In this document: positions 1-64,000 of the stretch, piece by piece | Position numbering within the stretch: the first letter of the stretch is position 1 | How the letters are laid out: each line of letters begins with the position of its first letter | Origin: a virus | Length of the DNA stretch: 64,000 nucleotides | Reading direction: 5' to 3' (one strand) | Virus genome (UHGV): UHGV-0086135 | Made by a program: the position numbers and the translations under genes | The notes under the pieces: generated by a model | Seen by the model: the letters and a program-made list of their open reading frames with translations, nothing else | What the model was told of the DNA's origin: nothing | Database searches by the model: none

Positions 1-65
1 TTAACTCTCTGACTCCGGAACAGCAGCGCGACGTTATCGCTCGTACCTTTACTGAGAGCTTGTAA
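1..65 (+). CDS. C-terminal fragment of upstream CDS (hypothetical, vs-locus)
   Basis: Open frame entering from window edge; stop TAA 63-65 overlaps next start (TAATG). Confidence 0.3.
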   Translation, partial: NSLTPEQQRDVIARTFTESL

Positions 66-286
66 TGGCAAAGATAATTATTGAAGGTTCTAAAGATGTG
101 TTAAATGCTTTCGCCGAGTGGTTTAGTAATTCAGGCGAACAGCAATTTAATGAAGCGTGGAATATGGGTGATATTAGTGGAATTTATCCTACGACAGAAA
201 TTTCTGTTCAAGGATATGGCATTCATGAACCTATTCGTTTAGTTGAATATGATTTATGTACTGGCGAGGAAGTCAAATATGATTGA
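65..286 (+). CDS. hypothetical small protein (vs-locus), 73 aa
   Basis: ORF packed head-to-tail with neighbours upstream of regB. Confidence 0.5.
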   Translation: MAKIIIEGSKDVLNAFAEWFSNSGEQQFNEAWNMGDISGIYPTTEISVQGYGIHEPIRLVEYDLCTGEEVKYD

Positions 287-545
287 AGACATTAAGGGTT
301 ATAAGCCACATACTGAAGAGAAAATCGGTAAAGTGAATGCAATCAAAGATGCTGAAGTTCGTTTAGGACTTATCTTTGACGCTTTATATGATGAATTCTG
401 GGAAGCACTAGATAATTGTGAAGACTGTGAATTCGCGAAGAATTATGCTGAAAGCCTCGATCAGTTAACTATTGCTAAAACGAAACTCAAAGAAGCCAGT
501 ATGTGGGCTTGTCGTGCTGTGTTCCAACCAGAGGAAAAATATTAA
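279..545 (+). CDS. hypothetical small helical protein, 88 aa; occupies the vs.4 position (possible Acb2-like sponge, unverified)
   Basis: ATG 279 with GAGG 9 nt upstream, overlaps stop of previous ORF; second ORF upstream of regB. Confidence 0.45.
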
Positions 546-823
546 TGGCTCAATTAAGCGCAGGGTTTGGTTATGAGTATTATACTGCCCCTCGTCGTGT
601 ATCTGTTGCTCCTAAGAAAATTCAAAGTCTTGATGACTTCCAAGAAGTAGTCCGTAAAGCTTTCCAGGACTATGCACGTTATCTTAAAGAAGATTCACAG
701 GACTGTCTCGAAGAAGATGAAATTGCTTACTATGAGCAGCGTCTTGAGCAGCTTAAAAACCTACATGAGGTCCGTGCAGAAGTTTCAAAGTCTATGAATA
801 AATTGATTAGATTTAAAGAATAA
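545..823 (+). CDS. hypothetical small protein, 92 aa (vs.3 position)
   Basis: ATG overlapping previous stop (TAATG); acidic helical product. Confidence 0.45.
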
Positions 824-825
824 CT

Positions 826-855
826 GTTTACTTTTCCTCTTGACTGTGGTATAAT
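826..855 (+). promoter_or_regulatory. T4-type early promoter (GTTTAC 826-831, TATAAT 850-855)
   Basis: -35/-10 hexamers with 18 bp spacer upstream of regB. Confidence 0.6.
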
Positions 856-882
856 TTTTCTATCAGTTAAGAGGAGAATAAC

Positions 883-1344
883 ATGACTATCAACACAGAA
901 GTTTTTATCCGTCGAAATAAGCTTCGTCGTCACTTTGAGTCGGAGTTTCGTCAAATTAACAATGAGATTCGTGAGGCATCAAAAGCAGCAGGGGTCTCAT
1001 CGTTTCATCTAAAATATTCTCAGCATCTTCTTGATCGTGCAATTCAACGGGAGATTGATGAGACATATGTTTTTGAATTATTCCACAAAATAAAAGACCA
1101 TGTTTTAGAAGTTAATGAATTCCTGAGTATGCCTCCGCGTCCTGACATTGACGAGGATTTTATTGATGGGGTTGAATACCGTCCTGGACGTTTAGAAATC
1201 ACAGATGGAAATCTTTGGCTTGGATTTACAGTTTGTAAACCTAATGCGAAGTTCAAAGACCCGTCGCTTCAATGCAGGATGGCAATTATCAACAGTCGTC
1301 GTTTACCAGGAAAGGCTTCTAAAGCAGTAATTAAAACTCAATGA
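883..1344 (+). CDS. regB: RegB site-specific endoribonuclease
   Basis: 153 aa; sequence MTINTEVFIRRNKLRRHFESEF... matches my recollection of T4 RegB. Confidence 0.9.
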   Translation: MTINTEVFIRRNKLRRHFESEFRQINNEIREASKAAGVSSFHLKYSQHLLDRAIQREIDETYVFELFHKIKDHVLEVNEFLSMPPRPDIDEDFIDGVEYRPGRLEITDGNLWLGFTVCKPNAKFKDPSLQCRMAIINSRRLPGKASKAVIKTQ

Positions 1345-1351
1345 GGTAAGC

Positions 1352-1897
1352 ATGAGAAAAGCACTACTCGCTGGTCTATTGGCCATTTCAATGATGGCGC
1401 ATAGCTCCGAGCATACTTTCAGTAATGTCCAACTCGATAACATGCGTTACGCGTATCAATTCGGGGAACAATTTTCTAAGGATGGAAAATATAAAACACA
1501 CAAAAATATCCACAAGAGCGGATTAGGTCATATAATGGCTGCTATTTTATGGCAAGAAAGCTCTGCCGGAGTTAATTTAAAATCTAAACCAAAGCATCAT
1601 GCCTATGGAATGTTCCAAAATTATTTGCCTACTATGCGAGCAAGAGTTAAGGAACTTGGTTATAATATGACCGATGCTGAAATAAAAAGAATGTTGAATA
1701 AACGGTCCAATTCAGCTTCCTGGGCGTACATTGAACTTTCTTATTGGTTAAATATACATAAGGGCGATATAAGAAAGGCGATATCCTCTTATAATTCGGG
1801 ATGGAATGTTAAAGCAGGTTCTAAATATGCTTCTGAAGTCCTAGAAAAGGCTAATTACCTTAAAAATAATAAACTTTTGGAAATAGTAAATGACTAA
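1352..1897 (+). CDS. secreted protein with lytic-transglycosylase-like motif (vs.1 position)
   Basis: N-terminal signal peptide; ILWQESSAG...YGMFQN resembles SLT ES...GLMQ motif. Confidence 0.55.
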   Translation: MRKALLAGLLAISMMAHSSEHTFSNVQLDNMRYAYQFGEQFSKDGKYKTHKNIHKSGLGHIMAAILWQESSAGVNLKSKPKHHAYGMFQNYLPTMRARVKELGYNMTDAEIKRMLNKRSNSASWAYIELSYWLNIHKGDIRKAISSYNSGWNVKAGSKYASEVLEKANYLKNNKLLEIVND

Positions 1898-2231
1898 AAT
1901 TTTGGTTTTATGTATAGGATTAATTTCATTTTCTGTGTTAGCAGATACATCATATACTGAAATTAGAGAGTATGTAAACCGTACTGCCGCGGATTATTGT
2001 GGGAAAAATAAAGCATGCCAAGCTGAATTTGCGCAGAAATTAATATATGCATATAAAGACGGAGAAAGAGATAAATCAAGCAGATATAAAAATGATACAT
2101 TGTTAAAACGATATGCTAAAAAGTGGAATACCTTAGAATGTTCAGTTGCGGAGGAGAAAGATAAAGCCGCTTGTCATTCAATGGTTGACCGTTTAGTAGA
2201 TTCTTATAATCGAGGATTGAGTACTAGATGA
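1890..2231 (+). CDS. small secreted protein, 113 aa (vs position)
   Basis: Signal peptide MTKILVLCIGLISFSVLA; several Cys. Confidence 0.5.
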   Translation: MTKILVLCIGLISFSVLADTSYTEIREYVNRTAADYCGKNKACQAEFAQKLIYAYKDGERDKSSRYKNDTLLKRYAKKWNTLECSVAEEKDKAACHSMVDRLVDSYNRGLSTR

Positions 2232-2707
2232 TTGTAAAATATATCAAGGGCGATATTGTCGCCCTATTTCTTCAAGGTAATATTATTGCGCACGGGTGCA
2301 ATTGCTTTCACACAATGGGCTCTGGCGTAGCAGGTCAATTAGCAAGAGCCTATCCCAAAATTTTAGAAATAGATAAAACCACTACCGAGTACGGTTCTCG
2401 TGATAAATTAGGTGATATGTCTATTGTTTTTAAACATAGCCCTACGGGATTTGGTATATGCTATAACCTGTATACGCAATACGAACCGGGTCCTAATCTT
2501 GATTATGGTGCTTTAGTAAACTGCATGATAGAATTAAATCTACAGGCAGAAACCCTTTTGTTTAAACCAGTAATTTACATTCCACGTATAGGTTGCGGTA
2601 TTGCTGGCGGCGATTGGGATAAGGTTTCTAAATTAATCGACATGTTTACTCCTGATATTGATTTAATAGTGGTGGATTATGAAAGTACATTACCCGCATC
2701 CGTTTGA
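2228..2707 (+). CDS. macro-domain protein (ADP-ribose binding/hydrolase fold), tk.4 position
   Basis: AHGCNC...MGSGVAGQLA...IGCGIAGG motifs typical of macro domains. Confidence 0.65.
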   Translation: MIVKYIKGDIVALFLQGNIIAHGCNCFHTMGSGVAGQLARAYPKILEIDKTTTEYGSRDKLGDMSIVFKHSPTGFGICYNLYTQYEPGPNLDYGALVNCMIELNLQAETLLFKPVIYIPRIGCGIAGGDWDKVSKLIDMFTPDIDLIVVDYESTLPASV

Positions 2708-2891
2708 TCCTAAAAACAAAGTGGAAATTATTCGTCAATGGGAACGCATTTGCCGTACTAAATGCCCAATTAATAGTCCACATGATGTAGATAAAGACTA
2801 TATTGGAACATTCGTTGAATATACCTTTATTGATAAGAAAGGTCGTAAACAACATGTAGAAGAATATTGTTTAAAGGTTACATGGTTATGA
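2679..2891 (+). CDS. hypothetical protein, 70 aa
   Basis: ORF in tk-upstream small-gene run. Confidence 0.4.
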   Translation: MKVHYPHPFDPKNKVEIIRQWERICRTKCPINSPHDVDKDYIGTFVEYTFIDKKGRKQHVEEYCLKVTWL

Positions 2892-3094
2892 GCCAAACTA
2901 GTATTCTTAAAAATGCCCACTGCGAAAAGTGTGAATGGCCAGTTGTTTTTGCTTTATGTAATGATGAAATGACTTGTGATTTCGATTATTGGTGCTATTG
3001 TTCTAATAAAGGATGCATCAATCATAAAGGTGAAGGATTTTATTCAGGATTTTATCCTTATCCTGATTTCGTTAAAGAAGGTAAACCGAAATGA
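2888..3094 (+). CDS. Cys-rich small protein, 68 aa
   Basis: ATG overlapping previous stop (ATGA); CxxC pairs. Confidence 0.4.
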   Translation: MSQTSILKNAHCEKCEWPVVFALCNDEMTCDFDYWCYCSNKGCINHKGEGFYSGFYPYPDFVKEGKPK

Positions 3095-3264
3095 ATAGTT
3101 CTGAGTTACAATATGAAGTGTTATGTGAGCTTGATAATTTAATTGAACTCGCTGTCAATAAAGGTTTTGCCATTGGAATCGGTCAAAAAGATACTGGTCA
3201 TTTAACTATGGAAATATTTAAGCAAAAGCGAATTATTTTAAAACTCCTGGAAATTAATATATGA
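3091..3264 (+). CDS. hypothetical small protein, 57 aa
   Basis: ATGA-coupled start; not in ORF track (<60 aa). Confidence 0.35.
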   Translation: MNSSELQYEVLCELDNLIELAVNKGFAIGIGQKDTGHLTMEIFKQKRIILKLLEINI

Positions 3265-3446
3265 GTCTGAGTAAAGAACAAAAAGATAAATTGTTTGAGC
3301 TTATCCATGAACTTCTAGATGAGCATACAGAAGCAAACACCTTTTATGATGAATACGGCCCGCTATCTCCCGATCAGCAAGAAGAATTTGCTGATCGGTT
3401 TGATAAGAAAGAAAACGAATTAATAGCTTATGTGAATACGCTTTAA
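3261..3446 (+). CDS. hypothetical protein, 61 aa
   Basis: ATGA-coupled ORF immediately upstream of tk. Confidence 0.4.
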   Translation: MSLSKEQKDKLFELIHELLDEHTEANTFYDEYGPLSPDQQEEFADRFDKKENELIAYVNTL

Positions 3447-3455
3447 GAAGGTGAT

Positions 3456-4037
3456 ATGGCGAGTTTAATTTTTACTTACGCAGCAATGAATGCTGGAAAA
3501 TCTGCTTCTCTTTTGACTGCTGCACATAATTATAAAGAACGCGGAATGGGTGTATTAGTTCTTAAGCCTGCTATTGATACTCGTGATTCTGTCTGTGAAG
3601 TCGTTTCTCGCATTGGAATTAAGCAGGAAGCGAATATTATTACGGATGATATGGATATTTTTGAGTTCTATAAATGGGCTGAAGCACAAAAAGATATTCA
3701 TTGTGTATTTGTAGATGAAGCTCAGTTTTTAAAAACTGAACAGGTGCATCAATTAAGCCGAATTGTTGATACATATAATGTTCCTGTTATGGCTTATGGT
3801 CTAAGGACTGATTTCGCTGGAAAATTATTTGAAGGTTCTAAAGAACTTTTGGCGATCGCAGATAAACTTATTGAACTAAAAGCAGTTTGTCATTGTGGTA
3901 AAAAAGCGATTATGACAGCTCGATTAATGGAAGATGGAACACCAGTTAAAGAAGGTAATCAAATCTGTATTGGTGATGAAATTTATGTTTCTTTGTGTAG
4001 AAAACATTGGAATGAATTAACTAAAAAGCTCGGTTAG
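3456..4037 (+). CDS. tk: thymidine kinase
   Basis: 193 aa; P-loop NAGKSASLL and C-terminal Zn-finger Cys pattern of TK. Confidence 0.95.
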   Translation: MASLIFTYAAMNAGKSASLLTAAHNYKERGMGVLVLKPAIDTRDSVCEVVSRIGIKQEANIITDDMDIFEFYKWAEAQKDIHCVFVDEAQFLKTEQVHQLSRIVDTYNVPVMAYGLRTDFAGKLFEGSKELLAIADKLIELKAVCHCGKKAIMTARLMEDGTPVKEGNQICIGDEIYVSLCRKHWNELTKKLG

Positions 4038-4046
4038 TGCAAAAGT

Positions 4047-4054
4047 TATAAATA
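4047..4054 (+). promoter_or_regulatory. T4 late-promoter motif TATAAATA
   Basis: Exact TATAAATA ~26 nt upstream of ORF 4080. Confidence 0.4.
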
Positions 4055-4079
4055 GGTTTATCTAACTAAAGGGGTATAT

Positions 4080-4292
4080 ATGCTACAATTAACTGAAAAG
4101 CAACTTCGCAATCTTACTGTTCTTCAATTAGATGAAATTCGTAGGGAAGTTGGAAATATCATTTCAGCTTTGCGTCGAGAAGTATCACTCAACCAATCTC
4201 CGGCAGACTATACTAGATTGCGAAATTTTGAAAAATACCTTGATAAAGTTAAGGCCGTGCATCGGCATAAAGTAAATACAGGACAAAAATGA
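4080..4292 (+). CDS. hypothetical protein, 70 aa (rI.-1 position)
   Basis: ORF with SD between tk and rI. Confidence 0.5.
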
Positions 4293-4304
4293 TAGGAGGC
4301 CTTT

Positions 4305-4598
4305 ATGGCCTTAAAAGCAACGGCACTATTTGCCATGCTAGGATTAGCGTTTGCTTTATCTCCACCAATTGAAGCGAATGTAGATCCTCATTTTGATAAA
4401 TTTATGGAATCTGGTATTAGACACGTTTATATGCTTTTTGAAAATAAAAGCGTAGAATCATCTGAACAGTTCTATAGTTTTATGCGAACGACCTATAAAA
4501 ATGACCCGTGCTCTTCCGATTTTGAATGTATAGAACGAGGCGCGGAGATGGCACAATCATACGCTAGAATTATGAACATTAAATTGGAGACTGAATGA
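4305..4598 (+). CDS. rI: lysis inhibition regulator rI
   Basis: 97 aa with N-terminal signal anchor; matches T4 rI size and sequence as I recall. Confidence 0.85.
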   Translation: MALKATALFAMLGLAFALSPPIEANVDPHFDKFMESGIRHVYMLFENKSVESSEQFYSFMRTTYKNDPCSSDFECIERGAEMAQSYARIMNIKLETE

Positions 4599-4981
4599 AA
4601 TTCAGCGACTTTTCACAAAGTGGAAAACCTTCAAAGGCAGATGAATACTTAGGTTTATTAATGGCTGCACAAGCTTATTTTCATTCTGCACATTTTGAAA
4701 CTAAAAGTTATGCTAGACACAAAGCATACGATTTTATTTTCTCTGAATTGCCAGATTTGATTGATAAATTTGGTGAGCAATATTTAGGGTATTCTGGTAG
4801 AAAATACACGCCTTCTATTCCAGATGCCAGTAAACTTCCTACCGATACAATTAAAATGATTGATCACATACTAGACCAATCTAACAGCATTTATAAAGAA
4901 ATGCCTCCAGCCATTCAAAGCACGATAGATGATATTACTGGGATGTTTTACCAGAGCAAATATCTTCTTTCCCTCGAATAA
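4595..4981 (+). CDS. hypothetical protein, 128 aa (rI.1 position)
   Basis: ATGA-coupled to rI. Confidence 0.5.
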
Positions 4982-4985
4982 CATT

Positions 4986-5008
4986 AGTCTCCTTCGGGAG
5001 ACTTTTTT
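4986..5008 (+). terminator. rho-independent terminator (UUCG-loop hairpin + T-run)
   Basis: agtctcc-ttcg-ggagact followed by ttttt. Confidence 0.7.
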
Positions 5009-5018
5009 CATTTTACCA

Positions 5019-5048
5019 GTTTACTTTCAATTTGAGCCGTGATACTAT
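5019..5048 (+). promoter_or_regulatory. T4-type early promoter
   Basis: GTTTAC 5019-5024, TACTAT 5043-5048. Confidence 0.55.
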
Positions 5049-5076
5049 ACAACCATCGGATAAAGAGGAGAACATC

Positions 5077-5265
5077 ATGAAAATTGAAGCACTCAATCAA
5101 GAAGGAAATATCTACGTCATCATTAATGGTGATTTTTTCGTCGACATGGATGAAGTTACTAGTGAAGAACTTGTAGAACTTCTTAAGAAACGTTATGATA
5201 TGTGTGATGAAGCTGCAACTCATATGGCGTGTGCAATATTCTCTCTTTCATATGTGGTGGAATAA
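5077..5265 (+). CDS. hypothetical protein, 62 aa
   Basis: ATG with AAGAGGAG SD. Confidence 0.5.
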
Positions 5266-5468
5266 TGACTAGAATTGAACAAGCAGATAAAATTAAAGAA
5301 TTGGTAGCTTTAATTCGCAAAGCAGATGAGGAACTTAGTGACTTTGCTTGGTTTTCGGCAGGCATTGCAAATAAAGGTATTGAAAAATTTGAAGCTAAAG
5401 TTGATAATGCTGTAGAAGCTTTAGATATGTTTCTTGATGAAATTATCGATCATAATACGAGAGTTTAA
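5265..5468 (+). CDS. hypothetical protein, 67 aa
   Basis: TAATG-coupled start. Confidence 0.45.
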   Translation: MTRIEQADKIKELVALIRKADEELSDFAWFSAGIANKGIEKFEAKVDNAVEALDMFLDEIIDHNTRV

Positions 5469-5470
5469 GT

Positions 5471-5665
5471 ATGCTAACACGTGAACAGTTTGAAAAAATT
5501 ATTAAATTAGCACGTGATGTTGAAATAGATTCATATCAATTAGCAGTTGAGCATTGTGAAGGATACTCATACGATGGTATAGAAGCAGCTAAAAAGGATT
5601 TGGATAAATCCAAAGCTAAGTTAGTTCAATATCTTGAAATGATTAGGTGGAATAATGAAAACTGA
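5471..5665 (+). CDS. hypothetical protein, 64 aa
   Basis: ORF in small-gene run. Confidence 0.45.
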   Translation: MLTREQFEKIIKLARDVEIDSYQLAVEHCEGYSYDGIEAAKKDLDKSKAKLVQYLEMIRWNNEN

Positions 5666-5828
5666 AAAGCAGATGTTTTTAATGAAGCTAATTGAAGAAT
5701 ATGCTAATGCAGTTTCTGACTATGAGTATTCTGCTCGAGAAAGAGGTACAGCTTTCGCAAAGGAAGAAATGAAAATCATGGTTGATGCTCACACAAAGCT
5801 TCAGAATTTTATTGAAAACGTCATTTAA
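5655..5828 (+). CDS. hypothetical protein, 57 aa
   Basis: ATG overlapping previous ORF end; not in ORF track. Confidence 0.35.
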   Translation: MKTEKQMFLMKLIEEYANAVSDYEYSARERGTAFAKEEMKIMVDAHTKLQNFIENVI

Positions 5829-5830
5829 TG

Positions 5831-5860
5831 GTTTACAAGTTGGCAAGGTTATGATATAGT
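5831..5860 (+). promoter_or_regulatory. T4-type early promoter
   Basis: GTTTAC 5831-5836, TATAGT 5855-5860. Confidence 0.55.
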
Positions 5861-5888
5861 AATCTTGTCAACTGCCAAGGAGAAGAGA

Positions 5889-5993
5889 ATGAAAGTTTTG
5901 TTTGTTGTGTATGTGATGATTCAATATAATTATCCAATGTTTACTTATAATCTGGTGAACAACATTATTGATATTATTCAAAGGAGTATGTAA
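5889..5993 (+). CDS. short hydrophobic ORF, 34 aa (possible leader peptide)
   Basis: AAGGAG SD then ATG 5889; stop 2 nt before next start. Confidence 0.3.
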   Translation: MKVLFVVYVMIQYNYPMFTYNLVNNIIDIIQRSM

Positions 5994-5995
5994 TT

Positions 5996-6553
5996 GTGAG
6001 TGAGTCGAAGAGAATCATTATGAAACGATTAGTATTAGAAGTTAGTCCGCTTTTTGGCGAATTGGCTATAGAAAAAGTAAATAATATGTATCGTTTGACG
6101 CAAGAAGATGATATGCTATATTTTACTCCTAGCGAAATCATTCATTTAACCCAAATTGAATATCCTTATACTGATAAAATAGTAAGCATCAATGATGAGC
6201 ACAAAATTCATTTTTATTCTTCATGCCCAGGATTTAATATTAAAAGTGAGTCAATGTGTTTATCAGTTATCCATTGGGATAGTTTTATAGATAAGATTAA
6301 ATATTTTTATTATTCTAATGAAAGAAAACATAGTTTAAAATGGCTCAAAAATTGCAATGCTATTATTACTAACGCTTGCAATCAAAATGATGAAACTGTT
6401 TTAAATGTATCAAAATGTTATGAAGATGGAGATGTCTTAACTATTCGTCAAATTGATGATTTTCGATCGCATATTGTCACATTTACCAAAGACGAAGCTA
6501 TTGCGCTAAAGACTTATCTTGATTCTGTCATTCCAACTATGATTTCAAAGTGA
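5996..6553 (+). CDS. hypothetical protein, 185 aa (paralogue of next ORF)
   Basis: GTG start with AAGGAG SD; C-terminus resembles that of ORF 6560. Confidence 0.5.
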   Translation: MSESKRIIMKRLVLEVSPLFGELAIEKVNNMYRLTQEDDMLYFTPSEIIHLTQIEYPYTDKIVSINDEHKIHFYSSCPGFNIKSESMCLSVIHWDSFIDKIKYFYYSNERKHSLKWLKNCNAIITNACNQNDETVLNVSKCYEDGDVLTIRQIDDFRSHIVTFTKDEAIALKTYLDSVIPTMISK

Positions 6554-6559
6554 GGAAAT

Positions 6560-7081
6560 ATGTTTATTTCAAGTGAAAGTGGTTTAATTCGCGTTGAATT
6601 TAAAAATGACATCTTCTTTATTCAAGGAGATGATATTATTAAAATGAGTTATGATGAAATTAAGAAAATTTGTAATGCTCTTGAAAGTCATGGAAAAGTG
6701 AACGCTGTTATTGATATTGGTGATTTATGGGTGACACTTTATGAAGTATCCGAAGGATTTAACATTGAAGATGAAAACAACATCTTAGCTATTGATAAAA
6801 GAAGTGATTTGTTTGGTGTATTAAAAGTTTATGAACAGTCAAACGGTGGAAGAAAAGCTGTATTAGTTTATCAAAAACCACATTCATGTGGAACTGCTTC
6901 AATCATTTCAAATATTGAAGATGAAACTGATACTTATATGTGTGTTTTAAAAGCTGGTGGTGACCGTCATCCGGATTTTATTTCTATTCGTCAAAACAAT
7001 GGAGAAATTTCATTATCAAAATCAGAAGCTGAAGCTATGATTAAGTATTTAACAACTGTTACACCTTCAATGAAAGGATGA
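6560..7081 (+). CDS. hypothetical protein, 173 aa (paralogue of previous ORF)
   Basis: C-terminal KSEAEAMIKYLTTVTPSMKG vs TKDEAIALKTYLDSVIPTMISK. Confidence 0.5.
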   Translation: MFISSESGLIRVEFKNDIFFIQGDDIIKMSYDEIKKICNALESHGKVNAVIDIGDLWVTLYEVSEGFNIEDENNILAIDKRSDLFGVLKVYEQSNGGRKAVLVYQKPHSCGTASIISNIEDETDTYMCVLKAGGDRHPDFISIRQNNGEISLSKSEAEAMIKYLTTVTPSMKG

Positions 7082-7563
7082 TTATAATTATGATTATTAA
7101 TGAAAACTCTTGGCACTTTAAAATTTACTCGGCATTTAACAGCACATGGAATCGTCCAAAAACGTTATGTGCTTATTTTTGGAAAACGTTTCTCCCGGTA
7201 TTAGCGGTTTCAATTGTTGGATTTGCAACTTTAACAGGTGCTGCAATAATTGGCCAAGAAATTTTAATTAAATTCTTTGTCTTTAGTAGTCTATGGACAT
7301 TAATTCCAGCTTCAATTGGTATAGGCATTTTAGCATTATCGGTCATGGTTCTTATTGCTGTCGGGGCGGTAATTGGTCCTTCCTGGTTGTTAGACAAATA
7401 TAACGACCGAAAGCTCAATAAAGAAATTGAGCTCATTGTACAAAACGAAGAACGAATCAAAAATGGACTTGAGCCTATTCAACCCAAGAAATCTATTATC
7501 GTCGAATTTTTAAAAGCGCGTAAAGCTAAAGTATGTCCTGTTATTGAATATAAGGCTGAATGA
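7078..7563 (+). CDS. predicted membrane protein, 161 aa
   Basis: Two to three hydrophobic helices. Confidence 0.5.
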   Translation: MIIIMIINENSWHFKIYSAFNSTWNRPKTLCAYFWKTFLPVLAVSIVGFATLTGAAIIGQEILIKFFVFSSLWTLIPASIGIGILALSVMVLIAVGAVIGPSWLLDKYNDRKLNKEIELIVQNEERIKNGLEPIQPKKSIIVEFLKARKAKVCPVIEYKAE

Positions 7564-8573
7564 TGAAAACAGTAATGAAAAGCTATTTTGGTAGTCATCT
7601 TTATGGAACTTCTACTCCAGAATCTGATGTAGATTTTAAAGAAATCTTTGTTCCTCCTGCTCGTGATATTCTTATCGGAAATGTTAAAGAGCATATGAGT
7701 AAAAACACTAACAGCACATCATCTAAAAACACTAAAGATGATATTGACCATGAACTATACAGTCTTAAGTATTTCTTTAAATTAGCAGCAGATGGTGAAA
7801 CTGTAGCATTGGATATGCTCCACACTCCACCTGAACTGGTAGTTAAATCTGATTTGCCTGATGTATGGAAGTTTATTCAAGACAACCGTTCTCGTTTTTA
7901 TACGACTAACATGAAATCCTATTTAGGATATGTTCGCAAGCAAGCTTCTAAATACGGTGTTAAGGGTTCCCGTTTGGCCGCATTACGTGATGTATTGAAA
8001 GTAGTTAATCAAATCCCTGAGCAATGGGTTGATTACCAAGAAGACGGTTCCATTAAGCAGCGTCGAACTAAAGTTGAAGATATTAAGCATCGTCTTCCAG
8101 AGAACGAGTTCTGTGAATGGGTATTCCATAATCATGAGAAAACAGGTCCACAAACGTTCTACACTGTGTTGGGTCGTAAATATCAGACAACGCTTTCTCT
8201 TATCGAGCTTAAGCAATCTTTGAATAAACTTGATGCTGAATACGGCGAACGCGCTCGTAAGGCCGAAGCTAATGAGGGCATTGACTGGAAAGCTCTGAGT
8301 CATGCTTGCCGTGGTGGACTCCAACTATTGGAAATTTACAAAACTGGTGACTTAGTCTATCCACTTCAAGATGCTCCATTTATTCTCGACGTGAAGTTGG
8401 GTAAACATCCATTTAAAACTGTTCAAGAGTTTTTGGAAGATGTGGTCGATCAAGTAGAAGCAGCATCCATTGAAGCTTCTAAGAACGGTATGCAGCAAAA
8501 AGTAGACATGGGTTTCTGGGATGACTTCCTTGAGAGGGTTTATCTTGAAAACCACCGAAGTTATTATAAATGA
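7560..8573 (+). CDS. predicted pol-beta-superfamily nucleotidyltransferase-fold protein, 337 aa
   Basis: N-terminal GSHLYGTSTPESDVDF fits GS-x9-DxD signature. Confidence 0.5.
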   Translation: MMKTVMKSYFGSHLYGTSTPESDVDFKEIFVPPARDILIGNVKEHMSKNTNSTSSKNTKDDIDHELYSLKYFFKLAADGETVALDMLHTPPELVVKSDLPDVWKFIQDNRSRFYTTNMKSYLGYVRKQASKYGVKGSRLAALRDVLKVVNQIPEQWVDYQEDGSIKQRRTKVEDIKHRLPENEFCEWVFHNHEKTGPQTFYTVLGRKYQTTLSLIELKQSLNKLDAEYGERARKAEANEGIDWKALSHACRGGLQLLEIYKTGDLVYPLQDAPFILDVKLGKHPFKTVQEFLEDVVDQVEAASIEASKNGMQQKVDMGFWDDFLERVYLENHRSYYK

Positions 8574-8575
8574 TA

Positions 8576-8599
8576 GGGAGCCTTCGGGCTCCCTTTTTT
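8576..8599 (+). terminator. rho-independent terminator
   Basis: gggagcc-ttcg-ggctccc + tttttt. Confidence 0.75.
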
Positions 8600-8623
8600 A
8601 TTTCAAAATTTTTTCACAAAACG

Positions 8624-8653
8624 GTTTACAAGCATAAAGCTTTATGGTACTAT
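8624..8653 (+). promoter_or_regulatory. T4-type early promoter with conserved leader cassette
   Basis: GTTTAC 8624-8629, TACTAT 8648-8653; downstream leader repeated at 36.3 kb and 63.6 kb. Confidence 0.6.
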
Positions 8654-8687
8654 ACAACTATCAACTGATACGGATTTGGGGAATAAA

Positions 8688-8837
8688 ATGAAAACTACGT
8701 TAATTGAAGTAAAAAAGTTGATTGACACAGAAGAAATTTCAGCTTATTTTGAAAATTTCTTAGAAGATGCAACTGAAGATAACGCAGTTTATCTCGCTCA
8801 GAAAATTATAGAAACATATTTGGAGCAGAATCAATGA
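8688..8837 (+). CDS. hypothetical acidic small protein, 49 aa
   Basis: ATG after repeated leader; not in ORF track. Confidence 0.4.
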   Translation: MKTTLIEVKKLIDTEEISAYFENFLEDATEDNAVYLAQKIIETYLEQNQ

Positions 8838-9097
8838 CAGTTTACGTAGATGTTTTAATGAATCATGGATGGAAACTTCGCGGTCATCCAACTAAAAATT
8901 GTCATATGTTCATTGATGGAGATATTGAAGAGCTTCATAAAATGGCAGAAGCAATAGGAATGAAACGTTCTTGGTTTCAAGATAAACGCATTAAACATTA
9001 TGACTTACATGCTCGCCGACGCCAAAAAGCCGTAGAACTTGGAGCTGTAGAAGTATCTCGTCGCGAAGCAGTAAAAATTTGGCAAACATTAAAATAA
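8834..9097 (+). CDS. small conserved protein, 87 aa (resembles DUF4031 family from memory)
   Basis: MTVYVDVLMNHGWKL...HYDLH pattern; ATGA-coupled. Confidence 0.45.
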   Translation: MTVYVDVLMNHGWKLRGHPTKNCHMFIDGDIEELHKMAEAIGMKRSWFQDKRIKHYDLHARRRQKAVELGAVEVSRREAVKIWQTLK

Positions 9098-9100
9098 ATT

Positions 9101-9130
9101 GTTTACAGTAGGGTAGTAGTGTGATACTAT
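9101..9130 (+). promoter_or_regulatory. T4-type early promoter
   Basis: GTTTAC 9101-9106, TACTAT 9125-9130. Confidence 0.55.
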
Positions 9131-9166
9131 TACCCTATCAAAACAAATGTGAAATTGGAGAATAAA

Positions 9167-10135
9167 ATGAAAACTGTAACTATCAATAAGGGTATCTACT
9201 TCGGTAAAGAAATCTCTGGAACTTTTGAGCTCTTAGGCGAATGGTTCCCAGATAATGCTCCGGTAGATGCACAAGGAGATGGTAAAGTTTTTGTTGAAAT
9301 TGACGGTAAACGTCGCGGTGTTTGGGTTTACAAATCAGATATTTCATATGATGGTGTAAAAGTTGAAGAAGTTAAAGAATCGTATGAAGATATGAAAACC
9401 CGCATTAATAAAAGATTTAATGTTATGGGAATGATGACGAATGGTATTATTAATGGAAATATTCGTTCATTGATTATCTCTGGTGCAGCAGGTATTGGTA
9501 AAACGTATTCTTTAGATAAAGCTTTGAATAAAGCAAATGATATTGGATACATTGAATATAAAAGCATTAATGGTAAAATCTCTGGTATTGGTCTTTATGA
9601 GCAGCTTTGGAATAATCGTGAAGAGAATTCTGTCCTTTTGATTGATGATGTGGATGTTTTCTCTGATATGGATATTCTTAATCTTCTAAAAGCCGCTCTG
9701 GACACTGGAGAGACCCGTAAAGTCTGCTGGAGCACTGCGTCTTCTTACTTAGAAGAAAAAGGCATTGAGCGTGAGTTTGAATTTAAAGGAACGATTGTTT
9801 TTATCACAAACGTTGACATTGACCGCGAATTAGACCGTGGTACTAAACTTGCTCCACATTTACAAGCATTAGTGTCCCGCTCGGTTTATTTGGATTTGGG
9901 TGTTCACACTAATGAAGAAATTATGGTCAGGGTTGAAGATGTTATTCTTTCAACTGACATGATGCAAAAGCGCGGTCTTTCTGATGAAGAAACTTATAAA
10001 GCATTATCATGGATGAAAGTTAATGTTAATCGTTTACGCAATGTTTCACTGCGTACTGCTCTTTATCTTGCTGACTTTATTATGACCGACAAAAACGGTT
10101 GGGAAGAAATCGCTGAGGTTACTCTTCTGAAATAA
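9167..10135 (+). CDS. P-loop (AAA-like) ATPase, 322 aa
   Basis: Walker A GAAGIGKT, Walker B LLIDDVD; ATG with GGAG SD. Confidence 0.55.
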   Translation: MKTVTINKGIYFGKEISGTFELLGEWFPDNAPVDAQGDGKVFVEIDGKRRGVWVYKSDISYDGVKVEEVKESYEDMKTRINKRFNVMGMMTNGIINGNIRSLIISGAAGIGKTYSLDKALNKANDIGYIEYKSINGKISGIGLYEQLWNNREENSVLLIDDVDVFSDMDILNLLKAALDTGETRKVCWSTASSYLEEKGIEREFEFKGTIVFITNVDIDRELDRGTKLAPHLQALVSRSVYLDLGVHTNEEIMVRVEDVILSTDMMQKRGLSDEETYKALSWMKVNVNRLRNVSLRTALYLADFIMTDKNGWEEIAEVTLLK

Positions 10136-10236
10136 TTCATAAGAGGACTTCTATGACAAAAAGGCAGTTCAGAAATAGATTATATGGACTGCCATTAAAA
10201 AGATGACTAGAATTAAACTGGTGAATGGAGGTAGTG

Positions 10237-10539
10237 ATGTTATACTCAAAGGCTCGTGAAATTTACGAAACTAAAATTAAAGAAGCAGTATTTCAGTTCG
10301 CAACGACAATGCGATGGACAAATGACTGGGAGTATTCAAAAAATCATAAGAAGCCCATGGTGACAAGAAAGGCTCATATGTTAGTGTTAATAGACCGTGA
10401 GCAGATTAAAGCCCGAGAAGCCCTCCAGAATCATAAAAAGGCTGCCTTTGAATGGTTTATGGATAACACTGCTCCTGAGACCAAGAAAGCGGTAAGTGCA
10501 TGGTTCAGTGGAAAAAATTGTGAAAGAAGTTTCTTTTAG
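10237..10539 (+). CDS. hypothetical protein, 100 aa
   Basis: ATG 10237 with GGAGG SD. Confidence 0.45.
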   Translation: MLYSKAREIYETKIKEAVFQFATTMRWTNDWEYSKNHKKPMVTRKAHMLVLIDREQIKAREALQNHKKAAFEWFMDNTAPETKKAVSAWFSGKNCERSFF

Positions 10540-10541
10540 TG

Positions 10542-10571
10542 GTTTACAAGACTGTTCCTCTGTGGTACTAT
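10542..10571 (+). promoter_or_regulatory. T4-type early promoter (partial copy of leader cassette)
   Basis: GTTTAC 10542-10547, TACTAT 10566-10571. Confidence 0.55.
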
Positions 10572-10599
10572 ACAACTATCAACTACGGAGGAACACAAA

Positions 10600-11127
10600 A
10601 TGAACGCTAAAGATATTTTCAACTTGGTAAATTACAACGATGGTAAATTTAAATCTGAGGCACAAAGCAAGTTCTTTAATGACATCTCAATCGGAGGTGA
10701 AATCACTGTTGATGGAGGACAAATTTACAAATCCCGTTGGAATTGGATCGTTATTATTGATGAGATCGGTATTGTAGAAATTTACAAAAATACGAATAAA
10801 AATCGTACATTACACTGGTCTCGTGATACTAACGAACAGTACAAAAAGGATAAAGCATCTAAATTATCTCGTGTAACTCAAGAAGATATTGAGTTCATCA
10901 AGAAAGATATTTTAATGTATGATAACTTAATTGCTGAAGAGCAAGCTGTTATTGATAAATTTGACGAGATTAAAGCTTCTCGTGAAATTCCTGATTTTAT
11001 GAAAGAATCAGTAAATGAACGATACACTCTCATTTCAGAGCGTATTGAAACTTACAAAAAGCAAAGAGCTGAACGCCAAAATACTCTTCGGAAGTTTGAA
11101 GAACGGTTAAAGACGGTACTCGCATAA
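10600..11127 (+). CDS. hypothetical protein, 175 aa
   Basis: GGAGG SD; helical charged C-terminus. Confidence 0.5.
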   Translation: MNAKDIFNLVNYNDGKFKSEAQSKFFNDISIGGEITVDGGQIYKSRWNWIVIIDEIGIVEIYKNTNKNRTLHWSRDTNEQYKKDKASKLSRVTQEDIEFIKKDILMYDNLIAEEQAVIDKFDEIKASREIPDFMKESVNERYTLISERIETYKKQRAERQNTLRKFEERLKTVLA

Positions 11128-11182
11128 CCGCTTTATACCAAGGATGGTATAATGGTTCTAAGCCCTTTTAATTGAGATTATT

Positions 11183-11590
11183 ATGAAACAGTTGATAATT
11201 AAAAGATTGAATTTATTGATATGTTGTTTATGTGTAGTAGTTGCATATGGTTATTACGCAATTAATGATTATATGCATTATAAAGATTATGATGTTACTG
11301 TAGTTAATACCATTACAGGAACACAAGGAAAAGGGTCTAGTTTATCGTTTATTGCCGTATATGAACTCAAAGATGGTTATAGATTTAGTGAATATATTTC
11401 CCCAGAGATGTATTCTTCAATAGAAAAAGGTGATAATATTACTGTAAGTTTACGTCCTTTCGACGTAAAACAGACATTGTTTGATAATATTGTTTGGTTC
11501 TTTGGAATGGTATTAGTTCAATCTGTGTGTGGTGCTTATATAGTCTGTTCCATCTTATTCTGTATATTTAGTAAAATTGAAATTGAGTGA
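11183..11590 (+). CDS. predicted membrane protein, 135 aa
   Basis: N- and C-terminal hydrophobic helices. Confidence 0.45.
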   Translation: MKQLIIKRLNLLICCLCVVVAYGYYAINDYMHYKDYDVTVVNTITGTQGKGSSLSFIAVYELKDGYRFSEYISPEMYSSIEKGDNITVSLRPFDVKQTLFDNIVWFFGMVLVQSVCGAYIVCSILFCIFSKIEIE

Positions 11591-11597
11591 GGAAAAT

Positions 11598-12488
11598 ATG
11601 TCAGTAGTAATTAATAATGTCAATGCAGTAATTAAATCTTTAGTTAATAAAAAAATGATGAATGAATGGACTGTATTTCGCAGTGCAGAGCCAGATAAAT
11701 TTTTTCATAGATTTAACCCAACTTTGGATTTGAATGTTATTGACAGAGATGTTCATGCAGAAATTTTAGATAAGTTTAAAGTTGATATTGGATTTGGATT
11801 AGAAAAACATTTGCAGCGAACAAACGGATCTGGAATGAGTTTATCTAATCGCATTATGAAAGCCCTTAATAAAATTGGAGCATTGTCTCGTATTAACGCG
11901 AGTGAAATCCTTCGTAATTATAATAAAGGATATGACCTTTATGGTCGACTAATGCCAAAATTATCATTCGATCAAATGATTGCGGATTTGTGGGAAAATC
12001 AAAGACGATTATTAGCATTAGGCGCTCGATTAGCTAAAGGTCTAGATAAACAAATGATTTTTAAGACCAATAATACAGAAGACCTTAAATGCTTTAAATT
12101 TAGTATTCGTGGCGATGATTATTATATCAGAGCTCGCTCTACAGATTATGTCAATATGGGGCATCATCTCTGTTTAGCTTTTGAAGTTTTAAAAGAAGCT
12201 GGAACATTAGAATATTCATCTGGTGCAAAATGCCCTATTGGTTCAAGTTGTATTTTAATTTATCGCCCGGATGAATCCAGTTCAACTACATTGCCTACGA
12301 AACCTGTATCAGTTCGTAGTAACGAAAAACATTCTGAACAAATTGATTATTTTAATAAACAGATTGAAGAGCTGAATATTTCTATTCAACAATATGATGA
12401 TGAAATTTTCAGACTATCTGGACTGAGTAGTAAAGCTAAATCTGAGCGTGAAAAGTTAATTAAAATTGTCGATTTACTTAAATCTTAA
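11598..12488 (+). CDS. coiled-coil paralogue family member A, 296 aa
   Basis: ATG with GAGGAAA SD; C-terminal heptad-rich tail. Confidence 0.55.
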   Translation: MSVVINNVNAVIKSLVNKKMMNEWTVFRSAEPDKFFHRFNPTLDLNVIDRDVHAEILDKFKVDIGFGLEKHLQRTNGSGMSLSNRIMKALNKIGALSRINASEILRNYNKGYDLYGRLMPKLSFDQMIADLWENQRRLLALGARLAKGLDKQMIFKTNNTEDLKCFKFSIRGDDYYIRARSTDYVNMGHHLCLAFEVLKEAGTLEYSSGAKCPIGSSCILIYRPDESSSTTLPTKPVSVRSNEKHSEQIDYFNKQIEELNISIQQYDDEIFRLSGLSSKAKSEREKLIKIVDLLKS

Positions 12489-12496
12489 GGAATACC

Positions 12497-13519
12497 ATGA
12501 AAACTCGTTCTCAAATTGAAGATATGGTTCGTAATGCCAGCTATACTCGTGATGCTATGACGTTTTTGTGTGAAAATAATTTAGACCTTGGTAAAGTTAA
12601 TTGTTCCATTCATGCCTTTAAACATCTGAACAGCAGTGAATGGGTGCGCAATTTTAACCAAGCAGGATATATTACACAAATGACGGCTCGTGAGCAGCTC
12701 ACTGATTTCTGTAAAACTATTGATTATAAAAATCCTCTATTTGTTCAAGGTGTTGGCCAAAGTAAGGTCGATTTATCATCTGGATTTTTCAATCCAAATC
12801 ATTATCGTATTGAATGGAGATTTATTGCTCTATTCCGTAAACAATTAAAACAAATTTTATCAATTGCGAGTCGATTAAAAGGTTCTGATATTAACTTAAA
12901 GAATCTGAAATTTGATGGTTATACTCTTCAGATGGAAGTAAGACCATTAAAAGAAAATAACAGAACTGCGCGAATTAGCTTTAAACCTAATACAAAAAAT
13001 TCTCTTTCAATTTGCGAATGCCTTAAATCACAGTTGACAGAAGCATTTAAGTATATGGATGTTGTTGCCGCTGTTCAGTCTAAGATTTTACCTCATTTTG
13101 AGCGAAATTGGGAACATACAACAACGTATGAACTTGATATGATCGTTTCATTTAAATACGATTTTTTGAGAAAGGACGAAGTCCCACAAGAGAAAAAGCA
13201 GGAAGTGCAAGATAACTTAAATTTATCCAATTACTCATCAAACGATCCTAAATTTTGGATGTATAGTTCAAGTAATAAAGATGCATGGAAATTCAATAAA
13301 GTGAATTTTCTTCCTGTTGAAAATCCGAGTCTTAAACCTGTTGAAAAATGGCATGCGGATGCGATTGAGAAGTCTATCAAGGCAGTAGATGATGAACTCG
13401 TTAAAGCAACTAATGAAGTGTTAGAAGCTGAAAAGATGCTAGAAAAAGCTCAAGAAAAAGTCAAAAATCTTACGAAGCAACGTTCTAAACTGAACAATGC
13501 ACTAAATGCACTAAACTAG
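12497..13519 (+). CDS. coiled-coil paralogue family member B, 340 aa
   Basis: N-terminal MKTR...; central motif shared with member C; coiled-coil tail. Confidence 0.55.
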   Translation: MKTRSQIEDMVRNASYTRDAMTFLCENNLDLGKVNCSIHAFKHLNSSEWVRNFNQAGYITQMTAREQLTDFCKTIDYKNPLFVQGVGQSKVDLSSGFFNPNHYRIEWRFIALFRKQLKQILSIASRLKGSDINLKNLKFDGYTLQMEVRPLKENNRTARISFKPNTKNSLSICECLKSQLTEAFKYMDVVAAVQSKILPHFERNWEHTTTYELDMIVSFKYDFLRKDEVPQEKKQEVQDNLNLSNYSSNDPKFWMYSSSNKDAWKFNKVNFLPVENPSLKPVEKWHADAIEKSIKAVDDELVKATNEVLEAEKMLEKAQEKVKNLTKQRSKLNNALNALN

Positions 13520-13548
13520 TTTACTTTGCCACAAGGATGTGGTATAAT
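13519..13548 (+). promoter_or_regulatory. T4-type early promoter
   Basis: GTTTAC 13519-13524, TATAAT 13543-13548. Confidence 0.55.
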
Positions 13549-13576
13549 GTTCTTACTTTCTACTGAGGAGATTAAT

Positions 13577-14578
13577 ATGACTCGTAACGAATATATCAAA
13601 TCATTCAATAGCGTTATTGATGATAAAGTTAAGACTGTGTCTAGTCAGAATAGTGTTATTTCCATTATCAATCAATGGCTCAATAATACTGATGCAAGTA
13701 TTGTTTCTTCAAGCAAATTTATTCATGAAGTTCATAAAATTTCTAGTCGCGAATATAAAGATGATATTAAGGAAACTTTTAAAGGTTCTCGTCTTCTTTC
13801 ATATTTAGTTAATCAAGATATTCTTGGTAAATTTGGGAAAGAAATTAAACGAACTAAAGATGTAGTAGGATACAGTTGGTTCGGTGATGTTAATTCTTAT
13901 CATCTTAATAATAAAGAAGACCCTGAGAATATTTTTACTCGTCGTTGGATTAGTAATTTTAGACTTTTCAAGAAGCAAATTCTAAAATCAGCTTCTAAAT
14001 TATGCTATGGTGATTATCGTCAAATCCATCCTTGGGCTTCTGATATGATTATCATAAAAGAATATGAGCTTGATAAAAATAAAGCAGCTATTTTTGTGAA
14101 TTATGAATTTTTTACACCAGAAGCTAATCAAAAGAACATTAATAAATTTTTCTCAATTGCTAGCGATATAACTCGTCAGTTAGAGACCGCATTACTTTGT
14201 ATGGAAACAGTAGAAAATATTCATACTTATCCTTTTAAGAATATATGCGGTTGGGAAGGATATAAAATTGTAGTTAGTCTCCGTGAAGTAAAGTGTGCGT
14301 ACTCACCGACTGATAAAGAAATTTACCAACAAAAATGTGATGAAATTGTGAATACTCCTAAAGAAGAAACTACCCTTGAGGAACTAATGGAATGTCTTGA
14401 CGATTCACCTGAACCGGTAGAAATTCGTCCAGAAGTTATTGCACTAGAAAAAGCTTATAAAGAAGTTCTAGAAATTTCTAATAAAGCGCAGAAAGATTAT
14501 GAGCAGGCTAAAAGGATTTGGGAAGAATCTGTTAATCGCCTGGATCGTCTTGAACAAGCTTTACAGTTAATTAAGTAA
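13577..14578 (+). CDS. coiled-coil paralogue family member C, 333 aa
   Basis: ATG 13577 with GAGGAG SD; KKQILKSASKLCYGD motif. Confidence 0.55.
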   Translation: MTRNEYIKSFNSVIDDKVKTVSSQNSVISIINQWLNNTDASIVSSSKFIHEVHKISSREYKDDIKETFKGSRLLSYLVNQDILGKFGKEIKRTKDVVGYSWFGDVNSYHLNNKEDPENIFTRRWISNFRLFKKQILKSASKLCYGDYRQIHPWASDMIIIKEYELDKNKAAIFVNYEFFTPEANQKNINKFFSIASDITRQLETALLCMETVENIHTYPFKNICGWEGYKIVVSLREVKCAYSPTDKEIYQQKCDEIVNTPKEETTLEELMECLDDSPEPVEIRPEVIALEKAYKEVLEISNKAQKDYEQAKRIWEESVNRLDRLEQALQLIK

Positions 14579-14630
14579 TTTAAAGCCAAGGATGGCTCGG
14601 AGTATAAATCATTAACCAAGTGAGAAGAAC

Positions 14631-15557
14631 ATGAAAACTCGTAAACATTATATTGATTATTTTGACAGCCTTATTACTAAACACCGTAATTATCAGATCG
14701 GACACAGAGCAGTAATCAATAATATTCTTCGTGATTTTTTAGACTATATTGGATGGGAAAACCATATTTGTAAAGATACACAAAATGCATATTCACATTC
14801 TCTTGGTTCTTTGCTAGAGTGGTTCAAACGTTCCCGATTACTATCTTCTGTAATAGCTGTTAATAATGTTAAAAAATTTATGTATCCAAGCTACATTGAG
14901 ACTAATGTATCAAATGCTAATGTTGTTACATTTAATATTATTAATGACGTGAAAAGAACTTATTTAGAAGAATGGTTTTCTAAAAATAGTAAAGAAAAAT
15001 TCGCTAGTGAGTTTTCAGGTGAATTTAATGAGAACGTTAATATGCTTTTTAAGCATTCTCGTAGACTGTTTTGTCATGGTGATAATCGTACTATTAATGT
15101 GAATGTAAAAGACTGGGTTACTGCTAAATTCACTCCATCATCCCAGAATGGACAATTTGAATTATCAATTATCATTTGTGCTCCGCACGAGATATATAAA
15201 AATCTTCCGTATATGAAACCGCACGAAGCTAATAAACACAATGAAACTATTAGTTCTTTGGCTTATAATTTGCGTGAGTTATTATCTAATATGGATGTAG
15301 TTAAATCCTTTGATGATAATACGAATTATGGTCTTTCACTGTTTGAAACTAAATTTGTTATTAAGTTAAAGGACCCCAGCGAATTTAAACCTACACCAAA
15401 GCACAATCATGGGAATGATACTATGAAAGAAGAACGTGAATATCTCAGTGCTCGTTTGATTGAAGTTGAAAAACAGATTGAAGAGCATACTAAAGTTCTT
15501 AAGGCTTTAACCGCCAAAGCAGATGGTTTACGTGATGCTATTGAGGTGCTGAAATGA
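14631..15557 (+). CDS. coiled-coil paralogue family member D, 308 aa
   Basis: N-terminal MKTRKHYIDYF; coiled-coil tail. Confidence 0.55.
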   Translation: MKTRKHYIDYFDSLITKHRNYQIGHRAVINNILRDFLDYIGWENHICKDTQNAYSHSLGSLLEWFKRSRLLSSVIAVNNVKKFMYPSYIETNVSNANVVTFNIINDVKRTYLEEWFSKNSKEKFASEFSGEFNENVNMLFKHSRRLFCHGDNRTINVNVKDWVTAKFTPSSQNGQFELSIIICAPHEIYKNLPYMKPHEANKHNETISSLAYNLRELLSNMDVVKSFDDNTNYGLSLFETKFVIKLKDPSEFKPTPKHNHGNDTMKEEREYLSARLIEVEKQIEEHTKVLKALTAKADGLRDAIEVLK

Positions 15558-15871
15558 AAAAGCGTCTATTAGAAGATATTGCAGCTTCAAGTAATTCCAG
15601 TCTAATTAAAATTATTATGGCTGGTGAAGAAGACGATCTGGAAATGCGTGGAAAGATTCATGGTTGTGACGATTTAGATTTTAAACCTCCAGCATGGGAT
15701 GCCATTATGGCTATGGTTGAACGCCGCGAAAGGGCTTCTAAAAACGTTCCTAATTGTCCTGAATGCGGTACTGAACAGGTACAATTAGTTCATTGGCAGA
15801 CTAGTAATCTTCGTTATAAATGTCGTCATTGTAAACACCGATTTGACCGAGAAGAAAATGACAAAGCGTAA
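15554..15871 (+). CDS. zinc-ribbon protein, 105 aa
   Basis: CPECG...CRHCKH four-Cys ribbon; ATGA-coupled. Confidence 0.45.
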
Positions 15872-16100
15872 AGAATATATGGAGACTGCTGAAAAGGCAG
15901 TCCGTGAATTAGCAATAGCGTATTATAATGAACACGGTAAATTTCCTGATAGATACAGCGTGCTTAAATCTGCTTTAACCCGTTCATATAAAAATATGCT
16001 ATCAGAAGTAAGTGATATTATATACAAACATAAAGAACAAACTGGCCAAAGTCTTGATTACGACGAGACTTTTAAACAAGTACTAGGAATTAAGGAATAA
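15858..16100 (+). CDS. hypothetical protein, 80 aa
   Basis: ATG 15858 (track starts at TTG 15843). Confidence 0.4.
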
Positions 16101-16101
16101 T

Positions 16102-16365
16102 ATGTTTAAAGTATATGGTTATGATAGCAGTATCCATAAATGCGTGTATTGTGATAATGCAAAACGTCTTTTGACTGTGAAGAAACAGCCGTTTGAATTT
16201 ATCAACATTATGCCGGAAAAAGGTGTTTTTGATGATGAGAAAATCGCTGAACTTCTGACGAAACTAGGTCGTGATACTCAAATTGGTTTGACGATGCCAC
16301 AAGTATTTGCTCCTGATGGAAGTCATATTGGCGGATTTGACCAATTGCGGGAATACTTTAAATGA
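16102..16365 (+). CDS. nrdC: phage thioredoxin/glutaredoxin
   Basis: 87 aa; CVYC active site; matches T4 NrdC as I recall. Confidence 0.9.
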   Translation: MFKVYGYDSSIHKCVYCDNAKRLLTVKKQPFEFINIMPEKGVFDDEKIAELLTKLGRDTQIGLTMPQVFAPDGSHIGGFDQLREYFK

Positions 16366-16751
16366 TGCTCGAAGGAACTGATTATATCCATGACTACCGC
16401 GGAAGCGCGGTATATGTAGGTGATGAAGTTGCAGTTTACTATGGGTATGGAACTTTGATGACAGCCAAGGTTATTCAAATTAAAAATAACCGTGCTAAAC
16501 TTGAAGTTTATTATTCTAATGGTGAAAAGTCTATTTCTAAATGGAAATATGGGCGATTGTATGGTCAAACTGGGGTAAATATGATTTACGATATTAGCGT
16601 ATCAAGAACTCCGTCAATGGTTACTATTCCTGCTGAAGAATTAGATCGTCTTCAGAAAATTGAAGAACTTCTTTGGGAAATTGAATCTGATTTGCCATCA
16701 GGACTAGAATCCTGGATTGATTATGAAGAACTTAATAAATTGCGAAATTAA
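16362..16751 (+). CDS. hypothetical protein, 129 aa
   Basis: ATGATG-coupled to nrdC. Confidence 0.5.
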   Translation: MMLEGTDYIHDYRGSAVYVGDEVAVYYGYGTLMTAKVIQIKNNRAKLEVYYSNGEKSISKWKYGRLYGQTGVNMIYDISVSRTPSMVTIPAEELDRLQKIEELLWEIESDLPSGLESWIDYEELNKLRN

Positions 16752-16761
16752 TTGGTGAAAA

Positions 16762-17082
16762 ATGAATATTGAAAATAAATTAGATGTTGATGCAGTTCTG
16801 AGTGAAATCATCGAAGACCATGATGCATTTTCAGAAAATTATGATTTCGATTTTTCGGATTATCTTAAACCTATCGAAATAGAAGACTGGGTGCAAGATG
16901 GTAAATGCCAATATCGCCAGTGTGTTTATTTTAGTCCAAAACACAATGTACATGTTTCCGTAAATGAATCTCGCTCAGGTTCTTATCATTCTGACTGGTA
17001 TTATGCAGTTCCGACTGTTGAACTAGTCGAGCCCCGTGAACGCGTAGTAACTCAGACAGTACGAGAATGGATTACGCTATAA
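16762..17082 (+). CDS. hypothetical acidic protein, 106 aa
   Basis: ORF between nrdC and gene 49. Confidence 0.5.
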   Translation: MNIENKLDVDAVLSEIIEDHDAFSENYDFDFSDYLKPIEIEDWVQDGKCQYRQCVYFSPKHNVHVSVNESRSGSYHSDWYYAVPTVELVEPRERVVTQTVREWITL

Positions 17083-17205
17083 AACCTTGGTGGGCGGCTA
17101 GATGGGAAACTGTAGAGCCAGAGCCGGAAGAACCGGTTTACACTGATGAAGAAACAGTATATAATGAACCGACGATAAACGACTTAATTGATATGGAGAT
17201 GGGAC

Positions 17206-17652
17206 ATGATTGCAGTAGATAAGTGGTTTAGAATTAATCGTGCTGATAAAGGGCTGTGTAATTACTGGCCGGAACTTAGTGCAGGTACTGTCTTTAAAGT
17301 TCGTGAACTTGCAAAAGAATGTGAAGATGATATAGAACCTGATACTGGAATTATTGAAATTGAACTTTCTAATGGAAAGATTATTAACATCTATGATAAG
17401 CCAATTACGTATTGGTGCTTGTGGAATACTGAATCAGCGGAAAATGGCGAAATTGAAGAAGTTGTAGAACGAGTTGATCAAGTTATTCATAAACCTAAAG
17501 CCGCTTTTCAAGGTGAACGCATTTCATACGCATTAGCTAAATTAGCTGCACAAGAAAATAACGATGGTTATGAAGGAAATTTGATGCAAGCTGCGGCAGA
17601 ATACATTGAATGGCTTGAAACTCAAATTTCTTTTTCTGATAGGCCATTCTAA
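17206..17652 (+). CDS. hypothetical protein, 148 aa (pin-region)
   Basis: ATG 17206 with GGAG SD (track starts at TTG 17188). Confidence 0.45.
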   Translation: MIAVDKWFRINRADKGLCNYWPELSAGTVFKVRELAKECEDDIEPDTGIIEIELSNGKIINIYDKPITYWCLWNTESAENGEIEEVVERVDQVIHKPKAAFQGERISYALAKLAAQENNDGYEGNLMQAAAEYIEWLETQISFSDRPF

Positions 17653-17828
17653 TGAAAACTGAATTGATTTATACTGAAAAGCTAAATGGTGGTAAAGTCT
17701 GGAAACTTTTTATTAAAGGAAGTCCTACTGACCCTAATATGACCACTTGTGTAGGAACTTATTCTCGTCCTACTAAAAAGATGATTCGACAATATAAGCG
17801 ATTGCATCGAATGTTTTACAATACTTGA
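17652..17828 (+). CDS. hypothetical basic small protein, 58 aa
   Basis: TAATG-coupled; not in ORF track. Confidence 0.35.
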   Translation: MKTELIYTEKLNGGKVWKLFIKGSPTDPNMTTCVGTYSRPTKKMIRQYKRLHRMFYNT

Positions 17829-17870
17829 AAATAATAAATACCCTTATCTATTCAAGGTAAGGGTTTTATT

Positions 17871-18344
17871 ATGTTATTGACTGGCAAATTATACAAAGAA
17901 GAAAAACAGAAATTTTATAACGCACAAAACGGTAAATGCTTAATTTGCCAACGAGAACTAAATCCTGATGTTCAAGCTAATCACCTTGACCATGACCATG
18001 AATTAAATGGACCAAAAGCAGGAAAGGTACGTGGATTGCTCTGTAATCTCTGCAATGCAGCGGAAGGTCAAATGAAACACAAATTTAATCGTTCTGGCTT
18101 AAAGGGGCAAGGCGTTGATTATCTTGAATGGTTAGAAAATTTACTTACTTATTTAAAATCCGATTACACCCAAAATAATATTCACCCTAACTTCGTTGGA
18201 GATAAATCAAAGGAATTTTCTCGTTTAGGAAAAGAGGAAATGATGGCTGAGATGCTTCAAAGAGGATTTGAATATAATGAATCTGACACTAAAACACAAT
18301 TAATAGCTTCATTTAAGAAGCAGCTTAGAAAGAGTTTAAAATGA
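17871..18344 (+). CDS. 49: endonuclease VII (Holliday junction resolvase)
   Basis: 157 aa; CxxC...HLDHDHELNG...CNLCN zinc/H-N-H core. Confidence 0.85.
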   Translation: MLLTGKLYKEEKQKFYNAQNGKCLICQRELNPDVQANHLDHDHELNGPKAGKVRGLLCNLCNAAEGQMKHKFNRSGLKGQGVDYLEWLENLLTYLKSDYTQNNIHPNFVGDKSKEFSRLGKEEMMAEMLQRGFEYNESDTKTQLIASFKKQLRKSLK

Positions 18345-20158
18345 CGATTGAAAAAGAAATTGAAGGATTGATTCATAAAACTAATAAAGACCTTTTAAAC
18401 GAGAATGCTAATAAAGATTCTCGTGTTTTTCCAACTCAACGGGACCTTATGGCTGGTATTGTGTCTAAACACATTGCCAAAAATATGGTCCCGTCTTTTA
18501 TTATGAAAGCGCATGAAAGCGGAATTATCCATTTCCACGATATTGATTATTCCCCTGCTCTTCCATTTACTAATTGCTGTTTAGTAGATTTAAAAGGAAT
18601 GCTTGAGAATGGATTTAAGCTCGGTAATGCGCAGATTGAAACTCCTAAATCAATCGGCGTTGCTACTGCAATTATGGCACAAATTACTGCACAGGTTGCT
18701 TCTCATCAATATGGCGGAACGACTTTTGCGAATGTAGATAAAGTACTTTCTCCTTATGTTAAACGCACCTATGCAAAACATATTGAGGATGCAGAAAAAT
18801 GGCAAATCGCTGATGCATTGAATTATGCCCAATCTAAAACAGAAAAAGACGTATACGATGCATTCCAAGCTTATGAATATGAAGTAAATACTCTCTTTAG
18901 TTCAAACGGACAAACACCTTTTGTAACAATTACGTTTGGTACGGGAACTGACTGGACTGAACGAATGATTCAGAAAGCAATTCTGAAAAATCGTATTAAA
19001 GGTCTTGGTCGCGATGGGATAACTCCTATTTTCCCTAAGCTTGTTATGTTCGTTGAAGAAGGCGTTAATCTTTATAAAGACGATCCGAACTATGATATTA
19101 AGCAGCTTGCTTTAGAGTGTGCAAGCAAAAGAATGTATCCTGATATTATTTCAGCTAAGAACAATAAAGCTATCACTGGTTCATCTATTCCTGTTTCTCC
19201 AATGGGATGTCGTAGTTTCTTGAGCGTATGGAAAGATTCGACTGGTAATGAAATTCTTGATGGACGTAATAATCTTGGTGTTGTAACACTGAATCTTCCT
19301 CGTATTGCATTAGATTCTTATATTGGAACACAGTTCAATGAACAGAAATTTGCCGAATTGTTCAATGAACGAATGGATTTGTGTTTTGAAGCTTTGATGT
19401 GTAGAATTAGTTCCTTAAAAGGAGTTAAAGCGACTGTTGCTCCTATTCTTTACCAAGAAGGTGCATTCGGGGTTCGTCTTAAACCTGATGACGACATAAT
19501 TGAGTTATTTAAAAACGGTAGAAGTTCAGTGTCCCTAGGATACATTGGTATTCACGAATTGAATATTCTTGCCGGTCGTGATATTGGACAGGAAATTTTA
19601 ACTAAAATGAATGCTCGTCTTAAGCAGTGGACTGAAAGAACCGGTTTTGCTTTTAGCTTGTATTCTACTCCTGCTGAAAACCTGTGCTATCGCTTCTGTA
19701 AACTTGATACTGAGAAATATGGAAGTGTAAAGGATGTTACTGATAAAGGCTGGTACACTAATAGTTTCCATGTTTCAGTAGAAGAAAATATTACTCCGTT
19801 TGAAAAGATTTCTCGCGAAGCCCCATATCATTTCATTGCGACAGGTGGTCACATTTCTTATGTTGAACTTCCTGATATGAAAAATAACCTAAAAGGTCTT
19901 GAGGCTGTATGGGATTATGCTGCACAACATTTAGATTATTTTGGTGTTAATATGCCAGTAGATAAATGTTTTACATGCGGAAGTACCCATGAAATGACTC
20001 CTACTGAAAACGGGTTTGTTTGTTCTATTTGTGGAGAAACTGATCCTAAAAAGATGAACACAATAAGAAGAACTTGTGGCTATTTGGGAAATCCGAATGA
20101 ACGCGGATTTAATCTTGGAAAAAATAAAGAAATCATGCATAGGGTTAAACACCAATGA
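18341..20158 (+). CDS. nrdD: anaerobic ribonucleoside-triphosphate reductase, uninterrupted
   Basis: 605 aa continuous ORF; C-terminal Cys cluster and glycyl-radical region. Confidence 0.95.
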   Translation: MTIEKEIEGLIHKTNKDLLNENANKDSRVFPTQRDLMAGIVSKHIAKNMVPSFIMKAHESGIIHFHDIDYSPALPFTNCCLVDLKGMLENGFKLGNAQIETPKSIGVATAIMAQITAQVASHQYGGTTFANVDKVLSPYVKRTYAKHIEDAEKWQIADALNYAQSKTEKDVYDAFQAYEYEVNTLFSSNGQTPFVTITFGTGTDWTERMIQKAILKNRIKGLGRDGITPIFPKLVMFVEEGVNLYKDDPNYDIKQLALECASKRMYPDIISAKNNKAITGSSIPVSPMGCRSFLSVWKDSTGNEILDGRNNLGVVTLNLPRIALDSYIGTQFNEQKFAELFNERMDLCFEALMCRISSLKGVKATVAPILYQEGAFGVRLKPDDDIIELFKNGRSSVSLGYIGIHELNILAGRDIGQEILTKMNARLKQWTERTGFAFSLYSTPAENLCYRFCKLDTEKYGSVKDVTDKGWYTNSFHVSVEENITPFEKISREAPYHFIATGGHISYVELPDMKNNLKGLEAVWDYAAQHLDYFGVNMPVDKCFTCGSTHEMTPTENGFVCSICGETDPKKMNTIRRTCGYLGNPNERGFNLGKNKEIMHRVKHQ

Positions 20159-20625
20159 ATTATGATAGATTTTATCCTTGTGATTTTGTGAATGGCCCTG
20201 GATGCAGGGTCGTTCTTTTCGTTACAGGTTGTTTGCATAAATGCGAAGGGTGTTATAATAAATCAACATGGAACGCTAGAAATGGTATTCCATTCACTGG
20301 TGAAACGCTGGAACAATTAATTGAATGTTTGAATAATGATTATATAGAAGGATTAACTATAACTGGAGGAGACCCTCTCTATCCTGATAACCGAGATGTT
20401 ATTCATTGCATTGTTCAAACAGTAAAAAATCTTTATCCAAATAAAAGCATTTGGTTGTGGACAGGATATAAGTTTGAAGATATTAAACAACTAGAAATGC
20501 TTAAATATGTTGATGTTATTATTGATGGGAAGTATGAGAAAAATCTTCCGACCAAAAAGTTGTGGCGAGGATCAGATAATCAGCGACTTTGGTCAAATAC
20601 CGATGGGGTGTGGAAACATGATTAA
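20155..20625 (+). CDS. nrdG: anaerobic RNR activating protein (radical SAM)
   Basis: 156 aa; CxxxCxxC motif; ATGA-coupled to nrdD. Confidence 0.9.
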   Translation: MNYDRFYPCDFVNGPGCRVVLFVTGCLHKCEGCYNKSTWNARNGIPFTGETLEQLIECLNNDYIEGLTITGGDPLYPDNRDVIHCIVQTVKNLYPNKSIWLWTGYKFEDIKQLEMLKYVDVIIDGKYEKNLPTKKLWRGSDNQRLWSNTDGVWKHD

Positions 20626-20740
20626 ATTGAATTATATTATGGACACTATAAATGATATGATTTTTCATTTTGGCCCAGAATTTTATTCGCAATATAGTTT
20701 AGTGCTTATCAATGCTTGGTTAATCAATTAAGGGTAAAAT

Positions 20741-20956
20741 ATGTATAAATTTCGTAAAGGTTTAGCTGATTTTCTTACAACTGTAACATTCTTTTTGTTT
20801 ATGGCAGTTGGAGCTATTTTCCTTATTCCTTTTATTGTTATATTTTTCGTGATTAGTTTGATTTCTCCAGAAAAAGGTCTATCTTCTAGCGAGTTCAATG
20901 AGCGTCTGGATAAAATTACTAATAAGCTGAATGCTGTTCTTGATAAAAAGGATTAA
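20741..20956 (+). CDS. small membrane protein, 71 aa
   Basis: Long hydrophobic helix. Confidence 0.5.
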   Translation: MYKFRKGLADFLTTVTFFLFMAVGAIFLIPFIVIFFVISLISPEKGLSSSEFNERLDKITNKLNAVLDKKD

Positions 20957-20958
20957 TT

Positions 20959-21270
20959 ATGATTAGTTTTGAGCGGTATGTGGTAGAGAGTTGGAAGGGT
21001 TTTGATATGTTCGGTAATGACTATTATTTCTATGAATGTAGTCTAAATCCTAGTTTTTGGGCTGGACGAGAACGAGAACTCGAAGAAATTAATAATCGTG
21101 CTGAATTGTTAGGTGAATTACCTACGGTTTATTTTACCTTTGATGCATCTGGATTTGTTATCCAGGTTTATTTTCCTGAAGAAAATTCTGGTGAGGATTC
21201 TGTTAACCCGCCATATTGGGCTTATCAAGGAATTATTTCTCGTGGAACAAAACTCGAACTTAAAGAATAA
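20959..21270 (+). CDS. hypothetical protein, 103 aa
   Basis: AAGGA SD. Confidence 0.5.
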   Translation: MISFERYVVESWKGFDMFGNDYYFYECSLNPSFWAGRERELEEINNRAELLGELPTVYFTFDASGFVIQVYFPEENSGEDSVNPPYWAYQGIISRGTKLELKE

Positions 21271-21565
21271 GATTGAAGTCTATGGAATTCCAGATGAAGT
21301 TGGTCGTTGTCCTGGATGTCAATCAGTTACAAAACTTCTAAAGGAGCTCAATGCTCCTTTTACTTTCTATAAAGTTCTTACAAATAATGGTAAGATCGAG
21401 TATGATCGTCCACTGATTGTATCTCTTGCTAAACGTGCTGGATTTACATCTCTTAACATTCGGTATCCAGTCATTTTCATTAATGATTCTAGACAAAAGA
21501 ACATTAAACACTTCAAAGAAACTCTCATTTCACTTGGATATGATAGAGATATCATAGAAGACTAA
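21242..21565 (+). CDS. nrdH: glutaredoxin-like protein (NrdH-like)
   Basis: CPGC redox motif; no in-frame ATG, GTG 21242 with AAGGA SD proposed. Confidence 0.55.
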   Translation: MEQNSNLKNKIEVYGIPDEVGRCPGCQSVTKLLKELNAPFTFYKVLTNNGKIEYDRPLIVSLAKRAGFTSLNIRYPVIFINDSRQKNIKHFKETLISLGYDRDIIED

Positions 21566-21569
21566 GATG

Positions 21570-21590
21570 GGCCCTCTGGGCCTTTCTTTC
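21570..21590 (+). terminator. rho-independent terminator
   Basis: ggccc-tct-gggcc then T-rich. Confidence 0.55.
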
Positions 21591-21662
21591 TCACATTCTG
21601 TATATTACCATTCTAACTATCGTTCCCTTCTTATCATTCCCTAAAATAATTTTCACAAAGTT

Positions 21663-21692
21663 GTTTACAAGAAGTTCAAACTGTGGTATTAT
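21663..21692 (+). promoter_or_regulatory. T4-type early promoter
   Basis: GTTTAC 21663-21668, TATTAT 21687-21692. Confidence 0.55.
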
Positions 21693-21722
21693 TAACACAT
21701 GAATTGCCTTTGAGGAATTGAT

Positions 21723-21905
21723 ATGGTTGTGGTTGATAAAGAAATTAAAAAGGGACAGTATTATTTTATTAATGGTAATGTTGTTCGTGTTACTTATGTA
21801 AACGGCTTTGAAGTTTATTATCTTATACTCAAGTTACATAAACAGATGATTTGTGATCGTGCTGTATTTAGTTCAGTTGCTAAGGAAATTAAACTCCATG
21901 GGTAA
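21723..21905 (+). CDS. hypothetical protein, 60 aa
   Basis: ORF after early promoter. Confidence 0.4.
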   Translation: MVVVDKEIKKGQYYFINGNVVRVTYVNGFEVYYLILKLHKQMICDRAVFSSVAKEIKLHG

Positions 21906-22191
21906 AACGTATCGTCGTAAAGATTTAAAAGTGCGTGATTATGACTATTTTGGAAAGCGTAAAGCTCCTGATGGTGTAAGTCATAAAGATATGGTCGAAA
22001 ACATTTTTCGCTCTGATAAATGGCGTAGAATGAAAGGCATTGATTCAGAAGTTAAAGATGAGTTAAATCGCCAATTACGTGGTGAAGTAAGAAAGTTGAA
22101 AAAATCAGTTTACATTGACGATGATTTTGATTACAATACTTCTCAACGAGTTGCTAAGCGTAAATCAAACGAGTGCTATCGTTACAGCTGA
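21898..22191 (+). CDS. hypothetical basic protein, 97 aa
   Basis: ATG 21898 overlapping previous stop. Confidence 0.45.
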   Translation: MGKTYRRKDLKVRDYDYFGKRKAPDGVSHKDMVENIFRSDKWRRMKGIDSEVKDELNRQLRGEVRKLKKSVYIDDDFDYNTSQRVAKRKSNECYRYS

Positions 22192-22198
22192 GGAAAAT

Positions 22199-22330
22199 AT
22201 GAATATCAAACGCATGCTTTTTAAACAAGGATTATACACTTTAAATGTTGCTCCAAAAGGCGATACGACCAAGTGGTCAGTAAATGACTGGATTAAATTT
22301 ATTGATGAAAATGGTAACTGGAAAATTTAA
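22199..22330 (+). CDS. hypothetical small protein, 43 aa
   Basis: GAGGAAA SD; not in ORF track as separate start. Confidence 0.35.
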   Translation: MNIKRMLFKQGLYTLNVAPKGDTTKWSVNDWIKFIDENGNWKI

Positions 22331-22531
22331 ATGAATCCTGAATCTAAATTATCGCAACGAATTGCTGAAGAACGTGCCAAATTTTTCCAGAACATGAAAC
22401 ACAATGGTATTGAGGATGAAGTTTTTCTAAATTGGTTCTGGAATAATAAGTATGCAGCATGTGAAGGAGCTTTGTCATTATCAGTCGCAATGATGTACGA
22501 AGGCTGGAAGGGTGCCAAACAGTTTAGCTAA
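22331..22531 (+). CDS. hypothetical protein, 66 aa
   Basis: TAAATG-coupled. Confidence 0.45.
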   Translation: MNPESKLSQRIAEERAKFFQNMKHNGIEDEVFLNWFWNNKYAACEGALSLSVAMMYEGWKGAKQFS

Positions 22532-22548
22532 GGGCTTCGGCCCTTTTT
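22532..22548 (+). terminator. rho-independent terminator
   Basis: gggc-ttcg-gccc + ttttt. Confidence 0.7.
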
Positions 22549-22583
22549 GGATAATAAAATTTTAATGCAATTGAGGATAATGT

Positions 22584-22910
22584 ATGACTATTCAAATTAA
22601 AAACGCCATTAATTCTTACGCATATGATAAAGTAGTTTCTTTGCTAGAAAAAGGCGATATTGTAACTCCTCAAATTTTGGATAAATGGGAAAAAGAGCTT
22701 CATCAGACGATGAAACAGAACGATCAGAAGATTGGACGCAATACTGTCCGCGAATTGTTGGTTCAATATATCTTGTCAGAATTTGATGTTAAAGCTTTTG
22801 GCGTAGAATCTAAAGCTTATCAAAAGCATGAAATTTCCGATAAAACTATTCGTCGTATGAAAAATCAACGCAAGAAAAAATTTGCTGACCTGAAAATTGC
22901 TAAGGTATGA
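22584..22910 (+). CDS. hypothetical protein, 108 aa
   Basis: GAGGA SD. Confidence 0.5.
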   Translation: MTIQIKNAINSYAYDKVVSLLEKGDIVTPQILDKWEKELHQTMKQNDQKIGRNTVRELLVQYILSEFDVKAFGVESKAYQKHEISDKTIRRMKNQRKKKFADLKIAKV

Positions 22911-23128
22911 ATATGAACGAAGCTCTTATTAACGATTTGCGTCTTGCCGGATATGAAGTAAATACAAATGGCATTGGTTTAACTCAAATTGAAGGAAATG
23001 GATTCATCCTTGAGTATGAATTTAGCCAATGGTGGTTATACGCTAATTATGGCGAATTGATTGAATACGTTGACCAGTTTGATTCACTAGATGCAGCTCT
23101 TGAAGCTGCTAAGTTGATGAATGCATGA
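22907..23128 (+). CDS. hypothetical protein, 73 aa
   Basis: ATGA-coupled. Confidence 0.45.
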   Translation: MNMNEALINDLRLAGYEVNTNGIGLTQIEGNGFILEYEFSQWWLYANYGELIEYVDQFDSLDAALEAAKLMNA

Positions 23129-23394
23129 AATTAATTAATATTTCTATTGCTATTGAAAATTTTGGTATTTTCTATGTTGACCAATACATGAAAATTTCAT
23201 TTTTCCCAAATAAAACTGGTGTTGGATATTGGGAAAGCCATGTTTCTGAATTAAATGGAAGTAAATATTCTAATACCCATAAAAAGTTTTTAGACTTTTT
23301 ATATCGCGCTGATATTAATGATCATTACATAGATATTCATGAATTTAAAAAGATGATGGAGAAAGTGTTCCAAGCATACTGCTTACTTAGATAA
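23125..23394 (+). CDS. hypothetical protein, 89 aa
   Basis: ATGA-coupled. Confidence 0.4.
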   Translation: MKLINISIAIENFGIFYVDQYMKISFFPNKTGVGYWESHVSELNGSKYSNTHKKFLDFLYRADINDHYIDIHEFKKMMEKVFQAYCLLR

Positions 23395-23472
23395 CTGATA
23401 TCCTCTATGCTTTAAGATAGATCTTCAAATATTATGATATAATAGATCTATGAATTGAGCTAAGAGGTGAAA

Positions 23473-24030
23473 ATGTCAGAAACTAAGCCTAAATATAATT
23501 ACGTAAACAATAAAGAGCTTTTACAAGCTATTATTGATTGGAAAACAGAATTAGCAAATAATAAAGACCCAAATAAAGTAGTTCGTCAGAATGATACTAT
23601 CGGATTAGCCATTATGCTTATTGCAGAAGGCTTATCTAAACGTTTCAACTTTTCAGGATACACCCAATCTTGGAAACAAGAAATGATTGCAGATGGTATA
23701 GAAGCTTCTATTAAGGGGCTTCATAATTTTGATGAAACGAAATATAAAAACCCACATGCATATATAACTCAAGCTTGTTTTAATGCATTCGTCCAACGTA
23801 TTAAAAAAGAACGTAAGGAAGTTGCAAAGAAATACAGTTACTTCGTTCACAATGTCTATGACAGTCGTGACGACGATATGGTTGCGTTAGTAGATGAAAC
23901 TTTTATTCAAGACATCTACGATAAAATGACGCATTACGAAGAATCAACCTATAGAACACCGGGGGCTGAAAAGAAAAGTGTTGTAGACGATTCTCCTAGT
24001 TTGGATTTTTTATATGAGGCTAACGATTAA
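23473..24030 (+). CDS. 55: late-transcription sigma factor gp55
   Basis: 185 aa starting [24 protein letters not shown]; size matches T4 gp55. Confidence 0.9.
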
Positions 24031-24232
24031 CCTCTCCGGATTCTTGGAAGAAATACCTGAAGTTGAAGCTATTCCCTATTTACTTAAAATGTATCTCAGG
24101 GAAGTTTTAGCTCTTGACATTGATATTGATCCAGAAAATCCGTATGATACCGCTTTTAAATCTAATGGTGTAGAATTAAACTATCGGTATCATTTAACAG
24201 ATGATGATTTTTATTTTATATTAGAGAAATAA
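24014..24232 (+). CDS. hypothetical protein, 72 aa
   Basis: ORF overlapping end of gene 55; start uncertain. Confidence 0.35.
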
Positions 24233-24233
24233 T

Positions 24234-24551
24234 ATGACTGATAAACCCGAAATTAATGATGAAGTGGAAAAGCTTATTTCTTCTATTGAAGAAAAGAACC
24301 GTCTTGAAGCAGAAAGAAAAGCAAATAAGTTATTGTCTAAAAACAAACGCGAACTGAACCGTCTTTATAAGCACGCTCAGATTGCAGCTGAAAACAATAA
24401 TTTCGCTCAATACGAATATGCTATCAAGAAAAGTCGGGATATTCTAAAACAGCCATATAACGATGAACTCATTAGTATTCTTTGGAAGACTACTAGATCG
24501 CAGATTGAGGATATGATTGATGCTTACACACGTAAAATTCAAGCGTCTTAA
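24234..24551 (+). CDS. hypothetical protein, 105 aa
   Basis: SD-preceded ORF. Confidence 0.45.
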   Translation: MTDKPEINDEVEKLISSIEEKNRLEAERKANKLLSKNKRELNRLYKHAQIAAENNNFAQYEYAIKKSRDILKQPYNDELISILWKTTRSQIEDMIDAYTRKIQAS

Positions 24552-24723
24552 AATTAATGCAGGATTTACTGAATCTTTGAATGGTCATCTTTGCGTGAAA
24601 ATTTCTGAAAAAGAATACCATGATAGTTCAATTAAAGAAGTTAATCCTCCTATTGTAAGAGCAGACCCTAATATGAAAGTGTGGGTTGATTCTTATCAAG
24701 TCAAAAAATGGTGGCAACTGTGA
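24517..24723 (+). CDS. hypothetical protein, 68 aa
   Basis: Overlaps previous ORF; start uncertain. Confidence 0.35.
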   Translation: MMLTHVKFKRLKINAGFTESLNGHLCVKISEKEYHDSSIKEVNPPIVRADPNMKVWVDSYQVKKWWQL

Positions 24724-24726
24724 AAG

Positions 24727-24900
24727 ATGAACATCCAGACTTCTGAAATAGATTATAATAAAATTCGTTCCTCTAAAGTAGAAATGATGAGACGCTTTAA
24801 AGAGTCTTATGATAAAGCTAAAGCAGAAGGAACTATAACACATAAACGTATAAAATTTAGAAGCTCTAATGAGCCTCTGTATGGTATATTATGCGGATAG
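24727..24900 (+). CDS. hypothetical protein, 57 aa
   Basis: ATG 24727; not in ORF track. Confidence 0.3.
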   Translation: MNIQTSEIDYNKIRSSKVEMMRRFKESYDKAKAEGTITHKRIKFRSSNEPLYGILCG

Positions 24901-24916
24901 GAGCTTCGGCTCCTAT
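24897..24916 (+). terminator. UUCG-loop hairpin (terminator-like)
   Basis: ataggagc-ttcg-gctcctat; weak T-run. Confidence 0.4.
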
Positions 24917-24942
24917 ATTGCTTTATAAATTTTTGGTAAAAT
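24917..24942 (+). promoter_or_regulatory. candidate middle promoter (MotA box ATTGCTTTA + TAAAAT)
   Basis: MotA-box consensus 24917-24925, TAnnnT 11 bp downstream. Confidence 0.45.
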
Positions 24943-24966
24943 AAACCAAAACAATGAGGATATTAA

Positions 24967-26169
24967 ATGAAAGTATGCATTTTTATGGCTCGAGGTCTTG
25001 AAGGTTGCGGCGTAACTAAATTTTCTCTCGAGCAGCGTGATTGGTTTATTAAAAATGGTCATGAAGTAACTTTGGTTTATGCTAAAGATAAATCATTTAC
25101 CCGTAATTGCGCGCATGATTATAAATCATTTTCAATTCCGGTTTTATTGGCAAAAGAATACGATAAAACACTTAAGCTGGTAAATGATTGTGATATTCTA
25201 ATTATCAATTCAGTTCCTGCTACTTCAGTCGAAGAAGACACTATTAATAACTATAAAAAAATTATTGATAACATTAAACCTTCAGTTCGTGTTGTAGTTT
25301 ATCAACATGACCATTCTTCTCTTTCTTTGCGCCGAAATTTGGGATTAGAAGAAACTGTTCGTCGAGCTGATGTTATTTTTAGTCATTCTGATAATGGTGA
25401 TTTTAATAAAGTTTTGATGAAAGAATGGTATCCAGAAACAGTTTCTCTGTTTGATGATATTGAAGAAGCACCGACTGTATACAACTTTCAGCCTCCTATG
25501 GATATTGCGAAGGTTCGATCAACCTACTGGAAAGATGTTTCTGAAATTAATATGAATGTCAACCGTTGGATCGGTCGTACGACTACATGGAAAGGTTTTT
25601 ATCAGATGTTTGATTTTCACGAAAAACATCTTAAACCTGCGGGATTAAGTACTATTATGGAAGGTCTGGAACGTTCTCCAGCGTTCATTCCTATTAAAGA
25701 AAAAGGAATTCCATACGAATATTATCGTCTTCATCAAGTAGACCAAATTAAAATTGCTCCTAATTTGCCGACGCAAATTCTCGACCGTTATGTAAATAGC
25801 GAAATGCTTGAACGCATGAGTAAATCCGGATTTGGTTATCAGCTGAGTAAGTTGGATAAAAAATATCTACAACGTTCTTTAGAATATACTCATCTCGAGC
25901 TTGGTGCGTGTGGAACAATTCCGGTATTTTGGAAATCTACTGGCGAAAATTTAAAATTCCGTGTTGATAATACTCCGTTAATTTCTCATGATAGCGGTAT
26001 CGTTTGGTTTGATGAAAATGACATGGAATCAACATTTGAACGTATTAAAGAACTGTCATCTGACCGAGCTCTTTATGACCGTGAACGCGAAAAAGCTTAT
26101 GAATTTTTGTATCAGCATCAAGATTCAAGCTTCTGCTTTAAAGAACAGTTTGACATTATTACAAAATAA
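24967..26169 (+). CDS. agt: DNA alpha-glucosyltransferase
   Basis: 400 aa; near-identical to T4 alpha-gt as I recall (MARGLEGCGVTKFSLEQRDWF...). Confidence 0.95.
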   Translation: MKVCIFMARGLEGCGVTKFSLEQRDWFIKNGHEVTLVYAKDKSFTRNCAHDYKSFSIPVLLAKEYDKTLKLVNDCDILIINSVPATSVEEDTINNYKKIIDNIKPSVRVVVYQHDHSSLSLRRNLGLEETVRRADVIFSHSDNGDFNKVLMKEWYPETVSLFDDIEEAPTVYNFQPPMDIAKVRSTYWKDVSEINMNVNRWIGRTTTWKGFYQMFDFHEKHLKPAGLSTIMEGLERSPAFIPIKEKGIPYEYYRLHQVDQIKIAPNLPTQILDRYVNSEMLERMSKSGFGYQLSKLDKKYLQRSLEYTHLELGACGTIPVFWKSTGENLKFRVDNTPLISHDSGIVWFDENDMESTFERIKELSSDRALYDREREKAYEFLYQHQDSSFCFKEQFDIITK

Positions 26170-26170
26170 A

Positions 26171-26185
26171 GGGCTTCGGCCCTTT
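26171..26185 (+). terminator. UUCG-loop hairpin (terminator-like)
   Basis: gggc-ttcg-gccc + ttt. Confidence 0.5.
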
Positions 26186-26208
26186 AGCTTTATACGGAGT
26201 TTGATATA

Positions 26209-26349
26209 ATGATATTTCTTGGATATGTGATACTTTTTCTAGCGTTTTATCTGTTCACCAGAGCATGTTGGATTGGGTTCTTTAGCACTCCAGATGGATT
26301 TATTTCAATAATTTTATTTTGCATTTCAATGACGGTTCTTGATATATGA
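26209..26349 (+). CDS. small membrane peptide, 46 aa
   Basis: Two hydrophobic segments; ATGA-coupled to next ORF. Confidence 0.3.
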   Translation: MIFLGYVILFLAFYLFTRACWIGFFSTPDGFISIILFCISMTVLDI

Positions 26350-26969
26350 AAAAATATATAACTTATTTAACAATATATAGTGGAGATAAGCTTCCTCCTT
26401 TTTATATTGGATCTACGTCTTTAGATAGGCATTTAGCTGGATATCATGGTTCAGTTTTATCTAAAAAGTATAAGAAAATTTATAATAAAGAGCTTTCAGA
26501 TAATCCTCACTTATTTGATTCATGCATTTTAGCTGAATTTGATACGCGTGAAGAAGCTATTAAATGCGAGTTATATTATCAACGATTGCATGATGCAGTT
26601 AAAAATCCATTATTCTTTAATATGTCATATGCTGCTCCAAAAGGTTCATTTGGAAGAGATAATAAAGGACAAAATCATCCATTATATGGTTCTCATAATT
26701 GTAAAGGAAATATACATTCACATGATCCATTAACAGGAAAATCTGCCTTTTTGCCTTATATTCCAGAAGGTTATGTAAAAGGAAGGTCAAATAAATTTAA
26801 AGCTTCATCACATAATAAAGGTAAAAAATGGTATAATAACGGAGTTAAGCAAATGTTATGTCATGAACCTCCTGGTCCTGAATGGACAAAAGGAAAAATT
26901 AAAGAACTGGTTTCAAAAGCAGCTAAATTAGGATGGAAAAGACACCATGAAAATACTAAACTTGGGTGA
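26346..26969 (+). CDS. GIY-YIG homing endonuclease (Seg-like)
   Basis: N-terminal YITYL...FYIGST GIY-YIG-type motif; repeated G..H...K NUMOD-like motifs. Confidence 0.6.
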   Translation: MKKYITYLTIYSGDKLPPFYIGSTSLDRHLAGYHGSVLSKKYKKIYNKELSDNPHLFDSCILAEFDTREEAIKCELYYQRLHDAVKNPLFFNMSYAAPKGSFGRDNKGQNHPLYGSHNCKGNIHSHDPLTGKSAFLPYIPEGYVKGRSNKFKASSHNKGKKWYNNGVKQMLCHEPPGPEWTKGKIKELVSKAAKLGWKRHHENTKLG

Positions 26970-27966
26970 TTGGCATTTAGGCGTTAAAGCTGATGATGAG
27001 TGGATTCGCGGTATTCAAATTGATGGAATTAAGCAAGCGATAGAATATTCTAAGAAAAATGGAATTACTGTATGGATTCAATATGGTGATATTTTTGATG
27101 TGCGAAAAGCAATCACACATAAAACTATGGAGTTTGCCCGTGAAATAGTTCAAATGCTTGATGACGCTGGAATCACATTACATACTATTGTAGGAAATCA
27201 CGATCTCCACTACAAAAATGTAATGCATCCAAATGCTTCTACTGAGCTTTTGGCTAAATATCCTAATGTTAAAGTATATGATAAGCCTACTACAGTAGAT
27301 TTTGACGGATGTTTGATTGATTTAATTCCTTGGATGTGTGAAGAAAATACTGGTGAAATTCTTGAACATATTAAAACTTCATCTGCTTCTTTTTGTGTTG
27401 GTCACTGGGAACTGAATGGATTTTATTTTTATAAAGGAATGAAATCTCACGGTCTTGAACCTGATTTCCTTAAGACTTATAAAGAGGTGTGGTCTGGTCA
27501 CTTCCATACTATCTCTGAGGCTGCTAACGTCAGATATATTGGGACACCATGGACACTAACTGCGGGTGACGAGAATGACCCTCGTGGGTTCTGGATGTTT
27601 GATACAGAAACAGAACGAATGGAATTTATTCCAAACAACACTACCTGGCATCGTCGAATTCAATATCCATTTAAGGGAAAAATTGACTATAAAGATTTTA
27701 CAAATCTATCAGTGCGTGTTATAGTAACTGAAGTAGACAAAAATCTAACGAAGTTCGAATCTGAACTAGAAAAAGTTGTGCATTCATTACGAGTTGTGTC
27801 AAAGATTGATAACTCTGTCGAGTCAGATGATAGTGAAGAAGTTGAAGTTCAATCACTTCAGACGTTAATGGAAGAATACATTAATGCAATTCCAGACATC
27901 ACTGATTCTGATCGCGAAGCACTTATTCAATATGCAAACCAGTTATATGTAGAGGCAACACAATGA
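26947..27966 (+). CDS. 47: recombination nuclease subunit gp47 (Mre11-like)
   Basis: 339 aa; phosphoesterase motifs GDWH, GNHD. Confidence 0.9.
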   Translation: MKILNLGDWHLGVKADDEWIRGIQIDGIKQAIEYSKKNGITVWIQYGDIFDVRKAITHKTMEFAREIVQMLDDAGITLHTIVGNHDLHYKNVMHPNASTELLAKYPNVKVYDKPTTVDFDGCLIDLIPWMCEENTGEILEHIKTSSASFCVGHWELNGFYFYKGMKSHGLEPDFLKTYKEVWSGHFHTISEAANVRYIGTPWTLTAGDENDPRGFWMFDTETERMEFIPNNTTWHRRIQYPFKGKIDYKDFTNLSVRVIVTEVDKNLTKFESELEKVVHSLRVVSKIDNSVESDDSEEVEVQSLQTLMEEYINAIPDITDSDREALIQYANQLYVEATQ

Positions 27967-28226
27967 CTTTTGATGAATTTAAAAATGTTATGATGAGTCA
28001 GCATTTTGAATGCGAAGTAAAAGATGATATTGGGCATAAAGAAATTATTGAATATTGGTTTGAACCGCTAGAGGTTGAAGATAATTGTATTAAAAAGGTT
28101 ACGGTCTGCACTGACTGGGCTGTATCTTTTAACTTCAACATTTTAGATAATGACACACCTAAATCATTACAAGATATGGCTGTATCTTGTATTAAGGATG
28201 CATACTGTGAAGTTTTCGACATTTGA
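27963..28226 (+). CDS. hypothetical protein, 87 aa
   Basis: ATGA-coupled to gene 47. Confidence 0.5.
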   Translation: MTFDEFKNVMMSQHFECEVKDDIGHKEIIEYWFEPLEVEDNCIKKVTVCTDWAVSFNFNILDNDTPKSLQDMAVSCIKDAYCEVFDI

Positions 28227-28413
28227 CATTAACGATGAATTCGTAGCAAATATTGATTACACCGAAGAAGATTCTAGATATGTTGGAATAATTTATATCA
28301 CATCAAAAGCAGCGCAAGGTGTTGTTTGCATGGCTGAATTTGATGAATACTTTTTAGATTATGATGATATGATAGAATGGTCTAAAAGATACATTAAAAG
28401 GAATCTTTTGTGA
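28150..28413 (+). CDS. hypothetical protein (start uncertain; alternative GTG 28207)
   Basis: Overlaps previous ORF by 77 nt in another frame. Confidence 0.3.
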   Translation: MTHLNHYKIWLYLVLRMHTVKFSTFDINDEFVANIDYTEEDSRYVGIIYITSKAAQGVVCMAEFDEYFLDYDDMIEWSKRYIKRNLL

Positions 28414-30092
28414 AGAATTTTAAACTAAACCGAGTTAGGTATCAAAATATAATGTCAGTAGGTGGAAATCCTATTGACATTCAACTAGATAAGGTTCAAA
28501 AAACTCTTATTACTGGGCGAAATGGCGGTGGTAAGTCTACTATGTTAGAAGCCATCACATTTGGGCTTTTTGGCAAGCCATTTCGTGATGTAAAGAAAGG
28601 TCAATTAATAAACAGCACAAATAAGAAAGAACTTTTAGTTGAACTGTGGATGGAATATGATGAGAAAAAGTACTATATCAAAAGAGGACAAAAACCGAAT
28701 GTTTTCGAAATCACCGTTAACGGTACACGTCTTAATGAATCTGCCAGCAGTAAAGATTTCCAAGCAGAATTTGAACAGCTTATCGGAATGTCATATGCCA
28801 GTTTCAAACAGATCGTCGTACTCGGCACGGCTGGATATACCCCTTTTATGGGCCTATCCACTCCTGCAAGAAGAAAACTCGTCGAAGACCTGCTCGAGGT
28901 AGGAACATTAGCTGAAATGGATAAGCTTAATAAAGCACTAATACGTGAATTAAATTCACAAAACCAAGTGCTTGATGTTAAAAAAGATAGTATTATCCAG
29001 CAAATTAAAATATATAATGATAACGTTGAACGCCAGAAAAAATTAACTGGTGATAACCTTACTCGTCTACAGAATATGTATGATGATTTGGCAAAAGAAG
29101 CTAGAACGTTAAAATCGGAAATAGAAGAAGCTAATGAAAGATTAGTTAATATTGTTTTGGATGAAGACCCGACTGATGCATTTAATAAAATCGGTCAAGA
29201 AGCATTTTTAATTAAATCAAAAATTGACTCGTATAATAAAGTCATTAATATGTATCACGAAGGTGGATTATGTCCAACCTGTTTGTCACAATTAAGTTCC
29301 GGTGATAAAGTTGTTTCTAAAATTAAAGATAAAGTTTCTGAATGCACACATTCGTTTGAACAGCTTTCAACACATCGTGATAATTTAAAAGTTCTTGTTG
29401 ATGAATACCGAGATAATATTAAAACCCAGCAGACGTTGGCGAATGATATTCGCAATAAAAAGCAATCTCTAATCACGACGGTAGATAAAGCTAAAAAAGT
29501 TAAAGCAGCTATAGAAAAAGCATCATCTGAGTTTATTGACCATGCTGATGAAATAGCACTGCTTCAAGAAGAACTTGATAAAATTGTTAAGACAAAAACT
29601 AATTTGGTAATGGAAAAATACCACAGAGGAATTTTGACTGATATGCTCAAAGATTCTGGTATTAAAGGTGCTATTATTAAAAAGTACATTCCATTATTTA
29701 ATAAGCAGATTAACCATTATCTTAAAATAATGGAAGCGGATTATGTGTTTACATTAGATGAAGAATTTAATGAGACAATTAAATCCCGTGGTCGTGAAGA
29801 TTTTAGTTATGCTTCATTTAGTGAAGGTGAAAAAGCACGAATTGATATTGCTCTTTTATTTACTTGGCGTGATATTGCTTCTATTGTATCTGGTGTTAGT
29901 ATTAGTACATTAATACTCGATGAAGTGTTTGATGGGTCATTTGATGCCGAAGGTATTAAAGGTGTAGCTAATATTATAAATTCAATGAAAAATACTAATG
30001 TTTTTATAATTTCACATAAAGACCATGACCCACAAGAATATGGTCAGCATCTTCAAATGAAGAAAGTTGGTCGATTTACTGTAATGGTTTAA
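28410..30092 (+). CDS. 46: recombination ATPase subunit gp46 (Rad50-like)
   Basis: 560 aa; Walker A GRNGGGKST, coiled coil with CPTC hook, Walker B LILDEVFDG. Confidence 0.9.
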   Translation: MKNFKLNRVRYQNIMSVGGNPIDIQLDKVQKTLITGRNGGGKSTMLEAITFGLFGKPFRDVKKGQLINSTNKKELLVELWMEYDEKKYYIKRGQKPNVFEITVNGTRLNESASSKDFQAEFEQLIGMSYASFKQIVVLGTAGYTPFMGLSTPARRKLVEDLLEVGTLAEMDKLNKALIRELNSQNQVLDVKKDSIIQQIKIYNDNVERQKKLTGDNLTRLQNMYDDLAKEARTLKSEIEEANERLVNIVLDEDPTDAFNKIGQEAFLIKSKIDSYNKVINMYHEGGLCPTCLSQLSSGDKVVSKIKDKVSECTHSFEQLSTHRDNLKVLVDEYRDNIKTQQTLANDIRNKKQSLITTVDKAKKVKAAIEKASSEFIDHADEIALLQEELDKIVKTKTNLVMEKYHRGILTDMLKDSGIKGAIIKKYIPLFNKQINHYLKIMEADYVFTLDEEFNETIKSRGREDFSYASFSEGEKARIDIALLFTWRDIASIVSGVSISTLILDEVFDGSFDAEGIKGVANIINSMKNTNVFIISHKDHDPQEYGQHLQMKKVGRFTVMV

Positions 30093-30149
30093 TTTATAAG
30101 AGATTATGCTTTAATTTATTAGAGTATAATCTCTCTATGGAGGAAAAAC

Positions 30150-30338
30150 ATGGAATATTCAACTGGACAGCATCTATTAACTATTCCTGAAATAAAACGA
30201 TATATTCTGAGAAATAATTTTTCTAATGAAGAGCATATAGTTACTGAATCTATGCTTAAGAATGCATTTAAAGCAGAATATACGAAAATAATGTCCAACA
30301 GAAATGAAGCTTGGACTGTTACTGATTATTATGACTAA
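30150..30338 (+). CDS. hypothetical protein, 62 aa
   Basis: GGAGG SD. Confidence 0.45.
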   Translation: MEYSTGQHLLTIPEIKRYILRNNFSNEEHIVTESMLKNAFKAEYTKIMSNRNEAWTVTDYYD

Positions 30339-30347
30339 AGGTGTATT

Positions 30348-30737
30348 ATGACTAAAATTACTGTGAATTATACTGTTGATGTAAAAGATATTCAGCCAAA
30401 ACACGTGCGTTCTGAATCAAATCCACAAAATCAAAATAAAATTCGTCGAGCATGGGTTTTGTCTCTTTCTGATAACGCGATGGAAGTTATTCAGAATAAA
30501 ATTAAATCTGCACCTGCTCGTCATGCGTATTATGAAGCTATCGATCGTGAAGTAAGTAATAAATGGATTGAACTAATGCGCAAACATACGACAGAATCTT
30601 TAAATGCTGGTGCTAAATTTATTATGACTTCATGTGGTGAGCGCCTTGAAGATGATTATTGCGGTAATGCAGATGAACGCCTAATTGTCGCTGCTCAAAT
30701 TGTTGCGGAAACAATTGCTGCCGATTTTAATCGTTAA
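30348..30737 (+). CDS. rpbA: RNA polymerase binding protein RpbA
   Basis: 129 aa at conserved position between 46 and 45. Confidence 0.75.
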
Positions 30738-30763
30738 TTGCTTTATTAAATTAGTTATAAAAT
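30737..30763 (+). promoter_or_regulatory. candidate middle promoter (MotA box ATTGCTTTA + TAAAAT)
   Basis: Consensus box 30737-30745, TAnnnT 12 bp downstream, upstream of gene 45. Confidence 0.5.
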
Positions 30764-30792
30764 TAAATCTCATTTGAATTGAAGGAAATTAC

Positions 30793-31479
30793 ATGAAACT
30801 GTCTAAAGATACTACTGCTCTGCTTAAAAATTTCGCTACTATTAACTCTGGTATTATGCTTAAATCTGGTCAATTTATTATGACTCGCGCAGTTAATGGT
30901 ACAACTTATGCGGAAGCAAATATTTCTGACACTATTGATTTTGATGTAGCAATTTACGATTTGAACGGTTTTCTCGGTATTCTGTCTCTAGTTAATGACG
31001 ATGCAGAAATTTCCCAGTCAGAAGATGGAAATATTAAAATTGCTGATGCCCGTTCAACGATTTTTTGGCCAGCAGCCGATCCGAGTACAGTAGTTGCTCC
31101 TAATAAACCAATTCCATTCCCGGTAGCATCTGTTGTTACCGAAATTAAAGCTGAAGACCTTCAACAGCTATTGCGTGTATCTCGTGGTCTGCAGATTGAT
31201 ACAATTGCTATCACAGTAAAAGAAGGTAAAATCGTAATTAACGGTTTTAATAAAGTGGAAGATTCTGCTTTGACCCGTGTTAAATATTCTTTGACTCTTG
31301 GTGATTATGATGGTGAAAATACATTTAATTTCATTATCAATATGGCAAATATGAAAATGCAACCAGGAAATTATAAACTTCTGCTCTGGGCAAAAGGTAA
31401 ACAAGGTGCTGCTAAATTTGAAGGTGAACACGCGAATTATGTAGTAGCTCTTGAAGCTGATTCTACCCACGATTTTTAA
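30793..31479 (+). CDS. 45: sliding clamp gp45
   Basis: 228 aa acidic protein; conserved position and size. Confidence 0.95.
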   Translation: MKLSKDTTALLKNFATINSGIMLKSGQFIMTRAVNGTTYAEANISDTIDFDVAIYDLNGFLGILSLVNDDAEISQSEDGNIKIADARSTIFWPAADPSTVVAPNKPIPFPVASVVTEIKAEDLQQLLRVSRGLQIDTIAITVKEGKIVINGFNKVEDSALTRVKYSLTLGDYDGENTFNFIINMANMKMQPGNYKLLLWAKGKQGAAKFEGEHANYVVALEADSTHDF

Positions 31480-31483
31480 TAAA

Positions 31484-31495
31484 GGGCTTCGGCCC
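31484..31495 (+). terminator. UUCG-loop hairpin
   Basis: gggc-ttcg-gccc between genes 45 and 44; weak T-run. Confidence 0.4.
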
Positions 31496-31528
31496 TTAAA
31501 TTTACACTAAAACTTGAATGAGGAAATT

Positions 31529-32488
31529 ATGATTACTGTAAATGAAAAAGAACACATTCTTGAACAGAAATATCGTCCATCTACTATCGATGAATGTATT
31601 CTTCCCGCCTTTGATAAAGAAACCTTTAAATCTATTACAAGTAAAGGTAAGATTCCACATATTATTCTTCATTCTCCTTCTCCAGGAACAGGTAAAACAA
31701 CTGTAGCAAAAGCATTGTGCCATGATGTAAATGCTGATATGATGTTTGTGAATGGGTCAGATTGTAAAATTGATTTCGTTCGCGGTCCTTTGACTAATTT
31801 TGCTAGCGCAGCTTCATTTGATGGTCGTCAAAAAGTAATCGTTATTGATGAATTTGACCGTTCAGGGTTAGCAGAGTCTCAGCGACATCTTCGTTCCTTT
31901 ATGGAAGCTTATAGTTCAAACTGTAGTATTATTATTACTGCTAACAATATTGATGGTATTATTAAACCGCTTCAGTCACGCTGCCGAGTTATTACGTTCG
32001 GTCAACCGACCGATGAAGATAAAATTGAAATGATGAAGCAGATGATTCGTCGATTGACTGAAATCTGTAAGCATGAAGGAATTGCTATAGCTGATATGAA
32101 AGTTGTAGCAGCTTTAGTTAAAAAGAATTTTCCTGATTTTCGTAAAACTATTGGTGAGCTCGATAGTTATTCATCTAAAGGTGTTTTGGATGCTGGTATT
32201 TTATCACTGGTTACTAACGATCGTGGTGCTATTGATGATGTTCTTGAATCTCTCAAAAATAAAGATGTTAAACAGCTCAGAGCTTTAGCACCAAAATATG
32301 CAGCTGATTATTCGTGGTTCGTAGGTAAACTTGCCGAAGAAATCTATACACGCGTAACTCCGCAAAGTATTATTCGTATGTATGAAATTGTTGGTGAAAA
32401 TAACCAGTATCATGGAATTGCGGCTAATACTGAATTACATTTAGCATATCTTTTCATTCAATTAGCATGCGAAATGCAGTGGAAGTGA
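31529..32488 (+). CDS. 44: clamp loader large subunit gp44
   Basis: 319 aa from [17 protein letters not shown]; Walker A SPGTGKTT. Confidence 0.9.
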
Positions 32489-32489
32489 T

Positions 32490-33053
32490 ATGAGCTTATT
32501 TGAAGATGATATTCAATTAAACGAGCATCAAGTTGCTTGGTATTCAAAAGATTGGACAGCTGTCCAATCTGCTGCTGATTCTTTTAAGGAAAAAGCTGAA
32601 AATGAATTTTTTGAAATAATTGGAGCTATTAATAATAAAACTAAATGCTCTATTGCTCAAAAAGATTATTCAAAATACATGGTCGAGAATGCATTATCAC
32701 AATTTCCTGAATGCATGCCAGCTGTATATGCGATGAATTTAATTGGATCAGGTTTAAGCGATGAAGCCCATTTTAATTATCTGATGGCTGCCGTTCCTCG
32801 GGGTAAAAGATACGGTAAATGGGCAAAACTGGTCGAAGATTCTACCGAAGTATTGATTATTAAGTTACTTGCTAAGCGGTATCAAGTTAATACAAATGAT
32901 GCAATTAACTATAAATCAATTCTTACTAAAAATGGAAAACTTCCTTTAGTATTAAAAGAACTAAAAGGTTTAGTCACGGATGATTTTTTGAAAGAAGTGA
33001 CTAAGAACGTAAAAGAACAGAAACAACTCAAAAAACTAGCATTGGAATGGTAA
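32490..33053 (+). CDS. 62: clamp loader small subunit gp62
   Basis: 187 aa at conserved position. Confidence 0.9.
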
Positions 33054-33054
33054 A

Positions 33055-33423
33055 ATGATTGAAATTACTCTTAAAAAACCTGAAGATTTTCTGAAAGTAA
33101 AAGAAACCTTGACTCGTATGGGAATTGCTAATAATAAAGATAAAGTTCTGTATCAGTCCTGCCATATTCTTCAGAAAAAAGGACTATACTATATCGTTCA
33201 TTTTAAAGAAATGCTTCGTATGGATGGTCGCCAGGTTGAAATGACAGAAGAAGATGAAGTTCGCCGTGATTCGATTGCGTGGCTGTTAGAAGATTGGGGA
33301 CTGATTGAAATCGTTCCTGGTCAAAGAACTTTTATGAAAGATTTAACCAATAACTTCCGAGTTATTTCTTTTAAACAAAAACATGAATGGAAACTCGTTC
33401 CTAAATATACGATTGGTAATTAA
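33055..33423 (+). CDS. regA: translational repressor RegA
   Basis: 122 aa at conserved position. Confidence 0.9.
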   Translation: MIEITLKKPEDFLKVKETLTRMGIANNKDKVLYQSCHILQKKGLYYIVHFKEMLRMDGRQVEMTEEDEVRRDSIAWLLEDWGLIEIVPGQRTFMKDLTNNFRVISFKQKHEWKLVPKYTIGN

Positions 33424-33425
33424 GC

Positions 33426-33447
33426 AAGGGGCTTCGGCCCCTTATTT
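33426..33447 (+). terminator. rho-independent terminator
   Basis: aaggggc-ttcg-gcccctt + atttgg. Confidence 0.6.
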
Positions 33448-33501
33448 GGAGTATAATATATCAAGAGCCTAATAACTCGGGCTATAAACTAAGGAATATC
33501 T

Positions 33502-36198
33502 ATGAAAGAATTTTATATCTCTATCGAAACAGTCGGAAATAATATTGTTGAGCGTTATATTGATGAAAACGGAAAGGAACGTACCCGTGAAGTAGAATAT
33601 CTTCCGACTATGTTTAGGCATTGTAAGGAAGAGTCAAAATACAAAGACATTTATGGTAAAAATTGCGCTCCTCAAAAATTTCCATCAATGAAAGATGCGC
33701 GAGACTGGATGAAGCGAATGGAAGACATCGGTCTCGAAGCTCTCGGTATGAACGATTTTAAACTCGCTTATATCAGTGATACATATGGTTCAGAAATTGT
33801 TTATGACCGAAAATTTGTTCGTGTGGCTAACTGTGACATTGAGGTTACTGGCGATAAATTTCCTGACCCAATGAAAGCAGAATATGAAATTGATGCTATC
33901 ACTCATTATGATTCAATTGACGATCGTTTTTACGTCTTTGATTTATTGAATTCAATGTACGGTTCAGTATCAAAATGGGATGCAAAGCTAGCTGCTAAGC
34001 TTGACTGTGAAGGTGGTGATGAAGTTCCTCAAGAAATTCTTGACCGAGTAATTTATATGCCATTCGATAATGAGCGTGATATGCTCATGGAATATATTAA
34101 TCTCTGGGAACAGAAACGACCTGCTATTTTTACCGGTTGGAATATTGAGGGATTTGACGTTCCGTATATCATGAATCGCGTTAAAATGGTTCTCGGTGAA
34201 CGCAGTATGAAACGCTTCTCTCCAATCGGTCGAGTAAAATCTAAACTAATTCAAAATATGTACGGTAGCAAAGAAATTTATTCTATTGATGGCGTATCTA
34301 TTCTTGATTATTTAGATTTGTACAAGAAATTCGCATTTACTAATTTGCCATCATTCTCTTTGGAATCAGTTGCTCAACATGAAACCAAAAAAGGTAAATT
34401 GCCGTACGATGGTCCTATTAATAAACTTCGTGAGACTAATCATCAACGATACATTAGTTATAACATCATTGACGTAGAATCAGTTCAAGCAATTGATAAA
34501 ATTCGTGGGTTTATCGATCTAGTTTTAAGTATGTCTTATTACGCTAAAATGCCTTTTTCTGGTGTAATGAGCCCTATTAAAACTTGGGATGCTATTATTT
34601 TTAACTCACTGAAAGGTGAACATAAGGTTATTCCTCAACAAGGTTCGCACGTTAAACAAAGTTTTCCGGGTGCATTTGTATTTGAACCTAAACCAATTGC
34701 TCGTCGATATATTATGAGTTTTGACTTGACGTCTCTGTATCCGAGCATTATTCGTCAGGTTAACATTAGTCCTGAGACTATTCGTGGGCAGTTTAAAGTT
34801 CATCCAATTCATGAATATATTGCAGGAACAGCTCCTAAACCGAGTGATGAATATTCTTGTTCTCCGAATGGATGGATGTATGATAAGCACCAAGAAGGTA
34901 TCATTCCAAAGGAAATCGCTAAAGTATTTTTCCAGCGTAAAGATTGGAAAAAGAAAATGTTCGCTGAAGAAATGAATGCCGAAGCTATTAAAAAGATTAT
35001 TATGAAAGGTGCAGGGACTTGCTCAACTAAACCAGAAGTTGAACGATATGTTAAGTTTAGCGATGATTTCTTAAACGAATTATCGAATTACACCGAATCT
35101 GTTCTTAACAGTCTGATTGAAGAATGTGAAAAAGCTGCTACACTTGCTAACACAAATCAGCTGAACCGTAAAATTCTTATTAACAGTCTTTATGGTGCTC
35201 TTGGTAATATTCATTTCCGTTACTATGATTTGCGAAATGCTACTGCTATCACAATTTTCGGTCAAGTCGGTATTCAGTGGATTGCTCGCAAAATTAATGA
35301 ATATCTAAATAAAGTGTGTGGAACTAATGGTGAAGATTTCATCGCAGCAGGTGATACTGATTCGGTATATGTTTGTGTAGATAAAGTAATTGAAAAAGTA
35401 GGTCTTGACCGCTTTAAAGAACAAAATGATTTAGTTGAATTCATGAATCAGTTTGGTAAGAAAAAGATGGAACCTATGATTGATGTTGCATATCGTGAGT
35501 TATGTGATTATATGAATAACCGCGAGCATCTGATGCATATGGACCGTGAAGCTATTTCTTGCCCTCCGCTTGGTTCAAAGGGTGTTGGTGGATTTTGGAA
35601 AGCGAAAAAACGTTATGCTCTGAACGTTTATGATATGGAAGATAAGCGATTTGCTGAACCACATCTAAAAATCATGGGTATGGAAACTCAGCAGAGTTCA
35701 ACACCAAAAGCAGTACAAGAAGCTCTCGAAGAAAGTATTCGTCGTATTCTTCAGGAAGGCGAAGAGTCTGTCCAAGAATACTACAAGAACTTTGAGAAAG
35801 AATATCGTCAACTTGACTATAAAGTTATTGCTGAAGTAAAAACTGCGAACGATATAGCGAAATATGATGATAAAGGTTGGCCAGGATTTAAATGTCCGTT
35901 CCATATTCGTGGTGTGCTAACTTATCGTCGAGCTGTTAGCGGTTTAGGTGTAGCTCCAATTTTGGATGGAAATAAGGTAATGGTTCTTCCATTACGTGAA
36001 GGAAATCCATTTGGTGACAAGTGCATTGCTTGGCCATCAGGCACAGAACTTCCAAAAGAAATTCGTTCTGATGTACTGTCTTGGATTGACTACTCAACTT
36101 TGTTCCAAAAATCGTTTGTTAAACCGCTTGCGGGCATGTGTGAATCGGCGGGTATGGACTATGAAGAAAAAGCTTCGTTAGACTTCCTGTTTGGCTGA
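33502..36198 (+). CDS. 43: DNA polymerase gp43 (family B)
   Basis: 898 aa; exonuclease and polymerase motifs incl. YGDTDS. Confidence 0.95.
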   Translation: MKEFYISIETVGNNIVERYIDENGKERTREVEYLPTMFRHCKEESKYKDIYGKNCAPQKFPSMKDARDWMKRMEDIGLEALGMNDFKLAYISDTYGSEIVYDRKFVRVANCDIEVTGDKFPDPMKAEYEIDAITHYDSIDDRFYVFDLLNSMYGSVSKWDAKLAAKLDCEGGDEVPQEILDRVIYMPFDNERDMLMEYINLWEQKRPAIFTGWNIEGFDVPYIMNRVKMVLGERSMKRFSPIGRVKSKLIQNMYGSKEIYSIDGVSILDYLDLYKKFAFTNLPSFSLESVAQHETKKGKLPYDGPINKLRETNHQRYISYNIIDVESVQAIDKIRGFIDLVLSMSYYAKMPFSGVMSPIKTWDAIIFNSLKGEHKVIPQQGSHVKQSFPGAFVFEPKPIARRYIMSFDLTSLYPSIIRQVNISPETIRGQFKVHPIHEYIAGTAPKPSDEYSCSPNGWMYDKHQEGIIPKEIAKVFFQRKDWKKKMFAEEMNAEAIKKIIMKGAGTCSTKPEVERYVKFSDDFLNELSNYTESVLNSLIEECEKAATLANTNQLNRKILINSLYGALGNIHFRYYDLRNATAITIFGQVGIQWIARKINEYLNKVCGTNGEDFIAAGDTDSVYVCVDKVIEKVGLDRFKEQNDLVEFMNQFGKKKMEPMIDVAYRELCDYMNNREHLMHMDREAISCPPLGSKGVGGFWKAKKRYALNVYDMEDKRFAEPHLKIMGMETQQSSTPKAVQEALEESIRRILQEGEESVQEYYKNFEKEYRQLDYKVIAEVKTANDIAKYDDKGWPGFKCPFHIRGVLTYRRAVSGLGVAPILDGNKVMVLPLREGNPFGDKCIAWPSGTELPKEIRSDVLSWIDYSTLFQKSFVKPLAGMCESAGMDYEEKASLDFLFG

Positions 36199-36211
36199 TA
36201 GAATAAATCTA

Positions 36212-36232
36212 GGGACCTCCGGGTCCCTTTTT
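36212..36232 (+). terminator. rho-independent terminator
   Basis: gggacc-tccg-ggtccc + ttttt. Confidence 0.75.
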
Positions 36233-36316
36233 CATACAAGTAATATAAATTCTATACTTAAGAAAAATAGATGATTCTAGGTCCTGTAAATTCATTAAAA
36301 ATTTTTTCACAAAACT

Positions 36317-36346
36317 ATTTACATCCCTGTTCTTCCGTGGTACTAT
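36317..36346 (+). promoter_or_regulatory. T4-type early promoter with conserved leader cassette
   Basis: ATTTAC 36317-36322, TACTAT 36341-36346; leader identical to 8.6 kb and 63.6 kb copies. Confidence 0.6.
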
Positions 36347-36380
36347 ACAACTATCAACTGATACGGATTTGGAGAATAAA

Positions 36381-36638
36381 ATGAAAATTGTTTATGGTTG
36401 TTTAGCAGCGTGTTTAGTTGCATTAGCAGTTGTTCTAGTTGCATTAGCAGCTGTTCCATTTATTGATATTGAAAATGACACTCAGAATGTGATTGAATCT
36501 AATACTGTTATTCACATGAATGGTAAAGTATCAACAAAAATTGATGATAATCTTCATATGAATACTAATGGAACGCTTGGTGTTCAATTAGGTAATACCT
36601 GTGTAAGCACTACTGGAGTAATTACTACTTGTATTTGA
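36381..36638 (+). CDS. small membrane protein, 85 aa (imm.1 position)
   Basis: ATG after repeated leader; hydrophobic N-terminus with internal 15-bp direct repeat. Confidence 0.5.
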   Translation: MKIVYGCLAACLVALAVVLVALAAVPFIDIENDTQNVIESNTVIHMNGKVSTKIDDNLHMNTNGTLGVQLGNTCVSTTGVITTCI

Positions 36639-36648
36639 GGAAATTATT

Positions 36649-37029
36649 ATGAAAATTGCTATTTTGGTTATTGCATTAGGTCTTACTGGCTGTGTAGCTC
36701 AAGGACCAGTAGTAAATCAGTCTGATGCAGGAAAAATTGTAAATTGTTCAAGCAAATTTTATAATCCTAATGTTAAGTGTTATAAAGAAGCTCCAAAACA
36801 GACAGTAGAACAAATGCAGGCGAATTTTGACGAAGCTATTCGTCCAGATGAATCTGCTCAAGCATATCGTAATTCAGATGTAATTACACGCGAAGAAAAA
36901 ATTGAAAACTACTGTGCTGAACTTTGGGCTAATTGGGCTAATAATTACCAATGGCGTACCGGTAAAAATGCTCCGATGGAGTATGTAGTGAATTCTTATA
37001 ATTCATGTGTAAAAAATTTGACTAAGTGA
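36649..37029 (+). CDS. predicted lipoprotein, 126 aa
   Basis: Signal peptide with lipobox LTGC. Confidence 0.55.
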   Translation: MKIAILVIALGLTGCVAQGPVVNQSDAGKIVNCSSKFYNPNVKCYKEAPKQTVEQMQANFDEAIRPDESAQAYRNSDVITREEKIENYCAELWANWANNYQWRTGKNAPMEYVVNSYNSCVKNLTK

Positions 37030-37036
37030 GGAAAAC

Positions 37037-37288
37037 ATGGAAACTTTAGTAGCAGGTTCAATTTTTATGGTTTTAGTTTCAGGCGTGTTGGCTATTATTA
37101 TATACATGCTTCCGTGGTTCATCGCCTTGATGCGTGGGTCAAAATCGACAGTAGGAATCTTTTTCACATCTTTACTGTTTAATTGGTCAATTATTGGTTG
37201 GTTTATTACATTTATTTGGTCAATTGCGGGTGAAACTAAAAAATCTGCACAGCAAAACCAAGTAATTATCATCAGAGAGAAGGAATGA
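37037..37288 (+). CDS. imm: superinfection immunity membrane protein Imm
   Basis: 83 aa two-helix membrane protein at conserved position upstream of gene 42. Confidence 0.75.
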   Translation: METLVAGSIFMVLVSGVLAIIIYMLPWFIALMRGSKSTVGIFFTSLLFNWSIIGWFITFIWSIAGETKKSAQQNQVIIIREKE

Positions 37289-37434
37289 AAAGCAAAATTT
37301 TAGCAGTATTGCTTTTAATTTTGATGATTATAATAAGTATATACTATAGCGTAACGGTTCCTTGTATGATTCCGACACTTATTATAGGTTGGGGTTTATT
37401 ACTGTTACAAGTTAAATATGAATGCATCAATTGA
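37285..37434 (+). CDS. small membrane peptide, 49 aa
   Basis: ATGA-coupled to imm; hydrophobic; not in ORF track. Confidence 0.35.
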   Translation: MKSKILAVLLLILMIIISIYYSVTVPCMIPTLIIGWGLLLLQVKYECIN

Positions 37435-37441
37435 GGTTTAA

Positions 37442-38182
37442 ATGATTAACGATTATATGACAGTTGAAGAAATCCGTCTTGATTTGGGGCTTGCATTAAA
37501 GGAAAAAGATTTCGTAGTTGATAAAACTGGTGTTAAAACTATTGAAATTATTGGTGCATCATTTGTAGCAGATGAACCGTTTATTTTTGGCGCTCTTAAT
37601 GATGAATACATTCAACGTGAACTTGAATGGTATAAATCTAAAAGTTTGTTTGTTAAAGATATTCCGGGTGAAACACCGAAGATTTGGCAGCAGGTAGCAT
37701 CTTCTAAAGGCGAAATTAACTCGAATTATGGTTGGGCCATCTGGTCAGAAGATAACTATGCCCAGTATGATATGTGTTTAGCTGAACTTGGTCAAAATCC
37801 TGATTCTCGACGTGGTATCATGATTTATACTCGTCCATCTATGCAGTTTGACTACAATAAAGATGGTATGTCAGATTTCATGTGTACGAATACCGTACAG
37901 TATCTGATTCGTGACAAGAAAGTCAATGCAGTTGTTAATATGAGAAGCAATGACTGCTGGGCAGGCTATCGTAATGATTATGCATGGCAAAAATACGTAC
38001 TAGATAAATTAGTATCTGATTTGAATGCAGGCGACCCATCGCGGCAATATAAAGCAGGTTCTATTATATGGAACGTTGGAAGTCTTCATGTGTACGAAAA
38101 TCAGTTTTATTTAGTTGACCATTGGTGGAACACTGGTGAAACTCATATTGCTAAAAAGGATTATACTGGAAAATGGAAGTAA
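37442..38182 (+). CDS. 42: dCMP hydroxymethylase gp42
   Basis: 246 aa; thymidylate-synthase-like fold; conserved position. Confidence 0.95.
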   Translation: MINDYMTVEEIRLDLGLALKEKDFVVDKTGVKTIEIIGASFVADEPFIFGALNDEYIQRELEWYKSKSLFVKDIPGETPKIWQQVASSKGEINSNYGWAIWSEDNYAQYDMCLAELGQNPDSRRGIMIYTRPSMQFDYNKDGMSDFMCTNTVQYLIRDKKVNAVVNMRSNDCWAGYRNDYAWQKYVLDKLVSDLNAGDPSRQYKAGSIIWNVGSLHVYENQFYLVDHWWNTGETHIAKKDYTGKWK

Positions 38183-38814
38183 ATGTGCCACATGTTTATA
38201 AGTATAAACATCCTAAAACTAAAAAGTGGTATATAGGAAGTCATGATGGTCACAACCCAAATTATGATGGTTCGGGTGTAGTTTGGCAACATGCTAAAAA
38301 GAAATATGGAATAAAATCCTTTAATAAAGAAATATTATATGAAGGACCAATGTTTAGACAGGTTGAAGAAATTATTTTAACTTGTTTAGATGCTGCTAAT
38401 TGTCCGGATTCATATAATTTAAAGAATGAAGCATGGGGAGGAAGTTTTCCAGGCAAATTAAATGGAATGTACGGTAAAAAACTATCTCCAGAAGAAAGAT
38501 ATAAGTGCGGAAATGCCTTTCGTGGAATCAAGCGTCCTGATCATTCTAAAAGAATGAAAGGCGAAGGTAATCCAATGTATGGTAAAAATGAGCAGGCATA
38601 TGGAATTATAAATCGAGCAAAGGAAAATTCTGGTAAAACTTATGAAGAAATTTTTGGCGCAGAAAAAGCTAAAATAATTAAAGAAACGATGTCTAAAAAT
38701 CGTAAAGGAAAACCTCATAATTTGATAGAAAAAATATGTCCGCATTGCGGACTAAAAGGACGTGGGCCAAATATGACAAGATACCATTTTGACAAATGTA
38801 AGGCACTTAAATGA
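38173..38814 (+). CDS. GIY-YIG homing endonuclease (Seg-like)
   Basis: N-terminal VYKYKHPKTKKWYIGSHDG motif; repeated GxxMYGK / KGKPHN NUMOD-like motifs. Confidence 0.6.
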   Translation: MEVNVPHVYKYKHPKTKKWYIGSHDGHNPNYDGSGVVWQHAKKKYGIKSFNKEILYEGPMFRQVEEIILTCLDAANCPDSYNLKNEAWGGSFPGKLNGMYGKKLSPEERYKCGNAFRGIKRPDHSKRMKGEGNPMYGKNEQAYGIINRAKENSGKTYEEIFGAEKAKIIKETMSKNRKGKPHNLIEKICPHCGLKGRGPNMTRYHFDKCKALK

Positions 38815-39653
38815 TTCAATTCGTAATTCCAAGTTATCAGCGTGTCGGGGCAGTTTCTGCCCTTGATATGTTTCCGACTGATTATGAACCCCATATTGTA
38901 GTGCGTGAACATGAAGAAAAAGCTTATTATGATGCCTATGGGTCTAGAGCTAAAATTATAACTATTCCTGATGATGTAAACGGAATTGCCGGTACTCGTA
39001 AAGCAATTACTGATATGTATGCAGGTCAACGAATCTGGATGATTGACGACGATACTACTATTCGTATGAGTTCAATGCGAAAAAGAGATGACCGTCGTTG
39101 TGTAGATAAAGTCAATCAATTAACCCGTGAACAGTTCTATGAATTGATTCAATACGTTGAAGATGCCATGGATTGTGGGTATTATCATGGTCATGCTCGC
39201 CTACCAATTTTTAAAATTACTTCATCTTGGGGTAATTATCGTGAAAATTCATATGGATTCACGAATACATGGTATGACCTCGGAAAACTTACGACAGAAC
39301 AAATTGGGTATGGAAAAATTGATTTATGCGAAGATATGTATGCATTTCTCAATTTAATTAATCAAGGTTATCCGCATTTGGCCCTGTTCAAATATCTGGT
39401 TGTATCTGGAAAAGCACAAGCTCCTGGCGGATGTAGTTCAATTCGTAGTAATTCAAAACATAATAGAGCTCTTGAGCAAATCAACAGAGAGTTTCCAGAG
39501 CAAGCTCGTTGGAAAACATCGAATATCGAAAAGAGAAAATCGTTGGGTGAAGAAGACGAGCCATTAAAAGTTCTTCGCATGTGTGTTTCGCGCAAAGAAA
39601 AATCAGAAGCGTTTCATAAGTTTAATGCTATTCATCCAATAGCAGTTGATTAA
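38811..39653 (+). CDS. putative GT-A-like glycosyltransferase (DxD motif) in the beta-gt slot
   Basis: N-terminal VIPSYQR strand, WMIDDDTT DxD motif; between gene 42 and uvsX. Confidence 0.5.
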   Translation: MIQFVIPSYQRVGAVSALDMFPTDYEPHIVVREHEEKAYYDAYGSRAKIITIPDDVNGIAGTRKAITDMYAGQRIWMIDDDTTIRMSSMRKRDDRRCVDKVNQLTREQFYELIQYVEDAMDCGYYHGHARLPIFKITSSWGNYRENSYGFTNTWYDLGKLTTEQIGYGKIDLCEDMYAFLNLINQGYPHLALFKYLVVSGKAQAPGGCSSIRSNSKHNRALEQINREFPEQARWKTSNIEKRKSLGEEDEPLKVLRMCVSRKEKSEAFHKFNAIHPIAVD

Positions 39654-39677
39654 TGCCTAAATTTATTGTGTTATAAT
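39652..39677 (+). promoter_or_regulatory. promoter upstream of uvsX (extended -10 TGtTATAAT; imperfect MotA box)
   Basis: TATAAT 39672-39677 preceded by TG; AATGCCTAA box-like element. Confidence 0.45.
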
Positions 39678-39730
39678 TACTTTATCTTTAACCAGTGAGG
39701 AAAATATAATGATGCCTATGGAAAAAATGA

Positions 39731-40912
39731 ATGTCTATTGCAGATTTAAAATCCCGTTTGATTAAAGCTTCCACTTCTAAAATGACTGCTGAACTGACTA
39801 CATCTAAATTCTTTAATGAAAAGGATGTAATCCGTACAAAAATCCCAATGCTTAATATCGCTATTTCTGGTGCGATTGATGGTGGTATGCAGTCTGGTTT
39901 AACCATTTTTGCAGGTCCTTCTAAACACTTTAAATCAAATATGTCTTTGACTATGGTTGCGGCGTATTTGAACAAATATCCTGACGCGGTATGTCTGTTT
40001 TATGATAGCGAATTTGGTATTACTCCAGCTTATTTGCGATCCATGGGAGTTGACCCGGAACGAGTAATTCATACACCAATTCAGTCAGTTGAACAGCTGA
40101 AAATTGATATGGTGAATCAGCTTGAAGCTATTGAGCGTGGTGAAAAAGTTATTGTATTCATCGACTCAATCGGTAATATGGCTTCTAAGAAAGAAACGGA
40201 AGATGCCTTAAATGAAAAATCTGTGGCAGATATGACTCGTGCTAAATCACTGAAGTCATTATTCCGTATTGTTACTCCTTATTTTAGTATTAAAAACATT
40301 CCATGTGTTGCGGTTAACCATACAATTGAAACAATTGAAATGTTTAGTAAAACCGTGATGACAGGTGGTACAGGCGTAATGTATTCGGCTGATACTGTAT
40401 TCATTATCGGTAAGCGCCAGATTAAAGATGGTTCTGATCTTCAGGGGTATCAATTTGTTCTAAATGTAGAAAAATCTCGTACCGTTAAAGAAAAAAGTAA
40501 ATTCTTTATTGATGTTAAATTTGACGGTGGTATCGATCCTTATTCTGGATTGTTAGATATGGCTCTTGAATTAGGATTTGTGGTAAAACCTAAAAATGGC
40601 TGGTATGCTCGTGAATTTCTTGACGAAGAAACCGGCGAGATGATTCGCGAAGAAAAATCTTGGCGTGCAAAAGATACCAATTGCACTACATTCTGGGGTC
40701 CTTTATTTAAGCATCAACCATTCCGAGATGCTATTAAACGTGCTTATCAGTTAGGTGCTATTGATAGTAATGAAATTGTTGAAGCTGAAGTTGATGAATT
40801 GATTAACTCAAAGGTTGAAAAATTTAAATCTCCAGAAAGTAAAAGTAAATCAGCAGCTGATTTAGAAACTGACCTAGATCAGTTAAGTGATATGGAAGAA
40901 TTTAATGAATAA
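39731..40912 (+). CDS. uvsX: recombinase UvsX (RecA-like)
   Basis: 393 aa; Walker A GPSKHFKS; conserved position. Confidence 0.95.
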   Translation: MSIADLKSRLIKASTSKMTAELTTSKFFNEKDVIRTKIPMLNIAISGAIDGGMQSGLTIFAGPSKHFKSNMSLTMVAAYLNKYPDAVCLFYDSEFGITPAYLRSMGVDPERVIHTPIQSVEQLKIDMVNQLEAIERGEKVIVFIDSIGNMASKKETEDALNEKSVADMTRAKSLKSLFRIVTPYFSIKNIPCVAVNHTIETIEMFSKTVMTGGTGVMYSADTVFIIGKRQIKDGSDLQGYQFVLNVEKSRTVKEKSKFFIDVKFDGGIDPYSGLLDMALELGFVVKPKNGWYAREFLDEETGEMIREEKSWRAKDTNCTTFWGPLFKHQPFRDAIKRAYQLGAIDSNEIVEAEVDELINSKVEKFKSPESKSKSAADLETDLDQLSDMEEFNE

Positions 40913-41249
40913 AGATGATTTAGATTTAGATCTAGAAATTATCGATGAATCCCCCTCTTCGGAGGGGGAAGAAGAAAGAAAAGAACGTCTTTTTAATGAA
41001 TCTCTTAAGATAATTAAATCTGCCATGGAAAATGTTATCCAGGAGATTGTCATTAAACTAGAAGACGGTTCTACACACATTGTGTATGTGACAAAATTAG
41101 ATTGGGTTGATGGAAAAGTCGTAATGGACTTTGCTGTTCTTGACCAAGAAAGAAAAGCTGAGTTAGCTCCTCATGTAGAAAAATGTATTACAATGCAACT
41201 ACAAGATGCATTTAATAAAAGGTCAAAGAAAAAATTTAAATTCTTTTAA
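40905..41249 (+). CDS. 40: head vertex assembly chaperone gp40
   Basis: ATG overlapping uvsX stop; position between uvsX and gene 41. Confidence 0.65.
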   Translation: MNKDDLDLDLEIIDESPSSEGEEERKERLFNESLKIIKSAMENVIQEIVIKLEDGSTHIVYVTKLDWVDGKVVMDFAVLDQERKAELAPHVEKCITMQLQDAFNKRSKKKFKFF

Positions 41250-41258
41250 GGAGTAAGT

Positions 41259-42686
41259 GTGGTAGAAATTATTCTTTCTCATCTCATATTTGATCAAGCT
41301 TATTTTTCAAAAGTTTGGCCATATATGGATTCAGAATATTTTGAAAGTGGTCCAGCTAAAAATACATTCAAATTAATTAAATCTCATGTTAATGAATACC
41401 ATAGCGTTCCATCTATTAATGCGTTAAATGTTGCATTAGAAAATAGTTCATTTACTGAAACAGAATATTCTGGTGTAAAAACACTTATTTCGAAACTAGC
41501 CGATTCTCCAGAAGACCACAGCTGGTTAGTAAAAGAAACAGAAAAATATGTTCAGCAAAGGGCGATGTTTAATGCTACGTCTAAAATAATTGAAATTCAA
41601 ACTAATGCTGAGCTTCCTCCGGAAAAACGAAATAAGAAAATGCCAGATGTAGGTGCTATTCCTGACATCATGCGTCAAGCATTATCAATTTCATTTGATA
41701 GTTACGTTGGTCATGATTGGATGGATGACTACGAAGCACGTTGGCTATCTTATATGAATAAAGCTCGTAAGGTTCCATTTAAACTCAAAATTCTAAATAA
41801 AATTACTAAAGGCGGAGCTGAAACTGGAACACTGAACGTTTTAATGGCTGGTGTTAACGTTGGTAAGTCATTAGGATTGTGTTCATTGGCAGCAGATTAT
41901 TTGCAGCTCGGACATAATGTTCTTTACATTTCCATGGAAATGGCAGAAGAAGTCTGTGCTAAGCGTATTGATGCTAATATGCTTGATGTTTCTCTTGATG
42001 ACATTGATGATGGGCATATTTCTTACGCTGAGTATAAAGGAAAAATGGAAAAATGGCGTGAGAAATCTACTCTCGGTCGTTTAATCGTTAAACAGTATCC
42101 TACTGGTGGAGCAGACGCTAATACATTCAGGTCTCTCTTGAATGAATTGAAGCTCAAGAAGAATTTTGTTCCAACAATCATTATTGTTGACTATCTGGGT
42201 ATTTGTAAATCTTGCCGCATTAGAGTTTATTCAGAAAATAGTTACACAACTGTTAAAGCTATCGCAGAGGAATTGCGTGCTCTTGCTGTTGAAACTGAAA
42301 CTGTTCTTTGGACTGCAGCACAGGTTGGTAAACAAGCTTGGGATTCTTCTGATGTTAACATGAGCGATATCGCAGAATCTGCCGGTCTTCCAGCAACAGC
42401 CGATTTTATGCTTGCTGTCATTGAAACCGAGGAGTTAGCAGCTGCTGAACAACAACTTATTAAGCAAATCAAATCACGATACGGTGATAAGAATAAATGG
42501 AATAAGTTTTTGATGGGTGTTCAAAAAGGAAATCAGAAATGGGTAGAAATTGAACAAGATTCTACTCCAACTGAAGTGAACGAAGTAGCAGGTTCACAGC
42601 AGATTCAGGCTGAACAGAATCGCTATCAAAGAAACGAATCTGCTCGAGCCCAGTTAGATGCTTTGGCAAATGAATTAAAATTTTAG
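41259..42686 (+). CDS. 41: replicative DNA helicase gp41 (DnaB-like)
   Basis: 475 aa, GTG start MVEIILSHLIF; Walker A GVNVGKS. Confidence 0.95.
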   Translation: MVEIILSHLIFDQAYFSKVWPYMDSEYFESGPAKNTFKLIKSHVNEYHSVPSINALNVALENSSFTETEYSGVKTLISKLADSPEDHSWLVKETEKYVQQRAMFNATSKIIEIQTNAELPPEKRNKKMPDVGAIPDIMRQALSISFDSYVGHDWMDDYEARWLSYMNKARKVPFKLKILNKITKGGAETGTLNVLMAGVNVGKSLGLCSLAADYLQLGHNVLYISMEMAEEVCAKRIDANMLDVSLDDIDDGHISYAEYKGKMEKWREKSTLGRLIVKQYPTGGADANTFRSLLNELKLKKNFVPTIIIVDYLGICKSCRIRVYSENSYTTVKAIAEELRALAVETETVLWTAAQVGKQAWDSSDVNMSDIAESAGLPATADFMLAVIETEELAAAEQQLIKQIKSRYGDKNKWNKFLMGVQKGNQKWVEIEQDSTPTEVNEVAGSQQIQAEQNRYQRNESARAQLDALANELKF

Positions 42687-42715
42687 TTTACAAGCTGACA
42701 AGACTATGGTATAGT
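42686..42715 (+). promoter_or_regulatory. T4-type early promoter
   Basis: GTTTAC 42686-42691, TATAGT 42710-42715. Confidence 0.55.
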
Positions 42716-42744
42716 AGTCTTGTTGGTTAAATGAGGAAATCTAA

Positions 42745-42939
42745 ATGGAAGAGTTTGCTAAAGTAGTTTTTATTGGTTGGTTTGAAAATGGTAGTATGTT
42801 TACCAAAGAAATCCGCATGGATATAACAGACAAAGAGCATATCATGTGGGCTACCATGCAGTTTGCTGAAATTAATAAAGCATTAGTTAAAGCATTTGTT
42901 AATGACGAGAAAGTTTTCGAAGCTGATTTCAGAGGATAA
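42745..42939 (+). CDS. dmd: Dmd-like antitoxin (61.5 position)
   Basis: 64 aa ORF immediately downstream of gene 41, as dmd is in T4. Confidence 0.5.
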   Translation: MEEFAKVVFIGWFENGSMFTKEIRMDITDKEHIMWATMQFAEINKALVKAFVNDEKVFEADFRG

Positions 42940-42940
42940 T

Positions 42941-43198
42941 ATGCATATTGTTTTATTTAAACCTACTCCGTATAATGTCAGGAAAAATACTCAATTCAAA
43001 GCACTTATTGCAGATACGTGGGAATTGGTATTAGATATTCCAGCAGAAGAAAGTCCTCCATTTGGTCGAGTGGAATTTATTAAGTTTGCTGTGCGCCCTA
43101 CGAAGCGACAGATTCGTCAATGCAAAAGATACTTTCGTAAAATCGTCAAGTTAGAGAAACAGTTTGTAACATGTGATTATGCAGAAGTTTTAAAATAG
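42941..43198 (+). CDS. hypothetical basic protein, 85 aa (61.4 position)
   Basis: ATG 42941 with AGAGGA SD. Confidence 0.45.
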   Translation: MHIVLFKPTPYNVRKNTQFKALIADTWELVLDIPAEESPPFGRVEFIKFAVRPTKRQIRQCKRYFRKIVKLEKQFVTCDYAEVLK

Positions 43199-43200
43199 CT

Positions 43201-43230
43201 GTTTACTTTTATTAGAAATTGAGATACTAT
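43201..43230 (+). promoter_or_regulatory. T4-type early promoter
   Basis: GTTTAC 43201-43206, TACTAT 43225-43230. Confidence 0.55.
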
Positions 43231-43258
43231 ATAAACATAAACTACTGAGGAGATTATC

Positions 43259-43552
43259 ATGAAAAAATTTATCTTTGCTACAATTTTTGCTTTATCTTCT
43301 TGTGCTGCTCAGCCTGCTATGGCGGGTTATGACAAAGATTTGTGTGAATGGTCTATGACTGCAGATCAGACTGAGGTTGAAACTCAAATTGAAGCAGATA
43401 TTATGAATATCGTTGAGCGTGATCGTCCTGAAATGAAAGCTGAAGTGCAAAAACAGCTTAAGTCTGGCGGTGTAATGCAGTATAATTATGTTCTGTATTG
43501 CGATAAAAACTTTAATAATAAAAATATCATCGCTGAAGTGGTAGGTGAGTAA
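43259..43552 (+). CDS. sp: Spackle periplasmic protein
   Basis: 97 aa with signal peptide; conserved position. Confidence 0.7.
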   Translation: MKKFIFATIFALSSCAAQPAMAGYDKDLCEWSMTADQTEVETQIEADIMNIVERDRPEMKAEVQKQLKSGGVMQYNYVLYCDKNFNNKNIIAEVVGE

Positions 43553-43564
43553 TTAGAGGTTAGT

Positions 43565-43921
43565 ATGTATAGTTCTGAATTTTCATATTTAAAAATGGAA
43601 AAAATTTCATACGATTTTATAGATGAAAAGGTTTATTACAGTTTCCATGAACCACGTTTTAATAGTGAAGTTGGGTTTATTGTAGTAAAAGACAATTTCA
43701 TTTTAAAAATATATTCGGCATTAAAGGATTTTCACTACGAAAATATTAACCTAAAATTTGATAAAGAAAATGTTCGTAATTGCGCAGTAACAATTACAGG
43801 AAATAAAGGTACATGCGTTATGCTATCTGATGAAATTAATGATTTGTTAAATGATGTAGAAAAGGTTGCTATTCCATCTATTGATGACCAAATTTTTAAT
43901 GCTTTTATGAATAGAGGTTAA
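43565..43921 (+). CDS. hypothetical protein, 118 aa (61.2 position)
   Basis: SD-preceded ORF. Confidence 0.5.
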   Translation: MYSSEFSYLKMEKISYDFIDEKVYYSFHEPRFNSEVGFIVVKDNFILKIYSALKDFHYENINLKFDKENVRNCAVTITGNKGTCVMLSDEINDLLNDVEKVAIPSIDDQIFNAFMNRG

Positions 43922-43922
43922 T

Positions 43923-44087
43923 ATGAAAACATATAAAGAATTTATTAAAGAAGATATGGTAGCTGGAGACTCAGGCGGTAATCCTGAAAATATCTCCACT
44001 GGAACAACGTCAGGCGCTGTAGTAAATAAAGGTCCTGAACAGATTCCTAAAAAGAAAAAAGAGGAATCTAAAGAAAAAGAAGAGTAA
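43923..44087 (+). CDS. hypothetical small protein, 54 aa (61.1 position)
   Basis: ATG 43923; Gly/Lys-rich; not in ORF track. Confidence 0.35.
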   Translation: MKTYKEFIKEDMVAGDSGGNPENISTGTTSGAVVNKGPEQIPKKKKEESKEKEE

Positions 44088-44089
44088 AA

Positions 44090-45118
44090 ATGTCATCAAT
44101 ACCTTGGATTGATAATGAGTTTGCATACCGCGCATTAGCTCATTTACCTAAATTCACACAAGTAAATAATAGTTCAACTTTTAAATTGCGGTTTAGATGC
44201 CCTGTTTGTGGAGATTCAAAAACCGACCAAAATAAAGCCCGTGGATGGTATTATGGTGATAATAATGAAGGAAATATTCATTGTTATAACTGCAACTATC
44301 ATGCACCAATCGGAATATATTTAAAGGAGTTTGAACCTGATTTATATCGTGAGTATATCTTTGAAATAAGAAAAGAAAAAGGTAAAAGTCGTCCAGTAGA
44401 AAAGCCTAAAGAACTTCCTAAACAACCTGAGAAGAAAATAATTAAATCTCTTCCGTCATGTATTAGATTAGATAAACTGGCGGAAGACCATCCAATTATA
44501 AAATATGTAAAAGCTCGTTGTATTCCAAAGGATAAATGGAAATATCTTTGGTTTACAACCGAATGGCCTAAATTAGTTAATAGCATAGCACCAGGAACAT
44601 ATAAAAAGGAAATACCTGAGCCTCGTCTTGTTATTCCAATTTATAATGCTAATGGAAAAGCTGAGTCTTTTCAAGGACGTGCATTAAAGAAAGATGCTCC
44701 TCAAAAATATATCACCATCAAAGCTTATCCTGAGGCAACAAAAATTTATGGAGTTGAACGAGTCAAAGATGGTGATGTATATGTTCTAGAAGGACCTATA
44801 GATTCACTTTTTATTGAAAATGGTATAGCTATTACGGGCGGTCAATTAGACCTAGAAATTGTTCCATTTAAAGATAGACGTGTGTGGGTTTTAGATAATG
44901 AACCTCGTCACCCTGACACTATTAAACGAATGACTAAATTAGTTGATGCAGGAGAAAGGGTTATGTTTTGGGATAAATCTCCCTGGAAATCAAAAGATGT
45001 TAATGATATGATTAGAAAGGAAGGTGCAACCCCTAAACAAATTATGGAATATATGAAAAATAATATTGCCCAAGGGTTGATGGCTAAAATGCGGCTATCT
45101 AAATACGCTAAGATTTAA
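44090..45118 (+). CDS. 61: DNA primase gp61
   Basis: 342 aa; N-terminal zinc ribbon CPVCGDS...CYNC; TOPRIM-like region. Confidence 0.9.
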   Translation: MSSIPWIDNEFAYRALAHLPKFTQVNNSSTFKLRFRCPVCGDSKTDQNKARGWYYGDNNEGNIHCYNCNYHAPIGIYLKEFEPDLYREYIFEIRKEKGKSRPVEKPKELPKQPEKKIIKSLPSCIRLDKLAEDHPIIKYVKARCIPKDKWKYLWFTTEWPKLVNSIAPGTYKKEIPEPRLVIPIYNANGKAESFQGRALKKDAPQKYITIKAYPEATKIYGVERVKDGDVYVLEGPIDSLFIENGIAITGGQLDLEIVPFKDRRVWVLDNEPRHPDTIKRMTKLVDAGERVMFWDKSPWKSKDVNDMIRKEGATPKQIMEYMKNNIAQGLMAKMRLSKYAKI

Positions 45119-45315
45119 ATTAACCCAACTAAAGCAAATGCTAAATCTACGAATGTATCAAGAGTAATTACTGGAATATTAACACCATGAGCAATAGCAA
45201 TTGGTGATAAAACAAAATTCCAGAGTAAAATTCCTACCATAGCAGAAATAGTAAAAGCTATACGTTTTTTATTACCTTTTATGGCATTAACAAGTGCCAT
45301 TAATTTTTGTACCAT
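45115..45315 (-). CDS. small membrane protein, 66 aa (only supported minus-strand gene)
   Basis: AAGGAGG SD 5 nt upstream of ATG on minus strand; two hydrophobic helices. Confidence 0.45.
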   Translation of the reverse strand: MVQKLMALVNAIKGNKKRIAFTISAMVGILLWNFVLSPIAIAHGVNIPVITLDTFVDLAFALVGLI

Positions 45316-45386
45316 ATATCCTCCTTATTGCTTTATATATTTATTGTATAATTAATCTACTAACCCATGAATTGAAAGGAAAAATA

Positions 45387-45905
45387 ATGGCATACTTTAA
45401 TGAATGTTCACAACTGATTGAAGGCGCTGATAAAGCTCAAAATGAATACTGGGATATTCTCGGTGATGAAAAAGACCCTCTGCAAGTTATGCTTGATATG
45501 CAGAAATCTCTACAGGTTCGTTTAGCTAAAGATAAACCTGAATATAACCGTCATCCTGATGATTTGGCTACTGCGGGTGAAGTTGTTGATTGGCTGCGTA
45601 ATCAGAAAGATTATATTGATGATGAATTCCGCGAACTACTGACTTCTCTTGGTGGTATGAGCAATGGTGAAAAAGATGCATCTGCTGTATGGAAGCCTTG
45701 GAAAGCTCAACATGGTGAACGACGTGAAACTTTAATTACTGATTTGTCTCCACAAGACCAGTTGGAAATTAAATTCGAAATGATTGATATTCTTCATTTC
45801 GTTCTAAACATGTTCCAAGGTCTCGGTCTTACGGCTGAAGAAATCTTTAAACTTTATTATCTGAAAAATGCTGAAAACTTCGCTCGTCAAGACCGAGGTT
45901 ATTAA
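45387..45905 (+). CDS. 56: dCTPase/dUTPase gp56
   Basis: 172 aa from MAYFNECSQLIEG; MazG-like; TGTATAAT promoter upstream. Confidence 0.85.
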   Translation: MAYFNECSQLIEGADKAQNEYWDILGDEKDPLQVMLDMQKSLQVRLAKDKPEYNRHPDDLATAGEVVDWLRNQKDYIDDEFRELLTSLGGMSNGEKDASAVWKPWKAQHGERRETLITDLSPQDQLEIKFEMIDILHFVLNMFQGLGLTAEEIFKLYYLKNAENFARQDRGY

Positions 45906-46114
45906 TGGCTCGTTTAAATAAACGTCAACTTAAGAAAGCCCACAAGAAACGTATTGACCAGCTATTTAAAAATTATGACAAGGAGCTCGTATGTGAGCTC
46001 TTATCTAATCAGCTTCGTGTGGTTGATTGGGTTGATTGGGTTGTAGAAGAAGGTCCTGATGAAATTTTTGTCAGTGAAGAAGCCTTAAAATTAATTATAG
46101 AGCATTCAAAATGA
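45905..46114 (+). CDS. hypothetical protein, 69 aa
   Basis: TAATG-coupled; WVDWVDWV from tandem 9-bp repeat. Confidence 0.45.
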   Translation: MARLNKRQLKKAHKKRIDQLFKNYDKELVCELLSNQLRVVDWVDWVVEEGPDEIFVSEEALKLIIEHSK

Positions 46115-46284
46115 AAATATCCAAAGAAGAATTTATTAGACGACAAAAAGCTTTAATTAATTTACACGAGTGGTATGCTTATCAGCTTAAAGTAGATAGC
46201 TCTAATATAAATGCTGTAATGGCTTTATATAAACAAATTCAAGATGAACACGAATTCCTGGCACAAGTTTTCATTGAAGACTGA
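46111..46284 (+). CDS. hypothetical protein, 57 aa
   Basis: ATGA-coupled; not in ORF track. Confidence 0.35.
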   Translation: MKISKEEFIRRQKALINLHEWYAYQLKVDSSNINAVMALYKQIQDEHEFLAQVFIED

Positions 46285-46292
46285 TATAAATA
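46285..46292 (+). promoter_or_regulatory. T4 late promoter TATAAATA upstream of soc
   Basis: Exact TATAAATA 32 nt upstream of soc start. Confidence 0.6.
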
Positions 46293-46323
46293 CACTTGTA
46301 ATTAAACAATAAAGGAGTTTATT

Positions 46324-46560
46324 ATGGGTGGTTTCGTTAACATCAAGACCTTTACTCATCCAGCGGGTGAAGGCAAAGAAGTTAAAGGTATGGAAGTTTC
46401 TGTTCCGTTTGAAATTTATTCTAACGAGCATCGTATCGCAGATTCTCATTATCAGATCTTTCCTTCTGAAGAGGCAGCATATTCTACCGTAGTTTCTAAT
46501 GCAGCTGATTGGAAAACTAAGAATGCTGCAATGTTTACGCCTACACAAATAGGTGGTTAA
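46324..46560 (+). CDS. soc: small outer capsid protein Soc
   Basis: 78 aa; VNIKTF...HYQIFPSEEAAYSTV resembles T4 Soc. Confidence 0.8.
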   Translation: MGGFVNIKTFTHPAGEGKEVKGMEVSVPFEIYSNEHRIADSHYQIFPSEEAAYSTVVSNAADWKTKNAAMFTPTQIGG

Positions 46561-46566
46561 AATTCA

Positions 46567-46591
46567 AGGACTCCTTCGGGAGTCCTTTTTT
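46567..46591 (+). terminator. rho-independent terminator
   Basis: aggactcc-ttcg-ggagtcct + ttttt. Confidence 0.75.
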
Positions 46592-46601
46592 CATTTTACC
46601 G

Positions 46602-46631
46602 GTTTACTTTCCAAAATGAGTATGGTATAAT
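46602..46631 (+). promoter_or_regulatory. T4-type early promoter
   Basis: GTTTAC 46602-46607, TATAAT 46626-46631. Confidence 0.6.
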
Positions 46632-46657
46632 AAAACTATCTTATAGAGGAGAGCACT

Positions 46658-46864
46658 ATGTTAAATCGTTGGATTAAACCAAATGAAGATTTAGATATTA
46701 TCATTTCACGGCATGTAATGAAGAAATATGAACTACAACCATGGTCTACAGAAGTTGTTGTGCATTCATTTATGATGTACGCAGATGGTTCTGTCGAATT
46801 TAATGCAGAGATTCGTTATGATTATGGCGAGAAGCAAGTTGAATTCAAAAGAGGCTTTTTGTAA
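46658..46864 (+). CDS. hypothetical protein, 68 aa
   Basis: AGAGGAG SD. Confidence 0.45.
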   Translation: MLNRWIKPNEDLDIIISRHVMKKYELQPWSTEVVVHSFMMYADGSVEFNAEIRYDYGEKQVEFKRGFL

Positions 46865-47202
46865 TGTTTATCTTTAACTGGTTTAAAAATTTCTTTACGG
46901 ATTTTTTCTCTACAGCTCCTGGAGAAGGTGTAGTTCCTATTTCAAACGACTACCTCCCTTTAACTGTAGTTGAATATGTTTATATGGGAGATGGAACAGT
47001 AGAAGCGGTTACTATGACTTATGAAGAAGCCCAGGAATATTATAAAAATCCTTGGCGCTGGTCAACACCTACATCATCTAATGCGCAGAATACACAGTCT
47101 AGTTCTGATTCATATGACACTAATGTTCCTGTTCATGTATGGGCAGGCGATTCGTGTGGAAGTTCTTGTGATTCTAGTTGTTCATCTACATCTTGTGATT
47201 GA
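46864..47202 (+). CDS. hypothetical protein with Cys/Ser-rich C-terminal tail, 112 aa
   Basis: Hydrophobic N-terminus; tail [18 protein letters not shown]. Confidence 0.45.
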
Positions 47203-47210
47203 GGAAAATT

Positions 47211-47696
47211 ATGGAAGCGATTTTGTTTGAAATGTATATTAGCAGTAATAGTTTGTCGTTTGCTAAAGACGTTCCAATTACCGTAGCAGTAATGATTGAT
47301 AAGGGTTATTGTGACCCAATGTATCTCGTAGAAAATTTCGTTTCAATGCCAGTTCCAGAAGATGCTGAAATAAAACTTAAAAAGATTGGTATTATTGAAA
47401 CTGTACCAAATATTCCGTTTAGAGCAATTGAAGCATTTACTAAATCAGAATACATTAATGTTAGCGCAGAACAATATAATGATAAACCTTTATCTTTTTA
47501 TTCGTATGATTCAGTATATAGTTGGAAAATAGATAAAGGAAATAAATTTATAATTGCGAGTGAAGATGCTTTATCATACTTCATTTATTATGTATGGAAT
47601 AATTTAAATCCAAAATTGCTAAAAATTCATGAATTTGACGATGCTCCTACTATTGTTTTAGGTAAAACAAGTGAAAGTTCTGAAGAAGATGCTTGA
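47211..47696 (+). CDS. hypothetical protein, 161 aa
   Basis: ATG 47211 with GAGGAAA SD (track starts at TTG 47199). Confidence 0.5.
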
Positions 47697-47874
47697 ATGG
47701 TTCAATAGACCAAACTCAATGTACATTGACGATGGTTGGGTTGAACAGGTAAATAAAGAAATGCAGAACGAATCAGAAGAATGGATGAAATCAATGATTA
47801 GTGCCGAGAAAGAAAAGAAATTAGAACGCTCAGCGCTTAAATTGATGAGAGATATCTATGGGGATAAATCATGA
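47671..47874 (+). CDS. hypothetical protein, 67 aa (start uncertain)
   Basis: GTG 47671 or ATG 47689. Confidence 0.35.
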
Positions 47875-48035
47875 ACAGAGATATGACATTAGAAGAGGCT
47901 AAAGCTAAAGCAAATGAAGCAATGGATTTGCTTCTTAAAATTGGCAGTAAAATGATGGAAGAAAATGAGAAATATATCCAGGAAAACAAAATTCCTGACG
48001 GTCCATTAGTAGGCAAAAGGAAATCACATGATTGA
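47871..48035 (+). CDS. hypothetical protein, 54 aa
   Basis: ATGA-coupled; not in ORF track. Confidence 0.35.
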
Positions 48036-48510
48036 AGTAGCAAAACATTATTCAATAGAATTTATGTCTAAAGAAGGTAAATCAGTAAATGCACTTGATA
48101 AAAAATGCTCATTAATTATTCCTTTAGCAGAAAATCCGGATCTTTTAATTAAAGATATAAAAGAAAGAAAATATCCAGAAAATGTTATTCTAATTATAAA
48201 GCATACTGAAGATATTTTACAGAATACTGATTCACCGTTTTCTTCTTCTGAAGCTTTAACTATTAAAGGCTATAAAAGAGCTCATGAATATGGTCTTTTT
48301 GCCCTGTTTGAAGACGATAAAGTTAAATTAGCACTTAATTTAGCAGGTCAACCTTCTAAAAGTAAAACATTCATTATTGAAGATATTAAAGATATAAATG
48401 CATTTGTTAAGATGGTCTGGGCTCATTTTGATGTTGGACTACGCTGGAGAATATCTGAAGAAGAAAGAAAGATTATTGAAGCTAATCGTTATTTTGGTTT
48501 TTATCGCTAG
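48028..48510 (+). CDS. hypothetical protein, 160 aa
   Basis: ATGATTGA-coupled. Confidence 0.5.
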
Positions 48511-48518
48511 GAATTAAT

Positions 48519-48701
48519 ATGGATTTATTTGAGATGTTAGAAGATAATCATTCTACGAATATCCAGAATGATTCTAGTGATTATAAGAAAGAGTACCGTA
48601 TAGTATTACAGAATTATGGAATTGAAGCCCCAGATGCTCTTCTAGAAGAACTAGCTTCATACCATCTTGACCCTCCGCCCTGGGCTCCCTGGGCAAAATA
48701 A
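48519..48701 (+). CDS. hypothetical protein, 60 aa
   Basis: SD-preceded ORF. Confidence 0.4.
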   Translation: MDLFEMLEDNHSTNIQNDSSDYKKEYRIVLQNYGIEAPDALLEELASYHLDPPPWAPWAK

Positions 48702-48712
48702 TTCAAAAAGTT

Positions 48713-48742
48713 GTTTACTTTCCTTCCTAACAATGATATGAT
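48713..48742 (+). promoter_or_regulatory. T4-type early promoter
   Basis: GTTTAC 48713-48718, TATGAT 48737-48742. Confidence 0.55.
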
Positions 48743-48768
48743 AGCTTCTGAAGTATATGGAGGCTATC

Positions 48769-49392
48769 ATGATTATTAATCTCGCAGATGTTGAACAGTT
48801 ATCTATAAAAGCTGAAAGTGTCGATTTTCAATATGATATGTATAAAAAGGTCTGTGAAAAATTTACTGACTTTGAACAGTCAGTTCTTTGGCAATGTATG
48901 GAAGCCAAAAAGAATGAAGCTCTTCATCGGCAGTTGAATAAAATCGTTAAAAAGCATTTAACTAAATCGCCTTATCAGCTATATCGTGGTATATCAAAAT
49001 CGACAAAAGAACTCATTAAAGATTTGCAAGTTGGAGAAGTGTTTTCAACGAACAGAGTAGATTCATTTACTACTAGTTTGCACACAGCATGTGGTTTTTC
49101 TTATGTTGAATATTCCACTGAAATAATATTTCGCTTAAAAACTGATAAAGCTTTTAATTATTCTGACCATATCAGTGATATTATACTTTCTTCTCCTAAT
49201 ACTGAATTTAAGTATACATATGAAGATACTGATGGATTAGATTCAGAACGTACTGATAACTTAATGATGATTGTGCGTGAACAAGAATGGATGATTCCAA
49301 TTGGAAAGTATAAAATAACTTCTATTTCAAAAGAAAAATTACACGATTCATTTGGAACATTTAAAGTGTATGATATTGAGGTAGTTGAATGA
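48769..49392 (+). CDS. modB: ADP-ribosyltransferase ModB
   Basis: 207 aa from ATG 48769 (GGAGG SD); R-S-E motif (YRGI / STNRVDSFTTS / EQEWMIP). Confidence 0.75.
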   Translation: MIINLADVEQLSIKAESVDFQYDMYKKVCEKFTDFEQSVLWQCMEAKKNEALHRQLNKIVKKHLTKSPYQLYRGISKSTKELIKDLQVGEVFSTNRVDSFTTSLHTACGFSYVEYSTEIIFRLKTDKAFNYSDHISDIILSSPNTEFKYTYEDTDGLDSERTDNLMMIVREQEWMIPIGKYKITSISKEKLHDSFGTFKVYDIEVVE

Positions 49393-49991
49393 AATATTCA
49401 GCAATGCAATTAAAAGATTTTAAAATCAAATCAATGGATGCATCTGTGCGTGCTTCTATTCGTGAAGAATTACTTTCTGAAGGATTTAATTTATCCGAAA
49501 TTGAACTTTTAATTCATTGTATTACTAATAAGCCAGACGATCATTCTTGGTTAAATGAAATAATCAAATCTCGTTTGGTTCCAAACGATAAACCTCTTTG
49601 GAGAGGTGTTCCAGTTGAGACTAAACAGGTGTTAAATCAAGGAATTGATATTATTACATTTGATAAAGTAGTATCAGCTTCATATGATAAAAATATAGCT
49701 CTACATTTTGCTTCTGGATTAGAATACAACACGCAAGTTATTTTTGAATTCAAAGCTCCTATGGTGTTTAATTTCCAGGAGTATGCTATAAAAGCTTTAC
49801 GTTGTAAAGAATATAGCCCGAGTTTTAAATTTCCGGATAGCCATCGTTATCGTAATATGGAATTAGTTTCAGATGAACAAGAAGTAATGATACCAGCTGG
49901 AAGTGTATTTAGAATTGCGGATAGATACGAGTATAAAAAGTATTCAACATACACTATCTATACTCTTGATTTTGAAGGATTTAATCTATAA
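49389..49991 (+). CDS. modA: ADP-ribosyltransferase ModA
   Basis: 200 aa; R-S-E motif (WRGV / SASYD / EQEVMIP); paralogue of ModB. Confidence 0.75.
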   Translation: MKYSAMQLKDFKIKSMDASVRASIREELLSEGFNLSEIELLIHCITNKPDDHSWLNEIIKSRLVPNDKPLWRGVPVETKQVLNQGIDIITFDKVVSASYDKNIALHFASGLEYNTQVIFEFKAPMVFNFQEYAIKALRCKEYSPSFKFPDSHRYRNMELVSDEQEVMIPAGSVFRIADRYEYKKYSTYTIYTLDFEGFNL

Positions 49992-50047
49992 TGGAAGGAC
50001 TTAGATTCATTATACCATGAAAGTTTTAAAGCATTTTTCATAAAGTT

Positions 50048-50077
50048 GTTTACAAGCTGAAGTAAAAATGTTATAGT
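50048..50077 (+). promoter_or_regulatory. T4-type early promoter
   Basis: GTTTAC 50048-50053, TATAGT 50072-50077. Confidence 0.55.
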
Positions 50078-50107
50078 ATAAGTAGTTAACCCGTCCGTGA
50101 GAAAAAT

Positions 50108-50854
50108 ATGAAACTGTCTAAAAATCAAATTCGTAAAATTACACGTCGTCTAGAGCACACTCAGGCATCTGCTAAAAGACGTTCTAAAGATTTTAACTTA
50201 GACTTCAATTACATTAAGAACATTTTAGATCAGAAAGTTTGCGCTTACTCAGGAGAACCTTTTGATAATCGTATTGAAGGAGAGAAATTATCATTAGAAC
50301 GTTTTGATAATAACGTTGGATACATTAAAGGGAATGTTATTGCAGTAAAGAAAAAGTACAATACATTTCGTTCTGATTATACTTTAGAAGAGTTGATTGA
50401 AAAGCGTGATTTATTTGCTTTACGAATTGGTCGTTCATCTGCGAAAAAAGTTCATAAACTAAATTTAGATGAAAAGAAATGGGCTAAAATCAAAAAGACT
50501 TATAATCAAATTAAAGCTATACAGAAAAAACGTGAAAACCGAATTGAACACATTTCTCAGCTTTCTAAATCAAAACAAACCTCTGACATTAAGCTAACGA
50601 TTATAGCACTCAAAGCTCGTATTGATGGTTCTCGTATAGCAGAAGGCACTGAAGTTGTTAAATTGAACGTTCTTCTTAAAGGCTCTGATTGGAAAACTGT
50701 GAAAAAGTTGTCAGAAGCAGAAATGCAATATGATATGTGTGATAAAATTATTCAAGGTGTAGAGCGGTATCAAAACTTGTCTTTTATTGATAAACTTAAA
50801 CTGAAAAGAGGATACCCGCTAAATTGTTCAATTTTTAAACTTATCCGGGGATAA
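50108..50854 (+). CDS. hypothetical basic protein, 248 aa (srd position)
   Basis: Position between modA and dda where T4 has srd; sequence identity not verified. Confidence 0.4.
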   Translation: MKLSKNQIRKITRRLEHTQASAKRRSKDFNLDFNYIKNILDQKVCAYSGEPFDNRIEGEKLSLERFDNNVGYIKGNVIAVKKKYNTFRSDYTLEELIEKRDLFALRIGRSSAKKVHKLNLDEKKWAKIKKTYNQIKAIQKKRENRIEHISQLSKSKQTSDIKLTIIALKARIDGSRIAEGTEVVKLNVLLKGSDWKTVKKLSEAEMQYDMCDKIIQGVERYQNLSFIDKLKLKRGYPLNCSIFKLIRG

Positions 50855-50855
50855 T

Positions 50856-51167
50856 ATGTTTTATGTATATGCGATAGTTTATAGAGATAAAGATGGATTT
50901 GCAGTGCCTGTTCCGCTTGATGAACATCGTCCTGCTGTATTTTTTGAAAGGGAGATTGCTGATAAAGTATTTACCACTCTTAAAGAGCAGTATCGACTAG
51001 CTTTAGGTATGGGAATTCCGAGATTAGTTGAGACTCCACGCAAGTTTTGGTTTAATAAAATAGAAGTTAAACGCGTTAAGCCTGATGTAGACACACAAAG
51101 ATTATATCGGCGAATTTTAGATACTGGGCGTATTGTTAGTATACCAATTGCAGGGAATTTACGATGA
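50856..51167 (+). CDS. hypothetical protein, 103 aa
   Basis: SD-preceded ORF. Confidence 0.5.
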   Translation: MFYVYAIVYRDKDGFAVPVPLDEHRPAVFFEREIADKVFTTLKEQYRLALGMGIPRLVETPRKFWFNKIEVKRVKPDVDTQRLYRRILDTGRIVSIPIAGNLR

Positions 51168-52483
51168 CATTTGATGATTTGACTGAAGGTCAGAAAAATG
51201 CCTTTAACATCGTTATGAGGGCTATTAAAGAAAAGAAACATCATGTAACTATTAATGGACCTGCTGGTACTGGTAAGACTACTCTTACTAAGTTCATTAT
51301 TGAAGCCTTAATATCTACGGGCGAAACTGGCATTATTTTAGCAGCTCCTACTCACGCAGCTAAAAAGATTCTTTCAAAACTGTCAGGGAAAGAAGCGAGT
51401 ACTATTCACAGTATTCTTAAAATTAACCCGGTAACATACGAAGAAAACGTTCTTTTTGAACAAAAAGAAGTACCGGATTTGGCTAAATGCAGAGTATTAA
51501 TCTGCGATGAAGTATCAATGTATGATAGAAAGCTATTTAAAATTCTGCTTTCAACTATCCCGCCGTGGTGTACTATAATTGGAATAGGTGATAATAAGCA
51601 AATTAGACCCGTTGACCCAGGAGAAAACACTGCTTATATTAGTCCGTTCTTTACACATAAAGATTTTTATCAGTGTGAACTCACTGAAGTTAAACGCAGT
51701 AATGCTCCTATTATTGATGTAGCTACTGATGTTCGCAACGGTAAGTGGATTTATGATAAAGTTGTTGACGGGCATGGAGTACGTGGATTTACCGGTGATG
51801 CCGCTTTACGCGATTTTATGGTAAATTATTTTTCAATCGTAAAATCACTAGATGATTTGTTTGAAAATCGCGTCATGGCATTTACGAATAAATCTGTTGA
51901 TAAGTTAAATAACATTATTCGCAAAAAGATTTTTGAAACTGATAAAGATTTTATCGTCGGTGAAATTATTGTAATGCAGGAACCATTAATTAAAACATAT
52001 AAAATTGATGGAAAGCCTGTGTCAGAAATTATTTTTAATAACGGACAATTAGTTCGTATTATAGAAGCAGAGTATACATCAACATTTGTTAAAGCTCGTG
52101 GTGTTTCTGGAGAATATCTAATTCGTCATTGGGATTTAACAGTAGAAACTTACGGCGATGATGAATATTATCGTGAAAAGATTAAAATAATTTCATCTGA
52201 TGAAGAGCTGTATAAGTTTAACCTATTTTTAGGTAAAACGGCAGAAACGTATAAAAATTGGAATAAAGGTGGAAAAGCTCCGTGGAGTGATTTTTGGGAT
52301 GCTAAATCACAGTTTAGTAAAGTGAAAGCACTTCCTGCATCAACATTCCATAAAGCTCAGGGCATGTCTGTAGACCGTGCTTTCATTTATACGCCTTGTA
52401 TTCATTATGCAGACGCTGAACTAGCTCAGCAGCTTCTTTATGTTGGTGTTACTCGTGGTCGTTATGATGTGTTTTATGTGTGA
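51164..52483 (+). CDS. dda: DNA helicase Dda (SF1)
   Basis: 439 aa; Walker A GPAGTGKTT, Walker B LICDEVSM. Confidence 0.9.
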   Translation: MTFDDLTEGQKNAFNIVMRAIKEKKHHVTINGPAGTGKTTLTKFIIEALISTGETGIILAAPTHAAKKILSKLSGKEASTIHSILKINPVTYEENVLFEQKEVPDLAKCRVLICDEVSMYDRKLFKILLSTIPPWCTIIGIGDNKQIRPVDPGENTAYISPFFTHKDFYQCELTEVKRSNAPIIDVATDVRNGKWIYDKVVDGHGVRGFTGDAALRDFMVNYFSIVKSLDDLFENRVMAFTNKSVDKLNNIIRKKIFETDKDFIVGEIIVMQEPLIKTYKIDGKPVSEIIFNNGQLVRIIEAEYTSTFVKARGVSGEYLIRHWDLTVETYGDDEYYREKIKIISSDEELYKFNLFLGKTAETYKNWNKGGKAPWSDFWDAKSQFSKVKALPASTFHKAQGMSVDRAFIYTPCIHYADAELAQQLLYVGVTRGRYDVFYV

Positions 52484-52489
52484 GGATAT

Positions 52490-52750
52490 ATGATTAACAT
52501 CAATTCAAAATATTTAAATCGTCTAATAGATGGTATAAAGAAGCATACTGATAAGCAAGATAACCTCAGTGTTATGGTAACAGGAGCTGAGCTCCTTTAT
52601 AAACTTAATCTTATAAGTGATACTATACTAGCAATTAAACGAATTGAAAAACAATCATATCATAGTAATACAGACACGGTAATTACATTAGATGAAAGTG
52701 TCTGTAAATTACTAATTAAATTTGAGGAAGCTATTCGTGGAAATAACTAA
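52490..52750 (+). CDS. hypothetical protein, 86 aa (paralogue family)
   Basis: GAGGA SD; similar size to following two ORFs. Confidence 0.45.
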   Translation: MININSKYLNRLIDGIKKHTDKQDNLSVMVTGAELLYKLNLISDTILAIKRIEKQSYHSNTDTVITLDESVCKLLIKFEEAIRGNN

Positions 52751-52982
52751 AGACCAGTTTTATCTGCTTCAAGATAAAGTGAGCGAAATTTATGAAATAG
52801 CTTATAGTAAAAATCGCAAAAACGTGAAAATTGAATCAGGCAAGTTAATGCTTCAATTGGAAGAAATTGAACGAGATTTGATTGCATTAGAATTCTTTTG
52901 CGGTGAAGTGAAAACTGTTACAATCAGTGATTATGTTTTAGGTGAAATTAGCCATCTTTATAAGGCGGTTATTAATGATTGA
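52737..52982 (+). CDS. hypothetical protein, 81 aa (paralogue family)
   Basis: GTG 52737 with GAGGA SD; LEEIERDL...DYVLGEISHLYK similar to next ORF. Confidence 0.4.
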   Translation: MEITKDQFYLLQDKVSEIYEIAYSKNRKNVKIESGKLMLQLEEIERDLIALEFFCGEVKTVTISDYVLGEISHLYKAVIND

Positions 52983-53217
52983 ATTAAGTTGGTACCAATT
53001 TAAATCTCTTATGGCAAACGTTAAAGCTGTCATTCAAGAAAATCCAGGACCTGATAATGTTACTATTCGTGAAAAAGCTTTAAAGATAGTATACAGTCTT
53101 GAAGAAATACAAAAAGATATTGAATCTATGGCAAAATTTATTGATGAGCCCATTAATAAAGTTTATATCCAAGATTATACTGTAGGTCAAATTCGCGATT
53201 TAGCGAGGAAAATTTAA
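52975..53217 (+). CDS. hypothetical protein, 80 aa (paralogue family)
   Basis: ATG 52975; LEEIQKDI...DYTVGQIRDLAR. Confidence 0.4.
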   Translation: MIELSWYQFKSLMANVKAVIQENPGPDNVTIREKALKIVYSLEEIQKDIESMAKFIDEPINKVYIQDYTVGQIRDLARKI

Positions 53218-53900
53218 TGTTTGATTTTATTATAGATTTTGAAACAATGGGAAGCGGTGAAAAAGCAGCTGTTATTGACTTAGCTGTTATTGCCTTTGAC
53301 CCTAATCCAGAAGTAGTTGAAACATTTGATGAATTAGTTTCACGCGGCATTAAAATCAAGTTTGATTTAAAAAGCCAAAAAGGACATCGTCTTTTTACTA
53401 AAAGCACTATCGAATGGTGGAAAAATCAATCTCCTGAAGCTCGAAAAAATATTGCACCATCAGATGAAGATGTAAGCACTATCGACGGTATTGCAAAATT
53501 TAATGATTACATCAATGCACATAACATCGATCCTTGGAAATCTCAAGGCTGGTGCCGTGGAATGTCGTTTGATTTTCCTATTTTAGTTGATCTCATTCGT
53601 GATATTCAACGTCTTAACGGCGTTTCTGAGAATGAACTTGACACATTTAAGTTAGAACCTTGTAAATTCTGGAATCAGCGTGATATTCGTACCAGAATTG
53701 AAGCACTTCTGCTTGTTCGTGATATGACTACATGTCCTCTTCCAAAGGGAACTTTAGATGGATTCGTTGCACATGATTCTATTCATGACTGTGCGAAAGA
53801 CATCCTGATGATGAAGTATGCTTTGCGGTATGCTATGGGTCTTGAAGATGCTCCGTCAGAGGAAGAGTGCGATCCTCTGTCTCTTCCAACAAAACGATAA
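53217..53900 (+). CDS. dexA: exonuclease A (DEDD 3'-5' exonuclease)
   Basis: 227 aa; N-terminal FDFIIDFETMG DEDD-type motif. Confidence 0.85.
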   Translation: MFDFIIDFETMGSGEKAAVIDLAVIAFDPNPEVVETFDELVSRGIKIKFDLKSQKGHRLFTKSTIEWWKNQSPEARKNIAPSDEDVSTIDGIAKFNDYINAHNIDPWKSQGWCRGMSFDFPILVDLIRDIQRLNGVSENELDTFKLEPCKFWNQRDIRTRIEALLLVRDMTTCPLPKGTLDGFVAHDSIHDCAKDILMMKYALRYAMGLEDAPSEEECDPLSLPTKR

Positions 53901-53906
53901 AAAGTT

Positions 53907-53936
53907 GTTTACTTCCTCGGTTAGTTGTGGTATTAT
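53907..53936 (+). promoter_or_regulatory. T4-type early promoter
   Basis: GTTTAC 53907-53912, TATTAT 53931-53936. Confidence 0.55.
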
Positions 53937-53963
53937 AACACCATAGCTACTGAGGATAATAAA

Positions 53964-54476
53964 ATGAAAATTTATCGTGTTGAATCATCGTTTAGCGCAT
54001 TAAATGATGATAGTGGTATAGTGAAAATTAGGCAAGAGTTATGCGTTCAATCAACTCCTTATCGTGGATTTGATTCTATGAAAACTCGAACTTGGCTAAA
54101 ATTTTGCGGTATTAATTCATCGTCATTTCATCATCATAGCAATGATTATGAAAGCCATGAAAGTATTCCTATTCCACATGATGATAAGTTATTAGTTGAA
54201 AATGCTAATGATGCTATTAAAACTAAATGGAATAAAGATTATTCGCAATTTGAAAATTATATTCCATTGTGGCTTATTTCATTATATCATTTTGCTTTCG
54301 CTAGTGAATATGATATGATGAGATGGTTCACCCGAGAAGAGCGTGAAGACTTAAAAGATCGTGGAATGTACATTGCGATTTATGAAGTTCCTGAAGATGA
54401 AGTTATCATTGGCGGACACCAAGTAATGTTCCGTAAATCCCATGCTGAACTTGTAGATTTTATTGAAATGAGATAA
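53964..54476 (+). CDS. hypothetical protein, 170 aa
   Basis: ATG 53964 with GAGGA SD. Confidence 0.5.
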   Translation: MKIYRVESSFSALNDDSGIVKIRQELCVQSTPYRGFDSMKTRTWLKFCGINSSSFHHHSNDYESHESIPIPHDDKLLVENANDAIKTKWNKDYSQFENYIPLWLISLYHFAFASEYDMMRWFTREEREDLKDRGMYIAIYEVPEDEVIIGGHQVMFRKSHAELVDFIEMR

Positions 54477-54478
54477 TT

Positions 54479-55021
54479 ATGAAATTTAATTATAATCCTG
54501 AATACACACCGAATCCTGTAGATAAACCGTTTGATATGGATATAGCAAGCATGTACGGCACTCTTGTTAAACCATTAGAAATTAAGGAAACCTTTATGAC
54601 TGCTCGGACCATTGAAATTGACAAAATCTACAAACTGGTTGAAACTGAAATTAAAACTACTGAACTAGATTTGGGTTATAAAGCATTGACCAGTGTTTTT
54701 GGTGAAGGCGAGTTTGTGGTTAAAAGTTTTTCAAAAAGTAATTGGCATGATAAGAATAAAGCTTACGTGATTCGAGCACAACGCTTAGATAATGATGAAG
54801 TAATTAAAACTATAGTCTTTGAAGCAGAGATTATCCTCTTCAAAGAAGTTGATCCTACTGACCTTTTGACTCGTGCAGTAGCTATCAAGACTCCATTTAT
54901 TTCGGTCTGTGGTTGGGTAACAGACCAGTGGATTGAAGATGGTGTTGAACTCCTGAACGTTGTTCATGCAGGTGATTTTAGCGTAGTACCTCGTAGTGCA
55001 GTAGTAGCTATTTTGAATTAA
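54479..55021 (+). CDS. hypothetical protein, 180 aa (paralogue of 55098 ORF)
   Basis: C-terminal WVTDQWIEDGVELLNVVHAGDFSVVP. Confidence 0.5.
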   Translation: MKFNYNPEYTPNPVDKPFDMDIASMYGTLVKPLEIKETFMTARTIEIDKIYKLVETEIKTTELDLGYKALTSVFGEGEFVVKSFSKSNWHDKNKAYVIRAQRLDNDEVIKTIVFEAEIILFKEVDPTDLLTRAVAIKTPFISVCGWVTDQWIEDGVELLNVVHAGDFSVVPRSAVVAILN

Positions 55022-55023
55022 TA

Positions 55024-55053
55024 GTTTACAAACTCTTGGGACCAGAGTATAAT
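55024..55053 (+). promoter_or_regulatory. T4-type early promoter
   Basis: GTTTAC 55024-55029, TATAAT 55048-55053. Confidence 0.6.
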
Positions 55054-55097
55054 GGTCCTGTGGAGTATAAAATCTTTTTAACAAGTGAGAGATAACT

Positions 55098-55586
55098 ATG
55101 ATTATTAATATTGGTGAAATTGCTCGTGTATCTGATAAATCCCGTTCTAAAGCAGCAGGAAAATTGGTTGAAATTGTAAGCATTCAGCTTAAACACAGTG
55201 TTAAAGATGAAGATTCTGAAGTAAAAGTGCGTATCATTCCTAAAGATGGAAAGTCTAAACCCCAGTTTGGCTATGTTCGTGCGAAATTTCTTGAGTCTGC
55301 GTTTTTGAAAGCTGTTCCTGCTAAAGGAATTGAAACGATTGATACTTCGCATGTAGGCGTAGACTTTAAGTGGAAACTCGGTCAGGCTATTAAGTTCATT
55401 GCTCCCTGTGAATTTAAATTTATCAAAGATGATGGTGTGGCTGTTTATACTCGTGCTATGTGCGCATACATTACCGATCAGTGGGTAGAAGACGGTGTTA
55501 AGCTGTATAATGTGGTATTTTTAGGAACATACAAAGTCATTCCTGAAAGCTGGATTAAACATTACAGCAAAGCTCTCTATGCATAA
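55098..55586 (+). CDS. hypothetical protein, 162 aa (paralogue of 54479 ORF; possibly MotB-like by size/position)
   Basis: C-terminal YITDQWVEDGVKLYNVVFLGTYKVIP. Confidence 0.5.
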   Translation: MIINIGEIARVSDKSRSKAAGKLVEIVSIQLKHSVKDEDSEVKVRIIPKDGKSKPQFGYVRAKFLESAFLKAVPAKGIETIDTSHVGVDFKWKLGQAIKFIAPCEFKFIKDDGVAVYTRAMCAYITDQWVEDGVKLYNVVFLGTYKVIPESWIKHYSKALYA

Positions 55587-55611
55587 AGTTTAAAATTTTT
55601 TCATAAAACTA

Positions 55612-55640
55612 TATACATCAGTAGTTGATTATGGTACTAT
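55612..55640 (+). promoter_or_regulatory. diverged early promoter/leader cassette
   Basis: TATACA ... TACTAT then GGAGAATAAAATG leader followed by only 11 codons. Confidence 0.4.
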
Positions 55641-55758
55641 ATCAATATCAACTACTGATACAGAAAATAACTTGGAGAATAAAATGGAAAATTTGCCAAA
55701 GGTGCTGCCACTCTTCTGAAACGCATCGCTCCAATGTTCAATTAACGAGGAAATTGTA

Positions 55759-55974
55759 ATGAAACGTAAAATTGTTCAGAACTGCACTAATGACGAATTT
55801 GAAGATGTGTTATTCGATCCAGATTTGGTAGTAGTTCAAAAGGAACACACTGCTAAGTTTACTCACTTGACTTCGGTTTATGTGTATGAAAAGGTTGGGG
55901 ATAAACAACCAATTTACGGTGTATTTCGTGAAATCACTGAAGACGGTACAACTTACTGGAAGGAAATTTATTAA
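55759..55974 (+). CDS. hypothetical protein, 71 aa
   Basis: GAGGAAA SD. Confidence 0.45.
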
Positions 55975-56387
55975 TGGCTATTAAATTTGAAGTTAATAAA
56001 TGGTATCAATTTAAAAATAAACAAGCTCAAGAAAATTTTATTAAAGACCATACTGATAACGGAATCTATGCACGCCGTTTAGGTATGCATCCTTTTAAAA
56101 TTTTAGATGTGGATGCTCTTGGGCGTCCTATTAAAATTATGTCATTTGCTGGAAATTTGGTACTATCTTCTGGTAAAGATATTTTGGATGAAGATTTTAT
56201 TTGGCTTTCATCGAATGAAGCTGAATTCTTTAATGAAGTTGAAAATCCATACCAGGCAGCTGAAGAGCAGGAAGAATCTGCAACAATAACTGATCCATCT
56301 AAATTCCCGGTCATGAACGTTACTATTGAAAATAATGAACAGGCATGGTCTTTGTATCAGATGTTGAAAGCTCACTTTAAGGAATAA
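55974..56387 (+). CDS. hypothetical acidic protein, 137 aa
   Basis: TAATG-coupled. Confidence 0.5.
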
Positions 56388-56389
56388 TT

Positions 56390-56566
56390 ATGCCGCTTTA
56401 TGATTATAAATGTCAATTCAAAGACTGTGCAAAAGAATACGAAAAAATCAAGAAAATTTCTGAAAGGGATACTGATGTATGTCCTGATTGTCATCGGATT
56501 GCTATTCGGTTAGTTTCCGCTCCTAAGCATGTGAATGGTGGTTTTTACGACTTACTTAAAGGGTAA
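56390..56566 (+). CDS. zinc-ribbon small protein, 58 aa
   Basis: CxxC ... CPDC; not in ORF track. Confidence 0.4.
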   Translation: MPLYDYKCQFKDCAKEYEKIKKISERDTDVCPDCHRIAIRLVSAPKHVNGGFYDLLKG

Positions 56567-56568
56567 TT

Positions 56569-56940
56569 ATGTTTAAAATTGGTAAGAAATATCGCATTCG
56601 CGAAGGTGAAGAAAAGAAATATCTATTTTCTGCTATTTATAGGAATGGTTCTATTAATGCCGTAATATCTACAAGCGAATTTATCGTTGAAGATATGAAA
56701 GGTAATAATGTTACAATGATTAGTACAGCATCTGGAAATGATGGAAAAATTCTTCACAGTTTTCAGAGTAATGTTCTAATATATGATGAAGAATTTGACC
56801 TATTCGAAGAAGTCCCCGAAGGTTTTGATTTTGAATGCACTATCACTATGAAATCTGGTGACCCTCTTTCATTTACAGTTAAAGATGAAAGAAGTCGCTT
56901 GAGAATTATTAGTCTCCTTCAAGCCATTAAATTTAAGTGA
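56569..56940 (+). CDS. hypothetical protein, 123 aa
   Basis: SD-preceded ORF. Confidence 0.5.
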   Translation: MFKIGKKYRIREGEEKKYLFSAIYRNGSINAVISTSEFIVEDMKGNNVTMISTASGNDGKILHSFQSNVLIYDEEFDLFEEVPEGFDFECTITMKSGDPLSFTVKDERSRLRIISLLQAIKFK

Positions 56941-56945
56941 AAACT

Positions 56946-57206
56946 ATGAAATATATTAATCGTTCTATCGCAGCATTAGTATTAGCAGTGTCTTTAGCAG
57001 GATGTACTGATGCTGATAATGCAACCAAAGTTTTATCTTCAAGCGGTTTTACTAATATTGAAATCACTGGATACAACTGGTTCGGTTGCTCTGAAAATGA
57101 TTTCCAACATACTGGATTTCGTGCTATTGGACCTACTGGGCAGAAAGTAGAAGGAACTGTATGTTCTGGTCTATTCTTCAAGGATTCGACTATCCGTTTT
57201 AAATAA
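56946..57206 (+). CDS. predicted lipoprotein, 86 aa
   Basis: Signal peptide with lipobox LAGC. Confidence 0.5.
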   Translation: MKYINRSIAALVLAVSLAGCTDADNATKVLSSSGFTNIEITGYNWFGCSENDFQHTGFRAIGPTGQKVEGTVCSGLFFKDSTIRFK

Positions 57207-57223
57207 AAGGCCTTCGGGCCTTT
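57206..57223 (+). terminator. UUCG-loop hairpin (terminator-like)
   Basis: aaaggcc-ttcg-ggccttt. Confidence 0.55.
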
Positions 57224-57275
57224 AGCTTTATGATTACCGGAGTATAATATTCCCGAAACCAAACGAGGATAAGTG

Positions 57276-59093
57276 ATGATTAAGAATGAAATTAAAATTC
57301 TGAGCGATATTGAACATATCAAAAAGCGTAGCGGCATGTACATTGGCTCTTCCGCTAATGAAATGCATGAGCGCTTTCTGTTTGGTAAATGGGAAAGTGT
57401 TCAGTATGTACCTGGTCTTGTTAAGCTTATTGATGAAATTATCGATAACTCGGTAGATGAAGGTATTCGTACTAAGTTTAAATTCGCGAATAAAATTAAT
57501 GTTACTATCAAAAACAATCAAGTAACAGTTGAAGATAACGGTCGTGGTATTCCACAAGCGATGGTTAAAACACCTACTGGTGAAGAAATTCCTGGTCCTG
57601 TTGCTGCCTGGACTATTCCAAAAGCAGGTGGTAACTTCGGTGATGATAAAGAACGCGTCACTGGCGGTATGAACGGTGTTGGTTCTAGTTTAACTAACAT
57701 TTTTTCTGTTATGTTTGTCGGTGAAACTGGCGACGGTCAAAATAATATTGTAGTTCGTTGTTCAAATGGCATGGAAAATAAATCATGGGAAGATATTCCC
57801 GGAAAATGGAAAGGAACTCGTGTTACTTTCATTCCTGATTTTATGTCATTTGAAACTAATGAGCTATCTCAAGTTTATCTTGACATTACACTGGATCGTC
57901 TCCAGACACTTGCAGTAGTTTATCCTGATATTCAATTTACCTTTAATGGTAAAAAGGTTCAGGGCAATTTTAAGAAATATGCACGCCAATATGATGAGCA
58001 TGCTATTGTTCAAGAACAAGAAAATTGTTCTATTGCGGTTGGTCGTTCACCGGATGGTTTTCGTCAATTAACATACGTCAATAACATTCATACTAAGAAT
58101 GGTGGCCATCATATTGACTGTGTTATGGATGATATTTGTGAAGACCTTATTCCACAAATCAAACGCAAGTTCAAAATTGATGTAACTAAAGCACGTGTTA
58201 AAGAATGTTTGACTATCGTCATGTTTGTTCGTGATATGAAAAACATGCGATTTGATTCTCAGACTAAAGAGCGTTTGACTTCTCCATTTGGTGAAATTCG
58301 TAGTCATATTCAGCTTGATGCTAAAAAGATTTCACGTGCTATTTTAAATAATGAAGCAATTTTAATGCCAATTATTGAAGCTGCTTTGGCTCGTAAATTG
58401 GCTGCAGAAAAGGCAGCAGAAACTAAAGCAGCTAAAAAGGCTTCTAAAGCTAAGGTTCATAAACATATTAAAGCGAATCTTTGTGGTAAAGATGCTGACA
58501 CTACTCTTTTCTTGACTGAGGGTGATTCGGCTATCGGATATCTTATTGATGTTCGTGATAAAGAACTTCATGGTGGTTATCCATTACGCGGTAAAGTTCT
58601 TAACAGCTGGGGTATGTCTTATGCTGATATGCTTAAAAACAAAGAACTGTTTGATATTTGCGCAATCACTGGATTAGTTCTTGGTGAAAAGGCTGAAAAC
58701 TTGAATTATCATAATATTGCAATTATGACCGATGCCGACCATGATGGTCTAGGAAGCATTTATCCTTCTCTGCTCGGATTTTTTAGTAATTGGCCAGAAC
58801 TGTTTGAACAAGGAAGAATTCGTTTTGTCAAAACTCCTGTAATCATCGCTCAGGTCGGTAAAAAACAAGAATGGTTTTATACAGTCGCTGAATATGAGAG
58901 TGCCAAAGATGCTCTACCTAAACATAGCATCCGTTATATTAAGGGACTTGGCTCTTTAGAAAAATCTGAATATCGTGAGATGATTCAAAACCCAGTATAT
59001 GATGTTGTTAAACTTCCTGAGAACTGGAAAGAGCTTTTTGAAATGCTCATGGGAGATAATGCTGACCTTCGTAAAGAATGGATGAGCCAGTAG
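57276..59093 (+). CDS. 39: DNA topoisomerase II large subunit gp39, uninterrupted (gyrase B-like)
   Basis: 605 aa continuous ORF; GHKL ATPase and TOPRIM motifs. Confidence 0.9.
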   Translation: MIKNEIKILSDIEHIKKRSGMYIGSSANEMHERFLFGKWESVQYVPGLVKLIDEIIDNSVDEGIRTKFKFANKINVTIKNNQVTVEDNGRGIPQAMVKTPTGEEIPGPVAAWTIPKAGGNFGDDKERVTGGMNGVGSSLTNIFSVMFVGETGDGQNNIVVRCSNGMENKSWEDIPGKWKGTRVTFIPDFMSFETNELSQVYLDITLDRLQTLAVVYPDIQFTFNGKKVQGNFKKYARQYDEHAIVQEQENCSIAVGRSPDGFRQLTYVNNIHTKNGGHHIDCVMDDICEDLIPQIKRKFKIDVTKARVKECLTIVMFVRDMKNMRFDSQTKERLTSPFGEIRSHIQLDAKKISRAILNNEAILMPIIEAALARKLAAEKAAETKAAKKASKAKVHKHIKANLCGKDADTTLFLTEGDSAIGYLIDVRDKELHGGYPLRGKVLNSWGMSYADMLKNKELFDICAITGLVLGEKAENLNYHNIAIMTDADHDGLGSIYPSLLGFFSNWPELFEQGRIRFVKTPVIIAQVGKKQEWFYTVAEYESAKDALPKHSIRYIKGLGSLEKSEYREMIQNPVYDVVKLPENWKELFEMLMGDNADLRKEWMSQ

Positions 59094-59122
59094 TTTACTT
59101 TACCACAAGGATGTGGTATAAT
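59093..59122 (+). promoter_or_regulatory. T4-type early promoter
   Basis: GTTTAC 59093-59098, TATAAT 59117-59122. Confidence 0.6.
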
Positions 59123-59147
59123 TAATTGGGCAAATGAGGATATTGAA

Positions 59148-59351
59148 ATGAAATCATATAAAGTAAATTTAGAACTTTTTGATAAAGCAGTTCATCGAGA
59201 ATATAGAATCATTCAACGCTTTTTCGATATGGGAGAAGCCGAAGAGTTTAAAAACCGCTTTAAGGATATTAGAGATAAAATTCAATCCGACACCGCAACT
59301 AAAGATGAACTACTAGAAGTTGCTGAAGTTATTAAACGCAATATGAATTAA
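59148..59351 (+). CDS. hypothetical protein, 67 aa (rIIA.1 position)
   Basis: GAGGA SD. Confidence 0.5.
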
Positions 59352-59361
59352 TGAGGAAATT

Positions 59362-61539
59362 ATGATTATCACCACTGAAAAAGAAACAATTCTTGGTAAT
59401 GGTTCTAAATCAAAAGCATTTAGCATCGCAGCAAATCCTAAAGTATTTAAAATTCTGTCATCTGATTTGTATACAAACAAGATTCGCGCAGTAGTCCGTG
59501 AATTGATTACCAACATGATTGACGCCCATGCTCTCAATGGAAATCATGAAAAATTTATCATTCAAGTTCCAGGACGATTAGATCCGCGATTTGTTTGCCG
59601 AGATTTTGGTCCGGGTATGAGCGATTTTGATATTCAAGGTGATGATAATTCTCCTGGGTTGTATAATTCATACTTTAGTTCATCTAAGGCTGAATCTAAC
59701 GATTTCATTGGTGGATTTGGTTTAGGTTCTAAATCTCCGTTTAGTTATACTGATACATTTAGTATTACTTCGTATCATAAAGGTGAAATTCGCGGTTATG
59801 TAGCTTACATGGATGGTGATGGTCCGCAAATTAAACCTACATTTGTAAAAGAAATGGGTCCAAATGATAAAACTGGTATTGAAATCGTAGTTCCAGTTGA
59901 AGAAAAAGACTTTAGAAACTTTGCTTATGAAGTTTCTTATATCATGCGACCATTCAAAGATTTAGCTATCATTAATGGTCTTGACCGCGAAATTGATTAT
60001 TTTCCGGATTTTGATGACTATTACGGCGTAAATCCAGAAAGATACTGGCCAGATCGTGGTGGATTGTATGCTATCTATGGTGGTATTGTTTATCCTATCG
60101 ATGGTGTTATTAGAGACCGTAACTGGTTAAGCATCCGCAATGAAGTGAATTACATTAAGTTTCCAATGGGTTCACTTGATATTGCTCCATCGCGTGAGGC
60201 TCTTTCACTGGATGATCGTACTCGTAAAAATATTATTGAGCGTGTTAAAGAGCTTAGTGAGAAGGCATTCAATGAAGATGTAAAACGATTTAAAGAATCT
60301 ACATCTCCTCGTCATACATACCGTGAATTGATGAAGATGGGATATTCTGCTCGAGATTATATGATTAGTAATTCAGTCAAATTTACGACTAAAAATCTTT
60401 CATATAAGAAGATGCAAAGCATGTTTGAACCTGACAGTAAGTTATGCAATGCAGGAGTTGTGTATGAAGTAAATCTTGACCCTCGACTGAAACGCATTAA
60501 GCAAAGTCATGAAACTTCAGCCGTTGCATCAAGTTATCGTCTATTTGGTATTAATACAACAAAAATTAATATTGTTATTGATAATATTAAAAATCGTGTT
60601 AATATTGTCCGTGGATTAGCGCATGCGTTAGATGATAGTGAATTTAATAACACCTTAAATATTCATCATAATGAGCGTCTTCTGTTTATTAATCCGGAAG
60701 TAGAATCGCAGATTGATTTACTCCCTGATATTATGGCAATGTTTGAAAGTGATGAAGTTAACATTCATTATTTGTCAGAAATTGAAGCTTTAGTTAAAAG
60801 TTATATTCCAAAGGCAGTAAAAAGTAAAGCTCCTCGTCCTAAAGCTGCTACTGCGTTTAAGTTTGAAATTAAAGACGGACGCTGGGAAAAAGAGGAACTG
60901 TTTACACTCACATCAGAAGCAGATGAAATTACTGGCTATGTAGCATATATGCATCGTTCTGATATTTTCTCTATGGATGGTACTACATCGCTTTGTCATC
61001 CATCTACGAGTATTTTGACTCGTATGGCTAATCTTATTGGCATTAATGAATTTTATGTTATTCGTCCGCTTTTGCAGAAAAAGGTAAAAGAACTTGGTCA
61101 GTGCCAATGTATTTTTGAAACTCTGCGTGATTTATATGTAGATGCTTTTGATGATGTAGATTATGATAAGTATGTAGGTTATTCAAGTTCAGCTAAACGA
61201 TATATTGATAAAATTATCAAGTATCCTGAGTTAGATTTTATGATGAAGTACTTCAGTGTAGATGAAGTTTCTGAAGAATATACACGACTCGCTAATATGG
61301 TTAGTTCATTACAGGGTGTATATTTCAACGGTGGAAAAGATACCATCGGTCATGACATCTGGACAGTAACTAATCTTTTTGATGTATTATCAAATAATGC
61401 TTCAAAAAACAGTGATAAAATGGTTGCTGAGTTTACCAAGAAATTCCGTATTGTTTCCGACTTCATCGGTTATCGCAACTCTTTAAGTGATGATGAAGTT
61501 TCCCAAATCGCTAAAACTATGAAGGCCCTTGCGGCCTAA
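59362..61539 (+). CDS. rIIA: rIIA protein
   Basis: 725 aa; N-terminal GHKL-type ATPase region; followed by rIIB. Confidence 0.9.
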
Positions 61540-61550
61540 TAAGGAAAATT

Positions 61551-62489
61551 ATGTACAATATTAAATGCCTGACCAAAAACGAACAAGCTGAAATTGTCAA
61601 ACTGTATTCAAGTGGTAATTACACCCAACAGGAATTGGCTGATTGGCAAGGTGTATCGGTTGACACAATCCGTCGTGTTTTGAAAAATGCTGAAGAAGCT
61701 GAACGCTCCAAAGTTACTATTAGCGGTGATATTACAGTTAAAGTTAATAGCGATGCAGTTATTGCTCCAGTTGCTAAATCTGACATTATTTGGAATGCAT
61801 CTAAAAAATTCATTTCAATTACTGTTGACGGTGTAACTTATAACGCAACTCCTAATACTCATTCAAACTTCCAGGAAATTCTTAATCTGCTTGTTACAGA
61901 TAAATTGGAAGAAGCGGCGCAAAAAATTAACGTTCGTCGCGCCGTTGAAAAATATATTTCCGGTGATGTTCGAATTGAAGGTGGAAGCTTGTTCTATCAA
62001 AATATTGAATTGCGATCTGGTTTAGTTGATCGTATTCTCGATTCGATGGAAAAAGGCGAAAACTTTGAATTTTATTTTCCGTTCTTGGAAAATCTGTTGG
62101 AAAACCCAAGCCAAAAAGCGGTATCTCGACTCTTTGATTTCTTGGTAGCAAACGATATTGAAATTACAGAAGATGGTTACTTCTATGCTTGGAAAGTAGT
62201 TCGCAGCAATTACTTTGACTGTCATTCAAATACTTTTGATAACAGTCCTGGTAAAGTAGTTAAAATGCCACGTACTCGTGTGAATGACGATGATACACAA
62301 ACTTGTTCTCGTGGTCTGCATGTGTGTTCTAAATCTTATATTCGTCACTTTGGCAGTTCAACCAGTCGAGTTGTAAAAGTTAAAGTACATCCTCGCGATG
62401 TAGTATCAATTCCGATTGATTACAATGATGCTAAAATGCGTACCTGCCAATACGAAGTAGTTGAAGACGTTACTGAACAATTTAAATAA
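61551..62489 (+). CDS. rIIB: rIIB protein
   Basis: 312 aa immediately after rIIA. Confidence 0.9.
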   Translation: MYNIKCLTKNEQAEIVKLYSSGNYTQQELADWQGVSVDTIRRVLKNAEEAERSKVTISGDITVKVNSDAVIAPVAKSDIIWNASKKFISITVDGVTYNATPNTHSNFQEILNLLVTDKLEEAAQKINVRRAVEKYISGDVRIEGGSLFYQNIELRSGLVDRILDSMEKGENFEFYFPFLENLLENPSQKAVSRLFDFLVANDIEITEDGYFYAWKVVRSNYFDCHSNTFDNSPGKVVKMPRTRVNDDDTQTCSRGLHVCSKSYIRHFGSSTSRVVKVKVHPRDVVSIPIDYNDAKMRTCQYEVVEDVTEQFK

Positions 62490-62503
62490 GGGCTTCGGCC
62501 CTT
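62488..62503 (+). terminator. UUCG-loop hairpin (terminator-like)
   Basis: gggc-ttcg-gccc after rIIB. Confidence 0.5.
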
Positions 62504-62517
62504 AACTAAGGAAAATT

Positions 62518-62712
62518 ATGCTAGGTTATCAAGCACGAGTAAAAGAAGAATACGATCAATTAATGCTCAAAATTAATGCACTGAGCAAATTTTTAGAAAG
62601 CACAAAGTTTCTAACGATTAATGAAGTTGAGCAAGAATTACTGCTTTCACAATTCATCTCAATGAAATCTTACGCAGATTGTTTAGAAAAAAGAATTGCA
62701 CAATTCAAATAA
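62518..62712 (+). CDS. hypothetical protein, 64 aa
   Basis: AAGGAAA SD. Confidence 0.45.
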   Translation: MLGYQARVKEEYDQLMLKINALSKFLESTKFLTINEVEQELLLSQFISMKSYADCLEKRIAQFK

Positions 62713-62716
62713 AATA

Positions 62717-62739
62717 AGGGGCTTCGGCCCTTTTGTTTT
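62717..62739 (+). terminator. rho-independent terminator
   Basis: aggggc-ttcg-gccctt + ttttgtttt. Confidence 0.7.
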
Positions 62740-62750
62740 AAGGAAAAATT

Positions 62751-63080
62751 ATGATTTATTGTATGAATATCGGTGATTCCGACATAAAAGAGATTAAACT
62801 GCACGGAAATCATCACGCTAATATTGTGTACTGCAATAAATTTGAGTTTGGTCACGAAAAACTTGGGTTTCTTTACTGCAATGATATTATAGTCATGGAT
62901 AAAAAGGAACTCGATGAACTTGACCGTGAGTCTTTAGATGAAAATGACCGAATTTATTACGGCACTCTTAAAGTATATAACGCTTATCTCAGCGGTAAAA
63001 AGGAAAGTCTAAATGCAGAAAACGAATCCGGGTTTACAGAGACTATTTCAGATTCCGACATTTACCCTATCGAACAGTGA
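62751..63080 (+). CDS. hypothetical acidic protein, 109 aa
   Basis: AAGGAAA SD. Confidence 0.5.
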   Translation: MIYCMNIGDSDIKEIKLHGNHHANIVYCNKFEFGHEKLGFLYCNDIIVMDKKELDELDRESLDENDRIYYGTLKVYNAYLSGKKESLNAENESGFTETISDSDIYPIEQ

Positions 63081-63570
63081 CTTGACTAGTGAAATGAAGG
63101 TCAAAATTGCTGATACAGCAAGATACTCTTTAAAACAAAACCCGAACCAGGATAAAGCAGAAGTTATCGAAAGATGTCGTATCGCGGTGTACGCAGAGTT
63201 TTTTGTAGCAGATTGGCTAAGCGGGTATGTTAACAAAGGCCAAGAGGATGTTAATGACCCGTATACATACGCATGGGATGTATTGGCGCATCCAAGATAC
63301 TGCGGGCTTCGTGTAGAAGTTAAGACACATCAAACTGACTCGCGTTGGATTTCGGTAACAACAGGATGCAGCGGAGAGTATCCATACGGTTCTGGAATAA
63401 ATCTAGGGCCCATTCTGAATCATCAGGTCGCTGACTGTATAATTATATTCAACACTAAAGAAATTCATCCAGGTGTCATCCAGTACACTCCGAAGTTCAT
63501 CGGTGATAGAGAAGACCTTCGTAAGGTTGTAAGAAAAAGCAACTACAACGGATGGTATCTTTCCATTTAA
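63013..63570 (+). CDS. denB: endonuclease IV DenB
   Basis: 185 aa at conserved position after rIIB; start overlaps previous ORF. Confidence 0.7.
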   Translation: MQKTNPGLQRLFQIPTFTLSNSDLTSEMKVKIADTARYSLKQNPNQDKAEVIERCRIAVYAEFFVADWLSGYVNKGQEDVNDPYTYAWDVLAHPRYCGLRVEVKTHQTDSRWISVTTGCSGEYPYGSGINLGPILNHQVADCIIIFNTKEIHPGVIQYTPKFIGDREDLRKVVRKSNYNGWYLSI

Positions 63571-63586
63571 AAATTTTCACAAAACG

Positions 63587-63616
63587 GTTTACATATCACA
63601 AGGACTGTGGTACTAT
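63587..63616 (+). promoter_or_regulatory. T4-type early promoter with conserved leader cassette
   Basis: GTTTAC 63587-63592, TACTAT 63611-63616; leader identical to 36.3 kb copy. Confidence 0.6.
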
Positions 63617-63650
63617 ACAACTATCAACTGATACGGATTTGGAGAATAAA

Positions 63651-63857
63651 ATGTTTACTACGGCTGAATTAAAACGAGCAAAAGCTAAGAAAGGGCAAGG
63701 AAAATATAAAGCTGAATTAGTTAAAGAACTTCAGTTTGCTGAGGCTGAATTGAATTCGATGATTATTCAAAATGCTCCAGAAACTGAAATTGCTCTTAAA
63801 CGTATTGCGAATAAATGTCTTCGTGATACAATCGTCGATCTTTTAGCGGATTATTGA
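63651..63857 (+). CDS. hypothetical basic protein, 68 aa
   Basis: ATG directly after repeated leader GGAGAATAAAATG. Confidence 0.5.
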   Translation: MFTTAELKRAKAKKGQGKYKAELVKELQFAEAELNSMIIQNAPETEIALKRIANKCLRDTIVDLLADY

Positions 63858-63862
63858 GTAAA

Positions 63863-64000
63863 ATGAAATTTAAATTTTATTGCGCTAAACATAAAATAAC
63901 TGATGAGTTTGTGTCAGTTGAATATTCTAGCGATGATGAAGGCATGATTTATACTCGTTTGGGATTATCACACTGGGAGTCTGATACGCCTTATTTTTCA
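63863..64000 (+). CDS. N-terminal fragment of hypothetical protein (runs off window)
   Basis: ATG 63863, open to window end. Confidence 0.35.
   Translation, partial: MKFKFYCAKHKITDEFVSVEYSSDDEGMIYTRLGLSHWESDTPYFS

Follow-up and report, generated by a model that had tools for sequence, protein, structure and literature searches.

Two phage proteins that sequester immune messengers are the closest described counterparts of the genes analysed here. The first is the product of T4 vs.4, a gene equated with acb2 in PMC10449767, PMC12657218 and PMC10312549. T4 Vs.4, since renamed Acb2, acts as a sponge for cGAMP, three molecules of which are taken up by its hexamer (PMC10449767); its structure, PDB 7UQ2, is that of Jenson et al. 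2023 as summarised in the same paper. T4 Acb2 restored phage growth on CBASS hosts, the signal being sequestered without degradation (PMC10449767, PMC12657218). Cyclic dinucleotides are ligands of T4-Acb2, whereas neither cA3 nor cAAG is bound, a preference linked to residues D61 and T68, and a D61R mutant is still without cA3 or cAAG binding (PMC10312549). Loss of function has been documented for Y8A in the T4 protein (PMC12657218) and for Y11A/K26A in the Acb2 of phage PaMx33 (PMC10312549). In the Panoptes decoy system acb2/vs.4 is both necessary and sufficient as the trigger; Acb2 Y8A fails to trigger it, and F82C shows weaker binding of 2′,3′-c-di-AMP (PMC12657218).

The second protein, the product of T4 vs.3, is TadIV-1, for type IV Thoeris anti-defence 1 (Nat Commun 2026; PMC13243611). 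T4 without vs.3 is sensitive to type IV Thoeris, and complementation was also carried out in that study. TadIV-1 binds N7-cADPR with a KD of ~216 nM and yields the intact ligand after denaturation; its two-helix hairpins pair into a dimer, a disordered N-terminal loop makes the binding pocket, and mutants showed its function to depend on R17, R18 and K24. Activity is confined to long forms (>80 aa), short forms of ~70 aa being inactive (PMC13243611).

In the window (the whole 64,000-nt stretch of viral DNA that was analysed), bases 65-823 almost certainly hold vs.5, acb2 (vs.4) and tadIV-1 (vs.3) as one coupled string, two of whose three products would sequester immune messengers. The present analysis establishes which genes these are, which residues are conserved and what folds are predicted; how the proteins oligomerise, bind their ligands and inhibit defence is taken from the literature on the identical or near-identical T4 proteins. 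Both sponges were already known, Acb2 having been published in 2023 and TadIV-1 in 2026, and the alleles are identical or nearly so to those of T4; the finding is doubly known because the ORF neighbouring acb2 encodes a second published sponge. A sequence-only reading had described three tightly coupled ORFs of 73, 88 and 92 aa before regB. That layout was recovered exactly, with overlaps of 8 nt and 1 nt and with regB at the coordinates listed below, and the position of the middle ORF as vs.4 agrees with the T4 gene order vs.6-vs.5-vs.4-vs.3-regB. The second sponge, vs.3/TadIV-1 in the next ORF (PMC13243611), had been missed, and the cyclic-nucleotide binding tests then suggested had already been published for T4 Acb2 (PMC10312549).

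Table 1. Features at the start of the window, with the evidence for each.
Feature	Position	Strand	Description and evidence
vs.6, 3′ end	1-65	+	GrcA-like autonomous glycyl radical cofactor; cut at window edge; T4/PP01 alignment and annotations
vs.5	65-286	+	73 aa, acidic, pI 4.2; ORF, conserved frame, phrog_1986
Off-frame ORF within vs.5	105-242	+	45 aa; not a gene; GC3 0.50, codon-position GC reversed
vs.4 = acb2	279-545	+	88 aa; 88/88 with PDB 7UQ2; Pfam PF24729, 71.4 bits
vs.3 = tadIV-1, long form	545-823	+	92 aa; 90/92 with re-sequenced T4 Vs.3; PDB 9WIW
Early sigma-70 promoter of regB	827-855	+	Top-scoring site on the + strand of 1-3000; same sequence in T4 and PP01
regB	883-1344	+	GGAG-specific endoribonuclease, anchors gene order; Pfam REGB_T4, 230 bits

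Over the first 3 kb of the window the top identity to Tequatrovirus (T4-like) phages is 98.7%, with ~98% identity to PP01 across the same interval, and the order vs.6 tail-vs.5-vs.4-vs.3-regB-vs.1-vs-tk.4 matches the T4 and PP01 annotations. Pfam domains were found in two of the neighbours, SLT in vs.1 and Macro in tk.4. The Macro-domain product of tk.4 (window 2228-2707; Pfam 32 bits) has 159 aa, compared with 155 aa for its T4 counterpart, and two unnamed small ORFs are annotated between tk.3 and tk.2 in PP01, with none there in T4. As expected for a T4 early region, the + strand carries every ORF of at least 120 aa in window 1-64000 except three. A 605-aa ORF (18341-20158) is uninterrupted, and tRNA and Rfam scans of the whole 64,000-nt window gave no tRNA gene, no Rfam family and no group I intron. 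Beyond the window, the synteny vs5-acb2-(vs3)-regB was kept in 37 of 40 sampled loci, regB being present in all 40 and vs3 in 20. In some genera, for example in Winklervirus Kc304, the GrcA-like vs.6 lies between vs.5 and acb2 and not upstream of vs.5 (loci L005, L032 and L035-L039), so its position in the block is variable.

The product of the middle ORF and the crystallised form of T4 Vs.4 (PDB 7UQ2, an entry of six chains; E 1.9e-57) are identical at 88 of 88 residues, and the product matches the Pfam family Acb2_Tad1_hairpin (PF24729) with 71.4 bits, where the cut-off is 27. That T4 vs.4 encodes the cyclic-nucleotide sponge Acb2 is borne out by this family match and by the literature, which equates the two, and an assignment formerly made by position is now proven by alignment to the T4 protein. 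At the nucleotide level the gene differs from that of re-sequenced T4 at 11 positions, all synonymous. Residues Y8, K23, D61, T68 and F82 are all present. When the window protein was aligned with those of four other T4-like genera (five in total) and with PaMx33 Acb2, K6, G7, Y8, I16, N20, K23, L29, G30, M75, R79 and P84 were invariant. The tyrosine and lysine of the dinucleotide pocket (Y8 and K23 in T4, Y11 and K26 in PaMx33) are therefore present and aligned, whereas the trinucleotide pocket, which occurs in some Acb2 members only and involves R67/T74 in PaMx33, should be absent, the window protein having D61/T68 as in T4-Acb2. These matches identify the middle product as Acb2, a cyclic-dinucleotide sponge that would block CBASS. 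Since the proteins are identical, T4 biochemistry should carry over to the window protein: a hexamer would follow from the identity to 7UQ2 and the published T4 and PaMx33 data, and because D61 and T68 are as in T4, binding is expected for dinucleotides and not for cA3/cyclic trinucleotides.

The three reading frames are joined at their ends. At the vs.5/vs.4 junction, ATGATTGA, vs.4 starts before vs.5 has ended, its ATG being at 279-281 and the vs.5 TGA at 284-286, which gives an 8-nt overlap; at the vs.4/vs.3 junction, TAATG, the vs.4 TAA (543-545) and the vs.3 ATG (545-547) overlap by one base, and the vs.6/vs.5 junction is also TAATG (63-67; vs.6 TAA 63-65). The ribosome-binding sites of vs.4 and vs.3 are of the GAGGA type. 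The regB promoter (TTTACT, 17-nt spacer, TATAAT, TG extended -10), the strongest promoter-like site of the first 3 kb, marks where the coding run of vs.5-vs.3 stops. Scanning of the + strand of 65-823 for sigma-70, MotA-box and late promoters found none, and since there is no promoter-like site in this interval, transcription of vs.5-vs.3 must start upstream of the window. We infer that the three genes are co-transcribed from a promoter outside the window; the vs.8 promoter has been used to express Vs.3-Vs.8 genes (PMC13243611). The genes form the 3′ part of the Tequatrovirus vs.8-vs.3 gene run, read as one translationally coupled string. Within window 1-873 the first GGAG, the RegB cleavage motif, occurs at 873 in the regB Shine-Dalgarno sequence, and there is none in vs.5-vs.4-vs.3; absence over ~870 AT-rich bases is probably not statistically meaningful.

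The first gene of the string is mis-framed in the T4 reference. By tblastn, 987 of 989 phage records have the 73-aa vs.5 frame at full length, at identities that fall as low as ~42%. The T4 reference lacks one base near window position 114 (105-125), and as a result the annotated Vs.5 has 58 aa (NC_000866 7382-7558), with its C-terminal two-thirds off-frame. This 1-nt deletion is found only in X04567, AF158101 and NC_000866, which are 1986-derived records; the extra base is present in every independently sequenced T4, and MT984581 annotates a 73-aa vs.5 overlapping vs.4, as in the window, where 65-286 corresponds to MT984581 63325-63546. The vs.5 annotation of PP01 is the off-frame ORF of Table 1, and the frameshifted T4 Vs.5 reads into the same ORF. 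Comparison of these records marks the 58-aa reference Vs.5 as the product of a 1-nt error and vs.5 as a genuine conserved gene, predicted to encode a 73-aa acidic alpha/beta protein. Because of the mis-framing, screens built on the T4 reference annotation would use a wrong or truncated protein.

Vs.5 matches phrog_1986 end to end (E 3.6e-43). The AF2 model (pLDDT 87.9) has one helix (10-33) packed on strands 44-49 and 58-63. An earlier description of all three products as small helical proteins holds for Vs.4, by its solved structure, and for Vs.3, by its predicted hairpin, but not for Vs.5, for which an alpha/beta fold is predicted. Comparison of this fold with PDB and BFVD returned only its own uncharacterised homologues, and no sequence or fold similarity was seen to characterised sponges or anti-defence proteins. 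A DeoD match was dismissed at 13 bits against a cut-off of 230. A Vs.5 profile run over 1.84 billion representatives gave 21 matches; a few new small relatives of 66-71 aa had the GEQ motif, and multi-stretch matches in FG-GAP-like repeat proteins of 769-895 aa (WFENNGSQSFTE) were set aside as motif-level coincidence. In locus L032 (IMG/VR contig 2974754850_000001, 2501-2992) Vs.5 carries an 85-aa C-terminal extension, for a total of 163 aa (compare phrog_17468); the extension matched no Pfam family, and downstream of the extended gene come a truncated GrcA remnant and acb2, in that order. Among the phage papers searched, none mentions Vs.5.

Anti-defence genes tend to cluster. Vs.5 is the only one of the three products without an assigned function, and since it is encoded in the same coupled string as two sponges, it may plausibly have an anti-defence role. 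That it is a third counter-defence protein, a sponge or inhibitor that would make vs.5-vs.4-vs.3 a three-gene anti-signalling cassette, is a tentative and on balance unlikely reading. It is consistent with the coupling of vs.5 to acb2 through the 8-nt overlap, with the position of vs.5 immediately before acb2 in the majority of the 40 sampled loci, which come from several genera, with the small size and acidity of the protein (pI 4.2), with its accessory nature and confinement to T4-like phages, and with the absence of a housekeeping fold in the PDB/BFVD comparison. Adjacency to acb2 says little in itself, however, because T4-like gene order is conserved generally. Vs.5 is followed by acb2 in 37 of the 40 loci, mostly overlapping or adjacent, and another gene lies between them in 7 of the 40. 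Three sampled loci have vs.5 but no acb2, and Acb2 occurs in ~250 more records than Vs.5. Against type IV Thoeris, Vs.5 was reportedly inactive: Vs.3 to Vs.8 were each tried singly and only Vs.3 worked (PMC13243611). The Vs.5 clone in that test may have been based on the erroneous 58-aa annotation, and the protein could have been overlooked more generally through the frameshifted reference and the off-frame ORF annotations.

A role of Vs.5 in partnering or regulating Acb2, as a chaperone or specificity modulator for instance, is very improbable. The start/stop overlap with acb2 is kept in Tequatrovirus, Dhakavirus, Kanagawavirus and Marfavirus, as such a role might lead one to expect, but purified Acb2 binds its ligands alone and acb2 alone suffices in vivo (PMC12657218, PMC10312549). 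Moreover, PaMx33 Acb2 comes from a Pseudomonas phage whereas all the matches to Vs.5 fell within T4-like phages, and the two genes part company both in the 3 of 40 loci with vs.5 and no acb2 and in the 7 of 40 with an intervening gene.

The product of the third ORF matches PDB 9WIW, the TadIV-1 of UPEC07, both as a single sequence (E 4.9e-38) and as a profile of 18 homologues (E 8.8e-61), and is identical to re-sequenced T4 Vs.3 at 90 of 92 residues. The two differences, K38 and E64 in place of T4 N38 and T64, fall in variable alignment columns, and E64 agrees with the active UPEC07 protein. R17, R18 and K24 (T4 numbering) are present in the translation, R17 and R18 being invariant in the family alignment, and at 92 aa the protein is of the long form, with the N-terminal flexible loop. 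AF2 placed residues 1-28 below a pLDDT of 50 and without secondary structure, followed by helices at 29-53 and 57-91, a topology that agrees with the crystal description (PMC13243611), although as a monomer the helices were predicted at a mean pLDDT of only 62. The match and the conserved residues identify the 545-823 product as TadIV-1, a protein expected to act as an N7-cADPR sponge. Searches of Vs.3 against Pfam, NCBIfam and PHROG found only a PHROG of unknown function; a Tex_N match of 18.6 bits fell below its cut-off of 32 and was dismissed. Origin as a diverged Acb2 paralogue, suggested by adjacency and by the helical hairpins of both proteins, was rejected at an hhalign probability of 0.7%, and the two proteins are described as structurally distinct (PMC13243611).

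Because the molecule name given in PDB 9WIW is 'Endoribonuclease', and the gene adjoins regB, Vs.3 might also be taken for an endoribonuclease, a reading that we regard as extremely improbable. The paper behind 9WIW describes apo TadIV-1, with intact N7-cADPR bound and released and no nuclease activity (PMC13243611); Vs.3 is without a nuclease domain in Pfam or NCBIfam, and its AF2 fold is a two-helix hairpin. The name was probably carried over from a mis-annotation of the neighbouring regB, and TadIV-1 is the assignment retained.

All three ORFs bear the marks of coding sequence. The codon-position pattern GC1>GC2>=GC3 occurs in vs.5, vs.4 and vs.3 and is absent from the off-frame ORF, and tblastn found phage records for each product (989 for Vs.5, 1236 for Vs.4 and 725 for Vs.3). 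On these grounds bases 65-823 are read as three true genes. That they hold chance ORFs, or positional look-alikes without relation to the T4 genes, has practically no probability: its sole support was the caveat of the sequence-only reading that the assignment was positional only, and it is refuted by the 7UQ2 identity, by the 9WIW match and by the T4 comparison, in which the three proteins are 100%, 97% and 98% identical to their counterparts and the ORFs are kept across hundreds of genomes.

Phage T2 differs within this string. All eight T2 and SV76 records (8/8) have a 2-nt deletion in acb2, changing GGTTATAAG to GGATAAA (L044, T2 AP018813.1, 2479-2502), so that the native frame ends with MIEDIKG and the one product still possible is a TTG-initiated variant without Tyr8; a T2 acb2 mutation was already noted in the Panoptes paper (PMC12657218). 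Although it encodes a functional TadIV-1, T2 shows sensitivity to type IV Thoeris, which was attributed to 'insufficient expression' (PMC13243611). One idea is that translation of vs.3 is uncoupled by the early stop, which lies ~240 nt ahead of the TAATG that joins acb2 and vs.3; this would explain the Thoeris sensitivity of T2.

A working model of the locus can be drawn from these assignments. In the Acb2 hexamer each of the three dimer interfaces would hold a single cyclic dinucleotide, 3′,3′-cGAMP for instance, clamped between Tyr8 and Lys23 of two protomers, and with the dinucleotides so bound CBASS effectors would never be activated; through its binding of 2′,3′-c-di-AMP, Acb2 would also be the trigger of the Panoptes decoy. 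In the TadIV-1 dimer the flexible N-terminal loops, with R17, R18 and K24, would bind N7-cADPR, the TIR signal of type IV Thoeris, so that the caspase-like effector would not be activated. For annotation, the phage is predicted to evade cyclic-dinucleotide CBASS and type IV Thoeris and to be sensed by Panoptes.

The three products can also be set against known systems. Vs.5 shares with phrog_1986 the motif F..W.SNSGEQ.F.E and an LVEYD strand, in a family with no characterised member. Vs.3 has the long form and the R17/R18/K24 residues of T4 TadIV-1, to which it is identical at 90 of 92 positions (K38/E64 here, N38/T64 there), and the two antiparallel helices and disordered loop are predicted here as well; the 101-aa TadIV-1 of the UPEC07/VR7 type has a 9-residue N-loop insertion that the window protein is without. 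PaMx33 Acb2 (p26; PDB 8H2J, 8IXZ) also belongs to PF24729, its Y11 and K26 align with Y8 and K23, and the C-terminal R and P are kept. Similarity to the window protein is nonetheless weak (phmmer E ~0.03; 24% identity is published for the T4 and PaMx33 proteins, PMC10312549), and since PaMx33 R67 corresponds to D61 the trinucleotide pocket should be missing, as in T4-Acb2 (PMC10312549). T4 Vs.4/Acb2 itself is the same protein over all 88 residues, at the same locus and among the same neighbours, with the same Y8, K23, D61, T68 and F82, the 11 synonymous nucleotides being the only difference between the two genes.

Follow-up and report, generated by a model that had tools for sequence, protein, structure and literature searches.

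DarTG systems block phages through ADP-ribosylation of phage DNA, and host range is decided by the phage enzymes that erase this mark. Phage T4 without adfA and adfN stayed fully resistant to DarTG2 (PMC11825919). In a November 2025 preprint, not peer-reviewed, a T4 transposon library was screened on DarTG2-expressing E. coli (HIDEN-SEQ, bioRxiv 10.1101/2025.11.20.689424); tk.4 was the sole significant hit under DarTG2, and its clean knockout sensitised T4, a result that fills the gap left by the resistance that did not depend on adfA and adfN. The preprint describes Tk.4 as structurally similar to M. tuberculosis DarG, renames the gene adfM (anti-DarT factor Macrodomain), and grades enzymatic removal of ADP-ribose from DNA by T4 Tk.4 as ‘seems likely’. 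[quoted passage not shown]

The ALC1-like class of macro domains includes Streptomyces coelicolor SCO6735, Bacteroides BT1257, human TARG1 and DarG (PMC9411070); yeast Poa1p and ALC1 are also counted in it. On thymidine-linked ADPr-DNA, SCO6735 has a higher rate of cleavage than either DarG or TARG1, and it gives protection from DarT (PMC9411070); its activity has been confirmed on synthetic substrates (PMC12879935). Its Q85A and Q85E mutants are dead and N27S is nearly dead, and the effect of a G128E mutation has also been reported; the mechanism proposed is lysine-independent and water-mediated, with the catalytic water positioned by the Val25 backbone and Gln85, and a mobile loop is thought to serve DNA binding (PMC9411070). 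TARG1 is also active on thymidine-ADPr DNA (PMC9411070, PMC12879935).

The window analysed here is a stretch of 64,000 nucleotides of virus genome UHGV-0086135, whose first 25 kb match T4-like phages, EPIMAM01 among them, at 96-98% identity. The gene under study is an open reading frame on the plus strand that runs from ATG to TGA and encodes 159 aa plus stop, as given in the ORF list and read directly from the sequence (Table 1). The gene has a name already, tk.4, and the phage is T4-like (Tequatrovirus). Megablast with this ORF hit 559 phage records, almost all of them Tequatrovirus or relatives; there, vs and tk.3 lie on either side of the gene, and its labels are ‘tk.4’, ‘phosphatase’ or ‘macro domain protein’. 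Phage vB_SsoM_113 has the same gene annotated tk.4, and phages PBM-1 and SHFML-11 encode identical (100%) products. Against T4 Tk.4 (NP_049723), the product aligns without gaps over 155 aa at 58% identity (E 1e-70), and both its position between vs and tk.3 and its full-length homology place it in the T4 Tk.4/AdfM orthologous group. The first-pass annotation left the gene unnamed, though the T4 RefSeq entry already carries ‘Tk.4; contains A1pp phosphatase motif’. For T4, the gene, its domain and its likely role are on record, and no new kind of system is added here; the residual interest of tk.4 lies in a branch in which lysine is replaced by an invariant glutamine and in an apparent cassette allele replacement.

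Deposited annotations differ in where the gene begins: the Shigella phage SHFML-26 record (protein cluster P0002) has tk.4 starting from Met30, giving 130 aa. A Met30 start, present in some deposited annotations, removes the invariant HGCNC strand from the protein; the start that gives 159 aa is supported because residues 1-29 are conserved across homologues.

The local order, regB - vs.1 - vs - tk.4 - tk.3 - ... - tk - rI.1 - rI, is that of T4, and the first-pass placement of the gene beside small vs/tk genes is correct: tk.4 lies between vs and tk.3, upstream of tk. The start codon of tk.4 and the stop codon of vs share bases in an ATGA at 2228-2231, which hints that the two genes are translationally coupled, and the start of tk.3 overlaps the 3′ end of tk.4 by 29 nt. 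Judging from this arrangement, tk.4 is probably co-transcribed with the genes from regB through vs.1, vs and tk.3 to tk, and coupled to vs; we take its expression to be early, as in T4. A scan of positions 1-4300 for sigma-70 promoters and terminators found 15 sites, compared with 16.6 +/- 4.1 in shuffled sequence; there being no excess, we claim no promoter. The best-scoring sigma-70 site, at 827-855 upstream of regB, is a lead only.

Two further features were observed in this part of the window. An 8-bp G+C-rich hairpin, AGGGCGATATTGTCGCCCT, at 2247-2265 on the plus strand begins 20 nt into the tk.4 coding sequence, covers the conserved KGDIVAL codons, and was flagged on both strands by the terminator scan; it could be due to chance, or it could have an effect on translation. 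In addition, the product of vs.1, labelled hypothetical in T4, begins with a hydrophobic stretch that resembles a signal peptide (MRKALLAGLLAISMMAHS), and it matches an SLT lytic transglycosylase domain weakly but above threshold (23.4 bits vs 21.3).

Table 1. Features of the tk.4 locus and of the ADP-ribosyltransferase genes in the window (positions in nucleotides of the window; identities are to T4).
Feature	Position	Strand	Remarks
regB			protein identity 99%
vs.1	1352-1897	+	protein identity 99%
vs (valyl-tRNA synthetase modifier)	1890-2231	+	upstream neighbour of tk.4; 96.5% identical
GAGGA, likely Shine-Dalgarno	2212-2216	+	11 nt upstream of tk.4 ATG; read from sequence
tk.4 (adfM-type) CDS	2228-2707	+	stand-alone macro domain; ORF list, Pfam Macro above cut-off; protein identity 58%
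Block of low DNA identity to T4	2270-2740		0.38-0.8 vs 0.92-1.0 either side
AHGCNC, residues 21-26	2288-2305	+	
H22-G23-C24-N25-C26	2291-2305	+	H22, G23, N25 in 119/119 non-gap sequences
MGSGVAGQLA, M30-A39	2315-2344	+	first glycine-rich loop and next helix
N80-L81-Y82-T83-Q84	2465-2479	+	N80, Y82, Q84 in 121/121
P119-R-I-G122-C-G124-I-A-G-G128-D-W130	2582-2617	+	second glycine-rich (phosphate-binding) loop
IGCGIAGG, residues 121-128	2588-2611	+	
tk.3 (DUF7202)	2679-2891	+	downstream neighbour of tk.4; 93% identical
tk	3456-4037		downstream of tk.4; protein identity 99%
modB (48769-49389), modA (49389-49988)	48769-49988	+	ADP-ribosyltransferases; tblastn of T4 ModA 97.5%, ModB 95.7% identity

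When the window was aligned to T4 with MAFFT, identity computed in a sliding frame revealed how sharply tk.4 departs from its surroundings. DNA identity drops from about 0.98 to about 0.4 at roughly 2270-2740 and then recovers, and these limits make the divergent block nearly coextensive with tk.4; the products of regB, vs.1 and tk remain almost the same as in T4 (Table 1). From the sequence comparison (58% protein identity for tk.4, 93-99% for its neighbours), this looks like a cassette-like allele replacement in a near-identical backbone. By tblastn, the window-type allele (at least 90% identity) is present in 313 phage records, and the T4-type allele (56-58% identical to the window type) is carried by many Escherichia T4-like phages. 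The nearest other type of tk.4 is that of JS10 (75% identity), a phage which presumably belongs to another genus of T4-like phages. Tk.4 homologues as a whole were found by tblastn in 2860 of 50,697 phage records and in many unrelated groups, with FelixO1-like, rV5-like, Vibrio, Campylobacter, Streptomyces and Bacillus phages among them. The family also has bacterial members; one of these, Pelagimonas P0094, is a stand-alone gene with no DarT-like neighbour, a single case that says little on origin.

Divergence from T4 was also seen elsewhere in the window. A second divergent block at 2890-3450 corresponds to the tk.1/tk.2 region, in a backbone that is otherwise 93-100% identical to T4; here, tk.2 is 54% identical to its T4 counterpart and two ORFs (2867-3094 and 3091-3264) stand in place of T4 tk.1. 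The first of these, on the plus strand, encodes a cysteine-rich product of 75 aa that matches Pfam PF23895 ‘Phage zinc binding domain’ (E 3.4e-29) and phrog_2306, and tblastn found no counterpart of it in the compared T4 tk region (T4 56.5-63.0 kb). Likewise, soc and mrh (46330-46545 and 47211-47693, plus strand) are 44.6% identical to T4 over 74 residues and 77.6% identical, respectively, and the nearby modA, modB, srd and dda are 96-98% identical.

Profile searches, the predicted fold and matches to solved structures all place Tk.4, at 159 aa, among the stand-alone macro domains of the ALC1-like class. Pfam Macro (PF01661) matches with 32 bits (gathering score 22; E 1.3e-7) over residues 22-136, covering profile positions 2-117 of 118, and PHROG 335 matches at E 1.2e-71. 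There are 794 homologues at E<=1e-3; the best 120 homologue clusters are all 95-199 aa long, hence stand-alone. A phmmer search against PDB sequences retrieved BT1257 (2AFC/2FG1) at E about 4e-10, and also Poa1p, SCO6735 (5E3B), Mtb DarG (5M3I) and TARG1. AlphaFold2 run from the single Tk.4 sequence gave an unusable model (pLDDT 34.3), which we replaced with a run on an 83-homologue alignment; the resulting model (pLDDT 94.5, pTM 0.89) has alternating strands and helices in the three-layer alpha/beta/alpha arrangement of macro domains. Foldseek of this model against the PDB returned TARG1, BT1257, Poa1p, DarG and SCO6735, each with probability 1.0 and TM about 0.7-0.75, and TARG1 was the top match (E 5.5e-10, TM about 0.72-0.82). 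In both structure and sequence, then, the nearest neighbours belong to the ALC1-like class and not to the MacroD, PARG or macroH2A types. The first-pass annotation had called a macro domain and proposed structure prediction as a check; these three kinds of evidence uphold the call, and the predicted structure has the macro fold.

Some database labels point to a different kind of macro domain. JGI labels some homologues ‘O-acetyl-ADP-ribose deacetylase (regulator of RNase III)’, and Tk.4 has a weak match to NCBIfam NF001661; on this reading, Tk.4 would regulate RNase III and deacetylate O-acetyl-ADP-ribose as MacroD/YmdB-type proteins do. This match scores 15.7 bits against a cut-off of 291; on that curated cut-off we rejected MacroD/YmdB deacetylase membership, and we consider such a function extremely improbable.

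To describe conservation, we used the window Tk.4 and the best 120 clusters, 121 sequences in all. The motifs AHGCNC, MGSGVAGQLA and IGCGIAGG, which the first-pass annotation had quoted as macro-domain hallmarks, are all present in the 159-aa product and sit on the invariant family columns H22, G23, N25, C26, G33, A35, G122 and G124. Taken with the PF01661 and PHROG 335 matches and the 794 homologues, this makes the motif set more than chance. G33 and A35 are invariant in 121/121 sequences, and residues 33-41 form a helix in the model; G122 and G124 are present in 119/119. Binding of ADP-ribose by Tk.4 is predicted from the conserved glycine-rich loops and Asn25.

At the position that holds the catalytic lysine in several relatives, the active site parts from what the plain label ‘DarG homologue’ would imply. 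We aligned the window Tk.4, T4 Tk.4, three family members, BT1257, SCO6735, ALC1, TARG1, two DarGs and PhiKZ gp104, and a single column block contains NLYTQ (Tk.4), NMIGQ (BT1257 and SCO6735), IVAQ (ALC1), LITK (TARG1), NFPTK (DarG) and MFPTK (PhiKZ). Q84 of Tk.4 occupies the catalytic-lysine position (TARG1 K84, DarG K80, PhiKZ AdfM K78), which is also the position of the essential Gln85 of SCO6735. A profile alignment to TARG1 sets the family NlYtQ opposite YLITK, so that Q84 again falls on K84, and places A126 at the position of TARG1 D125. When the C-terminal 104 residues of Tk.4 were searched against the PDB with phmmer, alignments reached only the last glycine loop; the DarG catalytic position was mapped via PhiKZ gp104, the family profile and the BT1257 bridge to SCO6735. 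In the PDB chains of T. aquaticus DarG, after a check of the numbering offset, N22 lies in TVNTVG and K80 in NFPTK, and in PhiKZ gp104 the equivalent residues lie in TVN23V and FPTK78. With BT1257 as the bridge, V25, N27, Q85, G126 and G128 of SCO6735 correspond to G23, N25, Q84, G122 and G124 of Tk.4, all five of them invariant; N25 also aligns with DarG N22 and PhiKZ AdfM N23, and H22 with Poa1p H23. As judged by these alignments, T-even Tk.4 is Gln-type like SCO6735, not Lys-type like DarG and PhiKZ AdfM. ALC1, a non-catalytic poly-ADP-ribose binder, also has a Gln here, and so the Gln alone is no proof of a hydrolase.

We consider it likely, from the combined analysis, that the window Tk.4 is an AdfM-type enzyme that removes DarT2-made ADP-ribose from thymidine using a SCO6735-like, lysine-independent site. 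Specifically, Tk.4 would bind the ADP-ribose that the host toxin DarT2 places on thymidines of single-stranded phage DNA, and would then hydrolyse the base-ribose bond and free the ADP-ribose; phage replication could then proceed in DarTG2 hosts, with Tk.4 standing in for the DarG antitoxin as its orphan functional counterpart. The putative active site would pair the invariant Q84 with the adjacent invariant Asn25, as in SCO6735, and would require no lysine. The DarTG2 genetics cover the T4 allele, and because the T4 protein is only 58% identical and has a different second glycine loop, assigning this function to the window allele is a transfer. We infer that the window allele shares the anti-DarTG2 role and that its activity is DNA de-ADP-ribosylation and not binding alone. 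Counting against our preferred explanation, Tk.4 has no lysine-bearing mobile loop, it is acidic (calculated pI 5.0), and it shares its Gln with ALC1.

The first-pass annotation had offered two roles, reversal of a host ADP-ribosylating defence and regulation of the phage’s own ADP-ribosylation. The former is backed by the screen and knockout of the T4 ortholog (bioRxiv 10.1101/2025.11.20.689424). We found no description of a need for tk.4 on plain E. coli K-12; the T4 hit is specific to DarTG2. The scope of the activity may also be limited: CmdTAC, a system that ADP-ribosylates mRNA, still strongly restricts T4, which carries Tk.4, and this argues against Tk.4 as a general eraser of nucleic-acid ADP-ribosylation.

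Hydrolysis is not the only way in which a macro domain might counter DarT2. Tk.4 could protect mainly without catalysis, either as a binder of ADP-ribosylated DNA or as a direct inhibitor that binds DarT2 itself. The dead mutants SCO6735 Q85A, DarG K80A and TARG1 K84A keep the ability to inhibit DarT in vitro, SCO6735 most strongly (PMC9411070), which makes a mainly non-catalytic, DarT-binding mode possible for Tk.4, and ALC1 has the same Gln and is a pure binder. However, Tk.4 has no counterpart of the C-terminal DarT-binding domain of DarG, and ALC1 lacks the Asn that Tk.4 keeps. The Tk.4 family never departs from the Asn, Gln and GxG that SCO6735 needs for catalysis, and such invariance argues for hydrolysis; moreover, a stoichiometric binder would presumably have to keep pace with the many modified sites of replicating DNA. 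We therefore regard a mainly non-catalytic mode as unlikely, and hydrolysis of the DarT2-made mark as the preferred reading.

The other role offered by the first-pass annotation, regulation of the phage’s own ADP-ribosylation, did not find support; in a wider form of it, Tk.4 would reverse or tune what Alt, ModA and ModB do to proteins by ADP-ribosylation or RNAylation. Searching with the T4 proteins by tblastn confirmed that modA and modB are encoded in the same window (Table 1), and both tk.4 and modA/modB lie in regions that we take to be pre-replicative in T4; co-occurrence in the genome is nonetheless the sole link to regulation of ModA/ModB. Arginine-linked ADP-ribose is normally removed by ARH/DraG-type enzymes, not by macro domains. 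Alt, ModA and ModB modify arginines, such as Arg265 of RNA polymerase alpha (PMC8120803), whereas the characterised relatives of Tk.4 act on Glu/Asp-linked, nucleic-acid (thymidine)-linked or free ADP-ribose derivatives (PMC9411070, PMC12879935). The distribution of the family, taken as a count of Tk.4 homologues alone, reaches many unrelated groups among the 2860 records, and the T4 hit was specific to DarTG2 (bioRxiv 10.1101/2025.11.20.689424); both count against a role in the phage’s own ADP-ribosylation, which we consider very unlikely.

The ‘A1pp phosphatase’ label carried by RefSeq and PHROG 335 raises the further idea that Tk.4 is a Poa1p-like ADP-ribose-1''-phosphate phosphatase whose substrate would be a small-molecule by-product, arising from RNA repair or from NAD metabolism. 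Poa1p H23 and S30, positions that we took from the mutant structures 6lfs (H23A) and 6lft (S30A), align with Tk.4 H22 and T29, the Ser to Thr change being conservative, so at the level of residues the likeness holds. However, the legacy label is a domain name carried over and not a measured activity, and a phosphatase would leave the DarTG2-specific phenotype of the T4 knockout unexplained. Macro domains are often weak Appr1p phosphatases in vitro without that being their role, and we know of no source of ADP-ribose-1''-phosphate in T4 infection. We judge this function to be quite unlikely.

With removal of DarT2-made ADP-ribose as the preferred reading, the window protein can be compared with the described systems. 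The closest is T4 Tk.4 (AdfM), which has the same position between vs and tk.3, belongs to the same length class (155 vs 159 aa), aligns end to end without gaps, and shares all family-invariant residues, including H22, N25, Q84, G122 and G124. The two differ in that the window protein has four extra C-terminal residues, with a reading frame that runs 29 nt into tk.3, and keeps GCGIAGGDW in the second glycine loop, where GAGIGKGNW of T4 departs from the family consensus. Judged by motifs alone, the window allele seems no less fit for catalysis than the T4 allele that was tested. Thus tk.4 exists as at least two strongly diverged, cassette-swapped alleles, one of which has been tested, and this matters for predicting which T4-like therapeutic phages are DarTG2-resistant.

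SCO6735 (PDB 5E3B) and BT1257 (2FG1/2AFC), the Gln-type members of the ALC1-like class, are about 26-28% identical to Tk.4 and have the same Gln and supporting Asn (Q85 and N27 vs Q84 and N25). Their PRIGCGLAGG is nearly identical to PRIGCGIAGG of Tk.4, which includes the equivalents of Gly126 and Gly128. In contrast, Tk.4 lacks their ‘mobile loop’, which is longer by 5-6 residues and bears Lys89 and Lys94: BT1257 carries six inserted residues when aligned to the Tk.4 family profile, and the Tk.4 loop, QYEPGPNLDY, has no lysine. SCO6735 and BT1257 are also bacterial chromosomal genes and not phage counter-defence genes. TARG1/OARD1 (PDB 4J5R/4J5S) is similar in size and about 20% identical, but its catalytic K84/D125 dyad is Q84/A126 in Tk.4.

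DarG, the antitoxin of DarTG2 (T. aquaticus 5M31/5M3E, M. tuberculosis 5M3I), shares the active-site Asn (N22 in T. aquaticus, N25 in Tk.4), but its catalytic Lys80 (NFPTK) is replaced by Gln84 (NLYTQ). Against the DarG equivalog NF048014, Tk.4 scores 27.7 bits where the cut-off is 250. DarG2 has a two-domain organisation (PMC11825919), and Tk.4 matches only positions 2-142 of 338 in NCBIfam NF048014 and 3-144 of 329 in PADLOC PDLC02990, so that the DarT-interacting C-terminal domain is absent; no darT adjoins tk.4, whose neighbours are vs and tk.3. The score, the missing domain, the Lys to Gln change and the gene neighbourhood together rule out that Tk.4 is a full DarG.

PhiKZ gp104, the chimallivirus AdfM, is also a stand-alone phage macrodomain that counters DarTG2 and bears the same name (PMC13309987). 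Its ORF (32518-33006 of the PhiKZ sequence used here) was compared with that of the window. Unlike Tk.4, PhiKZ AdfM is a close relative of DarG (E 9e-25 to Mtb DarG) and keeps Lys78, and it is about 20% identical to the window Tk.4. The T-even and PhiKZ proteins are different branches of the ALC1-like class, and their recruitment was probably independent. A broader proposal, which we regard as possible but doubtful, is that T-even Tk.4/AdfM is an independently recruited, SCO6735-like Gln84 hydrolase that was not derived from DarG, and that its allele swaps reflect an arms race; if so, the two Tequatrovirus alleles would differ in the DarT2 variants or other nucleic-acid ADP-ribosyltransferases that they neutralise. 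The Gln at the catalytic-lysine position puts T-even AdfM mechanistically with SCO6735, and the one name AdfM hides two branches.

Follow-up and report, generated by a model that had tools for sequence, protein, structure and literature searches.

RlaP-family nucleotidyltransferase NrdC.11, a putative mobile DUF4031 cassette and the AAA+ ATPase NrdC.10 in the variable nrdC–mobD region of a T4-like phage

We analyzed a stretch of 64,000 nucleotides of the virus genome UHGV-0086135 (hereafter, the window) and found that the genes lying between positions 7560 and 10135 are ordinary, previously catalogued genes of T4-type phages, among which the predicted nucleotidyltransferase (NTase) NrdC.11 most likely mends broken RNA ends. 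Together, these genes are fairly likely to constitute three units of the variable nrdC–mobD region under separate promoters, namely an RNA-end NTase of the RlaP family, a mobile cassette and an independent AAA+ ATPase, rather than one module. The window is assigned to Tequatrovirus; the region shares 99.3% identity with Escherichia phage UGKSEcP2, and the interval is syntenic with nrdC.11–nrdC.8 of T4. The initial annotation of this DNA was right to see a variable accessory region of a T4-like phage here. The four ORFs lie where that annotation had placed them, all on the + strand (table 1). They are real genes and not chance ORFs, and tblastn matched 1565 phage records with the NTase, 1313 with the ATPase and 334 with the DUF4031 protein; none of the four proteins had a usable match in PADLOC or NCBIfam. 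Just upstream, the stop codon of a predicted membrane protein overlaps the NTase start codon (ATGA), and 25 of the 26 close IMG/VR loci likewise have a homolog of this membrane protein ahead of NrdC.11. Compared with T4, the products of nrdC.11 (NP_049709, annotated "nucleotidyltransferase") and nrdC.10 (NP_049708) are each ~99% identical in amino acids, and the order and orientation of the two genes, as well as the intergenic sequence holding the terminator and promoter, are the same; however, the gap between them is only ~114 bp in T4, whereas an extra cassette of 479 bp, comprising a 49-aa ORF and the DUF4031 gene, is found there in this phage. In T4, the fragment from nrdC.11 to mobD.3 can be deleted with viability kept in the laboratory (PMC9825161).

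Table 1. Positions of genes and sequence elements in the window (domain and motif limits are in residues of the protein named).
Feature	Position	Strand	Description
Predicted membrane protein	7078..7563	+	161 aa; phrog_944 "membrane protein", E 1e-50
NrdC.11	7560..8573	+	T4 NrdC.11 ortholog, RlaP-family Pol-beta nucleotidyltransferase, 337 aa; 99% identity to T4
NTase signature of NrdC.11	7590..7637	+	GS-x10-DxD, GSHLYGTSTPESDVDF, residues 11-26
Intrinsic terminator	8575..8604	+	Directly after the NTase stop; AGGGAGCC-TTCG-GGCTCCCT, then T run
Promoter-like site 1	8624..8653	+	T4-early type, GTTTACA-N17-TACTAT, TG before -10; ahead of 49-aa ORF
Left direct repeat	8663..8696	+	34 nt, RBS + ATGAAAACT; cassette border
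Acidic ORF	8688..8837	+	49 aa from ATG; phrog_6888, E 1e-27
DUF4031 protein	8834..9097	+	87 aa, pI 9.8; PF13223, E 5.7e-21
Promoter-like site 2	9101..9130	+	Early type, GTTTACA-N17-TACTAT; ahead of ATPase
Right direct repeat	9142..9175	+	34 nt; cassette border
NrdC.10	9167..10135	+	T4 NrdC.10 ortholog, phage-specific AAA+ ATPase, 322 aa
Domains of NrdC.10			N-terminal beta domain 1-61; AAA+ core ~73-245, beta-hairpin before sensor 1; helical lid 249-320
Walker A of NrdC.10	9482..9505	+	GAAGIGKT, residues 106-113
Walker B of NrdC.10	9635..9655	+	LLIDDVD, residues 157-163

The NTase ORF matches the Pfam family RlaP (PF10127) with 43 bits against a gathering cutoff of 23 (E 5.9e-11), as well as phrog_388 (E 1e-136), and RlaP is matched above the gathering score by all 39 aligned diverse homologs (22–85% identity; best E 9.8e-23). 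The family, which was to be sought among CD-NTases, MNT, OAS or polymerases according to the initial annotation, is thus RlaP for all 39, the CD-NTase, OAS and MNT models being unmatched. The N-terminal motif had nevertheless been rightly read as a signature of the Pol-beta superfamily, as it fits the pattern hG[GS]x9-13Dh[DE]h that Aravind and Koonin reportedly described in 1999. Residues G11, S12, S22, D23, D25, D63, K244, R251 and G281 are invariant in the 39 homologs; at position 85, 38 of them have D or E and the remaining one, L059, has Q. NrdC.11 hence carries the predicted catalytic signature of Pol-beta enzymes, consisting of hG[GS], Dx[DE] and a further conserved acidic residue. As for the ~280 aa that follow, formerly described as unassigned, they probably correspond to the RlaP helical domain and to an insertion of ~95 residues: short homologs (240–255 aa) span positions 19–248 of the 249 of the RlaP model, both of their ends can be aligned with NrdC.11, and it is relative to them that NrdC.11 shows the insertion (roughly 137–235). 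A KNTKDD loop is strongly conserved in NrdC.11. Since the insertion is not found in the characterized RlaP enzymes and the Pfam match spans only residues 7–135, the specificity of NrdC.11 may differ from theirs. An AlphaFold2 model built on a 14-sequence alignment (78–99% identity) reached a pLDDT of 51, with residues 1–117 below 50, and the fold is here presumed from family membership. Sequence and profile searches of PDB sequences returned nothing meaningful (only a spurious troponin T), and no relative of NrdC.11 was detected among 185,579 cellular genomes with the patterns used in the scan.

A preprint of December 2025 reports that a Pseudomonas RlaP adds one or two NMPs to the 3′-OH of RNA but not to DNA or protein, that Mn2+ is preferred, and that the crystal structure of PfRlaP comprises an NTase domain and a C-terminal helical domain, with three conserved Asp (bioRxiv 10.64898/2025.12.29.696909). 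Its authors placed T4 NrdC.11 itself within the RlaP family, in cluster 5 of their SSN; they also found that, in total E. coli RNA, full-length species of tRNA and rRNA size were labelled by the Pseudomonas enzyme with little NTP specificity, that in vitro RlaP favoured the 3′ end of a mimic of cleaved tRNA rather than the acceptor end, and that E. coli proteins and DNA were not labelled by RlaP enzymes (bioRxiv 10.64898/2025.12.29.696909). A comparative study had predicted that RlaP restores lost nucleotides to RNA ends before ligation (PMC7824862). Like the Pseudomonas enzyme, NrdC.11 possesses GS/DxD and a further invariant Asp, with Pfam membership above the cutoff, and is predicted from its sequence to have an N-terminal NTase domain and a C-terminal helical domain; in related phages, its homologs are linked to RNA ligases. 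By contrast with the RlaP enzymes studied so far (cluster 1a), it belongs to another sequence cluster, harbors the ~95-residue insertion and the KNTKDD loop, and lies outside any RtcB/RtcA operon, with an activity that is predicted. The catalytic GS...DxD core of NrdC.11 is also common to CCA-adding enzymes, MenT/AbiEii toxins and CD-NTases, the first two of which likewise act on RNA 3′ ends, but none of the corresponding models is significantly matched by NrdC.11.

The genomic neighborhoods of distant homologs point in the same direction. We gathered 47 loci in which the NrdC.11 homolog is at most 50% identical, forming 36 clusters at 80% identity, and compared them with 34 control loci centred on NrdC.10, which were drawn from different phage types. 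A T4-type RNA ligase 1 (PF09511), an HD + P-loop kinase or a CCA-adding enzyme is encoded within 10 kb in 10 of the 36 clusters versus none of the 34 controls (Fisher p 1e-3), and adding a tk.4-like macro ORF raises the count to 14/36 versus 0/34 (Fisher p 3e-5), with the other 22 clusters showing no recognizable repair gene within 10 kb. The 10/36 versus 0/34 contrast supports a function in tRNA/RNA end repair rather than in nucleotide signalling. In six distant phage loci, the RlaP homolog has a separate gene for a CCA-adding enzyme as its neighbor, hence the two activities are distinct. Genes for RNA ligase, polynucleotide kinase and CCA-adding enzyme are all absent from the 64-kb window itself. 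The repair genes of T4 sit elsewhere in the T4 genome, and given their absence from the window, any partners of NrdC.11 would be encoded elsewhere in this genome as well.

What NrdC.11 does, on which substrate and to what end during infection, we infer from its family membership and its gene-neighborhood link, both of which are observed. By homology, the metal site formed by GS/DxD/D would add one or two untemplated nucleotides onto the 3′-OH of damaged RNA, the likeliest substrates being tRNA fragments trimmed by host anticodon nucleases or other RNases. From there, the kinase-phosphatase and RNA ligase of the phage could seal the extended RNA, or a CCA-adding enzyme could complete it.

The ATPase gene of the interval, nrdC.10, indeed encodes a P-loop AAA+ protein of 322 aa, with its Walker A motif at residue 106 and its Walker B motif at residue 157, as had been proposed. 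Its ATG at 9167 is preceded by a GGAG ribosome-binding site, whereas the GTG at 9149, from which the program-made ORF list starts the gene (328 aa), is not. In 27 homologs, G106, A107, G109, G111, K112 and T113 of Walker A are invariant, position 108 being A or P, and so are D160, D161 and D163 of Walker B. With Walker A and B, sensor 1, arginine finger/sensor 2 and an alpha-beta-alpha core followed by a helical lid, NrdC.10 is an AAA+ protein. Walker A and B are shared with AAA+ proteins bearing a pre-sensor-1 hairpin (MoxR-type NorQ/CbbQ, sigma-54 activators, MCM) and with the initiators and clamp loaders DnaA/Hda, ORC and RFC, as are the sensor-1 Asn, the SR motif, the Arg-rich helix of sensor 2 and the core plus lid. 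No sequence relative of NrdC.10 was found in the PDB, and the scan of 185,579 cellular genomes yielded three matches, one on a 167-kb contig, as long as the genome of a T4-type phage, and two weak and partial. The N-terminal domain is swapped in distant homologs, with for instance an HTH-like segment in L094, which suggests other targets, and no conserved neighbor of NrdC.10 emerged from 34 distant loci. NrdC.10 is a phage-restricted AAA+ protein with a variable N-terminal domain and would most likely act as an ATP-driven remodeller or loader independently of the NTase.

Between the two genes, the 479-bp cassette has the sequence hallmarks of a PeSL-type mobile regulatory cassette, its borders as an indel between close relatives being marked by a stem-loop terminator and an early promoter. 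The terminator (8575-8594) is strong, with a stem of 8 pairs, 6 of them G-C, and its sequence is identical in T4; the promoter-like site ahead of the 49-aa ORF is included in a 44-nt repeat, of which a second copy lies at 10541-10584. The two copies of the 34-nt direct repeat (family D2) are 79% identical and spaced by 479 nt, and in the alignment with T4, it is at the left copy that T4 runs straight into nrdC.10, the 479-bp segment being absent. PeSL (promoter-early/stem-loop) motifs are known to mediate indels in the hyperplastic regions of T4-type phages (PMC4122927). Here, as in PeSL cassettes, a terminator stem-loop and an early promoter flank an indel of small ORFs and promoter/RBS sequence is repeated at both junctions, but the junction repeat differs in extending through the RBS and the first three codons. 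This direct-repeat-bounded insertion with its own early promoter was, from these features, most likely gained by PeSL-type recombination.

Regarding its content, the 49-aa ORF is acidic, as initially noted (pI 4.1; 11 D+E vs 4 K+R), and is translationally coupled to the DUF4031 gene by an ATGA overlap, a pairing that is conserved at two different genomic positions. The 87-aa ORF, which had rightly been noted as DUF4031-like, scores 75 bits against PF13223 (gathering cutoff 25.6). It is not found in T4 by genome comparison. Residues D6, H24, L34, A38, G42, W47, Q49, H55, Y56, D57 and G70 are invariant in 22 homologs. Among the matches listed, all DUF4031 homologs are stand-alone proteins of 49–128 aa, with no fusions; no sequence relative was found in the PDB, and the literature on DUF4031 yielded one incidental mention. 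DUF4031 occurs within ~2 kb of NrdC.10 in T4-like phages and in one jumbo-phage contig; neither NrdC.10, NrdC.11 nor a recurrent partner surrounds it in a 198-kb metagenomic contig or in a Mycobacterium contig. A partnership of DUF4031 with NrdC.10 was considered and rejected as unproven, only 1 of the 34 distant NrdC.10 loci carrying DUF4031 nearby.

Several other functions can be envisaged for the NTase. The initial annotation had surmised that the NTase plus the ATPase could mean synthesis, degradation or mimicry of a nucleotide signal. The two would then act together on a second messenger, in the way of a CD-NTase or OAS enzyme or of an anti-CBASS function. Both genes do lie in an early-gene accessory region where T4 keeps many host-interference functions, and GS...DxD is common to every Pol-beta-fold NTase, including CD-NTases (bioRxiv 10.64898/2025.12.29.696909). 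Yet all 39 homologs match RlaP and none of them a Pfam model of the CD-NTase/OAS/SMODS/Mab-21 type, the PADLOC defence-NTase models give no match at E up to 0.1, and characterized RlaP enzymes extend RNA 3′ ends, free oligonucleotide products not being reported (bioRxiv 10.64898/2025.12.29.696909). As NrdC.11 and NrdC.10 moreover form no conserved pair, with a terminator and promoters between them, we regard such signalling as extremely improbable. It is almost as hard to believe that the substrate nucleotidylated by NrdC.11 is, in place of RNA, a protein or a small molecule, in the manner of antibiotic NTases or of the antitoxin MntA. Its N-terminal motif resembles that of minimal NTases and its ~95-residue insertion could form a different substrate pocket, but the NTP_transf_2 and MntA matches are weak (13.8 bits vs a cutoff of 21 and 13.2 vs 60, respectively), E. 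coli proteins and DNA were left unlabelled by RlaP enzymes, and the neighborhoods of NrdC.11 homologs point to RNA. An offensive role on RNA is unlikely too, though less starkly so: like MenT/AbiEii, NrdC.11 would add extra nucleotides to the 3′ ends of host tRNA/rRNA, resulting in translation shutdown or marking for RNA decay. The early-gene context of nrdC.11 and the labelling of full-length tRNA- and rRNA-sized E. coli RNA by the Pseudomonas enzyme, with little NTP specificity, would fit this scenario; against it stand the linkage of homologs to the repair partners RNA ligase, HD-kinase and CCA-adding enzymes, the finding that RlaP in vitro favours the 3′ end of a mimic of cleaved tRNA rather than the acceptor end, and the lack of matches to MenT/AbiEii-type models, MntA (E 0.059) falling far below the cutoff.

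It may also be asked whether NrdC.10 became a working partner of NrdC.11 in the T-even lineage, for example as a remodeller presenting broken tRNA or ribosome-bound RNA to it. Of the 26 close IMG/VR loci, 19 have the two genes side by side and co-oriented, as do T4 and Shigella phage SF2-1; reciprocally, NrdC.11 is directly upstream in 9/9 close NrdC.10 loci, and the pairing holds from Acinetobacter to Escherichia phages, with NrdC.10 identity down to 66%. This adjacency nonetheless follows phylogeny and overall synteny: in seven close loci NrdC.11 has no NrdC.10 nearby, the partner is absent from 47/47 distant NrdC.11 loci and 34/34 distant NrdC.10 loci, and in one contig the two genes are ~40 kb apart. 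The co-occurrence expected by the initial annotation therefore largely fails, the genes being adjacent only in close T-even relatives and unlinked or single elsewhere. Host-genus counts differ as well (286 NrdC.11 vs 149 NrdC.10 in Klebsiella phages, 59 vs 121 in Vibrio phages), and in this window nrdC.10 is separated from nrdC.11 by a terminator and two early promoter-like sites, each gene having its own promoter. The absence of linkage in distant loci, the differing counts and the intervening terminator and promoters argue that NrdC.10 is independent of NrdC.11, and with the swapping of the NrdC.10 N-terminal domain in distant homologs (the HTH-like segment of L094) also speaking against it, we deem such a partnership improbable.

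For genome scanning, the value of this interval is mainly negative: no new nucleotide-signalling system is present, and the adjacency of an NTase gene and an ATPase gene, where phage genomes are syntenic, is no evidence of a module. DUF4031 and the AAA+ family of NrdC.10 (over 1300 phage records) are widespread phage proteins. RNA repair as a counter-defence was discovered in T4, where Pnkp and Rnl1 oppose PrrC. A bolder proposal, which we advance tentatively and hold to be rather doubtful, would make NrdC.11 the missing third activity of this classic T4 tRNA-repair pathway and, separately, the repeat-bounded orf49–DUF4031 a new mobile counter-defence gene pair. NrdC.11 would then restore the nucleotide(s) excised by "smart" host nucleases such as RloC, allowing Pnkp and Rnl1 to rebuild a functional tRNA. 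In the gene pair, the invariant D, H and H-Y-D residues of DUF4031 suggest a small metal-dependent hydrolase, with an acidic protein as its partner. If NrdC.11 does heal trimmed RNA ends, this would explain how T-even phages cope with nucleases that not only cut but also take nucleotides away.

The window is part of a Tequatrovirus, and the genes of the interval considered here are catalogued T4 genes of catalogued families. Escherichia phage UGKSEcP2 is 99.3% identical to window positions 7000-10600, for which megablast matched 739 phage records; by tblastn, 1565 phage records matched NrdC.11, 1313 NrdC.10, and 334 the DUF4031 protein. Compared with the annotated T4 genome, the 337-aa and 322-aa ORFs are orthologs of nrdC.11 (labeled "nucleotidyltransferase" in RefSeq) and nrdC.10, each at ~99% identity, and the latter is followed in the window by nrdC.9 and then nrdC.8. 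The recognition of RegB, SLT-domain, thymidine kinase, and rI antiholin genes establishes the standard T4 gene order, the plus strand of the window corresponding to the T4 minus strand. No tRNA genes were found across the 64-kb window. The GTG at 9149, taken as the ATPase start in a mechanical ORF list, has no GGAG site in front. In GenBank, many phage records label NrdC.11, NrdC.10, NrdC.9, and neighbors "thioredoxin," apparently after the nrdC.x locus names, and one record names NrdC.11 "HNH homing endonuclease"; both labels are annotation errors.

Features of the region, in window coordinates
Feature	Position (nt)	Strand	Remarks
RegB endoribonuclease	883-1344		
SLT-domain (vs.1-type) protein	1352-1897		
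Macro-domain ORF, 159 aa	2228-2707	+	PF01661, E 1.3e-7; ~5 kb 5' of NTase
Thymidine kinase	3456-4037		
rI antiholin	4305-4598		
Tandem paralogs, T4 y05I-like putative transcription factor	5996-6553, 6560-7081	+	PF24449 + PF24448, E 1e-33 to 1e-39; immediately 5' of membrane-protein ORF
Membrane-protein ORF, 161 aa	7078-7563	+	Stop overlaps start of 337-aa ORF
NTase ORF, 337 aa	7560-8573	+	T4 nrdC.11 ortholog
Strong terminator	8575-8594		Then T run; 3' of NTase stop
T4 early-type promoter-like sites	8624, 9101, 10542		GTTTACA-N17-TACTAT; before 49-aa ORF, ATPase, nrdC.8
44-nt early-promoter block, two copies	8623-8666, 10541-10584		82% identity; before 49-aa ORF and nrdC.8
34-nt direct repeat	8663-8696, 9142-9175		Borders 479-bp segment
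Acidic ORF, 49 aa	8688-8837	+	pI 4.1
DUF4031 ORF, 87 aa	8834-9097	+	Start overlaps stop of 49-aa ORF; PF13223, E 5.7e-21
ATPase ORF, 322 aa	9167-10135	+	T4 nrdC.10 ortholog; ATG preceded by GGAG site

The initial annotation had read the sequence features correctly: the nucleotidyltransferase motif GSHLYGTSTPESDVDF (residues 11-26 of NrdC.11) and the ATPase motifs GAAGIGKT (residue 106) and LLIDDVD (residue 157) are present, and the 87-aa ORF does belong to DUF4031. Its functional proposal, namely synthesis, degradation, or mimicry of a nucleotide signal, is not supported; the evidence favors the healing of RNA 3' ends. NrdC.11 matches the Pfam family RlaP (PF10127, "RNA repair pathway DNA polymerase beta family") with 43 bits for a cutoff of 23, as well as phrog_388; PADLOC and NCBIfam gave no usable match. 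Of 39 aligned homologs (22-85% identity), drawn from 73 IMG/VR loci, every one matches the RlaP model, with no match to any CD-NTase, OAS, or MNT model. Residues G11, S12, S22, D23, D25, D63, K244, R251, and G281 are invariant in this alignment, the KNTKDD loop (56-61), D242, and H248 nearly so, and 38 of the 39 have D or E at position 85. As homologs of only 240-255 aa extend over the full RlaP model (positions 19-248 of 249) and align with both ends of NrdC.11, the ~280 aa once regarded as unassigned probably correspond to the RlaP helical domain with a ~95-residue insertion. The characterized Pseudomonas RlaP enzymes, which add 1-2 nt to RNA 3'-OH ends, prefer Mn2+ and act preferentially on the broken end when given a mimic of cleaved tRNA, and the crystal structure comprises an NTase domain and a helical domain, with three conserved Asp; the same December 2025 preprint assigns T4 NrdC.11 to cluster 5 of the family, without an assigned function (bioRxiv 10.64898/2025.12.29.696909). 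An earlier comparative study had already predicted that RlaP puts back nucleotides lost from RNA ends ahead of ligation, and observed that in jumbo phages it tracks with RNA ligases (PMC7824862). For NrdC.11, healing of RNA 3' ends within tRNA/RNA repair is the best-supported mechanism, one that we regard as reasonably probable; a role in nucleotide signaling is improbable.

The signaling proposal also relied on the ATPase as a partner, and the distribution of the two genes in related phages, a criterion named in that annotation itself, counts against it. Of the 26 IMG/VR loci where NrdC.11 identity is 62% or higher, 19 carry NrdC.10 no more than 10 kb downstream, as do T4 and Shigella phage SF2-1; none of the 47 loci with ≤50% identity does (a few of these contigs are short). 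Reciprocally, an RlaP gene stands directly 5' of NrdC.10 in 9/9 loci at ≥66% identity and in 0/34 at ≤58%. One contig carries both genes ~40 kb apart (L027 and L086), and host-genus counts for NrdC.11 versus NrdC.10 diverge (286 vs. 149 for Klebsiella phages, 59 vs. 121 for Vibrio phages). Together with the terminator and promoter-like sites between the genes, these counts indicate that the adjacency reflects lineage synteny rather than a conserved module. We regard both the ATPase and the DUF4031 cassette as independent neighbors.

We conclude that NrdC.10 is a putative phage-specific AAA+ remodeller or loader. In its confident AlphaFold model (pLDDT 88), residues 1-61 form an N-terminal beta domain, the AAA+ core has an additional beta-hairpin ahead of the sensor-1 strand, and a helical lid is also present. 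The elements invariant across 27 homologs are Walker A and Walker B, the sensor-1 motif FITN, an SR motif, and a sensor-2 helix rich in Arg; the Pfam AAA models all stay below their cutoffs. Structure matches in the viral set are phage proteins without names; relatives in cellular genomes are essentially absent. The N-terminal domain is replaced in distant homologs, and no neighbor is conserved among the 34 distant loci, DUF4031 occurring near NrdC.10 in one only. This locus, on a 296-kb jumbo-phage contig (L094), encodes a 37% identical homolog (9569-10762) with an HTH-like N-terminal segment, and a divergent DUF4031 gene (12731-13048) 2 kb 3' of it.

Since the T4 nrdC.11-nrdC.10 gap is only ~114 bp, the 49-aa ORF and DUF4031 gene form an insertion relative to T4, whose intergenic sequence matches window 8560-8696 exactly before continuing directly into nrdC.10. 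The 34-nt repeat bordering the 479-bp segment spans the ribosome-binding site and ATGAAAACT, a pattern shared with the promoter/stem-loop (PeSL)-mediated shuffling described for T4-type hyperplastic regions (PMC2839356, PMC4122927). GTTTAC-N17-19-TAYWAT occurs 15 times on the plus strand of the window, and such early-promoter repeats could be substrates for PeSL-type recombination. The pair occupies one of two sites: the nrdC.11-nrdC.10 gap or, in relatives of Klebsiella and Citrobacter phages, a place 2-3 kb 3' of nrdC.10; the 4-nt overlap is kept at both positions, with acidic-ORF identity between settings down to 41-45%. In SF2-1 (5735-5821), the acidic ORF appears disrupted: it matches in part only and is separated from DUF4031 by 82 nt. 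As DUF4031 is intact there, the pairing is not a strict one. DUF4031 proteins stand alone and share the invariant residues D6, H24, W47, Q49, and H55-Y56-D57; the other contexts inspected were uninformative, and a literature search returned nothing beyond one incidental mention.

An RNA-end-repair role for the phage RlaP clade is supported by the gene neighborhood of the 47 distant NrdC.11 loci (36 clusters at 80% identity). In nine loci (four clusters), the RlaP gene has as neighbors a T4-type RNA ligase 1 (PF09511, E 2.6e-26) together with a kinase of the HD + P-loop type (PF01966 + PF13671); in six further loci, a CCA-adding enzyme (PF01743 + PF12627 + PF01966) is 0.8-5 kb away; and in four more (L029, L030, L060, L065), a tk.4-like macro-domain ORF is found within ~3 kb. 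Ligase, kinase, or CCA enzyme occurs within 10 kb in 10/36 clusters (14/36 including the macro ORF), and none of these genes was found in 34 control loci centered on NrdC.10 (Fisher p ~1e-3 and ~3e-5, respectively). In one uncultured-phage group (L032, L034-L037, L040, L041; e.g., L036 ~3300-8355), a same-strand array of, in order, zeta-toxin-like kinase, HD + P-loop kinase, 103-aa ORF, T4-type RNA ligase 1, and, as its last gene, RlaP looks like a compact RNA-repair operon. The 159-aa Macro-domain ORF of the window is apparently of the T4 tk.4 type; 25 of the 26 close loci have a homolog 3.6-6.9 kb 5' of NrdC.11, a possible second link to RNA repair or to ADP-ribose processing. No RNA ligase, kinase, or CCA enzyme is encoded inside the 64-kb window; the T4 repair enzymes are encoded elsewhere in the T4 genome. 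RlaP has been proposed to counteract nucleases which, like RloC, excise a nucleotide after cleavage (bioRxiv 10.64898/2025.12.29.696909), and the laboratory dispensability of the T4 fragment from nrdC.11 to mobD.3 (PMC9825161) is as expected of a conditional counter-defense gene.

Follow-up and report, generated by a model that had tools for sequence, protein, structure and literature searches.

A string of about 45 bp that comprises the -10 region, 5' UTR, SD and start codon recurs almost exactly at three loci of the virus genome UHGV-0086135, each time ahead of a different small gene. This raises the question of whether such copies serve co-regulation (through a shared RNA structure or a protein site), provide homology for the recombinational shuffling of accessory genes, or both. 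The stretch analysed (the window, 64,000 nucleotides) is by its sequence the early region of a Tequatrovirus (T4/T2/T6-like). It aligns colinearly with the T4 reverse complement from ~63.6 kb through the map origin to ~167 kb, in agreement with the T-even origin assigned in the original prediction, and positions 8000-12000 share 99.8% identity with Shigella phage vB_SsoM_113 and 95-99% identity with several hundred T4-like coliphages. By T4 nomenclature, copy 1 is flanked by nrdC.11 and nrdC.10, copy 2 by gene 43 and imm.1, and copy 3 is directly 3' of denB, while related copies at 10.5 and 55.6 kb lie upstream of nrdC.8 and between motB and cef, respectively.

The 45-mer GGTACTATACAACTATCAACTGATACGGATTTGGRGAATAAAATG is present with 0 mismatches at all three loci and on the + strand throughout (coordinates in the table), and is found in none of 100 dinucleotide-preserving shuffles (chance expectation 0). 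The sole variable base within the block is at 8680, which is G in copy 1 and A in copies 2 and 3; thus, the near-exact match that had been proposed holds on careful alignment, with a difference at one position of 45. With a repeat finder, the family reaches 94 nt and takes in the two diverged copies that had been noted at ~10.5 and ~55.6 kb (10543-10604 and 55589-55694), both of which are real. An additional partial copy, which consists of the 3' end only and is absent from the original prediction, occurs at 9155-9175 (TTGGAGAATAAAATGAAAACT; repeat-finder extent 9142-9177) as the sixth in the window.

When compared segment by segment, the identity of the three copies is bipartite: (i) the UP/-35 block is identical at 22-26 of 29 positions, (ii) the spacer bases between -35 and -10 are identical at 4-5 of 15, which is the random level, and (iii) the -10 to ATG segment is identical at 44-45 of 45. 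Identity ends at the ATG (11-19 of 45 positions in the coding sequence 3' of it), and farther upstream of the UP block it is ~30%. The spacers are site-specific and conserved between phages, and their random-level similarity to one another implies that the paralogues are old. Old paralogues with identical flanking blocks in turn require strong purifying selection or repeated exchange. T4, T2 and T6 carry the same cassette family at the same sites, together with a sixth member 5' of motA (just past the window end); exact copies number three in the window versus one in T4 (plus three near copies). We consider it probable, as part of the explanation taken whole, that the three copies belong to a paralogous family of immediate-early promoter-leader cassettes in Tequatrovirus, with six members at the nrdC.10, nrdC.8, imm.1, motB/cef, denB/ndd.6 and motA sites.

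The promoter elements agree with this assignment. TTTACA-17-TACTAT with a TG is found in all three copies (8625-8653, 36318-36346 and 63588-63616), and an A/T-rich AAAATTTTTTCACAAAAC, which fits the published UP-like block at about -40 to -60, lies 5' of each -35. Early promoters of T4 have a UP/-35/TGn/-10 architecture (PMC2988021), with GTTTAC at -36 to -31 and an A-rich region at -40 to -44 (PMC1524935). The T4 paralogue located 5' of ndd.6 carries a depositor-annotated promoter (X75802.1) with -35 GTTTACA and -10 TACTAT, and this promoter feature ends at an A seven bases past the -10. By analogy, transcription of the window copies would start at about 8660, 36353 and 63623 to give a 28-nt 5' UTR. 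The anatomy originally read from the repeat (-10, 5' UTR, SD and start codon) is correct. A hairpin and T-run are positioned 5' of copies 1 and 2, and no stem-loop was found upstream of copy 3.

Table. Coordinates of the cassette copies, the genes that they adjoin and regB in the 64,000-nt window.
Feature	Position	Strand	Basis or remark
regB	883..1344	+	Pfam REGB_T4 E=1.4e-68; 152/153 aa (99%) identical to T4 RegB
Terminator hairpin and T-run just 5' of copy 1 (PeSL stem-loop part)	8575..8594	+	8-bp stem, 6 GC pairs
Copy 1, A/T-rich UP-like block and -35 (GTTTACA 8624-8630)	8602..8630	+	-35 same as annotated on the T4 paralogue X75802.1
Copy 1, identical 45-nt block	8646..8690	+	Extended -10 TGg TACTAT (hexamer 8648-8653), SD, ATG 8688
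Copy 1, predicted transcription start; leader of 28 nt	A8660	+	Transferred from the promoter feature in X75802.1
Copy 1, RegB position with variant GGGGAATAAAA	8678-8688	+	Sequence
Two-ORF module: 49-aa ORF (8688-8837) and 87-aa DUF4031 ORF (8834-9097)	8688..9097	+	Absent from T4, T2 and T6
Second early promoter (TTTACA-17-TACTAT) and partial cassette 3' end	9102..9175	+	RegB optimum 9157-9167 exact; nrdC.10 ATG 9167
Diverged member 5' of nrdC.8, shortened leader (CAACTACGGAGGAACACAAAATG)	10543..10602	+	-35, -10 and initial transcribed bases unchanged
Terminator hairpin 3' of gene 43 and 5' of copy 2	36211..36228	+	
Copy 2: UP/-35 (TTTACA 36318-36323), site-specific spacer, 45-nt block 36339-36383	36295..36383	+	
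Copy 2: predicted start 36353; exact RegB optimum 36371-36381; ATG 36381		+	
85-aa predicted membrane ORF between copy 2 and imm.1 (36649-37029)	36381..36638	+	
Diverged member between motB and cef, longer leader	55589..55719	+	RegB optimum 55674-55684 exact; 11-codon ORF 55684-55719
Copy 3: UP/-35 (TTTACA 63588-63593), spacer, 45-nt block 63609-63653; no hairpin	63565..63653	+	
Copy 3: predicted start 63623; RegB optimum 63641-63651; ATG 63651		+	
68-aa ORF driven by copy 3	63651..63857	+	In T2; absent from T4 and T6

The ORFs that follow copies 1, 2 and 3 (49, 85 and 68 aa) are mutually unrelated, as expected from the claim that each copy drives a different small gene, and match only PHROG families of unknown function. 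Among phages, the same cassette at the same site precedes three or four different downstream genes. After denB, the ORF begins MKIAEIEL and stops (T4), MFTTAELK... (window and T2) or MKFKFYYAKHK... (T6 and four IMG/VR genomes). Gene 43 is followed directly by imm.1 (T4 and T6), by MKIVYGCLAA... (window), by MKIVMGCLAV... or by the unrelated MKNIQTNF... (T2); the 85-aa ORF is missing in T4 and T6, and T2 has an unrelated 83-aa ORF in its place. After nrdC.11 come nrdC.10 directly, the two-ORF module or a 59-aa ORF (STML-198); in Karamvirus EnC07, this same locus holds the 49-aa and DUF4031 ORFs.

Very short ORFs are noted at two of the sites. The 55.6-kb cassette drives only an 11-codon ORF, MENLPKVLPLF in the window, MENSLKVLILF in T4 and MDNSLKVLILF in T6 (each followed by a stop), with an 89-aa ORF at this position in T2; the 11-codon ORF could be a remnant or a leader peptide. 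The denB-site cassette of T4 (~167020-166996) precedes the 8-codon MKIAEIEL ORF, which overlaps the ndd.6 start (ATGA) and has the same first 12 nt as the imm.1 start, in the manner of a recombination scar. Separately, a gene for an RNA polymerase ADP-ribosylase-like protein lies between nrdC.11 and the nrdC.10 cassette in T2 (51800-52285) and in Gelderlandvirus STML-198 (1497-1982 of the stretch compared), which implies that the upstream edge of the cassette is also an insertion point.

Of the two routes to co-regulation that had been proposed for the identical leaders, a shared RNA structure is not borne out. For the 31-nt leader, the minimum free energy is -0.5 kcal/mol, and its folds, whether or not the first codons are included, are no more stable than those of shuffles (z-scores from +0.1 to +0.8); an Rfam scan of the whole window returned no family at the gathering threshold. 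It is thus very improbable that the leader acts as a folded regulatory RNA, be it an attenuator, a riboswitch or an sRNA target, or as an operator bound by some repressor of translation besides RegB, even though it is conserved across genera and 12 nt of its middle (TGATACGGATTT) are explained by neither promoter nor RegB function. To our knowledge, the leader has no resemblance to the RegA, gp32 and gp43 operators, which counts further against an operator.

The second route, a protein site, is upheld at the level of sequence and is identified as that of RegB/S1. The T4 RegB endoribonuclease has GGAGAAUAAAA as its optimum and GGAGRAYARAA as its consensus, cuts GGAA poorly and requires a single-stranded site (PMC1702504; PMC3014915); 68 intergenic GGAG motifs of T4 were tested by Durand et al. 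2006 (PMC1702504). The last 11 nt of the cassette leader are GGAGAATAAAA, which is this published optimum, and regB itself is encoded in the window. Exact optima are located at 36371, 63641, 55674 and 9157, corresponding to two of the identical copies (36371 and 63641), the 55.6-kb member and the 9.1-kb partial copy. The consensus is observed 4 times in the 64 kb versus 0.38 expected, and all four sites are at SD-ATG ends of the family type. RegB targets carry a GGA triplet followed by G (or U) and an A-rich 7-mer. The sites have the GGA followed by G and an A-rich 7-mer (except in copy 1), are predicted to be single-stranded and coexist with a phage-encoded RegB. Thus, the most likely shared control is strong expression in the immediate-early phase and then cutting by RegB/S1 within the SD, with the cleavage predicted by analogy to T4.

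Copy 1 deviates from this pattern. Its leader ends in GGGGAATAAAA (GGGG) and departs from the RegB consensus, as its only GGA precedes an A; by the published rules this makes copy 1 a poor RegB substrate, and its leader probably escapes RegB shut-off. The T4 orthologue, like the other copies, has GGAGAATAAAA at this position. The regB gene is driven by an early promoter of its own (827-855) and has the SD GAGGAGAATAACATG.

The first transcribed bases, ATCAACTGATACGGATTT (+1 to ~+18), are nearly unchanged in Gelderlandvirus and partly so in Karamvirus, despite 67-76% identity of the flanking genes. There is an outside chance that they form an undescribed cis-element of immediate-early messages; candidate functions could include an S1/ribosome standby or translation-enhancer site, a secondary RNase G/E entry, or a promoter-escape signal for Alt-modified polymerase.

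The second proposed role, in the exchange of accessory genes, is addressed by the breakpoints between the window and its relatives. Breakpoints against T4 were taken from chained BLAST blocks, with the block edges compared to the ATGs of the cassettes and of 13 other early promoters. The blocks end at 8696 (ATG+8), 36388 (ATG+7) and 63653 (ATG+2), such that all three copies have an edge within 10 nt of the ATG compared to none of the ATGs of the 13 other early promoters (Fisher p=0.002); gene-start breakpoints would also be expected if conserved regulatory islands merely flanked fast-turnover ORFs, and the coincidence is not in itself proof that the cassette causes the exchange. Comparisons with T2 and T6 give the same edges at all three copies, and in T2 a further 197 nt are inserted precisely where the ATG of the 55.6-kb copy lies. 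Among several hundred phage records taken as spread samples, most alignments at site 1 (571 matching records) end at ATG+8 of copy 1 and a few within the leader at 8664, while individual records at site 3 (905 matching) end at the ATG (63653) or at 63629. Relatives are thus rearranged exactly at these repeats, T4, T2, T6 and sampled records alike, as the shuffling role had foreseen.

At all three sites, the cassette 3' end occurs a second time at the far boundary of the window insert. Site 1 is flanked by TTGGRGAATAAAATGAAAACT at 8676 and 9155 (20/21; direct repeat 8676-8696 / 9155-9175) and site 2 by ATGAAAATTG at 36381 and 36649 (10/10 bp). At site 3 a decayed ~20-bp cassette 3' end, CGGATT..GAGTAAAATG (CGGATTATTGAGTAAAATG), at ~63841-63866 makes up the 3' end of the 68-aa ORF and precedes the next ORF. 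Since Karamvirus EnC07 keeps both ORFs at the locus, the state of T4, T2 and T6 at site 1 is best understood as the outcome of a deletion between the 21-bp repeats. The imm.1-site cassette of T2 is chimeric, with an imm.1-type UP block joined to 63 nt that are identical to the nrdC.8 cassette, spacer included, and one IMG/VR genome has an nrdC.8-type cassette at a third locus. The T2 chimera and the module swaps are the footprints expected of exchange within conserved blocks.

Productive recombination between the three copies of a single genome was considered and rejected, as the direct repeats, 27 kb apart, span essential genes. The intervals contain 43, 44, 45, 62, 41, 61, uvsX, 39 and 60; judging from this gene map, only same-site exchange between genomes or the excision of small modules would be productive. 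Exact-pattern scans of IMG/VR recovered only about six T4-like genomes and little widened the list of downstream genes, and one metagenome scan returned three contigs, all with the ordinary nrdC.10 copy.

Selection is clearly part of the conservation of the cassette, and the point to be weighed is whether it is all of it, with strong purifying selection acting separately on promoter strength, on promoter escape, on SD spacing and on the RegB/S1 site, and gene turnover due to unrelated illegitimate events. A random-level spacer between conserved functional blocks is what selection on function predicts. Across genera, the -10-to-ATG block of Gelderlandvirus STML-198 is identical at 44/47 positions versus 67% for nrdC.11 and 76% for nrdC.10 (binomial p ~0.002 or less), and ACTGATAC...GGAGAA.AAAATG is kept in Karamvirus. 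Selection alone is nonetheless unlikely, as it leaves unexplained the inserts bounded on both sides by cassette 3'-end copies and the T2 chimera, in which a whole nrdC.8-type spacer and leader occupy another locus, while the 13 other early promoters, equally functional, are without a breakpoint at the ATG relative to T4. Another account is concerted evolution, by which paralogous cassettes would recently have converted one another or taken in modules, so that the three copies are identical without every base being needed. T4 has one exact copy and carries an extra ACT in its imm.1 and ndd.6 copies, an ACT missing from all three window copies; the leader at the imm.1 site varies between phages (with or without ACT, CTAATAC, or of nrdC.8 type) while that at the nrdC.10 site is constant, and the imm.1 and denB copies of T6 share an exact 40-bp repeat. 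However, ACT/ACTACT is a slippage-prone tandem repeat that may recur independently, the ACT states do not consistently go together in a genome (in two IMG/VR genomes, ACT is present at imm.1 and missing at denB), and the variable sites are too few for a tree. A comparison of the ACT indel and of single-base variants over T4, T2, T6, the window and IMG/VR genomes gave no clean gene-conversion signal, and recent conversion as the source of the identity is possible but doubtful.

The T6 repeat has also been annotated otherwise: in the T6 RefSeq record (NC_054907), attL is assigned to the imm.1 copy and attR to the denB copy (24507-24546 and 166589-166628), which would make the repeats attachment sites or the ends of a mobile element. 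This can hardly be credited, as T-even phages have a strictly lytic life cycle, the two 'att' labels enclose the ends of the record in a circularly permuted genome, and the sequences are promoters followed by ORFs. The label is typical of an automated prophage finder that meets a 40-bp exact repeat; the att-site reading of the two T6 copies is rejected, and the annotation is almost certainly an artefact.

Promoter-leader cassettes that combine early expression, RegB control and short homology are thus the preferred explanation. Host sigma-70 RNA polymerase would act on the A/T-rich UP block, GTTTACA, the 17-bp spacer and TGgTACTAT, and start transcription at the A seven bases past the -10. The predicted leader, unstructured and ~28 nt long, would present the SD GGAG seven bases 5' of the AUG, and the downstream accessory ORF would be strongly expressed in the first minutes of infection. 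As RegB accumulates, it would act in trans with ribosomal protein S1 on its optimum in the last 11 leader bases (GGAGAAUAAAA) and cut GG^AG within the SD, which would turn these messages off together, the 8.6-kb copy probably being exempt. Over evolutionary time, the conserved blocks, chiefly the SD-ATG end, may provide the short homology for the loss, gain or replacement of ORF modules when relatives co-infect a cell, as in the published PeSL model. The breakpoints and flanking repeats are observed at the cassettes, and the recombination mechanism that would have produced them belongs to an explanation that, as a whole, we hold with good confidence. The original prediction is supported as a whole, with the RNA-structure alternative removed and the protein site assigned to RegB/S1.

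Further repeats and one unexpected database record were noticed. A second early-promoter pair (13517-13549 / 59091-59123) lies upstream of nrdC.4-like and rIIA.1-like ORFs and matches at 31/32 positions from -35 through -10, including the spacer, while its leaders differ, which is the opposite of the cassette pattern. A PeSL-like pair (5002-5028 / 46585-46611) shares a junction of terminator tail and early promoter, CTTTTTTCATTTTACCRGTTTACTTTC, at 26/27. Near-identical terminator hairpins, GGGCTTCGGCCC, with a UUCG loop, are found at 26163-26193, 31476-31506, 57201-57231, 62711-62741, 22518-22545, 33415-33442 and 62476-62503. A 46-nt exact match to the cassette occurs at 40562-40607 of PV654520.1 ('Pseudomonas phage vB_PSGBLB0006', 142 kb), which is probably a mislabelled or contaminated T4-like sequence.

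The wiring of T-even accessory genes is illustrated by these loci: one cassette of ~90 bp would supply a new ORF with a very strong immediate-early promoter, a good ribosome-binding site and a RegB off-switch, and the same cassette would serve as homology for ORF swaps between relatives. For annotation, such repeats are to be read as early promoters or PeSLs (promoter-early stem-loops), not as att sites as in the T6 RefSeq record, and for engineering, the cassette may be used as a natural landing pad and expression unit for gene insertion into T4-like phages. The finding opens no new question; its loose end is the conservation of the first ~18 transcribed bases across genera.

As to known systems, the window copies share with T4 early promoters (motA, ndd.6, imm.1, nrdC.10 and nrdC.8) the UP block, the GTTTAC -35, the 17-bp spacer, the TGn, a conserved initial transcribed region and an orientation with early genes. 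There is no difference in kind, as the window copies are orthologues or paralogues of T4's own; the -10-to-ATG block is identical in three members in the window, whereas T4 has one exact and three near copies. With the RegB/S1 sites of T4 early mRNAs (PMC1702504) they share the exact 11-nt optimum GGAGAAUAAAA in the SD, an early intergenic location, predicted single-strandedness and the presence of regB. They differ in the GGGG of copy 1, which is expected to be a poor substrate, and in that cleavage of the window leaders is predicted.

The closest counterpart for exchange is the PeSL. In RB49/phi1, for which PeSLs were described, crossovers were placed in the stretch from the -10 to the ATG or SD, and mini-circles were detected as excision products (Arbiol et al. 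2010, PMC2839356); PeSLs are later described in the T4/PST pair, including exchange in the ndd region that adjoins copy 3 (Comeau et al. 2014, PMC4122927). According to the text of these papers, PeSLs and the cassette have in common a composite of hairpin, AT-rich region, -35/-10 (TTTACW N17 TAYWAT), SD and ATG, and both are repeated and adjoin indels or replacements of small ORFs between close relatives. In the window, the SD and start codon form the 3' end of the repeat, and all three copies adjoin indels or replacements relative to T4, T2 and T6. The stem-loop is present at copies 1 and 2 and missing at copy 3; by strict definition, copies 1 and 2 would be PeSLs and copy 3 would be one in part. 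The text of the PeSL papers (PMC2839356 and PMC4122927) yielded no link between the SD end of the PeSL and a RegB site, and joining the two is a small synthesis, not a discovery. Integron attC sites and gene cassettes offer an analogy only, in that their modules, promoterless or with a single ORF, are enclosed by short repeats and are gained and lost. By contrast to integrons, the phage cassette is without a dedicated site-specific recombinase and without the attC fold, the phage modules bring or use a promoter, and exchange would be by general or short-homology phage recombination. The kind of feature is thus already known, as T4 early promoters, RegB sites and PeSL shuffling elements are all published.
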